DNA of 64,000 bases. Origin: Gekko japonicus (taxonomy: Eukaryota). The position numbers were made by a program, and so were the translations under genes. Every line of letters starts with the position of its first letter. The stretch's first letter is position 1. A model generated the notes under the pieces. It was given only the letters and a program-made list of their open reading frames with translations, was not told where the DNA came from and ran no database searches. Of the stretch, positions 1 through 64,000 are shown one piece after another. The stretch spans positions 127,551 through 191,550 of the forward strand of contig NW_015163636.1 in the NCBI RefSeq assembly GCF_001447785.1, read 5' to 3'.

Positions 1-1444
1 AATCACACCCAGACATTCAGCCCGCCAAAACCTACGGTGCCCCAGCAGCCCTCCTCCAACATCTGCAAGCCTACGATTATATTATCTAGCAGTGTCTGGT
101 ACTCAAGGCTAAGCAGGCATAATTCCCACCATGGGGAGGCCCGCAATAGATGCAGTTACAAGCCATCACTATTCCCAGCAAAGCAGTTACAGGCACTCAC
201 CCACACCCACACACCCTTTTGTTCCCAGCAGGGATGAAACAGGACTGAAACATAGCAGCAGGAATGAAACATGGCATTACAAAGGGTCACCAAAGGCAGA
301 CAGTGAAGAGATATAGACAGATATATGACAAACAAGGCCCGAGTTTGACACTGGGTTGGTACAATCCTTCAGGAAAGATTGCAGTCTAGATCGTTTGTGG
401 GCTATGTAGATGGGAAGGTGAGATTTTTGAACATTTTGCCCACATCAGCGTCATTTTCTTTCCCCAGGTCCACCAATTACCAGTTTTAAGCTACAGCAAT
501 ATACCAGTTGCCAAATGTAATTAACATCTTACTGTAGTTTAAAATTGGTAATTGACATATTGTTGTAATTTAACATTAATGGTAATTGCCTGTTTTTTCC
601 TAAGGGTGGAAATAACCCTCCAGTGACATGGGGAGAAGGGAATTTTGGCTGAAGGGGGCTGATGAGACAAGGAAAGTGAAGAGAAAATGACTGCATGGAT
701 GTTCTATTTCCACTGCAAATGCATTCACAGTAGCTACAGAGGGATTCCAGAAAGTTGTTGTTGTGTAGGTGCAGCCTCAGATTCCAAGCTGAGACTGTTA
801 TTGACCATGTGTTTTATCTTAACTCCCGCAGTTCTTAACACCAGCGAAGCCCTGTGGTAGGGAAATCTTTTGGCACATCCTCTAGGATTGTGAGAAGCTC
901 TGATTGCAATGCAGCTTGAAAGAGAATGTGTTTTTCCACCTAAAAATATTCTGCTGTAGGTTGATACATGCTCCTTAATACTGCTTCTTTTTTCCAAACC
1001 ATAAGTTGCATAATGGCAGGTATTACAAGGTGGGCTCTTTGTACTTCATCAAGCCCATCTGGATATTCAATCCATTTTAGTCGTTAAGCCAACCTTAAAC
1101 ACGTTTAATCTGTAATGGTTTCAGATGACACAGGTCTACATCTTTGGAGATCTGCCATGTAGTTCAGTGGAGGATACTGGCGACAGATCATGTCAAAACA
1201 GGGGTCCTGTGAGGGGGAAGATATTACAAGCAGAACTAATACCAAACAATGGAGTTTATGAAGGATTAGCAGAGTGCTCAAGGCACATAACGCAGCAGAG
1301 TCTATCTGGTTTGTGTGTGCTGACAAAAACAAAGTTACAGATGGAGCCTCTTTATCTTTGCAAAACTAATAGGAGTCCTTTATTGTAAGGAACTCCATTC
1401 TAAACAGGATAGACTAGAGAGGATTCTAATCTAGTCTAACTAGC

Positions 1445-1843
1445 TAGGATGGATAGAGATGCAGAAAGCATGGCTGTGGTCACACACACTAAATAATCTA
1501 CTTTCAATGCACTTTCCAACTGAATTGTGCCAGTTCACACAGTAAAATCCAGTTGGAAAGTGAACTGAAAGTAGATTCAAAGTGGATTATGTAGTGTATG
1601 TGATCGCAGCCCATGTCCTGCCCTCATGTTGCCAAGATGGGGAAGCATACCATAGTGTGGAGAGAAGGTGTCAGGCCAGAAGAAATATTCCCTGAGAGTA
1701 GCAACCTACACATCAAAGGGATAGTATCAGAGCAGTAGAAGGGAAGGATGATCAGGGTCCTGGCCTATCTATCTCTCTGACTCTCTATAGTCCCACTCTG
1801 AAGTCTGAGGCTAAGAGACAGCGCAGTGTCCTTCACTTCCAGC
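1445..1843. repeat. Dispersed LTR-like repeat shared with ~17125-17652
   Basis: Clear homology between the copies (gagtagca...ggtcctg.cctatctatc.ctctgact...agtctgaggctaagagacag). Each copy is interrupted by a different younger element. Confidence 0.55.
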
Positions 1844-4800
1844 AGTTAAAACCTTATTGGGTCAAACACTGGCTTTAGATCACAAAAGAGGAGGATTTTT
1901 GTAGTTAATACAAAGTGCAGGGCACCAACATAATACATGCTATTAGAGAATTAATCTTGGATTGGATCCTACCAGCGCTTCCACTGACCTGATTCCACTC
2001 CTCACTGCAGTGTGGTTTTTGTCCACACAGCTCCCATGATCCTTGGCATAGCCTTTTTGGTGGCCAGAAGCACCATCTCTTTTATCAGCAGAATAGCTTG
2101 TATGATCCAACCCCTTGTTACTTAAGATTGACATATTCTATATCTCATTTCCACAAATATCTGATTGCTGAACTGCAGTAGGTGGACATAGTAATGCACT
2201 TTCTATAGGATTTGTTCTCTAAAGTTGATTGGCAAATATGGAAGAGTCCTTGGGGGGAAATCTTGACAGCTAAATATAGAAAGTCATTAATACTGTAATT
2301 TCTATGACCCTTTTAGTCCTATAAAGTTTTTCAATAAATCTGATTCCATTCAGCCTATTAATAATTGTATATAAGAAGAAGTTTGTTTCTATTCCCTTTT
2401 ACAAAGAGCAAGCTAAGTCTGTATAGTAGCAACTTAGCCTTGACCAACTACTAAAAAGTTTATGGCTGCACTGGGATTTGAGTTCAAGTTCTACAGTCAG
2501 AGTGCCAGACTTCAAATGCTGCCCATGTGTTGAAAAGCCGAGACATTGGGGCCATTCTTGTTTTGTTCAATTGTTTCCAAGCATTTTACAATTTCGGATT
2601 AATTTCTATCATAAAGAGGGCTAGCAGCTTAATGGGTTGGAGCCAAACCATAAAATTTAATCTGAAAATATCTTTCCACTCTTGAATGGTGTCTTTCACT
2701 GATGGAAGCAATCCATCCATGGGCAGAATTATTCCTTTTATGAATGGCAGGGGGCCTTTGGATCCAACCCAACATTTTAGATCTAACCTACTGTTTCCTT
2801 GAGACAGTAAACTGTGATTCTTAAGAGTCTGGCATTAAGAATCCATGGACCACACAAAGATTCCTCTGGGCTGGACGTATCTCTTGAATTTATGTTTCCA
2901 GCACTGTGTTTATAGAAGGGTTGAATCATAGTGTTGCAGTGATCGTATAGTTTTGCTCAAGCAGTTGGTTAGACCTCATTTGGATTAGTTTGGTAAAATA
3001 ACAAAAAGGATTTTGTAAGCTGCCACCGGGTCCAGTTCTTCCTTTTGACTGCATGTAAGCAGATCTTAATTTTAGGCTTTTAATTTTTTTTTGGTTATTT
3101 AAAGTACAAACCCTGCTTTTAATAACTAATATTTAATTGATCATAGCAGATTAAAAAGAGTTCCCATAGTATACTAGCTTTTTCCCCTTCAGAGGTATTA
3201 CATTTATGAGTGGGTAGGGAAGAATTCCATAGCTGTGATATAATTTTTTAAAAACCCATGTGATTTTGTTTTTTGTAAAGGAAACGGCTTCTGAAAGCTT
3301 TATATAAACACCCAGTTGCTCTTTTTCCTTTCTTTACCCCCCCCCCCCCCCCCCCCCCCCGCCCCTTCAGCTGCCTACCACAGCATTTTTCCCTCAGTCC
3401 TCTTGAGCCTCTGGGCCTGTGTTGCTTTGAGGTTTGCTCCACGTAGTCCCAAACTGTGACTCATCACCCCTCTGTTTAGTTAAGGGCAATTCCAGACTGT
3501 ACAAACTTAAGAGGGGGATAAATTCACAGCGAGCAAATAAATCTAGAAAGATCATTGACTCAATCTGTTACCGATTTCTGTGCTTGCTGTGATTTTATTC
3601 CCCAGTTTAGTTCAGCAGCTTATATAGATGCAATAATTTATATTGCCTTTCCTTAAAGGAATTTAGTACCACCTGCGTTGACCAGGGTTGTGCTTCAAAA
3701 TTAAACTATTGTTATTTTCATAGTAACCCTGTGAGGTCAGGCTGAAAGATACCAATTTGTTAAAGCTTCCCATGCAGTGGTGGCTCCAGAGGTGAAGCTG
3801 GGAGAAAAAACACCTGACCCATTGCCAGGCTGTGGATAACATGTATTCTAGTTTTCTGAGAAATGGCCTCCATAACAGAGCTGGGAAAGAAGTAGAAACT
3901 GAACCACCAAAAGCTGAGGAAGGTGGGTGTTGGCTGGGAGGGAAAGTTAAGCATTATAGGTAAGCAGATAGAAGAAAATTCCTTAGAGGTCAGTTGGGTG
4001 TCTCTGGAAGCAGAGCCAGGAAGCAGCAGAAAGAAACTCCTTTTTCTGCTGGCTGAGGAAGANNNNNNNNNNNNNNNNNNNNNNNNNNNNNNNNNNNNNN
4101 NNNNNNNNNNNNNNNNATCTGAACCCAAGTCTCCCAAGGAATTTTTTAAAAAATTCCTATCATAACTGAGGTTACTAACTGGCCAGGAAAACAATGTCTT
4201 ATCCCTTTAACAGAGGTTTAATTAGTTCCCCTTGCCTTTCTCCTTCAGTGGGGGGGAAGTCATCCAGGAATATTCTTATTTGAAGGAACCTATAATCCTT
4301 TCATCTTTTCTGCATAGGATTAGGATTGAATCAAGGATTAGGATTGAAAAATTCCTCTCTGTAATATTTCTGGTTCTACTAGAGTTGCCACACCCCTGGT
4401 CGGGGCAGGGGATCCCCCAATTTCTGGGGCCCCAATCCGCCACCGGCCAGTGGGAAAAGTAAGACCTGGCAATCCTAGGTTCCACCAAGAGACATAATAC
4501 ATTTATAAAAACCAATCATAAAGTGCTAGTGTGCAATGTATATACATGCTTGTTTTTTCTTTATTTCTTCACAAGACCTATGGCCAAGCTACATGCAGGG
4601 CACATTCGGGAGGGGACACCACCTTTGTGGGGCCCCTTGTGGCTACGGGCCTGCCACATGCTGTGTTTGGTGGGAGCCTGATTCAGTTTGGAACTGCGGT
4701 GTGGAGTGGTAGGGGCTCCTGCCTTCACCCTGTGCCATTTTGCTGAGCTGAAATGGCCTCAACAGGGACAGCTCCAAAGTTATGCAAATAACTCACTGTT

Positions 4801-4997
4801 TTTCTCCCCTGACTTTAGTCAGAAAAGAAAAATTTAGACTCCTCATGCTACACTGAAGACTGCAGCTAAAATCTTCCAAAGCATTGGGACTGACTTGTTT
4901 GCAGTGATTTGTTTTTTAAAGTCTATTTGAGATGTATTTTACAATAGTGTTATGTTCTGGCCAATTGCTATTCTGAACAAACTATTTCTCTTCCTAG

Positions 4998-5209
4998 AAT
5001 ATAAATATCCAGGTGGAAGACGTCAGAATCCAACCCGTCCTGAGTTCCTCCCGCAAGCGTTTGCCCATCACTGAAGGGTATGTGGAAGTAAAAGAAGGCG
5101 GCGTCTGGAAACAGATCTGTGACAGAAACTGGAACACAAAAAATTCCCGAGTCATCTGTGGCATGTTTGGGTTTCCAGGCGAGAAGAAATACAACGTCAA
5201 TGCCTACAG
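4998..5209 (+). CDS. LOXL2: LOXL2-type coding exon (equivalent to human exon 4), N-terminal half of SRCR2
   Basis: ttcctag|AAT acceptor and AG|gtaag donor, 212 nt. Translates NINIQVEDVRIQPVLSSSRKRLPITEGYVEVKEGGVWKQICDRNWNTKNSRVICGMFGFPGEKKYNVNAYR, matching the LOXL2 SRCR2 pattern (NIQVEDxRI, EGYVEVKEG, WKQICD, CGMFGFP). Confidence 0.95.
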
Positions 5210-6459
5210 GTAAGAAGGATGCTTTAAAAGGGTTGGTCATGTTCTTCAACCTTAAGGGCTTATCATGTTTCTTAAATACAGAGAGCTCTTTTCAGAAATG
5301 TAGGTTTCCAGACTCAGGCTGGAAAAAGCTTCAATGGGGTTTTTCTGTCAGTGTATAAAATGCTTCATTTCTTTTGCTCAGGTTTACTTCCCTGTAAATT
5401 GTATTGGACACCAGTTCAAACCACATTTTTCGACTCTGGGCCAATTCATGCATGGAGCATAAGCATGTAGCAACAGCCTCTTGGGAGTGGGCTATTTTAG
5501 ACTCCAGACCAGGGATCATGTTTTTGAATGCTGCCTTGCATAAAAATGTGCCCTGCGTTTGGAGAGCTGGAATACCCAGAGGGAGAGCTTCTCCCTCATG
5601 TGCTGTAAAACTTTGAGTATATGTAGCTACCTTATATCATAAGAACATAAGAGACACCAATGTTGGATCAGGCCAAAGGCCCATCCAGTCCAACACTCTG
5701 TATCACACAGTGGCCAGAAATACCAGTGCCATCAGGAGGTCCACCAGTGGGGCAGGGCTCTGGCCAACCTAGCCCAGAATTTGTCTGCTGTGACTGGCAG
5801 CTGCTCTCTGTCAGAGAAAAGTCTTTCCCAACCACTACTACTTGAGATCCTTTCACTCAAGGTGCCAGGGGTTGAATCTGAGACCCTTTGCCTGCAAACA
5901 ATGCATTTACTACCTTGAGCCAAGGGCTGCAGTCACACGGGCAGTTTGTAGTGAAATAGTAGCATTACCCATATGCAGGGGTCATTTCCTGCAGGAGCGC
6001 ACAGGAACGGAGCTCTGGCAGTAAAGAGCCCAGGGGGCGGGCACATGGAACAAGCCCCACCCCCTGCTCCCAGCAGCCCTCAGTCAGAGCAAGAAGCAGG
6101 ATTAAAAGAGCACAACCAGACGAGAACATCTGCCTTCCATATGGCAGTCATCAGCATCCAGCGATGCCCCACTGTGGATCGGAATAATTAGGCACCAGGG
6201 AAAGTCCAGTATTAACGGGTGCTTGCGTTCCCACTCCACATTTCCAGATGTTTCAACGGTGTTGTGATGAACGGAAGCCGGAAGGGAAGGGTGCACACTA
6301 GAGCCATTTTGCTGAGCTGACTGTGTGCATAAGCACATATGCGCATGCGCAACCGGGTTACAAAAAACTCACGGGGCACCGTGCTCTGTGGTTGCCACGC
6401 ATCTACTGTCTGGATGCTTGACCATAGGACACAAGCCCAGGGAGACCACCGCAAGAGGT

Positions 6460-9400
6460 ACTGTCTGATCTCCCCTTCCTGCTATTACTTGTTCCGGTGC
6501 AAAGAGCAGCACCTGTGCCGCGCCAAGCCACCAATGTGACCCCAGCCATAGTCTTTTCCCCTAAGCGAGTGCACTGGTGAGGCTTAGACTCACAACGTCC
6601 ACATTGTAGGTACCAGGAAGAATATGTACTGGCTTTAAAAGTACTGAAAAATGGCATTGAATATGCAGGAAAGTTTTTACATGGACGGTGAGCATTCCAA
6701 CAGGCCAGCCCTCTCCTGGAATCAGTGCAGTGTAGTCACTGTAGTGTATTGACTAGTGTGTTGGAAGGGGTCCGGAAAGACCCATGAATTTCATTGGTCT
6801 CATGACAGTCGCTAGCCTACCTCACAATGTTGCTATATGGAGAAACAAAAGGAAAGGAGAACCACGTACACCTCCCTGAGCTCTTTGAAAGCAGTACAAA
6901 TGAGATACAGCCCTGGAAGCATTCTACTTTGTGATTTATTTTAAAAGATCAGCCCTCAGTGAGAACAGAAGAGGAGCTAAAACAAATTACTCACCAGTTA
7001 AATCACAATACTGGATTGTTACTTGATCCATTTTACCTTGGTCCAGCCAGGATCTGAGCAACAGCTTGCAAGAAAAGATATAGCAGATATGTTTTGTTTC
7101 TCGCTAATGATCGGAACAGGGTTTCCCCGCTGCCGCCACCATTTACCATAAATAAGGCCTTGAAACAGCTGCAGCTTAGCTCATGTTGAGAAACAGTTTG
7201 GATTTTTTTGTTGTTGTCTTACCCTGATCTATGGAGCAAACTGCAGAAGGAGGCCTGAAGGCACAATGCTTGTGGTTTTTAGCTTGTTCTTCTGGCTCGC
7301 CTGTAGGGATGTTTCCCAAGGTCCCTGTCTGCAGGATTTCACTGGCTGTGTTTCATGTTTTTCGTTAGTAAGCTAATGACCAAACAAAACAGCTAATGGA
7401 TTAGAATCATGCAAAAGCACATTCAGTACAGGGGTTTTTTTTTAAGTCCAGAGAAATTTTTTTGTTTCATTTTGTTTTTGCCAGCATCAGTAAATAAGTG
7501 TTTCCAGGTGGACTCTGCATTGTGTTCTCTACATGGGGACAAAAGATCACATGCTTACAGCAAAGTTCTTTCTTTGCCTCTCTGGACCTCTGAAAGCCAC
7601 TGCCTGATGTTCACTGCTAAAGAATTTGCCACAATAAGGGCTAAGAGATTTCTCCATATGAACTCCCTTCTGTATGCTGTATGACAGGCTCCTCTCATTT
7701 GCTTTGGTGACCTGCCAACATATACCTGGTCATCCTGCTCTATCTAGAATTTTATCCTATGTGGCTGTGTTCCGTATACACAGACATCTTAAGGCAGTGG
7801 TTTTCATACCAGGGGGATTCTCTGATCAGCAACCTGGACAATCTTTTCCCCTTTAAATGGTCCAGCACAGCTGGTGAGTTAGTGCATAACTATCCCCCAT
7901 AGAGCAGTAAAGTAAAGGGAATCTTCCCTGTCCTTAGTTGTAGGTGGCATTCTACTCCACTGAGGTCCTGCCACTCCCCAGGCTCCACCCCCAAAATCCC
8001 CCCCTCCCCGATCATTGCTCAGTGGCACCAGCTGAGGCTCCACCTACACATTACCAGGGGTCGTTTTGTAGAAAAAGAGCTAGGGGAATTCATTAGCATA
8101 ACTCATTAGCATATGCCACACCCCCTGACATCACCAGAAGTGTGTCATAAGGACGTGTGTCATAAGGCCACACCCACCACTCAGTCTTAGTCTTAAAGGT
8201 TAGTCTTAAAGGTGCTATTTGTTAATCTTAAAGGTGCTATTTGAACTCTTGGACTATTTTGTAGCAACAGACNNNNNNNNNNNNNNNNNNNNNNNNNNNN
8301 NNNNNNNNNNNNNNNNACTGTCTGATCTCCCCTTCCTGCTATTACTTGTTCCGGTGCAAAGAGCAGCACCTGTGCCGCGCCAAGCCACCAATGTGACCCC
8401 AGCCATAGTCTTTTCCCCTAAGCGAGTGCACTGGTGAGGCTTAGACTCACAACTTCCACATTGTAGGTACCAGGAAGAATATGTACTGGCTTTAAAAGTA
8501 CTGAAAAATGGCATTGAATATGCAGGAAAGTTTTTACATGGACGGTGAGCATTCCAACAGGCCAGCCCCCTCCTGGAATCAGTGCAGTGTAGTCACTGTA
8601 GTGTATTGACTAGTGTGTTGGAAGGGGTCTGGAAAGACCCATGAATTTCATTGGTCTCATGACAGTCGCTAGCCTACCTCACAATGTTGCTATATGGAGA
8701 AACAAAAGGAAAGGAGAACCACGTACACCTCCCTGAGCTCTTTGAAAGCAGTACAAATGAGATACAGCCCTGGAAGCATTCTACTTTGTGATTTATTTTA
8801 AAAGATCAGCCCTCAGTGAGAACAGAAGAGGAGCTAAAACAAATTACTCACCAGTTAAATCACAATACTGGATTGTTACTTGATCCATTTTACCTTGGTC
8901 CAGCCAGGATCTGAGCAACAGCTTGCAAGAAAAGATATAGCAGATATGTTTTGTTTCTCGCTAATGATCGGAACAGGGTTTCCCCGCTGCCGCCACCATT
9001 TACCATAAATAAGGCCTTGAAACAGCTGCAGCTTAGCTCATGTTGAGAAACAGTTTGGATTTTTTTGTTGTTGTCTTACCCTGATCTATGGAGCAAACTG
9101 CAGAAGGAGGCCTGAAGGCACAATGCTTGTGGTTTTTAGCTTGTTCTTCTGGCTCGCCCGTAGGGATGTTTCCCAAGGTCCCTGTCTGCAGGATTTCACT
9201 GGCTGTGTTTCATGTTTTTCGTTAGTAAGCTAATGACCAAACAAAACAGCTAATGGATTAGAATCATGCAAAAGCACATTCAGTACAGGGGTTTTTTTTT
9301 AAGTCCAGAGAAATTTTTTTGTTTCATTTTGTTTTTGCCAGCATCAGTAAATAAGTGTTTCCAGGTGGACTCTGCATTGTGTTCTCTACATGGGGACAAA

Positions 9401-9911
9401 AGATCACATGCTTACAGCAAAGTTCTTTCTTTGCCTCTCTGGACCTCTGAAAGCCACTGCCTGATGTTCACTGCTAAAGAATTTGCCACAATACGGGCTA
9501 AGAGATTTCTCCATGTGAACTCCCTCCTGTATGCTGTATGACAGGCTCCTCTCATTTGCTTTGGTGACCTGCCAACATATATCTGGTCATCCTGCTCTAT
9601 CTAGAATTTTATCCTATGTGGCTGTGTTCCGTATACACAGACATCTTAAGGCAGTGGTTTTCATACCAGGGGGATTCTCTGATCAGCAACCTGGACAATC
9701 TTTTCCCCTTTAAATGGTCCAGCACAGCTGGTGAGTTAGTGCATAACTATCCCCCATAGAGCAGTAAAGTAAAGGGAATCTTCCCTGTCCTTATTTGTAG
9801 GTGGCATTCTACTCCACTGAGGTCCTGCCACTCCCCAGGCTCCACCCCCCAAATCCCCCCCTCCCCGATCATTGCTCAGTGGCACCAGCTGAGGCGCCAC
9901 CTACACATTAC
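6460..9911 (+). repeat. 1.6-kb direct duplication (6460-8054 / 8317-9911) flanking an assembly gap; probably two haplotypes
   Basis: Constant offset of 1857, about 11 substitutions by eye, and the second copy starts exactly at the end of the N run. Confidence 0.9.
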
Positions 9912-9929
9912 AAAGTCTTCATGCTTGTT

Positions 9930-10297
9930 GGAGATTTTGTATCACATGCAGGATGGGAGTTTTGTGCCTCCCGGATGCACCCTGATTCTTTTCTGTTTAC
10001 AACCACAGCATGCAGGGAGAAGTAGCCTCACCACCATCACACTGTTCTCACATCCTCACACTGCCCCGTGGAAACACTGTTGGCTTGGTTGTGAAAATCA
10101 TGTGTAGCCACATACGTAATGTGATTTTTATCACAAAGCCAATAGTGGTTCCGTAGGGCGGTTTGAAAATGCAAAAACAGTGGGGGTGGAGAGAGACTAT
10201 AAGTACTTCTCCCTGTGTGCTGTGGTTGCAAACAGAAAAGAGTCCGTGTGTGTCTGGGAGGCACGAAATTCCCATTGTATGTGTAGTAACAAGTCCT
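9930..10297. mobile_element. Degenerate palindromic MITE
   Basis: Arms are reverse complements over ~170 bp, e.g. ttttgtgcctcccggatgcac versus gtgtgtctgggaggcacgaaa. Confidence 0.65.
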
Positions 10298-12280
10298 AGG
10301 TTTGCTCCCCGACAAGCACCAGGACTTTGTAGGGTTGCTACCCTCCAGGTAGAACCTGGAGTTCTCCTTGAAGTCCAGCCAGTCTTCCGATAACAGGGAT
10401 CAGTTTGCCTGAAGAAAATGGCAGCTGCAGAGGGTAGATTCTACAGCATCACGTCACTACTGAGCTCCGTCTCCGTGGGCACCACCCCTAAATCTCGAGG
10501 CACCACTCCTAAATTTCCTAAGCTGGAGGTGGCAACTCTTGGGCATTGTAATGTGTAGATGGAGCCTTTACTCCTTCCTTCTCCCCACCTTACCAGTTAC
10601 ACTGACTGCCTTAAAGGGAAAAAAGCTAAAGTAGATTCCCTTGTTCTATCTTGGGCGTTCTATAGTGAGAAGATTGGTAGTGGTGGAGGATAATTAGCGT
10701 GTTCTTTTTTAAAAATGGTCTTCCCCACAATGGGTGTGTTTAGGCTTCACTTTCAGTCCATGCGGGTTAGCAGCAACAAGCCTGGTCAATGTGCCATGTG
10801 TCTGTGTAAACTAAAGCATGACTCAACATCTTCTGCAATGTGCTGTACAGTTGCTTGGCAGATATGGAGGTGCGCTCTGACCCCAGAAGGCTTGAGAACG
10901 ACTTCAAGAAGGGAGCTTGGCACTGGTTTCCATCAGGGCAGCTGAACTAAATGTTTCCCTGCAGTTTCCAGGTCACAGGAGGAACCTAAATCTTTCTGTT
11001 TTGAGTTCTGATCAGTGCAGTCCTAAACAGAGTTGAACCTGTCTAAATCCATTTGACTTAGATTAGATAACACCATCACTACACTGATAGATTTGTACTT
11101 TATATGTTGTCGATAACCAGCAGTACCTTCTTTCTCAAATGGTGTTCCATAATACACTCATTTTATGGCTTCAAATGCTGCCTTAAAGGGAAAGCTAACA
11201 AAACTCCAGTGAAAGTTCTCACTGGTCATTTGGATCTAGTCCTTTCTGCACGCAGCTCAGAAGCCCAGTTGGCACATTTCTCATTTCTCTGCTTTCATTT
11301 TGCATAATGTTGTCAATAGCCTTTCCCAAGGGTGGAACCTTCCAGTCCATGATATATTTCACAGCTGGGAACCCAGTTTCCGGACTGGGTTTCTGCTGCA
11401 ATAAACTGACTCTTGTTTTTGCAAAAACAAAAAAAACCCTCTCTTGCCTGCATAACCAAGAAATGTTATCCCCTGCTTCAACCGCAGCTTTTACGTGCTG
11501 AGGTCACCCACGTGAGATGGTAGCGTTCCGCGATGGATGGCGGGAGGTGAAATGATTCCCAGATGGCTCTTTGGTTAAAGCAAACAACTGAGTTCATCGC
11601 CCTTCTTCCTGCCAAACTCTCACTCTGGAATGGCATTTAATTTCTGCCTTTTGACTGTGCAGTTTACGTTAAAAGGAAAGACAAATTAAAAATGCCGTCA
11701 GCTTCCTAGCCTACTGTTTTTCCTGGTCAAACTTTTTCAGGCTTTTTGCTAACTCATTCTAAGCTCCTCACCACCACATAAGCCGTTATCCCCAAAGGAC
11801 CTCTGAGGTCAGCTGGTACTATCCTGGCACACGACATTCTCTGCCATGCCAAGCGACTGTGCTGCCCAGTCCCAAGGGGCATATGCCAAGAGTTCCTGAT
11901 CTATAACCTGAATGGCCAGTGCAAGTAGAAAATTCCTTTTTTATTTCTGTATAGTTTATTATTTTTGTTGGAAGCATACCCAAAATATTATACTATAACT
12001 GACCATTCTGAAATCCTTGTTACTGTATGTGAAGTCTGCAAAGCCTTATCTCAGACCTTCATCTTGAATTGAGTTCTCCTCTTTAACATGTAACTGTACT
12101 ATATGAAAATTGTGCAAACCCTGAAATTTGATTGAAATGTTTGTCATGCTGTCAGCTTTGCTGATTTAGTAGCTTGACGTACACTCCAGTTATGTTGTTT
12201 GGAGAGTTGTAGGCTCCTAATGGTGCAGTCCCTAAGCGGAGGTACACCCTTCCAAGGACTTTGACTTCTGTGGACTGGAC

Positions 12281-12486
12281 CAGTGTTCCCTCTAAGCTGA
12301 GTTAGTGTGAGCTAGCTCACAGGTTTTTAGCCTCTGGCTCACACCTTTTTATCTTAGCTCAGGAAGGATGGATCCAGAGCAAATTAATTTATGCAGTGGC
12401 CAAATCACCTGCTCACAACTTTAATGCCAGTAGCTCACAAGGCAGAATTTTTGCTCACAAGACTCCATAGCTTAGAGGGACCATTG
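12281..12486. mobile_element. hAT MITE
   Basis: TIRs CAGTGTTCCCTCTAAGCT / AGCTTAGAGGGACCATTG and a perfect 8-bp TSD gactggac. Confidence 0.88.
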
Positions 12487-12794
12487 GACTGGACTCAAAC
12501 TAGACATGACTTTTTAACCCAACTCTCATGCCCCACAGCAACCGCAAGGAAATAATTTCCCAAGCACTGCAGGGGCCCAGTTTGGACTATAATCCACAGC
12601 ATGGGGCGAAGGGGCTTCAGCCTTCCCACACATACTGTCCCTCTACCCAAAATGGTTCTAGGGGCATTATTTACCCCATGGGGGGGGGGGACACCAACCC
12701 AACTAATTAAAAAGTCATGTCTAATTTGAACCATAGAAGGGTAGAACTCTGTTTGGCATTTCACTGAAATCCCCATGTGATAGGGATATAATTA

Positions 12795-13102
12795 AGTGCC
12801 TCCAAGTCACAACCAACCTATGGTGACCCCTCATGGGGTTTTCAGGTCAAGAGATGAGCAGATGTAGCCTTCTTTTGCATAGCAACCTTGGTCTTCCTTA
12901 GTGGTCTCCCATCTAAATACCAACCATGGCAACCTCTCATGGGGTTTTCAAGACAAGAGATGAGCAGAGGTGGTTTGTCATTGCCTTCCTCTGCATAGCA
13001 ACCCTTGTTTTTCTTAGTGGTCTCCCATCTGAATACCAACTAGGGCCAGCCCTGCTTAGCGGCCAAGTTCTGACAAGCTTAGGCTAGTCTGGGCTATTCA
13101 GG
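12795..13102 (-). mobile_element. 5S rRNA-derived SINE with an internal tandem duplication
   Basis: The minus strand reads gctaagcagggctggccctagttggtattcagatgggagacc, resembling the 5S internal control region, followed by a gaggaaggcaatgacaaaccacc tail. A unit of ~110-130 bp is repeated. Confidence 0.72.
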
Positions 13103-14185
13103 CTGCTACAAAGTCCCCTATACTTGTATATTTTGAAGATATCCTAGTGTTTGGGAATCCATGTGAGAATAATGCCACATACACTGACACCAGCAAATCA
13201 GCAGCACAGCAGAACCATAGAATTCCACTCTAAGACTGGTAACTGCTCACTTGATGCAGAGTGAGTTTTCCAGGTTCTAGCACAGGTCAGCCTGACATCC
13301 ACCCAAGCATTCAACATAAGTTCGTGTAACTGTCCTGATGCTGCCCATTTAACCTAATTCAAGAGACGCAGTCGGTCAAAAATTTTGCAAGACAAATTAT
13401 TTCTGTGAGTGTGGAGCCAGCCAAAAGCCATGTGTGAACAGGCAATTTGTCACAACTGGATCATTCCTTGTTTCTGAAATCATATCACTCTGGAGAGCAC
13501 AAACCACAAAAAGTAAGGAATTACTTCCAAGCATTATTTCCTTCAGTGGAACTGCAAAAATAAGTGACACTCTGAAATTGCATCTGAGAATCAACAGAGC
13601 TATAATAATGTCAGTTTTAGTTAAAAGGTTGATGATAGGCAGCAACTCTTTTCACTTTCCCGTCACAGAGATTCTTGTTCCTCCAGCAGGTCCTTGATCA
13701 ACTCACACACACCCCTTTGTCAACTATGAACTGTTCTTTGATTTCCTCCTGTAAGGAATCCCATTCCACATCAGCTCCTATGACTGCACATTGCAAGGGA
13801 AGAGTAGTAGTTGTGGGCAAGCTGTCAAGAGAGATTGTCTTCCGTTTCAGATCTTCCCATTGTGGAATCCCAGGATTCCCCACAACCCAATCGAATCTAT
13901 TTGTGCTCCCGCCAGCGTTTAGTTTCTAAAAAGATTTGATTTCAGACAAATATGCCTTTAAGTCCCATTTTCCTCACCTGGAAGCCCTGTTCCCCAATTT
14001 TAGATTTGTGCTGGTGAACTGTTGATGCACCCTAATGTGTGTTGTTACTCCACATACTAACATCACAAACAAGCTCTGGGGCTGAGCTTAAGCTCATATT
14101 AAAACTTATTTTCCATGATCGGCTTTTGCTAATTTTTTTAACACATCAATTACCATTCATTCCCCATTTCTACATCAGGGAATTG

Positions 14186-14292
14186 CGCTGAGATTTTGCC
14201 ACAAAGAGTACAGGATTGCAACTGTGCTCCATAGCATGCTGAGATTTTGCCACAAAGAGTACAGTACAGGATTGCAACTGTGCTCCATAGCA
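14186..14292 (+). repeat. Tandem duplication, ~51-56-bp unit x2
   Basis: gctgagattttgccacaaagagtacag...gattgcaactgtgctccatagca occurs twice. Confidence 0.85.
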
Positions 14293-15199
14293 ACTTTAAT
14301 CCTTCCCATCTGATGGTGTTGAAAGCCTTTTTGTCCAGTTTTCTCTCCACAAGGCAGAGGTCTGCTTTGTGTTCTCAGACAGGCGGAAGTTGGTTTGTTT
14401 CTTTTCAAGGGGCCTTATCGACATTCGGCAATTTATTGGAGTTATTCTTACAAAATGCCACCGCAGAGCTTTGGAAGCCCCTGCCCGGCTGGGCTGCCCT
14501 TGATTTGTCATGGTGGATTTCCTTTTGCTCTTGGAAATGGTCCCTGGGCTTTAAGCTTTTAACACTGAGGTCTTGTAAGTCTTTGGTCCAAGGCAGCAGA
14601 TAAACCAGGATAAAAGGAACAACTCATTCGGAAATGTTTTAAAGGCTGCAACCTCAATGCATAATTAGCACAGAGGACAGGGAACCAAGGAACAGATAGC
14701 CTGATAATCCTCTGTGATGGTGCAAAGGTGCCTTGGAAAAATTCCCCCTCCAAATTATTTGCCCGGGGGGGGGGGACTCTATTAGCCTGCGGTCACACAC
14801 ACTAAATAGTCCATTTTCAATCCACTTTCAATGCACTTTCCAAAAGGATTTTGCCAGTTCACAAACAGTAAAATCCCATTGGAAAGTGCATTGAAATTGG
14901 ATTATTTAGTGTGTGTGGACCACAGCCTCAATCTGCTGCCTACCCACACATACTCACTTTTAGCCATTTATGACACCCTAAAGTCCTCAACAAGGTTGGA
15001 GAGGCCAGAAGAGGTGTCAAGCAGGCATCTTTCCATCCTGCTTGGAAGTCTCTACCCTTTGGCTCTACAGTTGGACCAAGCTTGTAGACAGCAATTGTCT
15101 GGAGGGAGGAGGAATCTCCTCCAAGTGACCAGGCAAGGAAGGTTATGTACACTGATAGAGTGGACTGTATGGGTTGGAATCAGCTAGCTTTTTTACTAA

Positions 15200-15508
15200 G
15201 GCTGCAGTCACACAGACTAAATAATCCACTTCCAATGCACTTTCCAACTGGATTTTGCCGGTGGCCACTTCCTCACTGTCATTTTTATCACTTGTTTGTC
15301 CCTATTGATTCAGGGTTCCCCCCGCATGTGTTTTGCTCTCTCTAGTAGTCGTCCCAGTCTCTCTAGTAGTAGTAGGAAAAAGGGGGACGGACCCAAAGCA
15401 ATAGGGACAAATGAGTGACAAAAATGACAGAGTGGAAGTGGCCTCTTGTGTAAAATCCAGTTGGAAAGTGCACTGAAGGTGGATTATTTAGTCTGTGTGA
15501 CCGCAGCC
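15200..15508. mobile_element. PIF/Harbinger-type MITE (shorter relatives at ~1472-1610 and ~14785-14927)
   Basis: Long TIRs GGCTGC(A/G)GTCACACAGACTAAATAATCC and TAA/TAA 3-bp TSD. Confidence 0.82.
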
Positions 15509-16197
15509 TAAATCTTACCCCTCCATATTTTAGTCCACCATGGAATCCAGTGTTTCTGCTGGGTCCAGAGATGGAGCCTACACTGTTCAGCTCAGTGCAC
15601 CAACTGTCTGCTAACCCTTTCAAGGTGAGTAGGATGCTCAAGGCACATGTGCACAGGGGAATATGCCTTAGGATGCTGCTTGAGGAAATAATCTTACATG
15701 GTGCCTGTGAAGAAATACATTTTGTCCTGGGAGGTTCGAAATGAGCCAAACCTCCATTTTGCATTTTAAACTTTTTTTCCCCTCCTCTGGGCAGAGGACA
15801 GGCAGGAGAAGAAGGAAGTCCGTTCCCAAGCAGGCACGTTCCACCACAGTGCCTTTTGTACTTTAGCAAGCGAAACCAGTAGTTCCCAGCCCTTTCCCAA
15901 CCCACAAGTCCAAATTTACTTTGTATGGTGACCCCTCCAAGGCTCACCCAAGGGTTCGGGGGCCCTAAGCAAACTTAGCACCCATCTAGTTCAGCATTTC
16001 ATTTTCGACAATGGCTAATCAAATGTTTTCGGGAAACCAACAAATTTCACGCAAAGAGTGCACCTGCCCCCACTATAAACCCCAAGCAAGTGGCATTCTG
16101 ACATGCACAGCCTTTGCATAGGCAGATTACATTCCAGCCTTTGACCACCTTTCTCCTTCTCCATTCTCCTTTTCTTCTCCTCTTAAGATGGGGGTTA

Positions 16198-16390
16198 GGG
16201 GAGGGGCTGTGGCTCAGTGGTAGACCATCTGCTTGGCATGCAGAAAGTCCCAGGTTCAATCCCTGGCGTCTCCACTTAAAAGGGCCCAGCAGTCTGAGAC
16301 ACTGCCTGAGACACTGGAGAGCAGATGCCAGTCTGAATAGACAATACTGACCTTGATGGACGAACGGTCTGATCTGAGGCATATTCATGT
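16198..16390 (+). mobile_element. tRNA-derived SINE (Ala-like head; relatives near 5850, 35930)
   Basis: ggggctgtggctcagtggtaga A box and ggttcaatccc B box, followed by a LINE-like tail. Confidence 0.7.
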
Positions 16391-16477
16391 CTACAGGATT
16401 CTAAGAAACTCAATCTAGTAACCATGAGGATACATTTTATTCAATCAACATGCATACGCAGTGAAGAAAAAAAACCC

Positions 16478-16935
16478 ATAGAATCATAGAGTTGGAAGGG
16501 ACTTCCAGGGTCATCTAGTCCAACCCCCCACACAATGCAGGAAATTCACAAATACCTCCCCCACACACCCCCAGTGACCCCGGTTCCACACCCTGAAGAT
16601 AACTAAAAAACCTTCAGGATCTCCAGCCAAACTGGCCTGTAGAAAAGCTGCTTCCTGACCCCAATGTGGCATCAGCATTTCTCTGGGCCACAAGAACTTA
16701 GCATTGACGCAACCCTTCCTACCCTCCCTTTCATAATCTGCCTAAGTTCACAGAATCAGCATTGCTGTCAGATGTCCATCTAGCCTCTGTTTGAAAACCT
16801 CCAAAGAAGGAGAGCCCACCACCTCCCAAGGAAGCCTGTTCCACTGAGGAACTGCTCTGTCAGGAAGTTCTTCCTAATGTTTAGCTGAAAACTCTTCTGA
16901 TTTAATTTCAACTCATTGGTTCTGGTCCAACCTTC
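16478..16935 (-). mobile_element. CR1 LINE 3' fragment
   Basis: catagaatcatagagttggaagggac...tcatctagtccaacccc is the reverse complement of the typical CR1 3' terminus. Confidence 0.8.
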
Positions 16936-17204
16936 TGGCATACTAATGTATACCATGGAAGATCTTGTTTCCAGGGCCAGATCTTGGTTTCCAAAATACA
17001 GAAGAGAGCAGTGGAAAGGGCAGGGCGGCCATTAGAAAGCACTGGTCCATGACCCACTTGCAGAGGATTTGTGACCCAGTTTTGGGTCCTGTCTCACAGG
17101 TTGGGAAACAGTGCTCTAAATTAATTAGGATGGGCAGAGATGCAGGAAAGCATGTTCTGGTTGCAAGATGGAGTGAGAGAGATGTGGCAGCCAGAAGGAA
17201 GAGG

Positions 17205-17470
17205 ATATTGGATTTATACCCCGCCCCTTACTACCTGAAGGAGTCTCAGAGTGGCTTACAATCTCCTTTCCCTTCCCCTCACCACAGCAGACACCCTGTG
17301 AGGTAGGTGGGGCTGAGAGAGCTCTTTCAAGAACTGCCCTTGAGAGAACAGCTCTGAAAGAACTTATGACTGACCCAAGGTCACACTGGCAGCTGCATGT
17401 AGAGGAGTGGAGAATCAAACCCGGTTCTCCCAGATTAGAGTCCATGCTCCTAACCGCTACACCAAACTGG
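17205..17470 (-). mobile_element. tRNA-derived squamate SINE (second copy at ~42029-42260 on plus)
   Basis: Head ccagtttggtgtagcggtta and tail gtaagccactctgagact...ggggtataaat, shared with the 42029 copy. Confidence 0.72.
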
Positions 17471-18086
17471 AAGGAAGGAAGATTCCCTAAGACTCCCTAA
17501 GAGTAGCAGTCTGTATATCAAAGAGATAGTAGCAGAGCCATAGAAAGGAAGGGATGCATAGGTCCTGACCTATCTATCACTCTGACTTTTCTGTAGTCCC
17601 CTTCTGGAGTCTGAGGCTAAGAGACAGTGGAAAGTCATTCATTTCCAATACAACTAATAGCTATAAATTTAAAAATTACTTTAAAAACAAGCTAAAAATT
17701 TAAAGGGGGGGGGGACTTTGCACCTTGTTTTCCCAGCAGCTAGCCTTAAAGTATGGAAAAAAAACTGGCTAGGATCACACACACAGCCGTTCATTGGCAA
17801 TCCTCTTAGATTTAAATGTCCTGTCCTGTCCCTGACAATAGAGGCATAGTTTCTTAAAGGATTTCTTCTCTGTTGCATGCATATACTGCCACCAGGTATA
17901 ATATCATAAATGAACTTAAAGTTAAACATCTTGGGTGGTGAATATACCTGATCTGGATGGAAGCAGAGTGTCAAATAAATTCCCCTTTACTAGTTCAAAT
18001 GTTGCTTCCCCTGATCTAGGTACATCTGTCTTTCATCCTCTCAGTAAGTGGTGGTCCATTGCTTATGCTTTTGTCCTTCCTTCAAG

Positions 18087-18309
18087 GATGACTGCAATCC
18101 GAAAGAAGCACAGATACTGGCCTTACTCCGTAGACTGCAAAGGCACTGAGGCTCATCTCTCCAGTTGCAAAGTGGGCAATCGCATCAGTACAGCTTTCGG
18201 GGGGAACATTACATGTGTGAATGGAATGCCTGCTGTGGTGAGCTGCGTCCCTGGCCGTGCCTTCGCCCCGGGCAGCCGCACTGGCTTCCGCAAAGCCTTC
18301 CGGCAGGAG
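18087..18309 (+). CDS. LOXL2: LOXL2-type coding exon (exon 5), C-terminal half of SRCR2 plus linker
   Basis: ccttcaag|G acceptor, GAG|gtaag donor, 223 nt, phase-compatible with the previous exon. Translates MTAIRKKHRYWPYSVDCKGTEAHLSSCK...NITCVNGMPAVVSCVPGRAFAP...GFRKAFRQE, including the basic FRKA linker. Confidence 0.95.
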
Positions 18310-21300
18310 GTAAGAAAGAGGCTTGCTCAGCTTTCGCCGAAGAACATGATTTTTCTGGTGCTTTTGGTTTGCTGTAGACATTTAGACGAACATACAATTC
18401 TGCTGCAGTAGGATTGCTCCTCTGAGCAAAGCCTTTTGAAGGTGCTGCTCCTGCACATGTGCAAAGCCAACAGCTGCCCATACCCAAGCATTCTCTGTTG
18501 TGGCCCCCTGCTTGGTGGAATGGCTGGCCTGACAAGATCAAGAGGGCTCCCACACTCCTATCGTTCTGCAAAATCAGGTGAACTGCACAGGAGGACATTA
18601 TTATAAAGGGACTATCGTAGCTGTTTTAATGTCTATGGAATCTTCCTAGATAGCTTTTATTGTATTTATCCTTAGTTTTTTATTATAGTTATTGTTTTTA
18701 TTGGTGGGCTCTCCAAAATACTGAGCCCAAGACACTTGCCGTAAAGAGACTGAAAGCTGTAGAGTATTGTTTTGTGGTCAAGCAGTTGTGAAGTTTTGGG
18801 TGTTTAGCCCCATTCATTTCTCCTTGAATATGAACAAAGGGTTGCACAGTCCAGGGCCATGTTAGGTTAGAATAAAATATTCCAATATGATGAACTGTAG
18901 TTTATCCCGAATTCCTTCTGCATATAGGGTATCATGTACAGAACTGTGTACATGCACAGATGGACTGTGATCCCAGAAGTGGCATTAGGGGTTTCTTCAC
19001 CCATAGTGTGAACGAAAGTTCATAACTTGTCTTCTTATACACACATACCAACAAGTTGAATACCGTGTCAGCTCTTCATCTTATTCCTCCATTCATGCTG
19101 CAGGCTGTCTTTTTATGATATATAATTGTTTAAAGTGGCACATGTATAAGTTTGTTTCAATTTAACAAAACAAAATCACAAACATTTGAAAACGGGTGCC
19201 AGATTGCTCCATGGATTGAAGAGAGAAGTCTGTTGGTGATGACATTGATGCTTGACAATAAGCACCCACCACAACCAACTTTTTTGTTTATCCAGAGTTC
19301 GTCTTCCAAGGGCAGAAAGCTGTGTGTCTGTTTGGAGGGCACTCTCGGCTGTTTCACTCTCAGTCGCTGTGGTTTCTCTTCATGAGAGCAAGGCCTCTTT
19401 TATTACCTTCTTCTTGCTTTGGCTCAGGATGTTTCTTGGGCTAAGGACAGTGTGAGATTTGTTTATTGCTGGAAATGGCACTTGACAAGTCACATAGCAA
19501 ACCTTTGCTGCATTCTTCTTCCAAGTAGTTTGGCTTGGGCCTGTCAACTGCTAATCTGGCTGGCTGTGCTGAACTTGCTGCTCCGTCTTTCTTTCAAACT
19601 GTCAGTTTTTATTATTATATAAATGTTAGATCTGGACAATCATGCATCAGTCTCCCTTTGCTTTTATATAATAGTGGCTTGCAACTGACAAATTTCACAT
19701 AGGAACATCCAGCCCAAGCTCAGAGTTTAGTTTTGTTTAAATGAATATTTAGAGCCAGCAACAAATGCCAAATTAGCACCATACCCAAAAAATGCAGACT
19801 TGTGGTCCTGTCATGTTCATGATGTGACAAACTGTCATGGCTGGAAAACTGTTCATGTCAGTACCAGACAATGAAATCACAACAAAGGAAATGTGATACC
19901 AATTTGAACCAAATTCTACATCACTTGTCATAGGTCACTGACAGAAAAGAANNNNNNNNNNNNNNNNNNNNNNNNNNNNNNNNNNNNNNNNNNNNNNNNN
20001 NNNNNNNNNNNNNNNNNNNNNNNNNNNNNNNNNNNNNNNNNNNNNNNNNNNNNNNNNNNNNNNNNNNNNNNNNNNNNNNNNNNNNNNNNNNNNNNNNNNN
20101 NNNNNNNNNNNNNNNNNNNNNNNNNNNNNNNNNNNNNNNNNNNNNNNNNNNNNNNNNNNNNNNNNNNNNNNNNAGCCTCCATCTCAGCTTCTCCATCACA
20201 TTCTCCTGCTGTGATGTCACGGCATACTCCTCAACATTCTAACTGCTGAAGAGGAAGGATTAGCTACAGAATATTAGGAACTGGTACATCCCAACAAGAC
20301 ATCTGTCAGTTGGTGACTGGCTTGGTGACTGGAGGGATTTGATGGCTCTTTGATATCAGTAAAAACTCTGAAGTGATCTGTCTACTTGTACTCGCTTGCA
20401 GGCTCTGAGTAACAGATGCCAGAAGTCAAACAAGGCAGAATCGCTCAGTCCAAGGTCAGGGGTACAGAAGTCAGGCAAGGCAGAGGGGGGGTGACTTAGC
20501 ATCTATTGTACATGTTGCATCCACTCATAACAGCCTCTCTTGACTGGTTTTTATAGCCTCACTAGGAATAAGGCTCATTGTAGACNNNNNNNNNNNNNNN
20601 NNNNNNNNNNNNNNNNNNNNNNNNNNNNNNNNNNNNNNNNNNNNNNNNNNNNNNNNNNNNNNNNNNNNNNNNNNNNNNNNNNNNNNNNNNNNNNNNNNNN
20701 NNNNNNNNNNNNNNNNNNNNNNNNNNNNNNNNNNNGAAAGACAGAANNNNNNNNNNNNNNNNNNNNNNNNNNNNNNNNNNNNNNNNNNNNNNNNNNNNNN
20801 NNNNNNNNNNNNNNNNNNNNNNNNNNNNNNNNNNNGAGGGAGGGAGGGACAGAAGGCAAAGGAAGGATGGGAAAGAGGGAGGGAAAGAAGGAGAGAGAGA
20901 AGACCGAGAGATGGTGGGAAGAGAAAGAGGGAGGGAGGGCCAGGGAAGAGGGGGCTCTCTAGCTCTTCCCCATCTCGGCCGGCAAGCGGTGAAAGGCGGG
21001 GGGCCCTCTGGAAGCCTGTCCCTGCCTGGGAAAGAGGGGGGAGGGTGTGGAGGCCTTTCCCCATGCGTCCACCTTGGCGGGCGAGTGGGAAAGGGTGGCG
21101 CGGAGGCCTCTGGAGGCCTTTCCCCATGCATCCACATTGGCGGGTGAGCGGGGAAGGGTGGCGGGGAGTGCCTCTGGAGACCTTGTGGCCATCCTCTTCG
21201 GCGGCCATCTGTAGACTGAGGGCAAGAGTCTGGCTGGCGGCTGTGTGGGCAGGACTCAGGCACGCAGCTACCCCATGCAGCCAGGGGATTGGGAGAGGTT

Positions 21301-23159
21301 TGGAGTGGCAGTTCATGCAGCCAACTGATTTTGGTGCGCATCGAATCTTGCCACCCCAACTGGCTTTTATATATAAAGGAAGGATGCCTAAGGGTCATGC
21401 TTGCAGCCAGGTGCTCAGAAGCAGTCCTGCAACTACTCATCTTTGTTATCAGCAAGCAGCTGTCTTCTCTGTAGCTCTGTTCTCAGCCTCCGTCTGCAGT
21501 GCTCTAAGGGTGTGGGTGATACTGGTGGGCTGGGAATAGCCATCTGAGGTTCACCTGCTGAATCAGGGCAGGAGGGTGTTGGTGGCTCTGCACCATCTGT
21601 TGGCTGTGAATCCTGACAAGCCTGCAACTCATCTTCCTGCTGGTCAGCTACTCCTGTTAACTCAAGGCTGGCTACACAGGGCTTCTCTTCTCCTAAGGAG
21701 TCCTCTTCTGAGGAGTGCTCCCTATCATTGAGCCCTGGCTGACCCACAGCACTACTACTAATTTTTTAAAAATGGCAAAGAGCCCAGGAGGGAGGGGGAT
21801 CATGGGCAGGAGATAAAATAACACAAAATGTAGGCAGAAAGGTGAAGAAATTTACATCTTTTCTTCCATACTTTTCAAGCCTTTCCTTCCATACTTTCCC
21901 AAACCTGCTTTGGATATGATCTGCCAGAATTAAATCAGTTTGCAAAGAAAAAGTATGGTGGACCCAGCACAAAGACATTGTGAGGAACCCAGAATTAAAT
22001 CTGCTGCCAGTTGGGCAGCAATGCAGAGCAAGTTCTCCATGTGGAAACAACCTTTTTGTCTCAGATAAGCAGCAGCCACAAGGAACAATTCAAAACAGCT
22101 GGCAGACCCATCTAAATGTGGTGAAGTCACAGCGGTGTAGAAGTTCCAAATGTCGTTTAGACTGCAGACTTGGAGTCAGGAAGTACAGTTCAGTTTCTAG
22201 GCTCTTATTGTCACGTCCAGCTCCTGTGCGACAGAGGTAGTTGGAAGAAACAGGAGCAGATCTCCTAGTTGCTCAGAACAGCCAGCCAGCCCTACCCAGA
22301 AGCATTTCTAGGAGTCAGGGAGTATCTGGCCTGTTGATGCAAGGAACCTTCTTTGGCTGGCTCAGCTGTCTTCTTGTACTTACCCTTTTGGCCAGAGCCG
22401 GGTGGTGTGCTGGCACATAGGATACATTCTGAATCCTGCTGGTCAACCCTCCAGTCAGTGGTTCAAGACCTGCAGTCATGGGCTTGAGTCCATTCATATT
22501 CAGTCTTTACAAAGCATTTATTCAGAAGCATCTGAGATTTTGCATATTTGCTCAGGATTAAGGCTAAAAGCAAACAGTGGACTGATAACTCTTGCAATTC
22601 AAAAAATGCCCACGAGGGCCACTTAGTGACTTGCAGAGTGTAATTGGTGCTATAATAAACATTAAAACAGATTATCTGCCCCCAGTTCCGCAAGCAATGA
22701 AGTACCCTGTAAACTTTGAATTGACCAAGCAGCCACTGATTCCTGAAGTGCTCTGTGTTGGGTTTTGGCTGTCCTGCAGATGACCTCTGCCTTGTTTACA
22801 GTACATATCTCCAGATTTTAAATACACAGTGCTGTTTAAGTCACCAACCTCTCCCTAGTCATGCTGTGTTCATTCATTCATCCATCCATTCATGGAACAT
22901 TGCTTTATTTATAGCACCAGTAAATCCTCCAGCTACAACTTCTAAAGCCTCCTGGTCTCTGTACAGAGTATCAACATTTGAATGGAGTCATAGGCTCCAG
23001 TAACCAGTGGTAGCTGGTGATTTTTGATGGTGATGCAATTTTTAACACACACCTCATTTTATTTATTTTAGACATTTATATACTGCTTTTCTCTCCAAAG
23101 CACAGCATTGTACAACGTAATTATCACCCTTTCATTTTATCTACACAGCAGCAACCCCA

Positions 23160-23378
23160 CAGGGTTGCCAGCTCTAGGTTGGGAAATACCTGGAGACTTT
23201 GGGGGTGGAGCCAGGAGAGGGCGGGGTTTGGGGAGGGGAGGGGCCTCAGCATGATAGAATGCCATAGAGTCCACCCTTCAAAGCAGCCATTTTCTCCAGG
23301 GGAGCTGGTCTCTGTCAGCTGGAGATCAGATGTAAAAGCGGGAGATCTCCAGGCCTCACCTGGAGGCTGGCAACCCTA
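23160..23378. mobile_element. hAT MITE of the TAGGGTTGCCA family
   Basis: TIRs AGGGTTGCCA / TGGCAACCCT and a perfect 8-bp TSD caacccca. Confidence 0.88.
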
Positions 23379-23594
23379 CAACCCCATGAGGTATGTTAGT
23401 CTGAGAGAAAATGACTGGCCAAAAGGCATTCAGCAAGTTTCCGCAGCAGAGTGGGGATTAGAATTTGGGTCTAACTAGATCCTAGTCTCTAACCACTACA
23501 CTTCACTGGTTGCACCCACACTGGGACTTCTACACCACTACAAGAAGAAAAAGTGCCTTAAACATATGGGAAGTTCTACAGTCTGAGAAACATC

Positions 23595-24146
23595 GAGGAA
23601 TTTCACATTACCCTTTTTAACCCGTTTTGAAGCCGTTTTTGATCCATCATGGAGTAAACCGGTATAGGGCTGCCATTTCACACATGGCTTTCCCCTTCTG
23701 GTGAAGAGCTGGATCTGAAGTGGTTTGCCATTTCAGACTGCACCATTTCCCCCCCACACCCTTTTTCACCCGTGCGGGTGATTTCCAGCTTTTTTTTTTT
23801 TTTGAACGTTCGCTTTAGAGCACTATAGCGCTATAGCATTATAACAAAACACTCCAGGCATTCCAATGGGGTTGATGCACTGCTGTTCCTTTATAACATT
23901 ATAGCGCTATAACGCTATAAAGTGAATGTTAAAAAAAAAAGCTGGAGATCGCCCGCACAGGCGAAAAATGACGGGAAAAAGTGCATCGGAACCGGGAGAG
24001 GAAACTGAAGACTACTTGGAAGTGGTTGACAGGTAAAACGCTTCAGCCCCGTTTCCTAAACAGGACAGAAGCGTTTGTGTCTGAAATTACAAATATATTC
24101 CGGTAGGGAACCGGTTCTAAAACGGTTCTGTCTGAAATGACAGACC
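23595..24146. mobile_element. Palindromic non-autonomous DNA element
   Basis: Internal inverted repeat (gcgggtgatttccagcttttt...aaaaagctggagatcgcccgc) and CpG-rich arms; termini not precisely defined. Confidence 0.55.
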
Positions 24147-24499
24147 ATTGAGGAAAATCAGTCCCTCTCTTACAGTCCTTCAAGAGGGTCGCTTTCCTCT
24201 CAGAGGAGGAAAAACAAGATCCAGACAAAGCTGAGCCGTAGCGCCTCTCATTTTGAAAGTAGATAACACATGGCAGATGTTCTTGAATTAATACATTTGT
24301 AATAATTCACCTACCCATTGAGAGAAACTAAAGCAAGAAATACATCAGAGTTTTTCAAATGTCCAGGAACAGGTTTTGGCAGGGTGTCAGTCACTGAAAG
24401 CCCAAAGGTATCTGAGATGAGACTATCCTAGTAAGTAGCCTAGCTAAAAATATGTGTTAGAAATACGTCAAATAAATAAAGCACACTTCATTTTAGAAA

Positions 24500-24627
24500 G
24501 ATCCAGGTGGGCAGCCATGTTGGTTTGAAGTAGTAGAACAAATTTAGAGTCCGGTGGCACCTTTAAGACCAACAAAGGTTTATTCAAGGTATGAGCTTTC
24601 ATGTGCAAGGCACACTTTTTCAAATAC
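24500..24627. mobile_element. Penelope-derived short element (relatives near 8190, 33810, 39160, 40850)
   Basis: gtggcacctttaagaccaac...ggtatgagctttc...cacac pattern typical of reptile Penelope pseudo-LTRs. Confidence 0.6.
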
Positions 24628-25985
24628 ATTGGAATGGAATGTGTTCTTCATCTCAGAAATTCACTGACCAAATTCCTCACACAGACCCTTAAGAAAATAA
24701 GAAAGTAGCACAGCAAGCTGCCAGTCAAATTTATGTCTTGGCTCTGTCACTGGAAAACCAGTGTTCTTGTCCACAGTGGGGGTAGGATTGTTGTATGACC
24801 CCATCATTAATTCATGTCGTTTCATGTCACTTAAAAAAAACAATTTTATGTAGCTCAGCAAGATGCTACACTCACACACACACACACACACACACAGAGA
24901 GAGAGAGGAAAGGGAAACTCGATATATCCAGGTGAGAGTTGCAGGTTCTAGGCAGCTCAGCTATGCTTCATAGGGTGAGGAAGCAAGGTTCAAAAATTCT
25001 GGTGGGGTGAGACAATCCTAATGCACACTTCAAACTCAGAAAGGCAGGAGGAAAGTGAGCCATGTGATGGTTTCATTCTTTTTGTGATGGAGCCATACAT
25101 CGGCTTTGTTCCATGACTGAAATGCGGCTTAAATTCCAGGCATTCCACTTTTAAAAAACTGGCTACCCCTCCTTCATGCAAATCTTGAGTGGAAGGCAGA
25201 CACACACTGAACAAACTGTATAATAACAGGAGAGGCATTCTCTTGGATGTGTTGATGTTTCCATTTTAGCTCCACTCTTCTTTTATTGCCCTGGGGGTTA
25301 GGAGGGAGAACCATCCATCCTGGAAGCCCCTGGGGAGACAGAGGCTTCACTCTACCCAGACCTGAACCACCATCCACTTATCGGACCTCCTCTATATTCA
25401 ATAAATAAACACACTACAGTAGGGTACTTTCACCATTCATGCACATATATGACCAGAGGCAGAGTTGGCATCATTTGGTTCCAGAGGGCATGGCAAAACT
25501 CCTGCAATTAAGACTTTTATGTATCAAGTCACAGAGGAACTTGCTGGGTGGAGTTCTTGGGACTGCCTGTTATTTTACAAATCATTAAAAGAGGGTATTT
25601 ACTCCAACAGCAAGAGTCACTCAATTCAAAAATGTTTTTAGAAGCAGATTTTTCTCTCTCTCTCTAACCTTATGGGAAAGCATGTACATCGTGTCCTTGG
25701 ATGATGAACCTGTTTTCAGTTGAGTTGAAACATTTCCTATGGCTCGTGTTAAAATTGATGTCTATGTTGGGATTTAGTGGCTTGCTAAATGCTCGGGAGC
25801 CAGCACAACTGTAGCTGTTTTGAATTCCTAGTTTTTCAGAAGCTGGGGGTTTGGGCCTTATCTTTCAGTGCAGATTCATGAGTGCAATCTATGCGCTGCA
25901 GAATTCTTTGCTGAAATAATCTGGATTCTGTGCCAGCTAAAACCAAACTGCAACTTTTATGCAGATCAAAACAGTGCAGTTCTAA

Positions 25986-26399
25986 GGCCCCTGCCACACG
26001 ACAGGGGAAAAGCCTCTTAACGTTGAGGCGCCGCGGCGGGATCCCACGGATCCCCTGGCCGCGGCACCTTTTCTCCCCGGCGCGATCAAACGCCGGGGAG
26101 AAAAAACGGCCCGAACGGGAGCCGGCCGAACTGCGCATGTCCGAGCATACGCAGTTTGGCTCCGGGCCGGGGTTGAGCCGGCGCAAGGAAGCGCTGGCGA
26201 TCAAACGCCCGGCTTGAAGCGCGCCTACAAGTTGAACCACCAAGGTAGGTGGTTCAATTTGCGCCGGATTAGGGCGAGGAAGGGCCAGTTCGGGCACGGA
26301 AGCAGGACGCTTCCCAGATGTTGTGGTGTGATCGCGCCGGTTTGATCCGGCCCCGAACTGGCCCGCAACTGGCCCAAATCCCCCCGTGTGGACGGGACC
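25986..26399. mobile_element. CpG-rich PIF/Harbinger-type MITE
   Basis: Imperfect TIRs GGCCCCTGCCACACG / CGTGTGGACGGGACC and TAA/TAA TSD. Confidence 0.75.
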
Positions 26400-26778
26400 T
26401 AAGAAGACTTTCCATGGAATATGCCCCATTTGAATAGACTTCAGTCGGATTATGAATAGGCTGGTTTAGGATTGCACTGTTACATGATCTTTTCATGTCA
26501 AAGACCTATGGGCAAGAAATGGTGGAATGCACTGAAACCTTGCTTGCTTATCCAGTGACAAATCCACTCGGCCCCTTTGTATTAAGCACTGCCCAGACTC
26601 TTGCAAGCTCATTGTTGAGTCCCTGAGAGGCAGGAACTGTTTTTGAAAAAGAAGAGTGATCTGTGGAATATTCAGTATCTTCAGTACTCAGGTAGACACT
26701 CATTCTATTTCCCAAATGCCACTTAAAATGTGCAGATGTTCCCATTTCCCCTACCTTGTGTGATGACATTGTTTTCCC

Positions 26779-27135
26779 CAGGGCTTTTTTTGTAGAAAAA
26801 GCCCAGCAGGAACTCATTAGCATAATAGGCCACACCCAACAGCAGAAACTCATTAGCATATTAGGCCACATCCCCATGTTACCAGAAGTGTGGTCATCCA
26901 GCCACACCCACTTTTGCTTCTTATTCTGTTTACTTTGTTTATTCTCAAAACCCAGGGCTTTTTTGTAGCAGGAACTTCTTTGCATGTTAGGCCACACACC
27001 CCTAATGTAGCCAATCCTAATGAGTTTCTGCTGTTGGGTGTGGCCTATTATGCTAATGAGTTCCTGCTGGGTGTGGCCAACTCAGGAGCCAGCCGGAACT
27101 CCGTTCCTGTGCGTTCCTGCCCAAATATAGCCCTG
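26779..27135. mobile_element. hAT-like MITE of the CAGGGCT family with an internally repeated end
   Basis: CAGGGCT...AGCCCTG termini, repeated AACTCATTAGCATA subterminal motifs, imperfect 8-bp flanks gttttccc / gcttttcc. Relatives at 8055 and 27492. Confidence 0.7.
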
Positions 27136-28038
27136 GCTTTTTCCTGGTTTATGCCACTTCAGCACCTCCTTTTCCCTCTCTGGCTGCTGCTGTTTCCTAT
27201 CTCATGGATGAGTCTGTGATCCCATCCAGCCAGTCGTTATGCAGTGAATGGGACGATGTTGCAGCTCTACATAGCCAATCAGATTTGCTTGCCAATGTGA
27301 TAGCATCACTGCAGGCAAGTGAGAGCAACTAAGAGTGAGGGCTATTGAAACAAATCAAACATTTTGGGAAGACATACTCACACATTATGAAAAAGGGGGG
27401 TTTTGCACTGTTGAAAATGTTTATGAAAGGTGGGGAACAGTGTCCAATTAGGTCTGGAATATACTCAGCCATCATACAGTATAACCCCAGGCAGGGCTAT
27501 TTTTGGGCAGGCACGCACAGGAACGGAGTTCCGGCTGGCTCCCGAGCTGGCCACGCCCAGCAGGAACTCATTAGCATAACAGGCCACACCCAACAGCAGC
27601 AACTCATTAGGATTGGCTACATTAGGGGTGTGTGGCCTAACATGCAAAGNNNNNNNNNNNNNNNNNNNNNNNNNNNNNNNNNNNNNNNNNNNNNNNNNNN
27701 NNNNNNNNNNNNNNNNNNNNNNNNNNNNNNNNNNNNNNNNNNNNNNNNNNNNNNNNNNNNNNNNNNNNNNNNNNNNNNNNNNNNNNNNNNNNNNNNNNNN
27801 NNNNNNNNNNNNNNNNNNNNNNNNNNNNNNNNNNNNNNNNNNNNNNNNNNNNNNNNNNNGGGCTACTTTTTACATACTATGGTGATAGTGTCATTAGGTC
27901 TGCCTTCAGTAATGACTGAGGTGGGGTGGGTGTCAGGATGGGAATGGCTGGTTCAGGAAGCAGACACTTTCCTATAGCAGAAAATGCACCGTAACATTCA
28001 TAACCAATGAGATGTTTCCATGGGTCTTTCTCTTTCAG

Positions 28039-28222
28039 CATCCACTGGTGAGGCTAAAGGGTGGAGCCAAGACAGGAGAAGGCCGTGTTGAAGTGCTAAA
28101 GAACAGGGAATGGGGAACCATCTGCCATGACCAGTGGAGCCTGGTTGCAGCCAGTGTGGTCTGTCGAGAGCTGGGCTTCGGAAGCGCCCAGGAGGCTATT
28201 TCAGGCGCAAGGCTCGGGCAAG
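28039..28222 (+). CDS. LOXL2: LOXL2-type coding exon (exon 6), N-terminal half of SRCR3
   Basis: tctttcag|CAT acceptor, AAG|gtaag donor, 184 nt. Translates [61 protein letters not shown]. Confidence 0.95.
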
Positions 28223-29589
28223 GTAAGATGCTTAAAAGGAAAGTGTCTTCGGAGAGGGTAAAGGGGATAGGAGGAAGAGGAAGAGGAAGAAGAAGAAGCA
28301 AGTCACTTGAGTGGCAGCCTATGTCCTTTTCAAAGAAAGAAACATACATTAAAAAATTCTCTTGGATCAAACCAGAGGTCCATCTATGTTGCTTTTCCAC
28401 CGAGGTTGGACAGATGCTTTTGGAGGAGGGTATAAAGGAGGGCATAGGCCATAGCTGTCCCCCACTGTTGCTCCCCGAGAACTGGTATTCAGAGCTGTCT
28501 CTTAACCCGGGAATCCTATTTTATTTATTAATTATTATTATTTATTAAATCGAATTTCTTAATTGCCTAATCTCTGTAGGACAAGGCTCTAGGCGATGTA
28601 CATGGTTTTAAAAGCAATCAGAAGCATTTTAAAAACAATTAAACATCAATACATAAATCCCAGATGGTGCTAATATGTACATTTTTCTCCAACTTACTCT
28701 GGACTGTGCTTTCTTCCCGTGGGTGGGGGAGGGAGAGAAGGCTGAAAAAGCAGGGGCAGAGAAAAGGTGAAGGGAGCCAGCAAGATGGAACCACGCTGCC
28801 CTCAACCAAAGGCCTGGTGGAACACTTCTGCCTTGCAGGCCCTGCGGAATTGCATTAAATCCCGCAGGGCCCTAGTGGAATTTGGCCGAGAGTTCCACCA
28901 GACTGGAGCCAGAGCCAAAAAAGCCCTGGGTCTGGTCGGGGACAGCTGGATATCCTTAGGGCCAGGGATCACCAGTAAGTTGTTCTCTGCAGAGCATAAT
29001 GCTTGTAGTCATCATGGCTAATGGCCTGTGTGATATAACCTATCCTCCATGAGTTTGCCTACTCCCCTTTTAAAACCATGTAAGGTTTAGTCTAAGCCAT
29101 GCAGGCATCACGTGACATATTCATTTGTTTAGAAGAATTTACCACCTCAGGAATGGACCTCAACAGTTTTGTTAGGGGGCCCCCCGTGGTCTTTTCAACC
29201 TGTAGCAATTAGAACATCTACATTTTACTCCCAGGAAGGGAAGTCTTCAGTATCATTTGGCCATCAAGTTTTGATTTCAAATCGTCTGAAAGAATGGAAA
29301 CTATTTAGCTGTCTGTATCTGTGGGTTCTCCTTCCAAAGTACTGACTTCTGCAACTTCCTTTAGGAAGCTTGCAATGGCTTATGCTATTGGGCCCTGGGG
29401 AGAATGTTGTTATTTTTTTCCTAATCCTTTACACCACAGAGTGCAAACAATGTTTTACACTAGTCGCAGACATCACATCATCAGCCTGGAATGCAGTGAG
29501 TATATTGTCTAGCCTTAGATAATGAGCGCCATCACATCCATTCCATAAATGAATTCCATAAGCTAATTATGTATTATGTAATGGATGCA

Positions 29590-30125
29590 TTCCCACTTAA
29601 AGAGCAGGTTGGCAGCTTTGGAGTGCTGTTAGATCCAGGGCTTCAGATGGAGGTGCAACTGTTGCCCATAGTACCTTTAGCCAGATTTGGTTGATTTGTT
29701 AGCTGCAGTGTTTCCTTGAGAGGCATGATTTGGCTACAGGTATCCACACTCAGATTACATCCCGTTTGAATTGCTGCCATGTGCTCAACCTTTGAAGACT
29801 GTTAAGTAGCTTCAGCTGGTTCAAAGCATGGTCCTAAGATGGCTTGCCAGACTGAGTTATAGAAGTCATATTATACCAGTTGTAAGAGAGACGTGTCGGC
29901 TGCAAGTTTGCTTCCCTGCACAATTCAAAGTGCTGATTATTACCTGTAAAGCTCTATAGGGTCCTGGGCCTGCCAGCCAGTTTTCTTCAGTTCAATGCAC
30001 CCTCTTGGTAGATGCAAGATTGGTGAGCACCAGAGACTGAGTTCATGGAACTCCCTCCCCAAAGAGGCTCACCTGGCACTGACACCAGCTTTCAAGTAAC
30101 AGGCAAAGACATATTTATCATGTGT
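29590..30125 (+). mobile_element. Degraded L2 LINE fragment (others at ~28550-28990 on minus and ~58090-58345 on plus)
   Basis: Decayed L2-type motifs (ggagtgctgttagatcc, cagctggttcaaa, caattcaaagtgctg) with many stop codons. Confidence 0.6.
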
Positions 30126-31492
30126 TTGAGTCTTTTCTGTCCCCCAAGGGTGAAAGTAACTTAAATTTCTTACTGGTACTGTCTCTTGGAGTGGGGCTTG
30201 AAGCAGAAGACTGGAGGTACCACTTTAGCCTCTTTCTTTCTGGTATGCAGTACTGGGTAACTTTCACCCTAGTCTGCTCTGCTGCTGGTTTTACTTTGCA
30301 TTCTTATTGACGAGTTCTGGATGCAAAGATGGTTTGGGCATACTATTTTTGGCTATGATTTCTGCTCGCATTTTAATTGGCTCTCATGTTGCCCTTGCTT
30401 TTTATGATCTTATGCTGTTGGTTTGTTTAATTGGTCTATTATTTTAATTGCTATTGATTTATTGTTTTAATTGCTTTGCCCAGGGTGTTGTGAACTGCAT
30501 GTAGGATACTTTATAGATAGGCAGGATGCAAATATTTTAAATAAACTAATATCATGGACCATACTTACAGACTTGAATGCTACACATTTCTCATTTTCCT
30601 CTCCTCTCCCCATCCATCTTAAATATTTTAGGATCAACCTATTAGTAATATATCAGAAAATACCTGCTGAAGGCTGGCTCTTGATTTCCAAAATCCTCAA
30701 GGCCTGTCCCCTGCTTCTTATATGTGTGGGGAGATACATTACCAAACCAAACAAAACAAAACAAAATTAATAGGTGAAGTGCTTCCAGAACTATGTGGTT
30801 TGGGGAAGGAGAAGGAAAATTAATTTAAAAGCATGAGAAATATTGTGGCTCTCTGGAATCTTGAAAACATGAGTATGCCAGCCAAAGTGCACGCAGAGTG
30901 CTCTGCTATGTAATTGCCGCTACAACTACGGAAGCACCAGCATCACACGAAAATTTTTGACTGCAACGTGATGGGCTGGAGCGTGCTGCCTCTTGCCACA
31001 TTGCACAGCTGGAGCCTGGAAACTTTAGGCATCTGCTCTGGTGCTTTGATTTTCAAGGGCCCAAGCCAATATCAGTCCTGAGAATTAGTATTTCAGAAGA
31101 TGCCACCTCTTAGAGAAGCAAGTTAGCATCTGCTTGTTTGATGGAAGAAAAGAAGAGCCAAGAGTTGCTAGATCACTGCAGAAAGGAAATGTCCCCTCTT
31201 CAGAGGTTCATGTGTCGACAGTTCATCTGGTTTTATCTCAGCATGCTCATCAAACTACAATTCTTCAGAGAAATCCCAGGACAGTAGTATAAGGCCAATA
31301 TACATCTGTAGTATAGATAGGTCTTTTATGGGTTTCCTGCATGTTCTCCTCTAGATTCTTCTTTGGGTTGCGTGATTTCTTTTAAAAACACTAAATATTT
31401 GCACAGCTAGCTGTGCAATGCTGTGCAATGCAGTACATTTCCTTGTGTTCATAAAAAGGGATGTGTAAGATTTGTAAGAGCTGTATGTGTAA

Positions 31493-31850
31493 GAGCTGCG
31501 GTGGCTCAAGTGGTTAAGACGCTGAACTGCAGGCTGTGGAAGGTCAGTAGTTCAGCAGTTCAAGACCCGTGTGCCGCAAGACGGGGTGAGCTCCTGTCTC
31601 TAGTTCCAGCTCCTGCCAACCTAGCAGTTTGAAAGCAAGAAATTGCAAGTAGATAAATAGGTACCACTTCGGTGGGAAGGTAACAGCGTTCCGTGCGCCT
31701 TGGTGTTTAGTCATGCCGGCCACATGACCACGGAAACGTCTTCGGACAGCGCAGGCTCTTCGGCTTTGAAACGGAGATGAGCACCGCAACCCTAGAGTCG
31801 GATTCGACTGGCTTTCGAGCAAGGGAACCTTTACCTTTACCTTTACCTTT
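31493..31850 (+). mobile_element. Full-length Sauria SINE
   Basis: Same head and body, (ACCTTT)4 tail, TSD taagatttg at 31466-31474 and 31850-31858. Confidence 0.9.
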
Positions 31851-32645
31851 AAGATTTGGAAGCAGTGAGGATTGTGGAATGTCAGAAAGCAGCCAAATGT
31901 CAGAAAGAAGCCAAAAACAAAAAAGTAGGTTGCATAATAGTGTAGTGTATTTACTTACTTCATATATACTTCATATATGTTCACTTCATATGTAGTCTGC
32001 TTTTCTCATTAAGACTCAAGGTGGATTACAAACTATAGAAAATTATTAAATCAGACAGCACAAGATATCCAGTAAACAATGCAACAGGATTGCAGAAATT
32101 AGGAAACCATGCCAACAGAAAACTGGCTAAGGCATGATGTCCCAAAATGAGTGCACAAATGCACACATTCAGCAACATCAGGAGAGCCCTTCTCTTTGCC
32201 AGGGTTCCATTATGGAATTTGGTGTTCCTTTTGGGATTCGCAGCAGTGATGCGACGTGGAATCCTGGTGCTTCTCCCTTAGGATGATGTTACTGCCCATA
32301 TTTTGGCCAAGAAAGGAGCAGTCAGTGCTCCACAAAGCATCTCTTTTTCTAGGGGCATAGAAAGCATAATTAATTTAGACTCTTCCAGAACACATTAGGG
32401 TGCACCAGAACACAGTGCTGGAATACCAGATCTCAGTAAATGCATGACCATCAGGGGAATAAGACCCCCCCCAAAAAAATTGCTATTATGCTAATGAGGG
32501 GGAAATTGTATTTTGTAGTAAAAGAATCTCCCGCATTCAAGCTCAGACATCTTGTGAAATCCCTGTATCCTTGGAATCATTGTTAAGGTCAAAACAATTC
32601 TGGAATTCTCAAGTGACCCACCTGTATTTGGGATTGTTTGTTTTT

Positions 32646-32770
32646 CTGTTGTTGTCCGGGCAAAAGCGCCTTTGTTCCCAGTTAAATGTCAGAATTTGAT
32701 CAACTGTCTGTTATGTTGTCTGGGCAAAAGCGTCTTTGTTCCTTGCTAAATGTCAGAATTTGATCAACTG
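32646..32770 (+). repeat. Tandem duplication, ~63-bp unit x2
   Basis: tgttgtc(c/t)gggcaaaagcg(c/t)ctttgttcc...taaatgtcagaatttgatcaactg occurs twice. Confidence 0.85.
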
Positions 32771-33148
32771 CAGGTTCCTGTCAAAAAAAAAATTGCCAAA
32801 AAACCCAAAATAAAAAACAAAAACAAAAAAAGTGGGAGGAGATGTATGTTTTGCTTCCAAGTCTCCAGCTGAAGTTTGTAAATGATAGAAAAGTGGAACA
32901 CTGGACTTTCTTCTCTTTCTGGCATTTTTTTAAAAACCAGCTCCTGGAAAAAATGTGTCAAGCTGTAAAAACAAGCCACAAGAAGACCGTAGCTAAAATT
33001 CCAGATCTTTCAACTCTGGAAATCCTCCTGAGGTGGTATTTGGAGCTTCTGGATTTAGATTTGATATGACCAGAGTGAAAGAAACTCAAAATGTCCTTGT
33101 CTGATTTGCCTGTGGAAAACTAAGAGAGTGTACTTCTTTCTCTTAAAG

Positions 33149-33300
33149 GACTGGGCCTCATCCATCTCAATGAAGTGGAATGCTTGGGTTATGAAAAGTC
33201 CATCACAGACTGCAAATTCACCACTGACACACAGAGATGCAGCCATGAAGAAGATGCTAGTGTGAGATGTAATGTCCCAGCCATGGGTTTCCAGAACCAG
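33149..33300 (+). CDS. LOXL2: LOXL2-type coding exon (exon 7), C-terminal half of SRCR3
   Basis: tcttaaag|GA acceptor, CAG|gtgag donor, 152 nt. Translates GLGLIHLNEVECLGYEKSITDCKFTTDTQRCSHEEDASVRCNVPAMGFQNQ. Confidence 0.95.
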
Positions 33301-34224
33301 GTGAGGAGCAGATACATATGCCTAATCATGGAAATAAAAACAATATGGTCGCTCACAACCTTGCTCTCTGTGCCAGGGGTCCCAACCTCTTTGAGCCCGC
33401 AGCCACCTTTGGAATCCTGGCACAAGGCAGAGGATGCAACCACAAAATGGTTGCCGTGAGATCCAGAACCAAACCACAAAATATCAGGGAGTGAGGTTAT
33501 GCATAACTAATAGTATCTCTTCAGCATTTCAGGCAGAAGCTCTGTTTAACAGGATGCCTTTTTAAATGAACATATTGTTTTAAAGGGAAGCTGTGGTAGT
33601 AGCTGCTGCCAAAACAACATCTTTAAAAACCTGCACAGCCAATCAGAACTCCAGTGGCCAGTCGAAGTCCTGCTGGGCAAAAGCCCCAGCTGGCCCCTCT
33701 TACTTACTAAAAAAAATGGTGGGCACCAGGAAAGATGTCAGCACTCTGGGGACCACTGCTCTATGCTATAGAATTTATAACAAAGTAAACATTGTTATAA
33801 ATTCCAGAGCAGTAGTTGTAGTAGCTCATTACAGTAAAAAGAAAAAGGAGATTGTGGTACCTTAAAGGCAGGGGCTGCTTTCAGACATTAAATAAACCCT
33901 GATTTGTCTAAATGGTTCTTTGGGCTACCAGACATAAGTAATAGATCCCAGTGTGGGCATGACCCCTTCATGCCTCTCCTCTATCTCCTCATGCTGGCTT
34001 TTCTGTGGCCATTGCTCTAAGAGGTAGTGCTACGTAGCCAACTGTGGTTTGTGAATTCAGATGTCACAGGAAACCACAATTAGAACTAACTGTGGTTGAG
34101 AAATCAGCTATAAAACCCACCGTGAAACTCCAGTCTGGCAGTGACCAACAAAACCCAGTTTGTTGGACCATCTGCATTCAGACATCACAGCTAACTGTGT
34201 TTTAAACAAGCCATAGATAATAAA

Positions 34225-35516
34225 TAGGGATGGGCTTGAACCAGGAAAATGGTGGTTCGTGGTGGTTTGTGATTCGTTTGATGACACGAACCATGCGCTT
34301 TCACAAACTCCTCCCATTTCCCAAACCGGTTCATGGTTCATTCAGTTCATGAGTTTGGGAGGTCATAGAACAGCCCCCTCACAAGTTAGAGATGCCAAAC
34401 TCACAGGAAGTCTTCAGCAGGCTCTTCTCCATGTGCCATCCAGGTCTGGCAAAGATTGGATTTGGGATGTCTGTGTTATAGCCCAACAAAGCAGGTGCCC
34501 ACAGGAAAGCTCAGCTCTAGACTCCCCTTAAATTAGCCAGGCAGCAGGCAATTCTTCCTGACTTGCTCCTGTCTCTTCCTGCTGCAAAGTGAAAGCAGCT
34601 GAGTCAGAGTGAGATAGATAGATATAGATATATGTTGTTGTTGTTCAGTCGCACAGTCGCGACCCCATGGACCAGATCACACCAGGCCCTCCTGTCTTCC
34701 GCTGTCCTCCGAAGCTTGCTCAATTTCATGTTCGTTGCATCTATGACACTGTCTAACCATCTCATTCTTTGCCGTCCCCTTCTTCTTTCCCAGCATCAGG
34801 GTCTTCTCCAGTGAGTGCTCCCTTCTCATTTGGTGGCCAAAGTATTTGAGCTTCAACTTCAGGATCTGGCCTTCCAGGGAACAGTCATGGTTGATTTCTT
34901 TTAGGATTGACTGATTTAATCTCCTTGCAGTCCAAGGGACTCTCAAGAGTCTTCTCCAGCACCATAATTAAAAAGAATCTATTCTTCGGCACGGGGCCAC
35001 GGTCATCCGAGGGAAAACTCTATGGTTTTCCCTTGGATAGTCGTGGCCCCGCCCCAGCGTGCCCGGCGTTGTCACGTCACTTCTGGGTGACGTGCGTGCG
35101 GCGCGCACGCGCGCACTCCAGCCACAAGCCGGGAGTCCCACGCTGCAGCTCAAAAAGCACTTGGCAACCCTAAGCACCATAGTTCAAAAGAATCTATTCT
35201 TCGGCGCTTGGCCTTCCTTATAGTCCAACTTTCGCAGCCATACATTATATAGAGATATATACATACACACAATCTGTTCCCATAGACTGCTATGGGTGTT
35301 TCTAGGGCTCTCCACAAGTCTATCCCCAGTGTTGCCTAGGAATTGATTGAATCTGTGCCAGGCTGTCTGGAGGACAAACTGCTCTAATGAACCAAATGAA
35401 CCTCCACAGGAAAAGGTGGTTCGTTTTTCGTTTCGGGAACAATGCAACCAAACGGCATGAATTGGCCTGGTTTGTGCTTGAATTGTGATTCGTTTCTCAG
35501 TTCATGCCCATCTCTA
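34225..35516. mobile_element. Non-autonomous hAT DNA transposon hosting nested insertions
   Basis: TIRs TAGGGATGGGC / GCCCATCTCTA and a perfect 8-bp TSD ATAATAAA at 34217-34224 and 35517-35524. Confidence 0.85.
34633..35245 (-). mobile_element. 5'-truncated RTE-BovB 3' fragment nested in the hAT element
   Basis: (CAA)n tail and peptide RVPWTARRLNQSILKEI...SLEGQILKLKLKYFGH; near-identical to 62458-62825. Confidence 0.9.
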
Positions 35517-36464
35517 ATAATAAACCATGGTGTATTGTGATGGCAGAGTGTGGCTGAACAGAACTTATTGTGAAATAAGCTTGCAATGACTAGATGAGAG
35601 CCCATTTTGTAGGTTCATGAAAATGTAGGCCACAATAATTCTTTCTTTCAGATGCCACAGCACTCCTTTTTTGTTTTTTTATATCTAGGTCTGTATGGTA
35701 CAGTTACTTCCAGTGCAATAATCTGACAATTGCCACTTCTCATACAATCAAGTACAAGGAACATTGTCTTTGATAAAGAGGATCTAGCCAACTGAGAGCT
35801 AATTCACATAAACATGCAGAAAAGCCACTGCTTTTCCTCATGTGCTGCATTCATTTCCTGTTTGGCAAGAGGATTCAAGTTAAGACTTGCTGTGGATGAA
35901 CTGCAGAGCTGTTTAACCCTGGTTATGTCAGGGCCTATAGCTCAGAGATCAGATCTACACTTCGCATGCAGAAGGTTCCAGGTCCAATCCCTGGCATCTC
36001 CAGTTAAAAGGATTTCAGGCTGCAAGTCACAGGAAAAATTCTTGGTGGATTATGCTTGAGGCTTTCTATTCTGTGTTCTGCCCTGCACTCACCATATCCC
36101 ACAAGATAATATTTTGGAGTTGTTGTTGTTCCTTTTTTTCTCCATTTTCAATACATTAACAAGTTATGATCACACAGTTTTAAAAAGAGAAATGTTTAGC
36201 ATGAGGCTATGTTCTTTTGTTCCATAATAATATTCTGGGGGAGGCAACTTACTTGTTATCTATGTTGCTAAGGAAACACCATAAGGAAATACAAGGGATG
36301 TCAGAAACACCTGAAAAGATGCCCATGTATTTGTAGCTACTTGTAGCTGTACCTGTTTAGGAGAGAAGTTAGTGGCAAAAAATTATGGATGCCTCCAGCC
36401 TAGCAAAGAACAACAGGATTTGCCACTGAACAGCTATTTGTATCTGAGTAGGCCTCTCAGAGTT

Positions 36465-36535
36465 GCGCCGCTGGTGTAGTGGTATCATGCAAGATTCCCA
36501 TTCTTGCGACCTGGGTTCGATTCCCGGGCGGCGCA
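36465..36535 (+). tRNA. tRNA-Gly(CCC) copy, probably a retrocopy of a pre-tRNA inside a chimeric insertion
   Basis: 71-nt cloverleaf: acceptor stem GCGCCGC/GCGGCGC, anticodon stem CAAGA/TCTTG with CCC at 36497-36499, GTTCGA T-loop. Matches the conserved vertebrate Gly-CCC sequence as I recall it except C>T at 36512 (U:G in the T stem). No CCA; followed by acaaattcTTTT. Confidence 0.92.
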
Positions 36536-36548
36536 ACAAATTCTTTTA

Positions 36549-36900
36549 GGAGCTGCGGTGGCTCAAGTGGTTAAGACGCTGAACTGCAGGCTGTGGAAGG
36601 TCAGTAGTTCAGCAGTTCGAGACCCGGGTGCCGCATGATGGAGTGAGCTCCCATCTCTAGTTCCAGCTCCTGCCAACCTAGCAGTTTGAAAGCAAGAAAT
36701 TGCAAGTAGATAAATAGGTACCACTTCAGTGGGAAGGTAACAGCATTCCGTGCGCCTTGGTGTTTAGTCATGCCGGCCACATGACCACGGAAACGTCTTC
36801 GGACAGCGCTGGCTCTTCGGCTTTGAAACAGAGATGAGCACCGCAATCCTAGAGTCGGACTCGACTGGCTTTCGAGCAAGGGAACCTTTACCTTTACCTT
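36549..36900 (+). mobile_element. Full-length Sauria SINE, the 3' part of the tRNA-SINE chimera
   Basis: tRNA-like head (GGTGGCTCAAGTGG A box, GTTCGAGAC B box) and (ACCTTT)n tail; near-identical to the copies at 31493, 37477 and 58393. Confidence 0.9.
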
Positions 36901-37476
36901 TAGGCCTCTCAGGCTTTGTCATAGCATATGTTTCTGCAGTGATGATGTTACTTTGAAGGAGAGAGTGCACTGCAGGCTGGTTCACATATGCACATATATT
37001 GTTTTGTTCTCTAGATTTGAATATTCTAAAATTGATGTCTGAGGATTGATTAATTTACTCTTGGAAGCTGTGCCTGTGGTGTTATATCCCTGATGACATA
37101 ATCTCATATGAAAGTCGTGACTGGAATGTTGATGTAAATCATCAGGACCCTGCACTGCAGAGCCATCTTGGGAAATAATAGACACTTGGAAAGCCTGCAG
37201 ATTTTGGGTGTCAATTTTCAGTACACAGTAAGCATTACAAAAATGCATTTTACAATGCATTTTACAAGCTGGATCCAGCACTTGGTCAATTGTGCTTACA
37301 AAAGACCCACAGCATATGCAGGCTCTTCAAGCAGCTACTGTTACCCAGAGGTCATTTGAATCAGATTTCGGACTACATTTGTTTGGATTCCTGTGGGAAA
37401 GGGAAGATCTTCCAGGGATATTTTACCCTGTTTGTGAGCAGCAGAGGGACATTTAAAGAGGGTTCTAATCAACATT

Positions 37477-37709
37477 CTCCTGCCAACCTAGCAGTTCGAA
37501 AGCAAGAAATTGCAAGTAGATAAATAGGTACCACTTTGGTGGGAAGGTAACAGCGTTCCGTGCACCTTGATGTTTAGTCATGCCAGCCACATGACCACGG
37601 AAACATCTTCAGACAGCGCTGGCTCTTCGGCTTTGAAATGGAGATGAGCACCGCAACCCTAGAGTCGGATTCGGCTGGCTTTCGAGCAAGGGAACCTTTA
37701 CCTTTACTT
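37477..37709 (+). mobile_element. 5'-truncated Sauria SINE
   Basis: Body and ACCTTT tail only; TSD taatcaacatt at 37466-37476 and 37710-37720. Confidence 0.88.
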
Positions 37710-39049
37710 TAATCAACATTGGGAGCTTTTCGTCCTTCCCTCAAGTCACCTTCAAATGATGGCTCAGGATCGCAGTTGGCAGGCAGGCCCTGAACTTTGT
37801 AGACCTGTATCTCAGTTGCTTGGCCAAACACCACTTATTCCACTTAGTTTAACATCTGTGTTCTTTTGGAACCTGATAGCAACAGATATTTTGAGCAATA
37901 TCGTAACACTTCTTCAGGCTTTGTGCCTCCTCCTCATTCTCTGCTAAACTTCTTATTGATGAGAGCATAAAATTTTTTTGTTCTGTCTTGTACCTAAAAC
38001 TCAAAACCCACTCTTTTTGAGGGTGTGAATACTGGATATCAGAGTTTGGAGTGAGGAAGAAAGGAGTTCAGCCAGCGGCAAGATGAGCAGCAGCAGTCAG
38101 TAATGCAAACCCCTGACCTCCCTGACAAAGACAATTTTAAAACCTTCATAGACATAGGGCCTGGGGGCAAGGTCATGAAATTCAGCTAATGCCTTAAAAC
38201 CAGGCCATGTGTGGATCTGTCCCTTACAGATTGACCCATAGAGTCTGGGTCAGACAGGGGGACCAAATACATTGCACAATCCATCTGGCCAAAATGCACT
38301 AAGCCAACTTGGCAGCCCACTTAAGAGTCAATAAAGGGTCTCTTGTTGTTCCTGCCCTCCTAAGGACTGCAATTAGTCTAGCACTGCCAAGCTCAATATA
38401 TGCCTGGCGAGCTGTTTGGCTCCACAGGTCACAAGTTGTGCAGTCTGGAATACCACTGGAAAGTATTTTGAGATAGGCTTGCTCTGCTGTGGGGCTCCAC
38501 ATTCCTGGAGATTTGGGGATGGAGCCTGGAGAAGGCAGGGTTTTTGGAGGGGAAGATCCTCAAGAGGGTATAATGCCACACAGTCCACCTTCCAAAGCCG
38601 CCATTTTCTCCAGGGGACCTAATCTCTGTAGTCTGGAAATCAGGTGGCTTGAGTGCATCTCTTTTTTCTCCCACCACTAAACTTACCAAGAGCAAACAGG
38701 GGCAGAAGGTTGCCCACCATAGATGGTTTTCCACCTAGGGTTGCCAATCAACAGATGGTGGCTGGAAATCTCCAACTATTACAATTGGTCTCCAGGCAAC
38801 AGAAACCGTTTACCTGGAGAAAATTGCTACCTTGGAAGGTTGCCCACCACAGGAAGGCAACTGGCAGCCCTACGCCCAAAGACACCCAGTGAGCTTCCAT
38901 GGCAGAGTGAAGATTCAAACCTGAGTCTCCAAGATACTGTGGTGACATTCTAACCCAATGGCACTTACTCTGCGGCTTGCATAGAGCCAGATTTTCAATT
39001 ACCATGAACCAAAAGAGCCACACATCACTCCAAAACACACATACAACAA

Positions 39050-39055
<6 letters not shown>

Positions 39056-39105
<50 letters not shown>
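39056..39105. repeat. (CT)n(GT)n microsatellite; others are (CA)n(GA)n ~24873-24907, (GA)n ~49913-49955 and poly-C 3337-3360
   Basis: Read directly from the sequence. Confidence 0.9.
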
Positions 39106-39529
39106 TAGATGCCATCAAGTCACTTCTGACTTAATGGTAACCCTATGAATTAATAAAGTTTTATTCAAGTCTTAAAGGTGCCACTGGTCTCAAACTTTGT
39201 TCTGCTGCTTCAGACCAACATGGCTACCCACCCAGACCTATGAATTAATGACTTCCAAAACACCCAGTCATTAACAACCTTGCTCAAGTACTGCAAACAG
39301 AAGGCCATGGCTTCCTTTATTGGGTCAATCCACTCCCAGCTTAACACTTGGGCTGCTGCCAGAAAAGCCAGCTGGCTTCCGAGAAGAGAGAGTCAAATCA
39401 CCACTGCCACCATCTCTTCTTTGAGGCCAGTTTGCTTTTCTGGCAGCAGTGCAGGTGGTGAGAGGGCAACAGCTGCAGAGAAAGGTGGGAGATTGTTGGA
39501 GAAAATACGTCCTTTACTTATGTCACTGG

Positions 39530-40340
39530 TGTAAGGGCCTCAGTTTAGGGAGGCTAGCAGCTCACCCATCCTATAGTCCCGCTTATGGTGGCCATTTTAA
39601 GGTTTGAACCTACCACGCAATGCCCTTTCCCACTTTCCAGAAACATGGGTTGGGTGCTGTGGCATCCTGCTCTTGAAACATGGGTTGGGTGCTGTGGCAT
39701 CCTGCTTATTAGGGAGATGGTTTTACCTTTAAAACACACTCTGTGTACATGAACTTGGTAGATTTCTGCTGCCACCAGGAATTAAAAAATCCAAATCTCT
39801 CTCTTTTGGTAGAATGACCTAGGGTCTGGGCACTCAGGAAGGACTATTCAGATTGCTGGGATGTTTAAATGAAAAATGATTTATTTAATAAAGAACAAAA
39901 TAGGTTTCTGGTTATTTTGAGCTGTTGCTGAAGAAAGGAACTTGTAAATATAACTGGCAAAGCTTGGCGTCACAAACAGTCTCTCAAACTGCACTCTGAC
40001 AGGCTTAGACACTCAGTCTAATCTCTCTCTCATATATATATAGCCACACGGGCTAAACTCTTTGTCTTATTCACACAGAATAGACTCAAACACTCATAGT
40101 CACACAGACTAAACTGTTCGTCTTATTCACACAGAATAGACTCAAACTCCCATAGTCACACAGACTATGCTCTCTCTTCAAACTTCACACACAGAATCAC
40201 TTCAGAGACATCTCTCCTCCCACACTCTCAGTCATCCACCAATAACATCACACTTATCTTCCTCTGTCACTCTCCTTACATTACTGCAGTCAAACTAAAC
40301 ATTTAAAGAAACACACACACCAAAACAAGAAATCATTACA
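39530..40340 (-). mobile_element. Probable solo LTR with internal tandem repeats
   Basis: TGTAAG...ATTACA termini, minus-strand AATAAA near 39880, TATA-like run near 40035, and two internal direct repeats. No clean TSD. Confidence 0.5.
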
Positions 40341-40569
40341 GGTGCCATAGTGGAGAAGGGTGCTTTGAAAAGCCACAGGCAGCACATCAAAGAGCCACTT
40401 ATGTCTGCCAAGCCACTGAACAAGTATCACTGCTCTAACCATTACACAGATTAGTAACGGAGGAAGCCAGGAAGGGGTTGAGGGATTGTTTGATTGCTTA
40501 CAACCATTATAGGAGGTGTTTTAACTAAGTAATCCATGAGAGTAACTTTTAAAAAAATATAATCTACAG

Positions 40570-40737
40570 ATACGTTTGAGCGGTGGCCGTATACCCTCAG
40601 AAGGTCGCGTAGAAGTCCTCCGGAATTACAACGGCACGCTTAAATGGGGAGCAGTCTGTAGTGACAACTGGGGCACCTTAGAAGCCATGGTGGTTTGCCG
40701 CCAGCTGAACCTTGGCTATGCTGAGCATGCATTTCAG
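40570..40737 (+). CDS. LOXL2: LOXL2-type coding exon (exon 8), N-terminal half of SRCR4; not in the supplied ORF track
   Basis: ctacag|ATA acceptor, CAG|gtatgt donor, 168 nt. Translates [56 protein letters not shown]. Confidence 0.95.
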
Positions 40738-43700
40738 GTATGTTGATGCCTCTTGTTTGGATGGAGGGACATAAGCCCAAGAATAAATAAATAATAAATA
40801 AGCAATACTCTCTCAAGAGACTGTATAAGTGTGGGTTTTAACTGGGGATTTGTGGCACCTTAAAGACTAATTTTATTCCAGTACAAACTTTCATGGACTA
40901 GTTTAAGCTGGCATAACATTTTGTTAAGATGCCACAAGACTTTCTGATTCTTTTTGCTGCAACAGACTGCATCCTAAGCAGAGCTGCACCCTTCTAAGCT
41001 CATTGACCAGTGGATTTAGAGGAGTATAACTCTGCTCTAAGATTGCACCGTACAAACCTACCTTGTGGCTTTATCTGGGCAATGTAAATTGTGATAGAAT
41101 AAGGCACTTGTGAGCACTTACACCTTGGACACAGTCTGCAATTCTGCAAGGTTCCGATATACATATGGACATTTGCAACACATAAGAACATAGGAACAGC
41201 CTTATTGGACAGAGCAATGATCCAGCAAATCCAGGATTCTGTTTCTAGCAGTGGCCAGATGATTTTGTGTTGTCATAAACAGAACATAAGGGTGATTAAG
41301 GTCTCTCCTGCTATATGGCCCTAACATCTGGTATTTAGAGATCTATTGTCTGGGGGTCAAACTGCACATTTTTACATGAGTTGCCAATGGGGGCTAGCAG
41401 CCATTTTGGATCAGGACCATGGTACAGGGGGGAGGGACTCCCTAGGCTACGATTCCCAGACCACTTCAGCTCCTCCTTTCCCCCATGCCATGGTCCCAAT
41501 CTGAATTGGGCCCCAGGTGTACTTTTTTATGCAGGAGTTGCCACCAGGGACTTGCAGCTGCAATATGGCTGCAAATCCCCATGGCAAACTCATGTAAATC
41601 ATAAGGCCCTCTCTTTAACTCTCCTGACAGTTTTCAGCTGTATCTTCTGCAATTTGTCTAAGTCCAAAGCAACAAGCTGCTCCCTTGACCGTGTTCCGTC
41701 CACAGAACAGGGAATCCCAATCACATGAGTCTTTCTGGTAGACAAACAAGGAAATCCTCAAATTCCTGTCCCTCATAACTCCTTTAATGCGCTATTTAAA
41801 CTAGTCCTTCATCTAGTCCAGGAGTCCCCAGTCTTTTTGAGCCTGCAAGTACCTTTGGAATTCAGACTCAGGATGGTGGGCACAAATACAGAATGGCTGG
41901 AACACGGGAGGCAGAGCCAACCACAGAATGTTAAGGTTATGCATAACTCTAATAGGAACACTTTAACATTTCAGGCAGAAGCTCTGTTTGATATCTTTTA
42001 AGATATCTTCTAAGATATCAGAGTGAGATCCAGTTTGGTGTAGCGGTGAAGAGCTGCGGACTCCAATCTGGAGAACCAGGGGCGATTCCTCACTCCTCCA
42101 CATGAAGCCAACTGGGTGATCTTGGGCCACTCACAGTTCTCTCAGAGCTCTCTCAGCCCCACCTAACTCACAGGGTGTCTTTTGTGGGGAGAGGAAGGGA
42201 AGGTGTTTGTAAGCTGCTCCGAGATGCCTTCGGGTAGTGAAGGGCAGGGTATAAAACCATTAAAACTGAACATATTTAAAACTATTTGCTTGCAACCATA
42301 CAGCTTACCTTCAGTCACTCACTGAAGATCCTTGTGCTTTGGTGGGAGCTGCTGCCAAAGGCATTTTGGTTTACTAATCTGCTCAGCCAGTCAGAAGGCC
42401 TGCTGGGCAGAAGGCCCACATGGCCCTGCCTACTTTCTAAAAACACTTGATCGGCACCAGGAAGGTGGTGGGCACAAGGGTGCCTGCGAAAAACCAAATG
42501 TATTGGCTGTCAACTTTTGTAGGGTGAGTTATTGTGCTAATATGAAGCAAGTTATGTAGTTTGCAGTATCCATGGAAAATTCTGGAAAGTACCAAGCCAA
42601 ATTGTGGTAGAAGCCAGACAATATAATAGCTCTGCAACAGCAGCAGGATCTAATATAGAAACAAAAGATCCCAGGAGGATACTTAGGATTAAATAACACT
42701 GAAGCAAACAAGAGAACCAGACCACCCCTATTTTAGTGAGCCTGCACTAGAAGAAGGGGTACTAAAACCACTTCACAGAGCTTTATTAAGGGTATCACTT
42801 TTGCCTCAATAATGTCCACTGGAATCCCACACAAGAATCTCCCTCCTTGCTGTGCCTCCAGCTCTAATTGAACCTGCCACCAGCTGTGCTATGCTGAGTA
42901 TAGTATTTATTAATTACATTTGTGTCCCACCCTTTATCAAAGGAGCTCGGGGTGGAGTACGTAAGGATTACTTCATTTGAGGAACAGGCCCACTGGCTCC
43001 TTCAAAATCCAGACTTGTTTTGGGGATGAGTGAGCAACCATTCGCTTTCTGAGATATTCTGCAGTGCTGTGGCAAAGGGTCAAATGACACATCTCTCCCT
43101 TATAATAAAGCAGTAGTGGGGACCAACGTTCTAAAATGCCCGCCTTTAGTGTTTGGCCGGAAGAACTGCCACTCAGAAGACACTGGCTGGGTTGACTGGC
43201 TGCTTTGTGCAGTCCCGCCCAGTGTTCCAAGGTCATTTGCATATGGAAGCTGATTGGACTTCACTCCATTCCACACCTCAAACGCCCCCCCCCGCAAGGC
43301 AGTTGGAATTTTCAGTTGCATATGGGAACTACTGTATTCTGAGGTAACATATGTCCTCACTCACAACACATCACTTCCCCTTTAAAAGAAACAAACCCAA
43401 TAACACAATCACGCCACACCACAAAGAAGACAGATCACACCACAAGCAGAATACCTCAAGGCAAAAAATGATAGGAAAAGGTGCCAGCAGTCACCCCATT
43501 ACTGCCACAGATGGTGTGCAGGTCCCAGGTTCATGTTTTAAAAGCTGCCTGGGGGACTATGGACCATTCACACACTTTCAACCATAACATACCTCATAGG
43601 ATAGTTGTGCGGATCATACGGGGGAGAGGAGAATGATGTCAGCTGCTTTGGTTCCCACTGCAGGGAAAGACTGCCCTTTCCCTAGGCAGAGGCTGGTAGG

Positions 43701-43878
43701 TCCCAGGATCATGTTTTAAAAGCTGCCTGGGGAGATGGGGACCTCAGACAGGTTACAGTGCCATAGACTCCACCCTCCAACCCAGCTATTTGCTCCTGGG
43801 GAACTATTGTTGCCAATCTTGGCCCAGCACCCATCAAACCATTCTCTTCAACCCCCTGCTGTGCAGCACACTTTCCCC

Positions 43879-44100
43879 TAGGGTTGCCAAACTCCAGGTG
43901 GGACCTGGAGATCTCCCACTGCTACAATTGATTTCCAGATGACAGAGATCAGTTTCCCCTGGAGAAAATGGCTGCTTTGGAGGGTAGACCCTATGACATT
44001 ATACCTGCTGAGTCCTTCCGCCCCCCCGCCCAATGCTGCCCTCTACAGAATCCACCCCCAAAACCTCCAGGTATTTCCCTCCTTAGAGCTGGCAACCCTA
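43879..44100. mobile_element. hAT MITE of the TAGGGTTGCCA family, within a cluster of partial copies at 43730-44740
   Basis: TIRs present; 8-bp TSD ctttcccc / cattcccc. Confidence 0.85.
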
Positions 44101-47100
44101 CATTCCCCTCAGTGCCTGTTGGTAGGCAACTAAGCTTGGTCCTGTCACCTACTTTGGCCTTTGGGAGAAAACACATTGGGGCCAGTCCTGATAGGGTTGC
44201 CAACTCCCGATGGGAAATTCCTGGAGATTTGAGGGATGGAGCCTGAAGAGGGTGAGGTTTGAGGAGGGGTGGGACCTCAGACAGGTACACTGCCATAGAC
44301 TCCACCCTCCAAACCAGTCAGTCCCACATAGGGAACCCTTGTTGCCAATCTCCAGGTGAGGGCTGGAGAGCACTCAGAATTACAACTGCTCTGCAGAAGG
44401 GAGGGCAGAAGTCAGCTGAAGTCAAAGGGGCAGATAATGGTAGGTTGATGGTTAGCTGGGAAGGAGATGGGGTTGCCAACTACATGCTGACAAATTCCTG
44501 GGGATTTGAGGGGTGGAGCCTGGAGAGGGTGGGGTTTGCGGAGGGGTGGGACCTCAGACAGGTAGAATGCCATAGACTACACCCTCCAAACCAGCCATTT
44601 TGTCCTGGGTAACAATTACTGCCAATCTCCAGGTGAGGGCTACAGATCACTCACAATTACAACTGCTCTTCAGGTAGCAGAGATCAGTTCCTCTGGAGAA
44701 AACAGTGGACTCTGTCATTATACCCTGCTGAGGTCACCACAGCAAATTGACACTGTTTGCCCACTGCCCCAGAGCCTCTTTCTAGATCTCGTTGTATTGC
44801 TTTCACAACGGGCTTTACTGCTAGTGAGTTATATGACTGGAACGTCAGATATCTTTGGACTCTAAAAAGCAGTCATGGAAGGAAGGAATCTTTACCAGAA
44901 GTTATCTCTCTCTCCCCCCCCCCAACCCATACAGTTTCCTCTGTCAGAAGGTACCCCTCCAGACTGTAGAGAATAAAGGCAGGCACAACATTTTTTCCTG
45001 TAATCTGAGAGCTGGAAGGGTCATCTAGTCCAAGCCCTGCCAATGCAGGAACTACAGCTATAGTATCCCCAACAAGTAGGTATCCAATCAATACATTAAA
45101 AACCTTCAACGACAGAAGTAGGATTGCCATTCCCCGGGTCCGGGCGGGAAATCCCCCAACCACAAACAGCGTCGTCCCCAATGCGATGATGTCACCTGGA
45201 AGTGCCATATCGTGTTGAGGAGGTCACATGGCAACAGTCTGGTTTTTGTACAAAGCTCTATGGTTTGACCCTGATTTTACCATAGAGTTTTGCCCAAAAA
45301 CCCCCTGATGGCACTGATGCAATGATGTCAGTTCAGGGTGACATCATCACGTTGGGGACGTCGCTGTTTATGGGTGGGGGATGACAGCACATCAGGGATG
45401 TCCCCATCGGAAGACAAGGGGACCTGGCAACCCTACCATGAAGAAATCTGTCCTCAAATTTAGATGAAACCCCCTTTGCCGTAGTTTATATCTGTTAGTC
45501 TGAGTCCTGTCATCCAACAGCATGGGGGAAAGGTTTAAGCCCTTCTCCCCAGCCACTGTGGTACCAATCTGACTCAGGTCCACATATGCTTGGGAAGCAT
45601 GGAACTCCCAGATCACATCAGTCGATAGTTCACGGGTCTACAATGTGGACTTTGTAATGTGTGAATCAGGTCTGCTGTCAGGGTTGCCAGCGCTCTGCTG
45701 GCAATTCCTGGTAGATTTTTGTGGGCAGGCTCTTTATTGCAGATCCCTCCATGGAAGGAAAATCCCATATTCCTTACACTCTGTCCCAATATTGTGCAGA
45801 ACATTTGCAAGGAAAGCAGTTCTTCTTTTACGAGAGAACCGCCTTTCTACAGCCACACTCAGAAGCAGCTGGCTAATCAGTGCCCCTGAGGTGTTGCAGA
45901 TGGCACTAGCTGTTCCTGGGACATTCCCCTGGAAAAAAAGCTGGTGCAAACACATACCTTAGCTGTCCAGGCCAGAGGAGGTAGAAAGGGAAGCTATTCG
46001 TGCAGTCTACTGTGTGTTCACCTTAGAATAAACCACCGTAGTAGAGATTTGGTTTATTTTCTTGTGCAGCTGCCAATTTCTGGTTCACGAATCCAGGGAA
46101 CTGGCATCCGCTGGACAGTGTCCTTTCCCATCTCTCAGCTGTGTTGACATAAGCAGGGATAGGGCTGTTTGATGTGGGGCATTTTCCTGTGGTTGGGTGA
46201 TTTGATATGTTGAATTGAAAAGGCCCTTGTGCCGGTCCCAGCTGCACCCTTGAGTGGAATATACAGCAACTCTGTGTTTAGAACAGGGCTGGCCCTGTGT
46301 GTACAAGCATGTAAGGGGCCCTTTGCTAATGAGGATGATTTGATAACCTGTTGCAACAGAATACACAGTTCATTTCCTCTTCAGAAATGTGGTCCTCATC
46401 CGGATGCTGACTGTGCAGGATCCAAAATCTTTCGTTTCAGATTGAGAGGACAGTAGTCAATGCCAATCTTGAACTTCTCAAGTGCAATCTGTGGCTGCAT
46501 CCACGTGGCTGTTTTGCTCCACTTTGACTTCCACACTAGTGTGTTGTTTATTGGAGCATCCACACCACATCATCCTCAAATCATTGACTGTCCAGGTTTT
46601 CCATTTATTTGCCGTGATGTTTCCCAAACCTGGTTTGGTGCAATCCTTCTGTAAAAATTGCATTCTGAGCTCGTTTGCATGCTGTATGAATGGGAACATG
46701 TGAAGGTTCTGCCCACACTGGCACCTTGGAAAGTACGTAGAACACTGCTGTGTGGGCTTTCCATTTGCACTGCAAATGCGTTGTAGACGACAGATCCAAT
46801 GTAGAAAAAAGCCAATCTGAGGGTCAAAATATGGAGAGTCAAAACAGACAATCCAGTGTTTGTTTTTTTAATTGTTGGATGGTATTGGGGGTAGAGGGAT
46901 TTCAGAACTTGGCTGTGGCATGAGTGTAAAGAGGTTAATTGGTTTTCCCTGTGCTGTTTTTCCAACATCATATCCCCTCCCCATGCCAGTTGCTGTTTGT
47001 CTCTTGGTGGAAATGTGCAGGTTGTTGTCATGTTGCGTGTATGTTTCCCCCAGCATGGCAAGTAACAGTTCTCATGGGATGCTTGAGGTTTGAAAAGTGC

Positions 47101-49910
47101 ATCTGGAGGGCAGGCTTAAACTCTCATTCCTTGTGCCATGGCCCCAAGTTGAATCAGAGGTCCCTAAGTTGCTGCGTTTAGTATGGACCTCTTTGGCTTT
47201 GACAGACAGACTTTCTAGGGAATCATAATTCTAGTATTTTCCACACAGGGGTAGGCTTGAGTGGCTTCCCTGTTGCTGTTGTGGCTACCAGTATAGTGCA
47301 GCAGCAATGCTGCTTCTGCATGACAGGTTTCCCTGAATTCTCCCAGTCACAGTTTCCCCTGAAGCAGTTGTTCCCTCTGTGCCACAGGGGGTGGGAGTTG
47401 GTTTTTCTTCCAAAAACCAGCAGTTAGCATTATAACATTATAAAAACCTTTCAGCTTCCCTGTATTCACAGCTTTCATGTAAAATAAAATAAGTCTCTAA
47501 ATCTCCATTTTCATTGTGGAAATAGGAGCATGGAAACCAGGGGAAACAACCCATGTCTAAGTGACTTCTGCCACACTGTTCTTAAGTATAGAAAAAAGCA
47601 TATAGGCCATAGACAGGGCTTTGTGTTGTTCTTCCAGATACACAGATGTTGCAATTTACTGGGCACCGATGCTATCATGGCAGAACATCTGACTTAAAAC
47701 AGACTGAGCTGATAAATTAATAGATGGGTTGTATTTGACGGTGTGGAGATGGGAACAGAGCTTGGCCGCCAAGGCTGAAACCAATCCAAAATCAAGGAAG
47801 AAATCATACATTTACCATTAATTATGTTGTCAAACCACCAGATGGGGAAGAAGGGCGGCCAGGGTTACTGAACTGATCCTCAAAAACCATCTGTTGCATT
47901 CCCCATTCCAGCTCTTCACTGATCCACCGGCTGGTGTTGCCACGCCAACCCAGCCTTCAAAATGGCTCCACCTCCTGTCCATCTCCCAGAGCAATGCTGC
48001 CAGCCTCTCCCCAGCTCTGTGTTGCCCCTTCTGTTCATGCAGATGTAATTTCAGCATCAACGTGTTCTTACTGAGGAGGAGAAAAAGCTAGTTATCAAAT
48101 GTTAACTATCAGTGCAGTAGCCATGTGTGGGGCAGAAGTTTTCATTAATCGAAGGAAAATAAGACCTCACTCAGGGGTCTTCCGGACTGCAGCTGCCTTA
48201 TGTGTGGTTAGCACAGGCAAGAACACAGAGATGGAGCCAAGAAACATGTGGAAGGTGAAATTCATGTATTAATTAGAAATCACTCTACAAAGCTTTGACA
48301 AGTGCTCGTGTTGTTCCTATTAAATGGGGACAAATCCTTTTTAAACAGTGGCTTTGTACTGCCTTATATCCTAGGGGTCATGTCAGTCAAATATTTGGGG
48401 GCACGACGTCTACCTGATGAAAAGAACATTCACACTCTTCACTGTGTTTGACATCCGGCTAGTTTGACGGGAGTTAAAGCTGATGGGAATTTTAATTTGT
48501 TATTTATTGAGCTGCTGTGTATTCCTGGGCCAGGTGCCAGGTCTCAGTTACTCAGAGTGTTCAGGAATATGGCATTTTAATTGTTCATAATTCATTTAAT
48601 TCCTCTTGGGCAAGGCTGGCTTTCAGAAGACCGAGTGGTCCAGGATCTAGATTGGCTGAGCTCATATGCTAAATAGATGCTGTCTCTTAGTGCAAAGTAA
48701 TGACAAAGAGACTCGGCCAGATAAAGAATTCCAGACCTGTCTCTTTCACATTCTTTGTAACGCCTAGATAAAAACAATGCATGCTGTGACTTCATTGCAT
48801 TGTCCATTGCTATGCCTCCCTGGTCAGCAGCCAATAAGGTGAGGCAGGGAGGGGATAAGGTTGCCAAGTTCCAGGTGGGGGCTGAACGTCTCCCCGGATT
48901 ACAACTGATCTCCAGATTACAGAGATCAGTTCCCCTGGAGAAAAATGGCAGCTCTGGAGGGTGGACTCTATGGCATCCCATCTCTGCTGAGCTCCCTTGC
49001 GTCCCCAATCTCCACCATTCCCAGGCTGTACCCCCAACTCTCCAGGAATTTCCCAACCTGGAGTCGGCAACCCTACACAGGGAAGGCACAGGACAGTGAG
49101 AAGAGAGCCATCCCTCTCCAACGTCTGGTACAGTTTAGCCAGAGCTATGAGTCCCTGGCTGAAATCTCGCCTCTGCCACACCTTAGCCTCACCTTTCCTT
49201 CAACCGCAGTGTGGGGGTGTCAGCGCTGACCTGCCTTCCCAGGGTGTTGTGAAGTACGCTGACCACATAAAAAGCACTATATTGTTACTAATTGGTCCCA
49301 GAGCAAATGGTTGGTTGCAAACAATGTGCAAAGATTGCAAGAAATGGACCAACTGGAGCAGGGGTCCCCAACCTTTTTTGAGCCTGTGGCACCTTTCAGA
49401 TTCTGATACAGGGTATCGAAACGATGAAATGGCTGCCGCAGAAGTTGGAGCCACATGCACAGAGGAAGCCCAAGGGCAGGGGAGAAGAGGAGTCATTCAA
49501 AATACACTGGGAAGAGGGATGAGAAGGAACAGAACACTGTGATGGCAGGCAGCTGACATGCAGACAAAGTTATTTTATTCTGCAAGGCCAATCAGATCTT
49601 CAGTGGCAAATCAGAAACCCTGCTGGGCAAGATCCCCACCTGGGCCCATCTACTTTCTAGAAAAACTTGGTGGGTGGTCAAGAAAGGGAAGGCAGCACAT
49701 TGGGGGACCCTGGAACCAGAGGTTATGCACAAAACTGGGATTTGTCACTTGCATCTAGTAAAATATCCAGAGCTCTAAATGCAGCTCCTGACTCAAGAAG
49801 CATGACTTAATGATTTTGGCCATGCAGTCTTGTTATGATGTGCACCTCTAAAACTACTGACCCAAAATTGCTCAGTGCCCCTGCCTTTATTGTGTGTTTT
49901 TTTTCTTGTG

Positions 49911-49958
<48 letters not shown>

Positions 49959-50249
49959 TACCTTAGATTTGCATTATGAATCAATTAAAGTATTTGTACC
50001 CCACATTCCCATTTAACATACCTGAGGCAATTTGCATCACTATTAAAAAAACCTATATCAGGGGAAATGAAACTGCAACATACGAAGCACTCAAGCAGCG
50101 GGAATCTATGTCAGAAAAACTAGAACAGAAGGAGTCCAGAAGCAAATTGTATGCTAAAATTGATAAATCCAAGAGCCTCCCCCAACCCCCCCCCGAAATA
50201 GCAGTGTAATCAATACAATACGTTAATATTAATTGTGTGCAGTCAAGCC

Positions 50250-50412
50250 ACCACTGACTCAAGGCAAGAGATGAACAGAGCGGATTTGCCTTTGCCTTCC
50301 TCTGCATAGTGGCCCTGGACTTCCTTGGTGGTCTCCCAGCCTAATACCAGCCAGGGCTGAACCTGCTTAGCTTCTGAGATCTGACAAGATTGGGCTAGCC
50401 TGGGCTGTTCAA
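50250..50412 (-). mobile_element. 5S rRNA-derived SINE
   Basis: The minus strand reads cagatctcagaagctaagcaggttcagccctggctggtattaggctgggagacc (5S-like head). Confidence 0.72.
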
Positions 50413-50426
50413 GCTGCTATAGAATG

Positions 50427-51683
50427 TGGGCTTCCGGTCTGGCTCCCGCGAAAGGCAGACGCATCCTCGGGTCGCTCCCGAGGGCGCCTTGCCCGCCCGC
50501 GGTGGAGGAGGGAATCCGCGCAAGCGGAGACCCGAACGAGCCCCTCAGATGAGAGGAGCTCGGATCCGGGGCGCTTTAGGGCGTTCCAGGGGGGAGTCTC
50601 TCTTTCGGTCGAAAGATCGGAGATTGAGACTCTCGCCATGCCCTGCCCCTTTGGACCTTGCTGCGTGAGCGACCCCGTTCTACGGGGTTTAGCGGAACCA
50701 CCGGGCGTCACCGAGTGATGAAGCGAAAAAAAAATGGAAAAGAAAAGACTGGCGTAACTGTGAGTTGTCAAAATACAGAGAAAATGAACTAAGAACCTTT
50801 TCCCCCCCCCCTTCAGCGGAAAATGAGGAGATTAATCCTCTATAAGCGAGAAAGAAAAAAAAAGAAAAGAGGGGGGGAATGGACTGAGCGAATAGTGATG
50901 TTTTCCTTTGATGTACTTGAAAATAAGCAAGAGGTTTTGTTTCCCTGGAGCGCATTTTAAAAACTTTACTAAAAATAAAAAACAAGATGTCGGAGCTGGG
51001 TAAAGACAAGCGGAGAAGGGAGGGACTTCCGTCTGGGCGTTTGTGTCAACGTGAGTGCCGGCTGTTTAATATTTGGACTGTGTATGGCTATGAATCCAAC
51101 GGGGATTGTGAAGGAAAAGAAAAGCTTGAATTGTGACAGCGAAAAGTGCCTCATGAGCGCTTATAAAAGTCAACAATTGAAGAGGAGAATCCAGCGAAGA
51201 GATTGGGAGCGATAAAAGCGAAATTGAAATTAATACCATTCTCAAAGCTGGAGATCTCCGGGCATGGCATGAAAGGAAGACAGCTTACAGCACAGGAACT
51301 GAAAGAGTTAACAGCGACCCGAAGGAGGAGGGGAAGAAGCCGGAGGCAAGAGAAAAACAGAGGAAGCCCCTCCCGTCACTGAGAGGGGAAAAGTAACCAG
51401 CGCGTTAAAGAAGCGGTTCTGAATGTGCCTTGAAGAGACTTTTTAACAGAAATTCAAAGGAACATTACTAACAAATTAACATAGAAAGTAACTGGAATGG
51501 AAAAAAGATGTTTGACAACACGCAGAAGAAGCCTTTGATGATTGGACATTACTAACAGTTTAATCTAACAGTTAATACATCACTCAGCTTTCTCTTCCTC
51601 CCACTATATACCCTCCTTATCTTTCTTTTTAAGCGAAACTCCTCCCCTTTTTAGGGGAGTCAATAAAATCTTTATACAAAAAA
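50427..51683 (+). mobile_element. Non-coding, polyadenylated L1-like retroposon (5'UTR-like, CpG-rich head)
   Basis: 16-bp TSD aagctgctatagaatg at 50411-50426 and 51684-51699, AATAAA at 51662 followed by an A tail, GGGCTTCCGG start, and no recognisable protein ORF. Confidence 0.75.
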
Positions 51684-51987
51684 AAGCTGCTATAGAATGC
51701 ATTAGCAGCAATTCAGGCAAGAGAAAACAAATCACATACACATGGCAGCAAAATGTCTGCAATTCCCAGACCATTTGAGGCTTTCAAGATAAGAACCAAC
51801 CTTTTGAGTTGTGACCTGAAACAAATTGGTAAGTAACTTACTGAAATTTCCAAGCAGTTTTCAGAGGCTGTCCCACGAAGAGTGTGTCACATTTACCTTT
51901 ACAGGAATGGAAAGTTTCAAGAGTTATTTATTTCTTTTTTAAAAAATCTGCTGTGAATTCACCATCCCATTTCTGTCTCCTTTCTAG

Positions 51988-52150
51988 GAAACGTGGTACT
52001 GGCAGGGAGACGGCAGCTCTGACCAAGTTGTCATGAGTGGGGTGAAGTGTTCTGGGACAGAAATGGCTCTCTCACATTGTAGGCATCACACTCATGTCAA
52101 CTGTCCCAAGGGAGGGGGACGCTATGCGGCTGGTGTTTCCTGCACGGAGG
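51988..52150 (+). CDS. LOXL2: LOXL2-type coding exon (exon 9), C-terminal half of SRCR4
   Basis: tttctag|GAA acceptor, GAGG|gtaagt donor, 163 nt (one codon shorter than I recall for human/chicken). Translates ETWYWQGDGSSDQVVMSGVKCSGTEMALSHCRHHTHVNCPKGGGRYAAGVSCTE. Confidence 0.95.
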
Positions 52151-53396
52151 GTAAGTCATGGGAATCTTGTTTTTCATTAAGTTGGGACGACACCCAAGAC
52201 AGAGGCAGGCCATTTTGTGTGATCATAAGGCCGATTCCCATGTGACCACCATGAGGACTTTGAGTCAGACGTGCACCTGGAGTTCTGCTCTGGGAACTTA
52301 ATTCCCAAATGCACATGGGCCTAATTCAGCTTGGGACCACTGGCCAATGAACAAAGAAAGGGGGCTTCACCACCATTTTCCTGACATGAACTAGCACCAG
52401 GAGGCTGTTCCCAACACTGCCATACTCCCAGGAGCATGGTGGTGGGCACCCCTGGACTCTCATCCCTCCGGGCCCTGCCAAGCCTATTCACTCCAGTAGG
52501 AGCAAGGGGCAAGGAGTGGTATCACGACACTCTGGGAATCTGCACATCTGTATGATAAAAACCATAGAGATGAGCAAATTCCTAGAGGATCTTGATGACA
52601 CTTCCAGGCACAAACTGGAAGTGCTGTCAGTGCCATCACAAGAAGTGAGGCCTCAGTGTCATATCCAGTCCCACCTTGCCCCTCCCCTTGCTCCCACTGG
52701 TTGCCATTGCTCTACTAGCAACCCGAGGTCTCAAGCAGCAGTTGGGAAAGACCTATCTCTGCCTGAAAGACCTTTATCTGCAAGAGTCCAATCTGTCAAC
52801 CAGATACCTAGCTAGATGGACCAAGGAACTGTTTTGGTATAAGGCAGCTTCATATTGGGATGCGATTCCTGACATTAATTCCATATTGTCTATCTTGTTT
52901 CCTTGAAATGTTAATGACACAGAGTGCATAGTAGCTTGTTATGACTTATGCCTAAAACATACATTGGACAGAACTGAACTTTTGTTCAGGTTCTCTTCCT
53001 CTGAACCTGGCAATCTTTTTGTTCTTCTCTCACTGGCAATCTTTTTGTTCTTCTCTCACCACATTCCACATTAATCAATCCAGAATGTAATTCTGATGTG
53101 TAAAAAGAACATGCACGTATACCCCATTTTCTCCCCACAGTAATATGAGTTATGAACTTCAGATTATCAGTAATGGTCATTTTATATTATTCCAGTTCCA
53201 GGCACGTTCCAGGCAGCTGAAAGCCATATCAGAATGCAAAATATTGTTCCCCTGCTGTGACACCAGTAAATCATCAGCCCTCACTGGAAGCCGCTCCAGC
53301 AAATGTCGCTGTTGAGAGAGGCTGGCCTAAAATCCCGTGCTTTGGAGCAGCCGATTCCTAAAGATGTTTGTTTCGGTTTTCTTTCCTTGCCTCCAG

Positions 53397-53640
53397 CCGC
53401 CGCTGACCTCTATGTCAATGCCAAGGAGGTGGAGTACACATCATACCTTGAAGACCGTCCAATGTACATGCTGCAGTGCGCACTTGAGGAGAACTGCCTG
53501 GCCTCCACGGCTGTCAACACATCTGTTACCACCGGTTACAGGAGGCTTCTGCGTTTCTCCTCCCAGATTCACAACGTCGGGCAGGCAGACTTCCGCCCTA
53601 GACACGGGCGCCATGCCTGGATTTGGCACGAATGTCACAG
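53397..53640 (+). CDS. LOXL2: LOXL2-type coding exon (exon 10), start of the lysyl oxidase catalytic domain; GC donor
   Basis: ctccag|CC acceptor, CAG|gcaagc non-canonical donor, 244 nt. Translates AAADLYVNAKEVEYTSYLEDRPMYMLQCALEENCLA...RRLLRFSSQIHNVGQADFRPRHGRHAWIWHECHR. Confidence 0.93.
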
Positions 53641-56600
53641 GCAAGCATTTGGCCTTCCCCTTCAGTGTTGTAGACTGTAAAAAAGGCAGATAGAATCCAG
53701 GTATTACCTAGAGTATTACCAATTGAGGGACTAAAGGAGAGCAATAAACACACAGGTAGAGTTTTGTACTGCTAGATTATAGAGGTTCATTTATTGAGTT
53801 TACTGAGGTATATAGACTTGCAGCTGCCGGAGTCTTCCAGAAAACTGGCCTGGACAGCAGACTTGGGGATCCCCTGGAAGTATTATTGACTCTCATTGCA
53901 TCTACAACACATGGTGCAAATACAAGTTTTCTCTACCACCCACTGGGTGAAAGATCACTATGCCTCTTGAGCCATTCTGCCCACTGCTGCAATAGCAATT
54001 AACCAATCATAAGGAATATATCCCTTCTCTTAACAGGGATAAGTTCCAGGTAGAATATTATGCAAACATGGTAAGCCTGGTGATAGAACCATCTTCTCAT
54101 GTTACAGAAACCATCCCCTCATGTTAAGATGATCTTAGTCATTATTTTATTATTAGTTGCAGAGTATTCTAGTGCTGTTCTCATTTCGGTTTCCAGTTGG
54201 CCACTGATGAGAGACTGGGGGGGGGGACACTGGGGGGGGCATCATTGGAACATTGGTGTAACATCACTTCCAGAACAAACCAGGAAGTGACATAATTGCA
54301 TCAACATGACACCTTAGAGTTTGCATCTAGGATTTCAAGTTTACCCCAGAAGTGATATCATATTGTGACAGTTATTTTTGACGCATCTCTACTGAGTTTC
54401 TTTCCCGCACTAAATGCTGCCCTTCCAATGGTCTGCCCCCAAATATCCAGGAACTTTCCAATTTGGAGTTGGTAACCCTAATTATGATCTGTCAGGTGCT
54501 AGACAATTAGCCAGCCACTATATTTGTTGCAGTCGTAAGCAGCCTGCAAGTGCAGGCGCTTTGCCAAGGCCCTGGTAAGCTGCCAAGCTTGGCTGGTGGG
54601 CCACATTCGGCTGGGTGGATCACAAGTTCTCCAGGGCTGTCCTAGTTTAATTCCACAGATTACCAAAAACCGGGTCACATCACAGCCTGGTTACAAAGGG
54701 CTGAGCCCTCTGACATTTCCGAATAGGCCATGTTTAAGTGAGCCTGCCTGTGTATTTAACAGGTCTCTGTTTGCACAGAGGACTACGGACTCAATTCCTC
54801 TTCAGAATTTCCAGTCTGTAAACACTGTAGCATAAACACCTTTTTGAATGATACAGACATATTTTAGGAACGCGGTCAGACCTGAAGTTTAATCTTTTTT
54901 TTTTTTTTTGCTCTGGAAATAACCCGACCAGCCAACTTCAAAGTAAATAGTTTGGAAGCCTCAAAATGCCTCCTCTTCCTCCTCCCTCTCCAACGGTCTC
55001 ACTATTAACTGTGTGCTTCTGTTCAGGACACGGAAGCAAGGCGGGGTGGGGGAAGGAAGGAATGGGGAAAGCCATTTAACAGGCAGGTAAAGGTAAATGA
55101 AGAGCACCTGGAAGAAATTTTTAATCACAGTGATTTTTTTGGATCTTGTATTCCTTTAGGAGAAAAAATGCCTTGTTCCTCACCTTATGTCAACACGATT
55201 TTAACGAGGATAAATACATTGGTATATTAGGCATTGCTACCTGATCCCCAGTGTCAGATGTTTCCTGTTAAGCCACAATTTATTTTTGCAGATGAAAAGG
55301 GGGCTTACTTTTCAGTCGCTTGGTTTCCCTTAGCTAAACTGGGAAGTGTTTGTTTTGTTGGCGGAATCCTATGCTTGGTTTTCCATGTACATACATAGCA
55401 GAACAGAAATCGGGCACTGCTTAGGAGAAGGGCTTACTGCCATGAACTGGCAGAGTGGCTAGAGGGTTGAGTGTAGTTATGGGAGATCTGCTACCAATCC
55501 CTGGTCAGCTGTGTCCCTGGAAACGTCCTAATCTCTCAGGCTAGCCCATTTCACATGATTGTTGTAAGGCACAAAAGCCATGTAGGCTTTTCAGAGTAAG
55601 GCATTTGTAACAAAGAGTGTCATTCAGATGTCCAGAATCACCATATTTTCCTTTTCTAGAACAAAGTATGCCATTACTAGCATCCATAAAAATTATAATT
55701 AGGAATGCCAGGCCCATACCCGCACTATCTGGGGGCTGTTTTGGGACAGGGCGAGGAAGGTGACAGAGCCACACAGCCAATCCCTGAAACACTCTAGGAA
55801 TCCCCAAAATTCTAGAATGTTGCAAGGGGAGGGGGTCACTTCTGGGTCTGTGCCGGGGAAGCGATGTGGAAACATCAGCGACATTGTTCCCCCTCCCCCC
55901 ATTTCCTCCTCCTGCTGCTGCTGTTGAACAGAGGGAGGGCAGGGGCAGGAATTCCCACACCCTCAGTGGACACCTAGCAGTCCTAATTATAATACTTGGA
56001 TTAAGCACATCTGTAGTGCTTCCTTCCTCCAAAGACCACAAAGCTAATTCTTTCTCAGACTACCAAACTACGCTTTCCAGAATTTGCAGGCAGCCATGAT
56101 TGCTAAACTGCTATAAAACGAATGCCATGTTGTGACTTCTTTCAGGGTGTAGAAGCCGTGGCTATTCTATGCCTGAGGTATAATCGTTTGTGGTTTGATA
56201 CTCAGTAAGGTGCTCCCCCTCCCATGAAACTCCCTCCCAAATGGCACCCCCATGTGGCAAAGAAGAGCAACAAGATGCCAAACTATCAAGTGTATGGTTA
56301 CCAACCTCCAAGTGGGGCCTGGAGTTCTCCCAAAATTACAACTGACCTCCAGACTACACTTTTCAGTTCCCATGGAGGAAATGACAGCTTCCGGTGGCAG
56401 TCTCTGCTGAGCACCTCCCTCCTCCCCAGGCATTGCCCCCAAATCTCCACCAATTTCCCACACCACAGCTCACCCGACTGTGTCTGGTGAAGATCACATG
56501 CAGTGTCATGGACCCCAGTTTCCAGCTTTATACAACCATTTACCTATATGGACTAGCAAAGTGATTTTTGTATTTATTAATTTGCAGAAACTGTGCAGCT

Positions 56601-57894
56601 TGATCTTATAAAGGAACTTGACACATATTCAATTGCTTAGCACTGATTTGCTGACAAATCCCATTTTTGAACCAGACTGGGCACACAGTAGGCCAAATGC
56701 ACTTTGGACCCATTCGCCTGCAGCCTTTGACCAAGTGACACATCCAACCCAAGTGGTCTCCCTCTGGTCAGCAGCCCTTGATCCCCCCACAGCAACTTGG
56801 TAGGGTGGCAGGGGGGGAATGTACCAAAAATTGCTGTCACTCTGATGGCATAACATCACTTCTGGAGCAAACCTGGAGGTGGCATCATTGTGTTAATGTG
56901 ATGCTGTACAATTCATCAGAATTTCCAGTGAATTCTAGTGCATCGCATCAATGCAGTGATGTCACTTCTAGGCTCACCCCGGATGTGGTGTCATGCTGTT
57001 GGAGCTATGGCACCCCCATTCTCCCCCGCATCTCCTGGGATCCATCCAGTGGCTGGCAACCCTGAGTCCTGGACTAGAATATTCCCAAGACTTGAGCAAG
57101 CAGTGAGCAGATATAGGCCTGGTTGACCTTACCCATAGTGTTTTGCATTAACTCAGTCATCCCTTTGTTTAGGACAGAGTGACGTGGACACCTGGATGCA
57201 ATAGCCACAGCTGTTGTTAATTTCCTGCCTTTAACATTGCAAATTGGACTTTTGTTAGAAAATTCCCACGAATCGGGTACATTCTGATCTCTTTGGTGGC
57301 TTGTTGGAAAAAGGGTGATGGAGATAAATAATTACTTGGAGAAGGTTGGGAAAGGTTGATAAGGAAAGGTTGCTAAGGACCTCCAACCAGTGTTTTAGGG
57401 GCCATTGACTTTTAATTAGGGATTGGCATGAACTGAACCAGGAAGCAAAATTCATCATGAATTTTGCCCTGTTCGTGGTTCGCAAACTGAAGTTCATGAT
57501 GGGTCTACCATCACAAACTTCCACGAACTTTTAAAGCAGTTCATGGCCGTTCATGGATTGAGCAGAAGGCAGCAGTTGCCTTCTGCTCAATCCATGAACT
57601 GCCATGAACTGCTTTAAAAGTTCGTGGAAGTTCATGATGTTTAAAGTGGCTCTGAGTCCCTTTAAACCTCTGCTTTCTTTCCCCCACAAAAGCTGCAAAA
57701 ATAGCTGAGTGGCGGGGAGCAGCCAGAGTTACTGACAGCCCTAGAGTAGCCCCTCGCTGGCAATGTTCAGGACAAGGCTGTAAATGGTGATTTGGGTTTT
57801 TGGTGTTTCTAGGTAACAACACTGTGGATTTTTTAAAGGCAGCCTGACGCCTGCTTTCCTTAATCAAGACATTGGCTTCCCTTCTGTCTCACAG

Positions 57895-58010
57895 GCATTA
57901 CCACAGCATGGAGGTGTTCACACATTACGATCTGCTAGATCTCAATGGCACCAAAGTGGCTGAAGGAAACAAGGCCAGTTTTTGCCTGGAAGACAGTGAG
58001 TGTGCACCTG
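57895..58010 (+). CDS. LOXL2: LOXL2-type coding exon (exon 11), copper-binding His and LTQ Lys
   Basis: ctcacag|G acceptor, CTG|gtacgt donor, 116 nt. Translates [38 protein letters not shown] and completes the WHxCHxHYH copper motif. Confidence 0.95.
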
Positions 58011-58392
58011 GTACGTACATTTCTGCATGCCCCACTGGCTGGGATTGCAGTTGATTTGTTTCAATGCTGTAACATTTTGCACAAGTGTAGGAAAGCACAT
58101 GGAAGGACCAAAGTACCAGGCCTTCTGTGGACTTAATTCTTTATATTCCATGGTGTAGCAGCAGGGGATTTGAAAGACCCAGTTTTCCGATACAAATCTG
58201 CCCGACGAGATTATCATCAGAAGCCTTTCTCCAGTTATCCCCAACATCAGAAGTAAGGAATGGATCTACTGTAGACAGTGCCTTTTTAGTGATTGCACCC
58301 TTCTTACAGAACTCCCACCCAAAGGATGTTTTCCTGGCACCATAGGCATGCGACAAAATCTTTTCTATTTACATGTGTCTTTGGAAGTTATT

Positions 58393-58730
58393 GGAGCTGC
58401 GGTGGCTCAAGTGGTTAAGACACTGAACTGCAGGCTGTGGAAGGTCAGTAGTTCAGCAGTTCGAGACCCGGGTGCCGCATGACGGAGTGAGCTCCCATCT
58501 CTAGTTCCAGCTCCTGCCAAACTAGCAGTTCGAAAGCAAGACATTGCAAGTAGATAAATAGGTACCACTTCTGTGGGGAGGTAACAGCGTTCCGTGCGCC
58601 TTGGTGTTTAGTCATGCCGGCCACATGACCACGGAAACGTCTTTGGACAGCGCTGGCTCTTCGGAAATGAGCACCGCAACCCTAGAGTCGGATTCGACTG
58701 GCTTTCGAGCAAGGGAACCTTTACCTTTAC
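58393..58730 (+). mobile_element. Full-length Sauria SINE
   Basis: Head, body and ACCTTT tail; TSD ctttggaagttat at 58379-58391 and 58731-58743. Confidence 0.9.
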
Positions 58731-59438
58731 CTTTGGAAGTTATATTGGAACATCATATAACTACAATCCGGTTTTCTATCAGTTCAATTTGGGAGTCTAG
58801 ATTCATTTCTCCATTTTGTATTGGAGAAATTGTATTCTCAATTTGCCTGTTTCAACAATAGCTAGTTATCAAATCTATAGCCATGTTTATGGTCTGGAGC
58901 GTTTGTTGGTCCTACAAATGTGAGGGGACCCAGGGACTCTCTTGAGCAATTAACTCCGATACAAAGATCTGGGGTTTGCCTGATATACAAACAAGGGTTG
59001 TTCCCCTCCACCCCTTTTCGTGTTTGGAATGCCCCAAACTGTGTATACATGTGAATGCACACACTTCCTGAGTGGACAGAAAAATGGACTCCTTTCATTT
59101 GATAGTGGAGGAATCTTCTGCTGGAATTAATATAGGCACCCTTGTAGATAAGGGAGTTCTATTTACACCCACTTTCATTTAATAATATGGGGGCCATCAA
59201 CTGTGCTATATCTTCCACATACTCCCTCCATGGTTTGTTTACTACATTTCCTCTGTCCCATTTCCTCTGTCATCTGTCCCTAATTATAGGACTCATAGTA
59301 ACAGATGCCATGGCCTATGTTTAGCCTCACGGGACAAGTGATTAAGACTGCCAAAAAAATAGCACATGGGAACAAGTGAATGTCATTTGTTACACCACAG
59401 GTCTAATCCGAACAAGGACCCTGTTAAGATGCAACTTG

Positions 59439-59874
59439 TGGTGGAATTGTGAAAAAATATATAAGTTTTGGAAAAATGTAAATGATCTGATAACTGAAAT
59501 GCTGCATATAAACCTACAATTATGTCCGGAGATTTATTTGTTAAATATTATTCCGAATGAACATAAAGGAAATAATTACTATATATTAACATATATGCTC
59601 ACAGCGGCTAGAATTTTGATTGCTAAATACTGGAAGCAAGAAAAACTACCGAAAAGAAAGGAAATAGTCGAGAAATTAATGGAAGTCGCAGAAATGGACA
59701 AATTAACTCTTATCCTGCTTAGGAAAGATGATAAGGTGTTTAAGGAAAGATGGGCAGAATTTTACAAATGGTTAGAGTATAAAAATTTGTAATAGACTTA
59801 CATAGAAGACATGTTCAAATATCAATGTAATGGTTGTATATTTATGAAAATATAAATAAATCTGTTAAAAAAAA
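59439..59874 (+). mobile_element. 5'-truncated L1 LINE (ORF2 C-terminus plus 3'UTR)
   Basis: Peptide WWNCEKIYKFW...LTAARILIAKYWK...W is typical of the L1 ORF2 end; AATAAA and poly-A; 13-bp TSD aagatgcaacttg at 59426-59438 and 59875-59887. Confidence 0.88.
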
Positions 59875-60059
59875 AAGATGCAACTTGAAGTATTAAAAAA
59901 AAAAGCAGGGAGGGGGATACACTAAGGGAGAGCTATGTTTTGTGCATAACCAGTACAGTTGCAGATGCACATTTGGAAGCATGGTCACATCACAATGCTT
60001 GTCTAAGCCCCATTGAACTGGATGGCTACATTTGATCCGATTTTAGGATTGTGTGTGCC

Positions 60060-60278
60060 TAGGGTTGCCAGCTCTGGGTTGGGAAATACTTGGAGATTTT
60101 GGGGGTGGAGCCTGAAGAGAGTGGGATTTGGGGAGGGGAGGGACCTCAGCAGGGTATAATCCCATGGAGTCTACCTTCCAAAGCAGCCATTTCCTCCAGG
60201 TGAACTGATCTCTGTCATCTGGAGCTCAGTTGTAATCCCAAGAGATCTGCAGCTACCACCTGGAGCCTGGCAACCCTA
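60060..60278. mobile_element. hAT MITE of the TAGGGTTGCCA family (other copies near 10330, 38500, 45119, 48857, 56295, 56801)
   Basis: TIRs present; 8-bp TSD tgtgtgcc / tgtatgcc. Confidence 0.87.
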
Positions 60279-60601
60279 TGTATGCCCATCTGGAGCCTCT
60301 TAGTGATCCTTGCAAACTAGTTGCGTGCAATCAGAGCCTCAAGCTGCTTATGCAGACCAGAGGAGCAAGAATATCCCCTTGCAAGGCTGGTGAAAGAAAC
60401 GTCTGATGCCAGCTAACCTGGGACATGATGGCGTTTGATGAACACTTGGAGAAGCCGGGCTGCAACAAGTATTATGCTTGGATGACTGCAGCTGTTCTCT
60501 TCCTTAAAGCTGAACAGACTGCCAAAGTCTTGGGAAAGGGCTTCTAGATGCAACACTGTGATTGATGTTCTCTTTGCATCCGCATCCCTTCCTTTTTTTA
60601 G

Positions 60602-60738
60602 GCATCCAGAGGCAGTATGGATGTGCCAATTTTGGGGAGCAAGGAATAACCGTTGGGTGCTATGACGTGTACCGGCATGATATTGACTGCCAGTGGATCG
60701 ATGTGACAGATGTCCCACCAGGAGAATACATCTTCGTG
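60602..60738 (+). CDS. LOXL2: LOXL2-type coding exon (exon 12), LTQ Tyr
   Basis: tttttttag|GC acceptor, GTG|gtttgt donor, 137 nt. Translates [46 protein letters not shown]. Confidence 0.93.
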
Positions 60739-62105
60739 GTTTGTTGTGATTCATCAAAATAATAGTTGACCTACACCTGCAGTGATCTTAGGGCAGTGAT
60801 ACCTAGGGTTGCCAACTGCCTGGAGTAAGATTGTCCTGCCCTTTTAATAGAGGCTTAATGAGATGTTCATTACCTGGGGATGTTGTTTACCTCCCTGCTA
60901 TAAAAAGCTTCAGCTGCCCATTAAGCCCCTCTTAAAGGGACAGGGTGTTTTTTTCTCCAAGTCCATGGGCAAAACTAGTGATCCCCACCCTGGAACCTAT
61001 AGGCACCACTGTGTTCCCTGGCACCTACTTCCTTCTTCCCCCCAACAATATATCAAGGGGTGACTCAGAAGAACCCAGGAGGCAGCACTTTTGTGTCTGC
61101 AAAAAGCACTAATTCAAAAAGAGATGCCTCCACCATAGCAAGATGCTTGACTAACAATCACCCGGTATTCTGTGACTGGCCCCAACACCCACAGCAGCCA
61201 TTTTGTGGTTGGTTGTCCCTCAACCCATGGCAGCCATTTTGTGATGGAGAATCCATTCAGTGTTCTCAAAATCCCAAAAGTGCTCACATGCCAAACAAAA
61301 TTAGGGGCTCTTGTCTAGGGAACTGAAAACTAAGGGCCAGTATATCCCATCAGCAGAATCAAGTGGTGAAGCTTTTATTCACACTGCAAGAGAGATGGGG
61401 GCACATTTGAATGCCCCCCTCCCCAAACCCTATAGGTGTTTTGCACTCTGTGAAGCAGCCACTAGATTACTTCTTTGTCCAAGAGACCACGATCTCTGTT
61501 TGTCAGTGCTTTAAAGAATCAAAGTGTATGGGATCAGGAAAGGTTGAAAATACTACTTATTGTCAAAGCCAATTAAATTTTAGAGTCTAAAAACAATTAA
61601 ACTTTCCTTACAGTGTTTATGGTTCTCTCTCATTGATACAAATCAGAACCAAGGAGCAAATTAAAATTGCATCTCCAGAGGCATAACCGTGCTTGTCTGT
61701 TGCAGCAAAAATAAACAGGTGTCTTTTGTGGACCGTGAGCCACTTCCTCTGATGTAAAGTGCCACAAGAGTCCTATTTATTTTTTAAGCTGTTATTCCCC
61801 CTCCCAAAAAAAAAGAACAACTGTTGTTGGAAATTTATCATTTGTAGGATATTTTCTAGGATGAAACTCCCAACTCTGGAACTGGGGAATTGTCTTGAAT
61901 CTTACCAAGGACAGAGGGAAGGCTTGAATCCAGTCCTGAGTTTCTTCCACAAACAACTGTCTGACCACTGTCTGTATGGGGGGAGGGGGATTTGCTATTT
62001 GCAGTTCCAGTTCCTGGATCAGTTTGCCCCCAGAAAACTCAAATGCAGCACCTTAATCCGTATGTTTAGATGCTACTGAAGCCTCTCTGGCAATCCTTTA
62101 CCTAG

Positions 62106-62217
62106 ATCCATGTCAACCCACAGCAGGACGTCGCAGAGTGTGATCATTCCAATAACATCATGAAATGCCAGTGCAGGTTAAGTGCTGAACGTGTCTGGAT
62201 GTTCAACTGCCATATAG
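62106..62217 (+). CDS. LOXL2: LOXL2-type coding exon (exon 13), end of the catalytic domain; not in the supplied ORF track
   Basis: tttacctag|ATC acceptor, ATAG|gtgagt donor, 112 nt. Translates IHVNPQQDVAECDHSNNIMKCQCRLSAERVWMFNCHI, aligning to the LOX-family VNPxxxVAExDxxNN...C...W..NCH pattern. Confidence 0.92.
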
Positions 62218-62457
62218 GTGAGTAGAAAAACGGCTGAAAAGATGTGCTCCATATCAAATTGGTATGGAAGTACCTGACACTTCATGTGTATTGCTGCCTG
62301 CCATATGTCATGCATGCCCTGTAGAGGGGTAACCAAACTGCTAATCACATGGCTTCATAAAGCTGTCTTATACTGAGTCAGATCATTGGATCATCTGGCT
62401 TGGCATTGTCCGTTCTGACTGGCAGCTGCTATCTAAGCAGTTAAATGTCTTCTCCAG

Positions 62458-64000
62458 TTGTTGTTGTTGTTCAGTCGCACAGTTGAGTCCGACTCTTCGC
62501 GACCCCATGGACCAGCTCCCGCCAGGTCTTCCTGTCTTCCGCCGTCCTCTGAAGTTGGCTCAATTTCATGTTAGTTGCATCTATGACACTGTCTAACCAT
62601 CTCATCCTTTGCCGTCCCCGTCTTCTTTGACCTTCAATCTTTCCCAGCATCAGGGTCTTCTCCAGTGAGTGCTCCCTTCTCATTTGGTGGCCAAAGTATT
62701 TGACTGATTTGATCTTCTTGCAGTCCAAGGGACTCTCAAGAGTCTTCTCCAGCACCATAGTTCAAAAGAATCAATTCTTCGGCGCTCGGCCTTCCTTATA
62801 GTCTAACTCTCGCAGCCATACATGACTACTGGTGTGGTGCTGCTCGTTAGGGTGTGGGGTGCAGGGGTGCAGGCAATTCAAAGACGACAGGATACAAGCT
62901 TGCAGGAACTGTCTGAATGAAGGAAGGAAGGAACCTCCTCCTCTCACGCAGCAGGTTTATTTATACACCTTTCTTCCCCCTTCTCCCCCCCTCTCCCTCC
63001 ATAAGGGAGTTACAAGCATTAGAGCATCCTTTTGGAATGTGTGTGTGTGTGTGTGTTCAAGTTCTCTCAGGCAAGTTCTTATCAGTTGCTCCCCCTCTTC
63101 AAGGTTAAACCATCTGCGTAGTGATCAGTAAACAGATTCCATCTCGGCCTCTCATGACGTACAAGCATTTCAGCTCCCAACCTCCAGCCAGGAGAATAGT
63201 GATTTATTCTGCACTGCTGTCCTACATACTGGGAATACCATTGCTTTGACCATGCGGACTTTTGTTGGCAGGGTGATGTCTCTACTTTTTATCATGCTGT
63301 TTAGGTTCGCCATCGCTTTCCTCCCAAGGAGCAGGCGTCTTTTAATTTCATGGCTGCAGTCACAGTCTGCGGTGATCTGGGATCCCAGGAACGTGAAGTC
63401 TGTCACTACTTCCACAGCTTCCCCTTCTATTTGCCAAGGAGTGATGGGGCCGGATGCCATGATCTTAGTTTTTTTGATGTTGAGCTTCAAGCCCACTTTT
63501 GCGCTCTCCTCTTTTACCCTGAGCAAGAGGCTCTTGAGGTCCTCTTCACTTTCTGCCATCAGAGTGGTATCGTCTGCATATCTGAGGTTGTTGATCTTTT
63601 CCCCAGCAATCTTAATTCCCGCTTGTGATTCATCCAGGCCAGCATTTCGCATGATGTACTCTGCATATATATTAAATAAGCAAGGCGACAATATACATCC
63701 TTGTCGTACTCCTTTTCCTATGCTGAACCAATCAGTTGTTCCATATCCGGTTCTAACTGTCGCTTCTTGGCCCTTATACAGGTTTCTCAAGAGACATGTG
63801 AGGTGGTCTGGTACTCCCATCTCTTTAAGGCCCTGCCATAGTTTGTTGTGATCCACACAGTCAAAAGCTTTAGCATAGTCAATGAAGCAGAAGTAGATAT
63901 TTTTCTGGTACTCTCTTGCTTTCTCCATAATCCAGCGAATGTTGGCAATATGATCTCTCGTTCCTCTACCTCTTCGAAACCCAGCTTGTACTTCTGGTAG
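62458..64000 (-). mobile_element. RTE-BovB LINE, 3' portion running off the window, interrupted by a solo LTR
   Basis: The minus-strand ORF has reverse-transcriptase motifs (FIDYAKAFDCVDH, GVRQGCILSP, LRYADDT) and BovB C-terminal peptides (YFGH.MRR..SLEKTLMLGKIEG.RRRGRQRMRWLD), with a (CAA)n tail at 62458-62472. An internal ~57-bp deletion at 62701 relative to the 34633 copy has TTGA microhomology. Confidence 0.93.
62833..63226 (-). mobile_element. Solo LTR (394 bp) inserted in BovB
   Basis: TG...CA termini; perfect 6-bp TSD TACTGG at 62827-62832 and 63227-63232; TATAAATAAA on the minus strand near 62956-62965. Removing it restores contiguous BovB. Confidence 0.85.

What the first reader, a model, noticed from the sequence alone, without database searches (positions are those of the whole stretch)
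36449..36912. Chimeric retrocopy: unprocessed pre-tRNA-Gly(CCC) fused to a full-length Sauria SINE inside one target-site duplication
Seen in sequence: the 12-mer TAGGCCTCTCAG occurs at 36449-36460 and 36901-36912. It brackets, in order, a 4-nt purine-initiated leader (AGTT), an essentially perfect tRNA-Gly(CCC) without CCA, a trailer ending in a Pol III terminator (ACAAATTCTTTT), one A, and a Sauria SINE from its first base to its (ACCTTT)n tail. The SINE has no TSD of its own, unlike the other three copies in the window, so tRNA and SINE inserted as one unit. Established knowledge: Sauria SINEs share their 3' end with RTE-BovB and are thought to be mobilised by it; U6/L1-type chimeras are known for L1; R2-type reverse transcriptases can jump from the 5' end of one RNA to the 3' end of another. 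Inference: either (a) BovB RT finished the SINE template and jumped onto the UUUU end of a nascent pre-tRNA, or (b) a tRNA gene read through a weak T4 terminator into a downstream SINE, founding a composite SINE. Either way the copy keeps its A/B boxes, leader and terminator. It could therefore be an expressible new tRNA gene, a route for tRNA gene birth by hitch-hiking on a SINE. I do not know a described example for the RTE/Sauria system.
Basis: partly seen in the sequence, partly recalled or inferred. Interest (0 to 1): 0.85.

Follow-up and report, generated by a model that had tools for sequence, protein, structure and literature searches.

The report
Pre-tRNA-Gly fused to lizard SINE retrocopy
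A complete, unprocessed glycine tRNA transcript and a full-length lizard SINE were pasted into an intron as one unit, probably because the reverse transcriptase jumped from one RNA to the other; this kind of event is already known, and whether the new tRNA copy is used could not be tested.

Summary
A perfect 12-bp direct repeat (36449-36460 and 36901-36912) brackets, in order:
- a 4-nt leader;
- an intact tRNA-Gly(CCC) (Rfam 58.9 bits);
- a 12-nt trailer ending in the only T4 of the unit;
- one extra A;
- a full-length Sauria-type SINE with an (ACCTTT)3 tail.

The SINE has no repeat of its own. Three other copies in the window have 9-13-bp repeats directly at their ends.

The 5' repeat starts TA, 10 nt downstream of TTT. 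That is the published BovB/Sauria target signature, and 0.4% of window positions fit it. So the tRNA and the SINE entered in one BovB-type retroposition.

Best reading (about 0.6): the reverse transcriptase jumped end-to-end from the 5' end of the SINE RNA onto the UUUU 3' end of a primary tRNA transcript. The natural ends of two RNAs meet with a single nucleotide between them.

Rivals are a daughter copy of a read-through or composite source, two sequential insertions, and RNA ligation before reverse transcription.

The kind of event is already known. U6 chimeras with RTE LINEs and with a SINE were described in Anolis, and SINE-to-tRNA switching was proposed for birds.

The decisive tests could not be run: parental gene, copy number, orthologous empty site, expression.

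Unchecked scan notes list other chimeras in this genome (U6-SINE, mRNA-Sauria tail), but not this unit.

The parts
36437..36439 (+). TTT stretch 10 nt upstream of the first base of the target-site duplication (the 'Tn' of the Tn-TA signature)
   Evidence: The signature is described in PMC13295347 and PMC6007223.
36449..36460 (+). 5' copy of the target-site duplication TAGGCCTCTCAG; it starts with TA
   Evidence: only two hits in the window; chance below 1e-3. TA start plus TTT at -10 fits 0.4% of window positions.
36461..36464 (+). pre-tRNA 5' leader AGTT, purine first; GUU pairs with AAC of the trailer
   Evidence: fold.
36465..36535 (+). tRNA-Gly(CCC), 71 nt, no CCA. A box at 36472-36482 and B box at 36514-36524. 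T at 36512 gives a U-G wobble in the T stem.
   Evidence: ARAGORN; Rfam, 58.9 bits, full length; cloverleaf, z -4.4; box positions.
36536..36547 (+). 3' trailer ACAAATTCTTTT, ending in the Pol III terminator T4 (36544-36547)
   Evidence: the only TTTT in 36441-36915.
36548..36548 (+). single extra A between the U-run and SINE base 1. Probably untemplated, or a -1 start of the SINE RNA.
   Evidence: The other copies carry different extra bases at the same place: T at 58392 and a 17-nt filler at 31475-31490.
36549..36900 (+). full-length Sauria-type SINE. A box 36559-36570, B box 36614-36624, BovB-like 3' box 36851-36867, (ACCTTT)3 tail 36884-36901.
   Evidence: 5 differences in 349 nt from the in-window majority, 3 of them CpG transitions; 16/17 match to the BovB 3' end at 62496-62480.
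36901..36912 (+). 3' copy of the target-site duplication; its first T is shared with the SINE tail
31466..31858 (+). comparison copy: SINE 31491-31850 with TSD TAAGATTTG and a 17-nt 5' filler
58380..58743 (+). comparison copy: SINE 58393-58733 with TSD TTTGGAAGTTAT and one extra T at its 5' end
37466..37720 (+). comparison copy: 5'-truncated SINE 37477-37710 with TSD TAATCAACATT
62457..63928 (-). BovB LINE copy, the presumed autonomous partner: 252-aa RT ORF, C-terminal ORF and (CAA)n tail
   Evidence: ORFs; RVT_1, 8e-28; tail; box shared with the SINE.

Best explanation
This is a bipartite chimeric retrocopy made in one BovB (RTE-clade) target-primed reverse transcription event.

Proposed sequence of steps:
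1. The endonuclease nicked the intron at a TTT-N10-TA site.
2. Reverse transcription started on the (ACCUUU)n tail of a Sauria SINE RNA and ran to the RNA's first base.
3. One extra nucleotide was added.
4. The enzyme jumped onto the UUUU-3' end of a nascent, unprocessed pre-tRNA-Gly(CCC) and copied it to its 5' start.
5. Second-strand cleavage 12 bp away gave one TSD around the whole unit.

Shown: the anatomy, the single TSD, the target signature, the intact Pol III features, and similar small divergence of the two parts.

Inferred: the jump itself, the identity of the enzyme, and that the copy can be transcribed. If transcribed, it would act as a tRNA gene when the T4 works, or as a dimeric, retroposition-competent proto-SINE when the T4 is read through.
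For: - One perfect 12-bp repeat brackets both parts, and there is no repeat at the inner junction.
- Three other copies of the same SINE have 9-13-bp repeats directly at their own ends.
- The 5' repeat lies upstream of the tRNA leader. It starts TA exactly 10 nt after TTT, as published for Sauria SINEs (PMC13295347), and only 0.4% of window positions fit.
- The inner junction joins two natural RNA ends with one nucleotide between them. One is the only T4 of the unit, which is where Pol III stops. The other is base 1 of the SINE, as defined by two other full-length copies.
- Under read-through the spacer could have any length. Under an end-to-end jump, 0 to a few nt is what is expected.
- Extra bases at the SINE 5' end differ between copies (A, T, a 17-nt filler), so they are additions and not SINE sequence.
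- The tRNA part has a leader, a trailer and no CCA, and the leader pairs with the trailer.
- Divergence is alike in the two parts. The SINE has 5 differences in 349 nt from the in-window majority, mostly at CpG. The tRNA has one CpG-type change in 71 nt, judged by the U-G wobble in its T stem.
- A BovB copy with an RT ORF and a (CAA)n tail is in the window. It shares a 16/17 box with the SINE 3' region.
- There is precedent: template-switch chimeras of U6 with RTE LINEs and with a SINE in Anolis (PMC4476161).
Against: - No parental tRNA-Gly(CCC) locus with the same leader and trailer was found or could be sought.
- The copy number of the junction in the genome is unknown.
- TAGG, the start of the TSD, also occurs at the trailer/SINE junction (36547). 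That has a 1-in-64 chance and would fit two sequential insertions.
- The extra A is not explained by base pairing with a U-ending acceptor.
- RTE-clade enzymes are 'stringent', and template jumping by a BovB RT has not been shown biochemically to my knowledge.
Confidence: 0.6

Rival explanations
1. Daughter copy of a composite source. Elsewhere in the genome a tRNA-Gly(CCC) unit sits directly upstream of a Sauria SINE, either by chance insertion or from an earlier chimera. Pol III read through the weak T4, and the dimeric RNA was retroposed here through its SINE tail. This locus would then belong to a young tRNA-Gly-headed dimeric SINE lineage and would not be the place where the fusion happened.
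For: - The same single TSD and the same target signature are expected.
- T4 is the minimal vertebrate Pol III terminator, and it is the only one in the unit (the terminator rule is my own knowledge).
- The SINE has no T4 of its own, so a read-through RNA would carry the whole tail.
- Composite heads such as 5S-Sauria exist in Repbase (PMC5786205).
Against: - A chance SINE insertion exactly 1 nt after a terminator is improbable. The roughly 12 nt before the SINE would then be that insertion's TSD, yet they show neither a TA start nor TTT at -10.
- None of the three other SINE copies in the window carries the tRNA-Gly head.
- If the source was itself a template-switch chimera, the mechanism is the same and only the place differs.
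Confidence: 0.18
2. Two sequential insertions. First a solo pre-tRNA retrocopy entered with the 12-bp TSD. Later a SINE inserted at the very start of its 3' TSD copy with a TSD of only 4-6 bp (TAGG or TTTAGG).
For: - TAGG occurs at 36449, 36547 and 36901, and TTTAGG at 36545 and 36899. The sequence can therefore be parsed as TSD, pre-tRNA, TAGG, SINE, TSD.
- Tailless tRNA and pre-tRNA retropseudogenes are reported, in the green anole too (PMC5322556; PMC4476161).
Against: - It needs a second insertion at exactly the same nick.
- It needs a TSD far shorter than the 9-13 bp of the other copies.
- It needs a SINE missing, or sharing, its first two G.
- The TTT part of the match is expected anyway, because a terminator and a tail both end in T. 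Only AGG is then left to chance, at 1 in 64.
- A solo pre-tRNA copy made by a stringent RTE enzyme is unexpected, yet the 5' TSD shows the RTE signature.
Confidence: 0.07
3. RNA-level fusion before reverse transcription. The pre-tRNA 3' end was ligated to the SINE RNA 5' end, as RtcB does for U6/L1, and the joined RNA was then retroposed as a single template.
For: - RNA ligation precedes the retrotransposition of U6/LINE-1 chimeras (PMC6789731).
- The end-to-end junction of two complete RNAs fits ligation as well as it fits a jump.
Against: - By my own knowledge, RtcB needs a 2',3'-cyclic phosphate and a 5'-OH. A nascent pre-tRNA ends in UUUU-OH and a primary Pol III SINE transcript starts with a triphosphate.
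- The extra A at 36548 is not explained by ligation, unless the SINE RNA started one base early.
Confidence: 0.05
4. No single event: an old resident tRNA-Gly(CCC) gene with a SINE inserted next to it and a coincidental 12-mer, or a misassembled junction.
For: - tRNA genes are common insertion neighbours, by my own knowledge.
- The junction could not be checked against reads.
Against: - The 12-mer match has a chance below 1e-3.
- The SINE lacks a TSD of its own, although all three other copies have one.
- The 5' repeat carries the BovB target signature.
- The repeat ends 4 nt before the tRNA, at a plausible Pol III start.
- The nearest assembly gap is 8.6 kb away, at 27650-27859.
Confidence: 0.04

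Closest known systems
U6 snRNA chimeras with LINEs and SINEs formed by template switching (U6/L1 in mammals; U6/RTEX-2, U6/L2 and U6/AnolisSINE2 in Anolis; Doucet et al. 2015, PMC4476161)
   Same: - A Pol III small RNA sits 5' and a retroelement 3', in the same orientation, inside one TSD.
- It has been shown for RTE-clade LINEs and for a SINE in a lizard.
   Different: - The acceptor here is an unprocessed pre-tRNA with leader and terminator, not U6.
- The donor is a full-length Sauria SINE (BovB partner), not a truncated LINE or an L2-dependent SINE.
- A tRNA has internal promoters, so the copy keeps a complete transcription unit. A U6 copy does not.
PittSINE origin in passerine birds (Suh et al., bioRxiv 10.1101/081950)
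   Same: The proposed scenario is the same: a template switch from a SINE RNA to a tRNA during TPRT, giving a TSD-flanked tRNA-SINE chimera that can found a new SINE.
   Different: - That case is inferred from consensus sequences of a multi-copy family and involves a CR1 enzyme. The switch replaced the old head.
- Here there is a single locus, a BovB-type enzyme, and a switch at the very end of the SINE, so both heads are kept in a dimeric structure.
tRNA/LINE-1 chimeric insertions (bioRxiv 10.1101/2025.02.02.635956)
   Same: A tRNA-derived part and a retroelement sit within one TSD.
   Different: Those tRNA parts are mostly half-length and antisense, and are explained by twin priming. Here the tRNA is full length, in sense, and carries a leader and a trailer.
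Tailless pre-tRNA retropseudogenes (Schmitz et al. 2004, cited in PMC4476161; Noll et al. 2015, PMC5322556)
   Same: A retrocopy of a tRNA precursor, not of the mature CCA-ended tRNA.
   Different: Those are solo, L1-dependent and often 3'-truncated. This one is complete and rides on a SINE tail.
snoRTE of platypus and RTE-based SINE birth (PMC5322556; Kojima 2018, PMC5786205)
   Same: A cellular small RNA is joined to an RTE-recognised 3' part, which makes it retroposition-competent.
   Different: Those are high-copy families whose founding event is gone. Here there may be a founding-type event at one locus, but the copy number is unknown.
Bov-tA SINE of ruminants: a tRNA-derived head on a BovB-derived Bov-A unit. 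That the head is tRNA-Gly is my recollection of Lenstra 1993 and Okada & Hamada 1997, and was not verified here.
   Same: A tRNA head joined to a BovB-dependent non-autonomous element.
   Different: It is an established family in mammals. The head origin could not be confirmed in the paper library.

Membership tests
Template-switch bipartite chimeric retrocopy | Two unrelated RNA-derived parts in the same orientation, with the retroelement part 3' and carrying its tail | tested here: met
   the pre-tRNA lies 5' and the SINE with its (ACCTTT)3 tail lies 3', both on the + strand.
Template-switch bipartite chimeric retrocopy | One TSD around the whole unit and none at the inner junction | tested here: met
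   The caveat is a shared TTTAGG at the inner junction.
Template-switch bipartite chimeric retrocopy | Endonuclease target signature of the mobilising LINE at the outer 5' repeat | tested here: met
   TTT-N10-TA, which fits 0.4% of window positions. The signature is taken from PMC13295347.
Template-switch bipartite chimeric retrocopy | The parental genes of the two parts are separate in the genome | not testable with these tools
Template-switch bipartite chimeric retrocopy | Empty orthologous or allelic site with a single copy of the target | not testable with these tools
   Searches gave no access to other individuals or species.
Sauria SINE (BovB partner) | tRNA-like head with A and B boxes | tested here: met
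   A-box-like motif at 36559 and B-box-like motif at 36614. Rfam and ARAGORN do not call it a tRNA.
Sauria SINE (BovB partner) | (ACCTTT)n 3' microsatellite | tested here: met
   the feature is described in PMC13295347.
Sauria SINE (BovB partner) | 3' region shared with the BovB LINE | tested here: inconclusive
   only a 17-nt box (16/17) matches the BovB copy in the window. No consensus library was at hand.
Functional tRNA gene | Cloverleaf, anticodon loop, and intact A and B boxes | tested here: met
   The only irregularities are the 13:22 mismatch in the D stem and a U-G wobble in the T stem.
Functional tRNA gene | Pol III terminator shortly downstream | tested here: met
   T4 at 36544-36547, 9 nt after the discriminator base.
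Functional tRNA gene | Transcribed, processed and charged; conserved under selection | not testable with these tools
   There was no access to reads. tRNA-seq or Pol III ChIP would be needed.
Composite (tRNA-Gly-headed) SINE family | Many copies with the same junction, each in its own TSD | tested here: inconclusive
   None of the 3 other SINE copies in the window has the head.

The most novel reading that the evidence does not exclude
The locus is the founding event itself. A BovB-driven template jump did two things at once. It created an expressed extra tRNA-Gly(CCC) gene, in an isoacceptor subfamily that usually has about two genes in vertebrates (PMC2680898). It also created a dimeric tRNA-Gly/Sauria proto-SINE able to spread. 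That would be direct single-locus evidence for tRNA gene birth and SINE head acquisition by hitch-hiking on a SINE.
Probability: 0.2. Interest if true: 0.65.

Novelty: new member of a known kind. Interest (0 to 1): 0.42.

Why it matters
How SINEs acquire new Pol III heads has been inferred from family consensus sequences (PMC5786205; bioRxiv 10.1101/081950). The founding chimeras are normally eroded.

This locus is young. Its TSD is perfect, its divergence from the in-window SINE majority is about 1.4%, and every junction is still readable. It shows two complete Pol III transcripts joined end to end by a BovB-type machinery.

A tRNA carries its promoter inside, and this retrocopy also kept its terminator. 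It is therefore a candidate for a retroposed, self-sufficient tRNA gene.

If genome-wide screens find more such units, they would give the rate and the junction rules of template jumping by RTE-clade enzymes in vivo.

Tried and rejected
- As a precaution, the tRNA letters were not sent to any external search afterwards. The one external sequence look-up used the trailer and the SINE head only, and it was blank, which means nothing.
- Nine ORFs around the site were looked up by exact sequence, and none is in the protein collection.
- The search for homologous proteins with the 99-aa ORF of the right flank found no candidate.
- The search of protein representatives with a LOX exon returned exon-sized fragments and full-length relatives.
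- A megablast of the SINE against the phage collection found no match, as expected.
- Scan notes by words gave no parental tRNA-Gly gene.
- A tRNA-Gly origin of the Bov-tA head could not be confirmed in the paper library.
- Rejected: the SINE having its own TSD. Nothing beyond TTTAGG is shared.
- Rejected: an L1-type insertion. There is no TT/AAAA site and no poly(A).
- Rejected: a mature-tRNA retrocopy. There is no CCA, and the leader and trailer are present.
Full report
**What is there.**
- TAGGCCTCTCAG lies at 36449-36460 and again at 36901-36912. These are the only two matches in the window, even with one mismatch allowed.
- Between them, in order: AGTT (36461-36464); a 71-nt tRNA-Gly(CCC) at 36465-36535; the trailer ACAAATTCTTTT (36536-36547); one A (36548); and a 352-bp SINE (36549-36900) ending in three ACCTTT units.
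- ARAGORN calls the tRNA. Rfam RF00005 matches it over its whole length at 58.9 bits against a gathering score of 29.
- The T4 at 36544-36547 is the only TTTT in the whole unit.
- The tRNA has no CCA.
- Its A box (36472) and B box (36514) match the usual consensus forms. The consensus forms are from my own knowledge.
- Folded with leader and trailer, it forms the cloverleaf, and the leader GUU pairs with the trailer AAC (z -4.4).
- The T at 36512 makes a U-G wobble in the T stem, where a C would make a C-G pair. It sits in a CpG context.
- From memory, the conserved vertebrate Gly-CCC subfamily 1 has C at that position. I could not verify this with a tool.

**The SINE and its relatives in the window.**
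BLAST of the unit against the window finds three more copies: 31491-31850 (96%), 58393-58733 (93.5%) and the 5'-truncated 37477-37710.
- The alignment shows that the focal copy starts at the same first base as the two full-length copies and ends in the same tail.
- Each other copy has its own direct repeat right at its ends: TTTGGAAGTTAT, TAATCAACATT and TAAGATTTG.
- The focal SINE has none. The bases before its 5' end and after its tail share only TTTAGG.
- Against the majority of the four copies, the focal SINE differs at 5 of 349 positions, three of them CpG transitions. The tRNA shows one CpG-type change in 71 nt, so the two parts look equally young.
- The (ACCTTT)n tail is the one reported for Sauria SINEs (PMC13295347).
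- A BovB LINE copy lies at 62457-63928 on the minus strand. It has a 252-aa RT ORF (Pfam RVT_1, 8e-28) and a (CAA)n tail.
- That LINE shares a 16/17 box with the SINE 3' region.

**Is the repeat a real target-site duplication?**
- A 12-mer that starts within 3 nt after a 352-bp element and recurs within 200 nt upstream is expected at 4.5e-5. It occurred at 8e-4 of 192,094 random window positions, a figure inflated by true repeats.
- Independently, Nakatsuka and Ohshima (PMC13295347) and Nishiyama and Ohshima (PMC6007223) report a target signature. TSDs of Sauria SINEs start with T, usually TA, about ten nucleotides downstream of TTT.
- The focal 5' repeat starts TA at 36449, and TTT lies at 36437-36439, exactly 10 nt upstream. 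Only 0.4% of window positions fit this rule.
- The signature sits upstream of the tRNA leader, not at the SINE's own 5' end.
- I therefore take it as established that the tRNA and the SINE were inserted together by a BovB-type machinery.
- The one reservation is that the assembly could not be checked against reads.

**Mechanism.**
The inner junction joins two natural RNA termini. One is the U-run where Pol III stops, and the other is base 1 of the SINE. A single A lies between them.
- In an end-to-end template jump this is the expected picture. The extra base fits the additions seen at the 5' ends of the other copies, which are a T at 58392 and a 17-nt filler at 31475-31490.
- In the read-through model the spacer could be any length. 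A SINE sitting exactly 1 nt after a terminator would be a rare accident.
- Also, the bases before the SINE do not look like a Sauria TSD.
- I estimate a likelihood ratio of some tens in favour of a jump. That figure is my inference, not a computed result.
- The sequence cannot tell whether the jump happened at this locus or earlier, in a master copy of which this is a daughter.
- One observation cuts the other way. TAGG, the start of the TSD, also occurs at the junction (36547). The sequence can therefore be read as TSD, pre-tRNA, TAGG, SINE, TSD, which means two insertions at the same nick. That needs a 4-6-bp TSD and an exact coincidence of sites. Only AGG is unexpected (1 in 64), so I rate it low but keep it open.
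- RNA ligation before reverse transcription, shown for U6/L1 (PMC6789731), is a further rival. The end chemistry of nascent Pol III transcripts fits it poorly, by my own knowledge.

**Context.**
The unit lies in sense orientation in an intron of a LOXL2-like gene.
- SRCR exons lie near 28048-28224, 33175-33290 and 40576-40740.
- Lysyl-oxidase exons lie at 53402-53641 and from 57872.

**What is known.**
- Template-switch chimeras are well described for L1.
- Doucet et al. 2015 (PMC4476161) found U6 chimeras in Anolis with L1, L2 and RTE-clade LINEs, and six with AnolisSINE2. They concluded that switching is a general property of non-LTR elements.
- Suh et al. (bioRxiv 10.1101/081950) proposed a switch from a SINE RNA to a tRNA as the origin of PittSINE.
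- Kojima 2018 (PMC5786205) proposed the same route for RTE-derived SINEs.
- tRNA/L1 chimeras are reported, but they are mostly half tRNAs in antisense (bioRxiv 10.1101/2025.02.02.635956).
- Pre-tRNA retropseudogenes are known as solo, L1-dependent copies.
- The latest study of BovB and Sauria insertion sites does not mention chimeras.
- So this is a new member of a known kind. Its own features are a complete primary tRNA transcript as acceptor, a full-length Sauria SINE as donor, and a retained Pol III unit.
- Gly-CCC subfamily 1 usually has about two genes in vertebrates (PMC2680898). An expressed third copy would not be trivial, but expression was not tested.

**Limits.**
- Exact and homology look-ups of flank ORFs found nothing.
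- Four things remain untested: the parental gene, the copy number of the junction, the orthologous empty site and expression.
- Unchecked first-reader notes of this scan list other chimeras in the same genome: U6 with a SINE, an mRNA with a Sauria tail, and a retrocopy with an L2-type tail. They are leads for a genome-wide screen, not support.

Noticed in passing
window 31461-31494: The SINE copy at 31491-31850 has a complex 5' junction. After the TSD TAAGATTTG (31466-31474) comes a 17-nt filler. The filler repeats the SINE start (AAGAGCTG at 31476 and 31491) and a 10-mer of the upstream flank (ATGTGTAAGA at 31461 and 31485). It looks like repeated jumps or microhomology joining at the end of reverse transcription.
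   Followed up: partly
window 36449, 36547, 36901: TAGG, the first four bases of the TSD, also lies at the trailer/SINE junction (TTTAGG at 36545 and 36899). This is either a 1-in-64 coincidence or a trace of two insertions at the same nick.
   Followed up: partly
window 12800-13110 (-): A 5S rRNA-like head (Rfam 43.1 bits, 12993-13110) is followed by a Deu-type core with an internal duplication of about 90 nt. This is a 5S-headed SINE of another family.
   Followed up: no
window 16203-16274 (+): A tRNA-Ala(GGC)-like sequence (Rfam 53.2 bits) is followed by non-tRNA repeat sequence. It is probably the head of a different tRNA-derived SINE and not a tRNA gene.
   Followed up: no
window 62457-63928 (-) and 34677-34946 (-): BovB LINE pieces. 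One has an uninterrupted 252-aa RT ORF and a (CAA)n tail, which suggests fairly recent BovB activity in this genome.
   Followed up: partly
window 36461-36547: The leader GUU is complementary to the trailer AAC and extends the acceptor stem by 3 bp in the predicted pre-tRNA fold. This is consistent with both flanks coming from one native tRNA gene.
   Followed up: partly
window 53402-53641 and 57872-58054: Lysyl-oxidase catalytic exons of a LOXL2-like gene. The best representative matches to the first exon are 63-88% identical.
   Followed up: no
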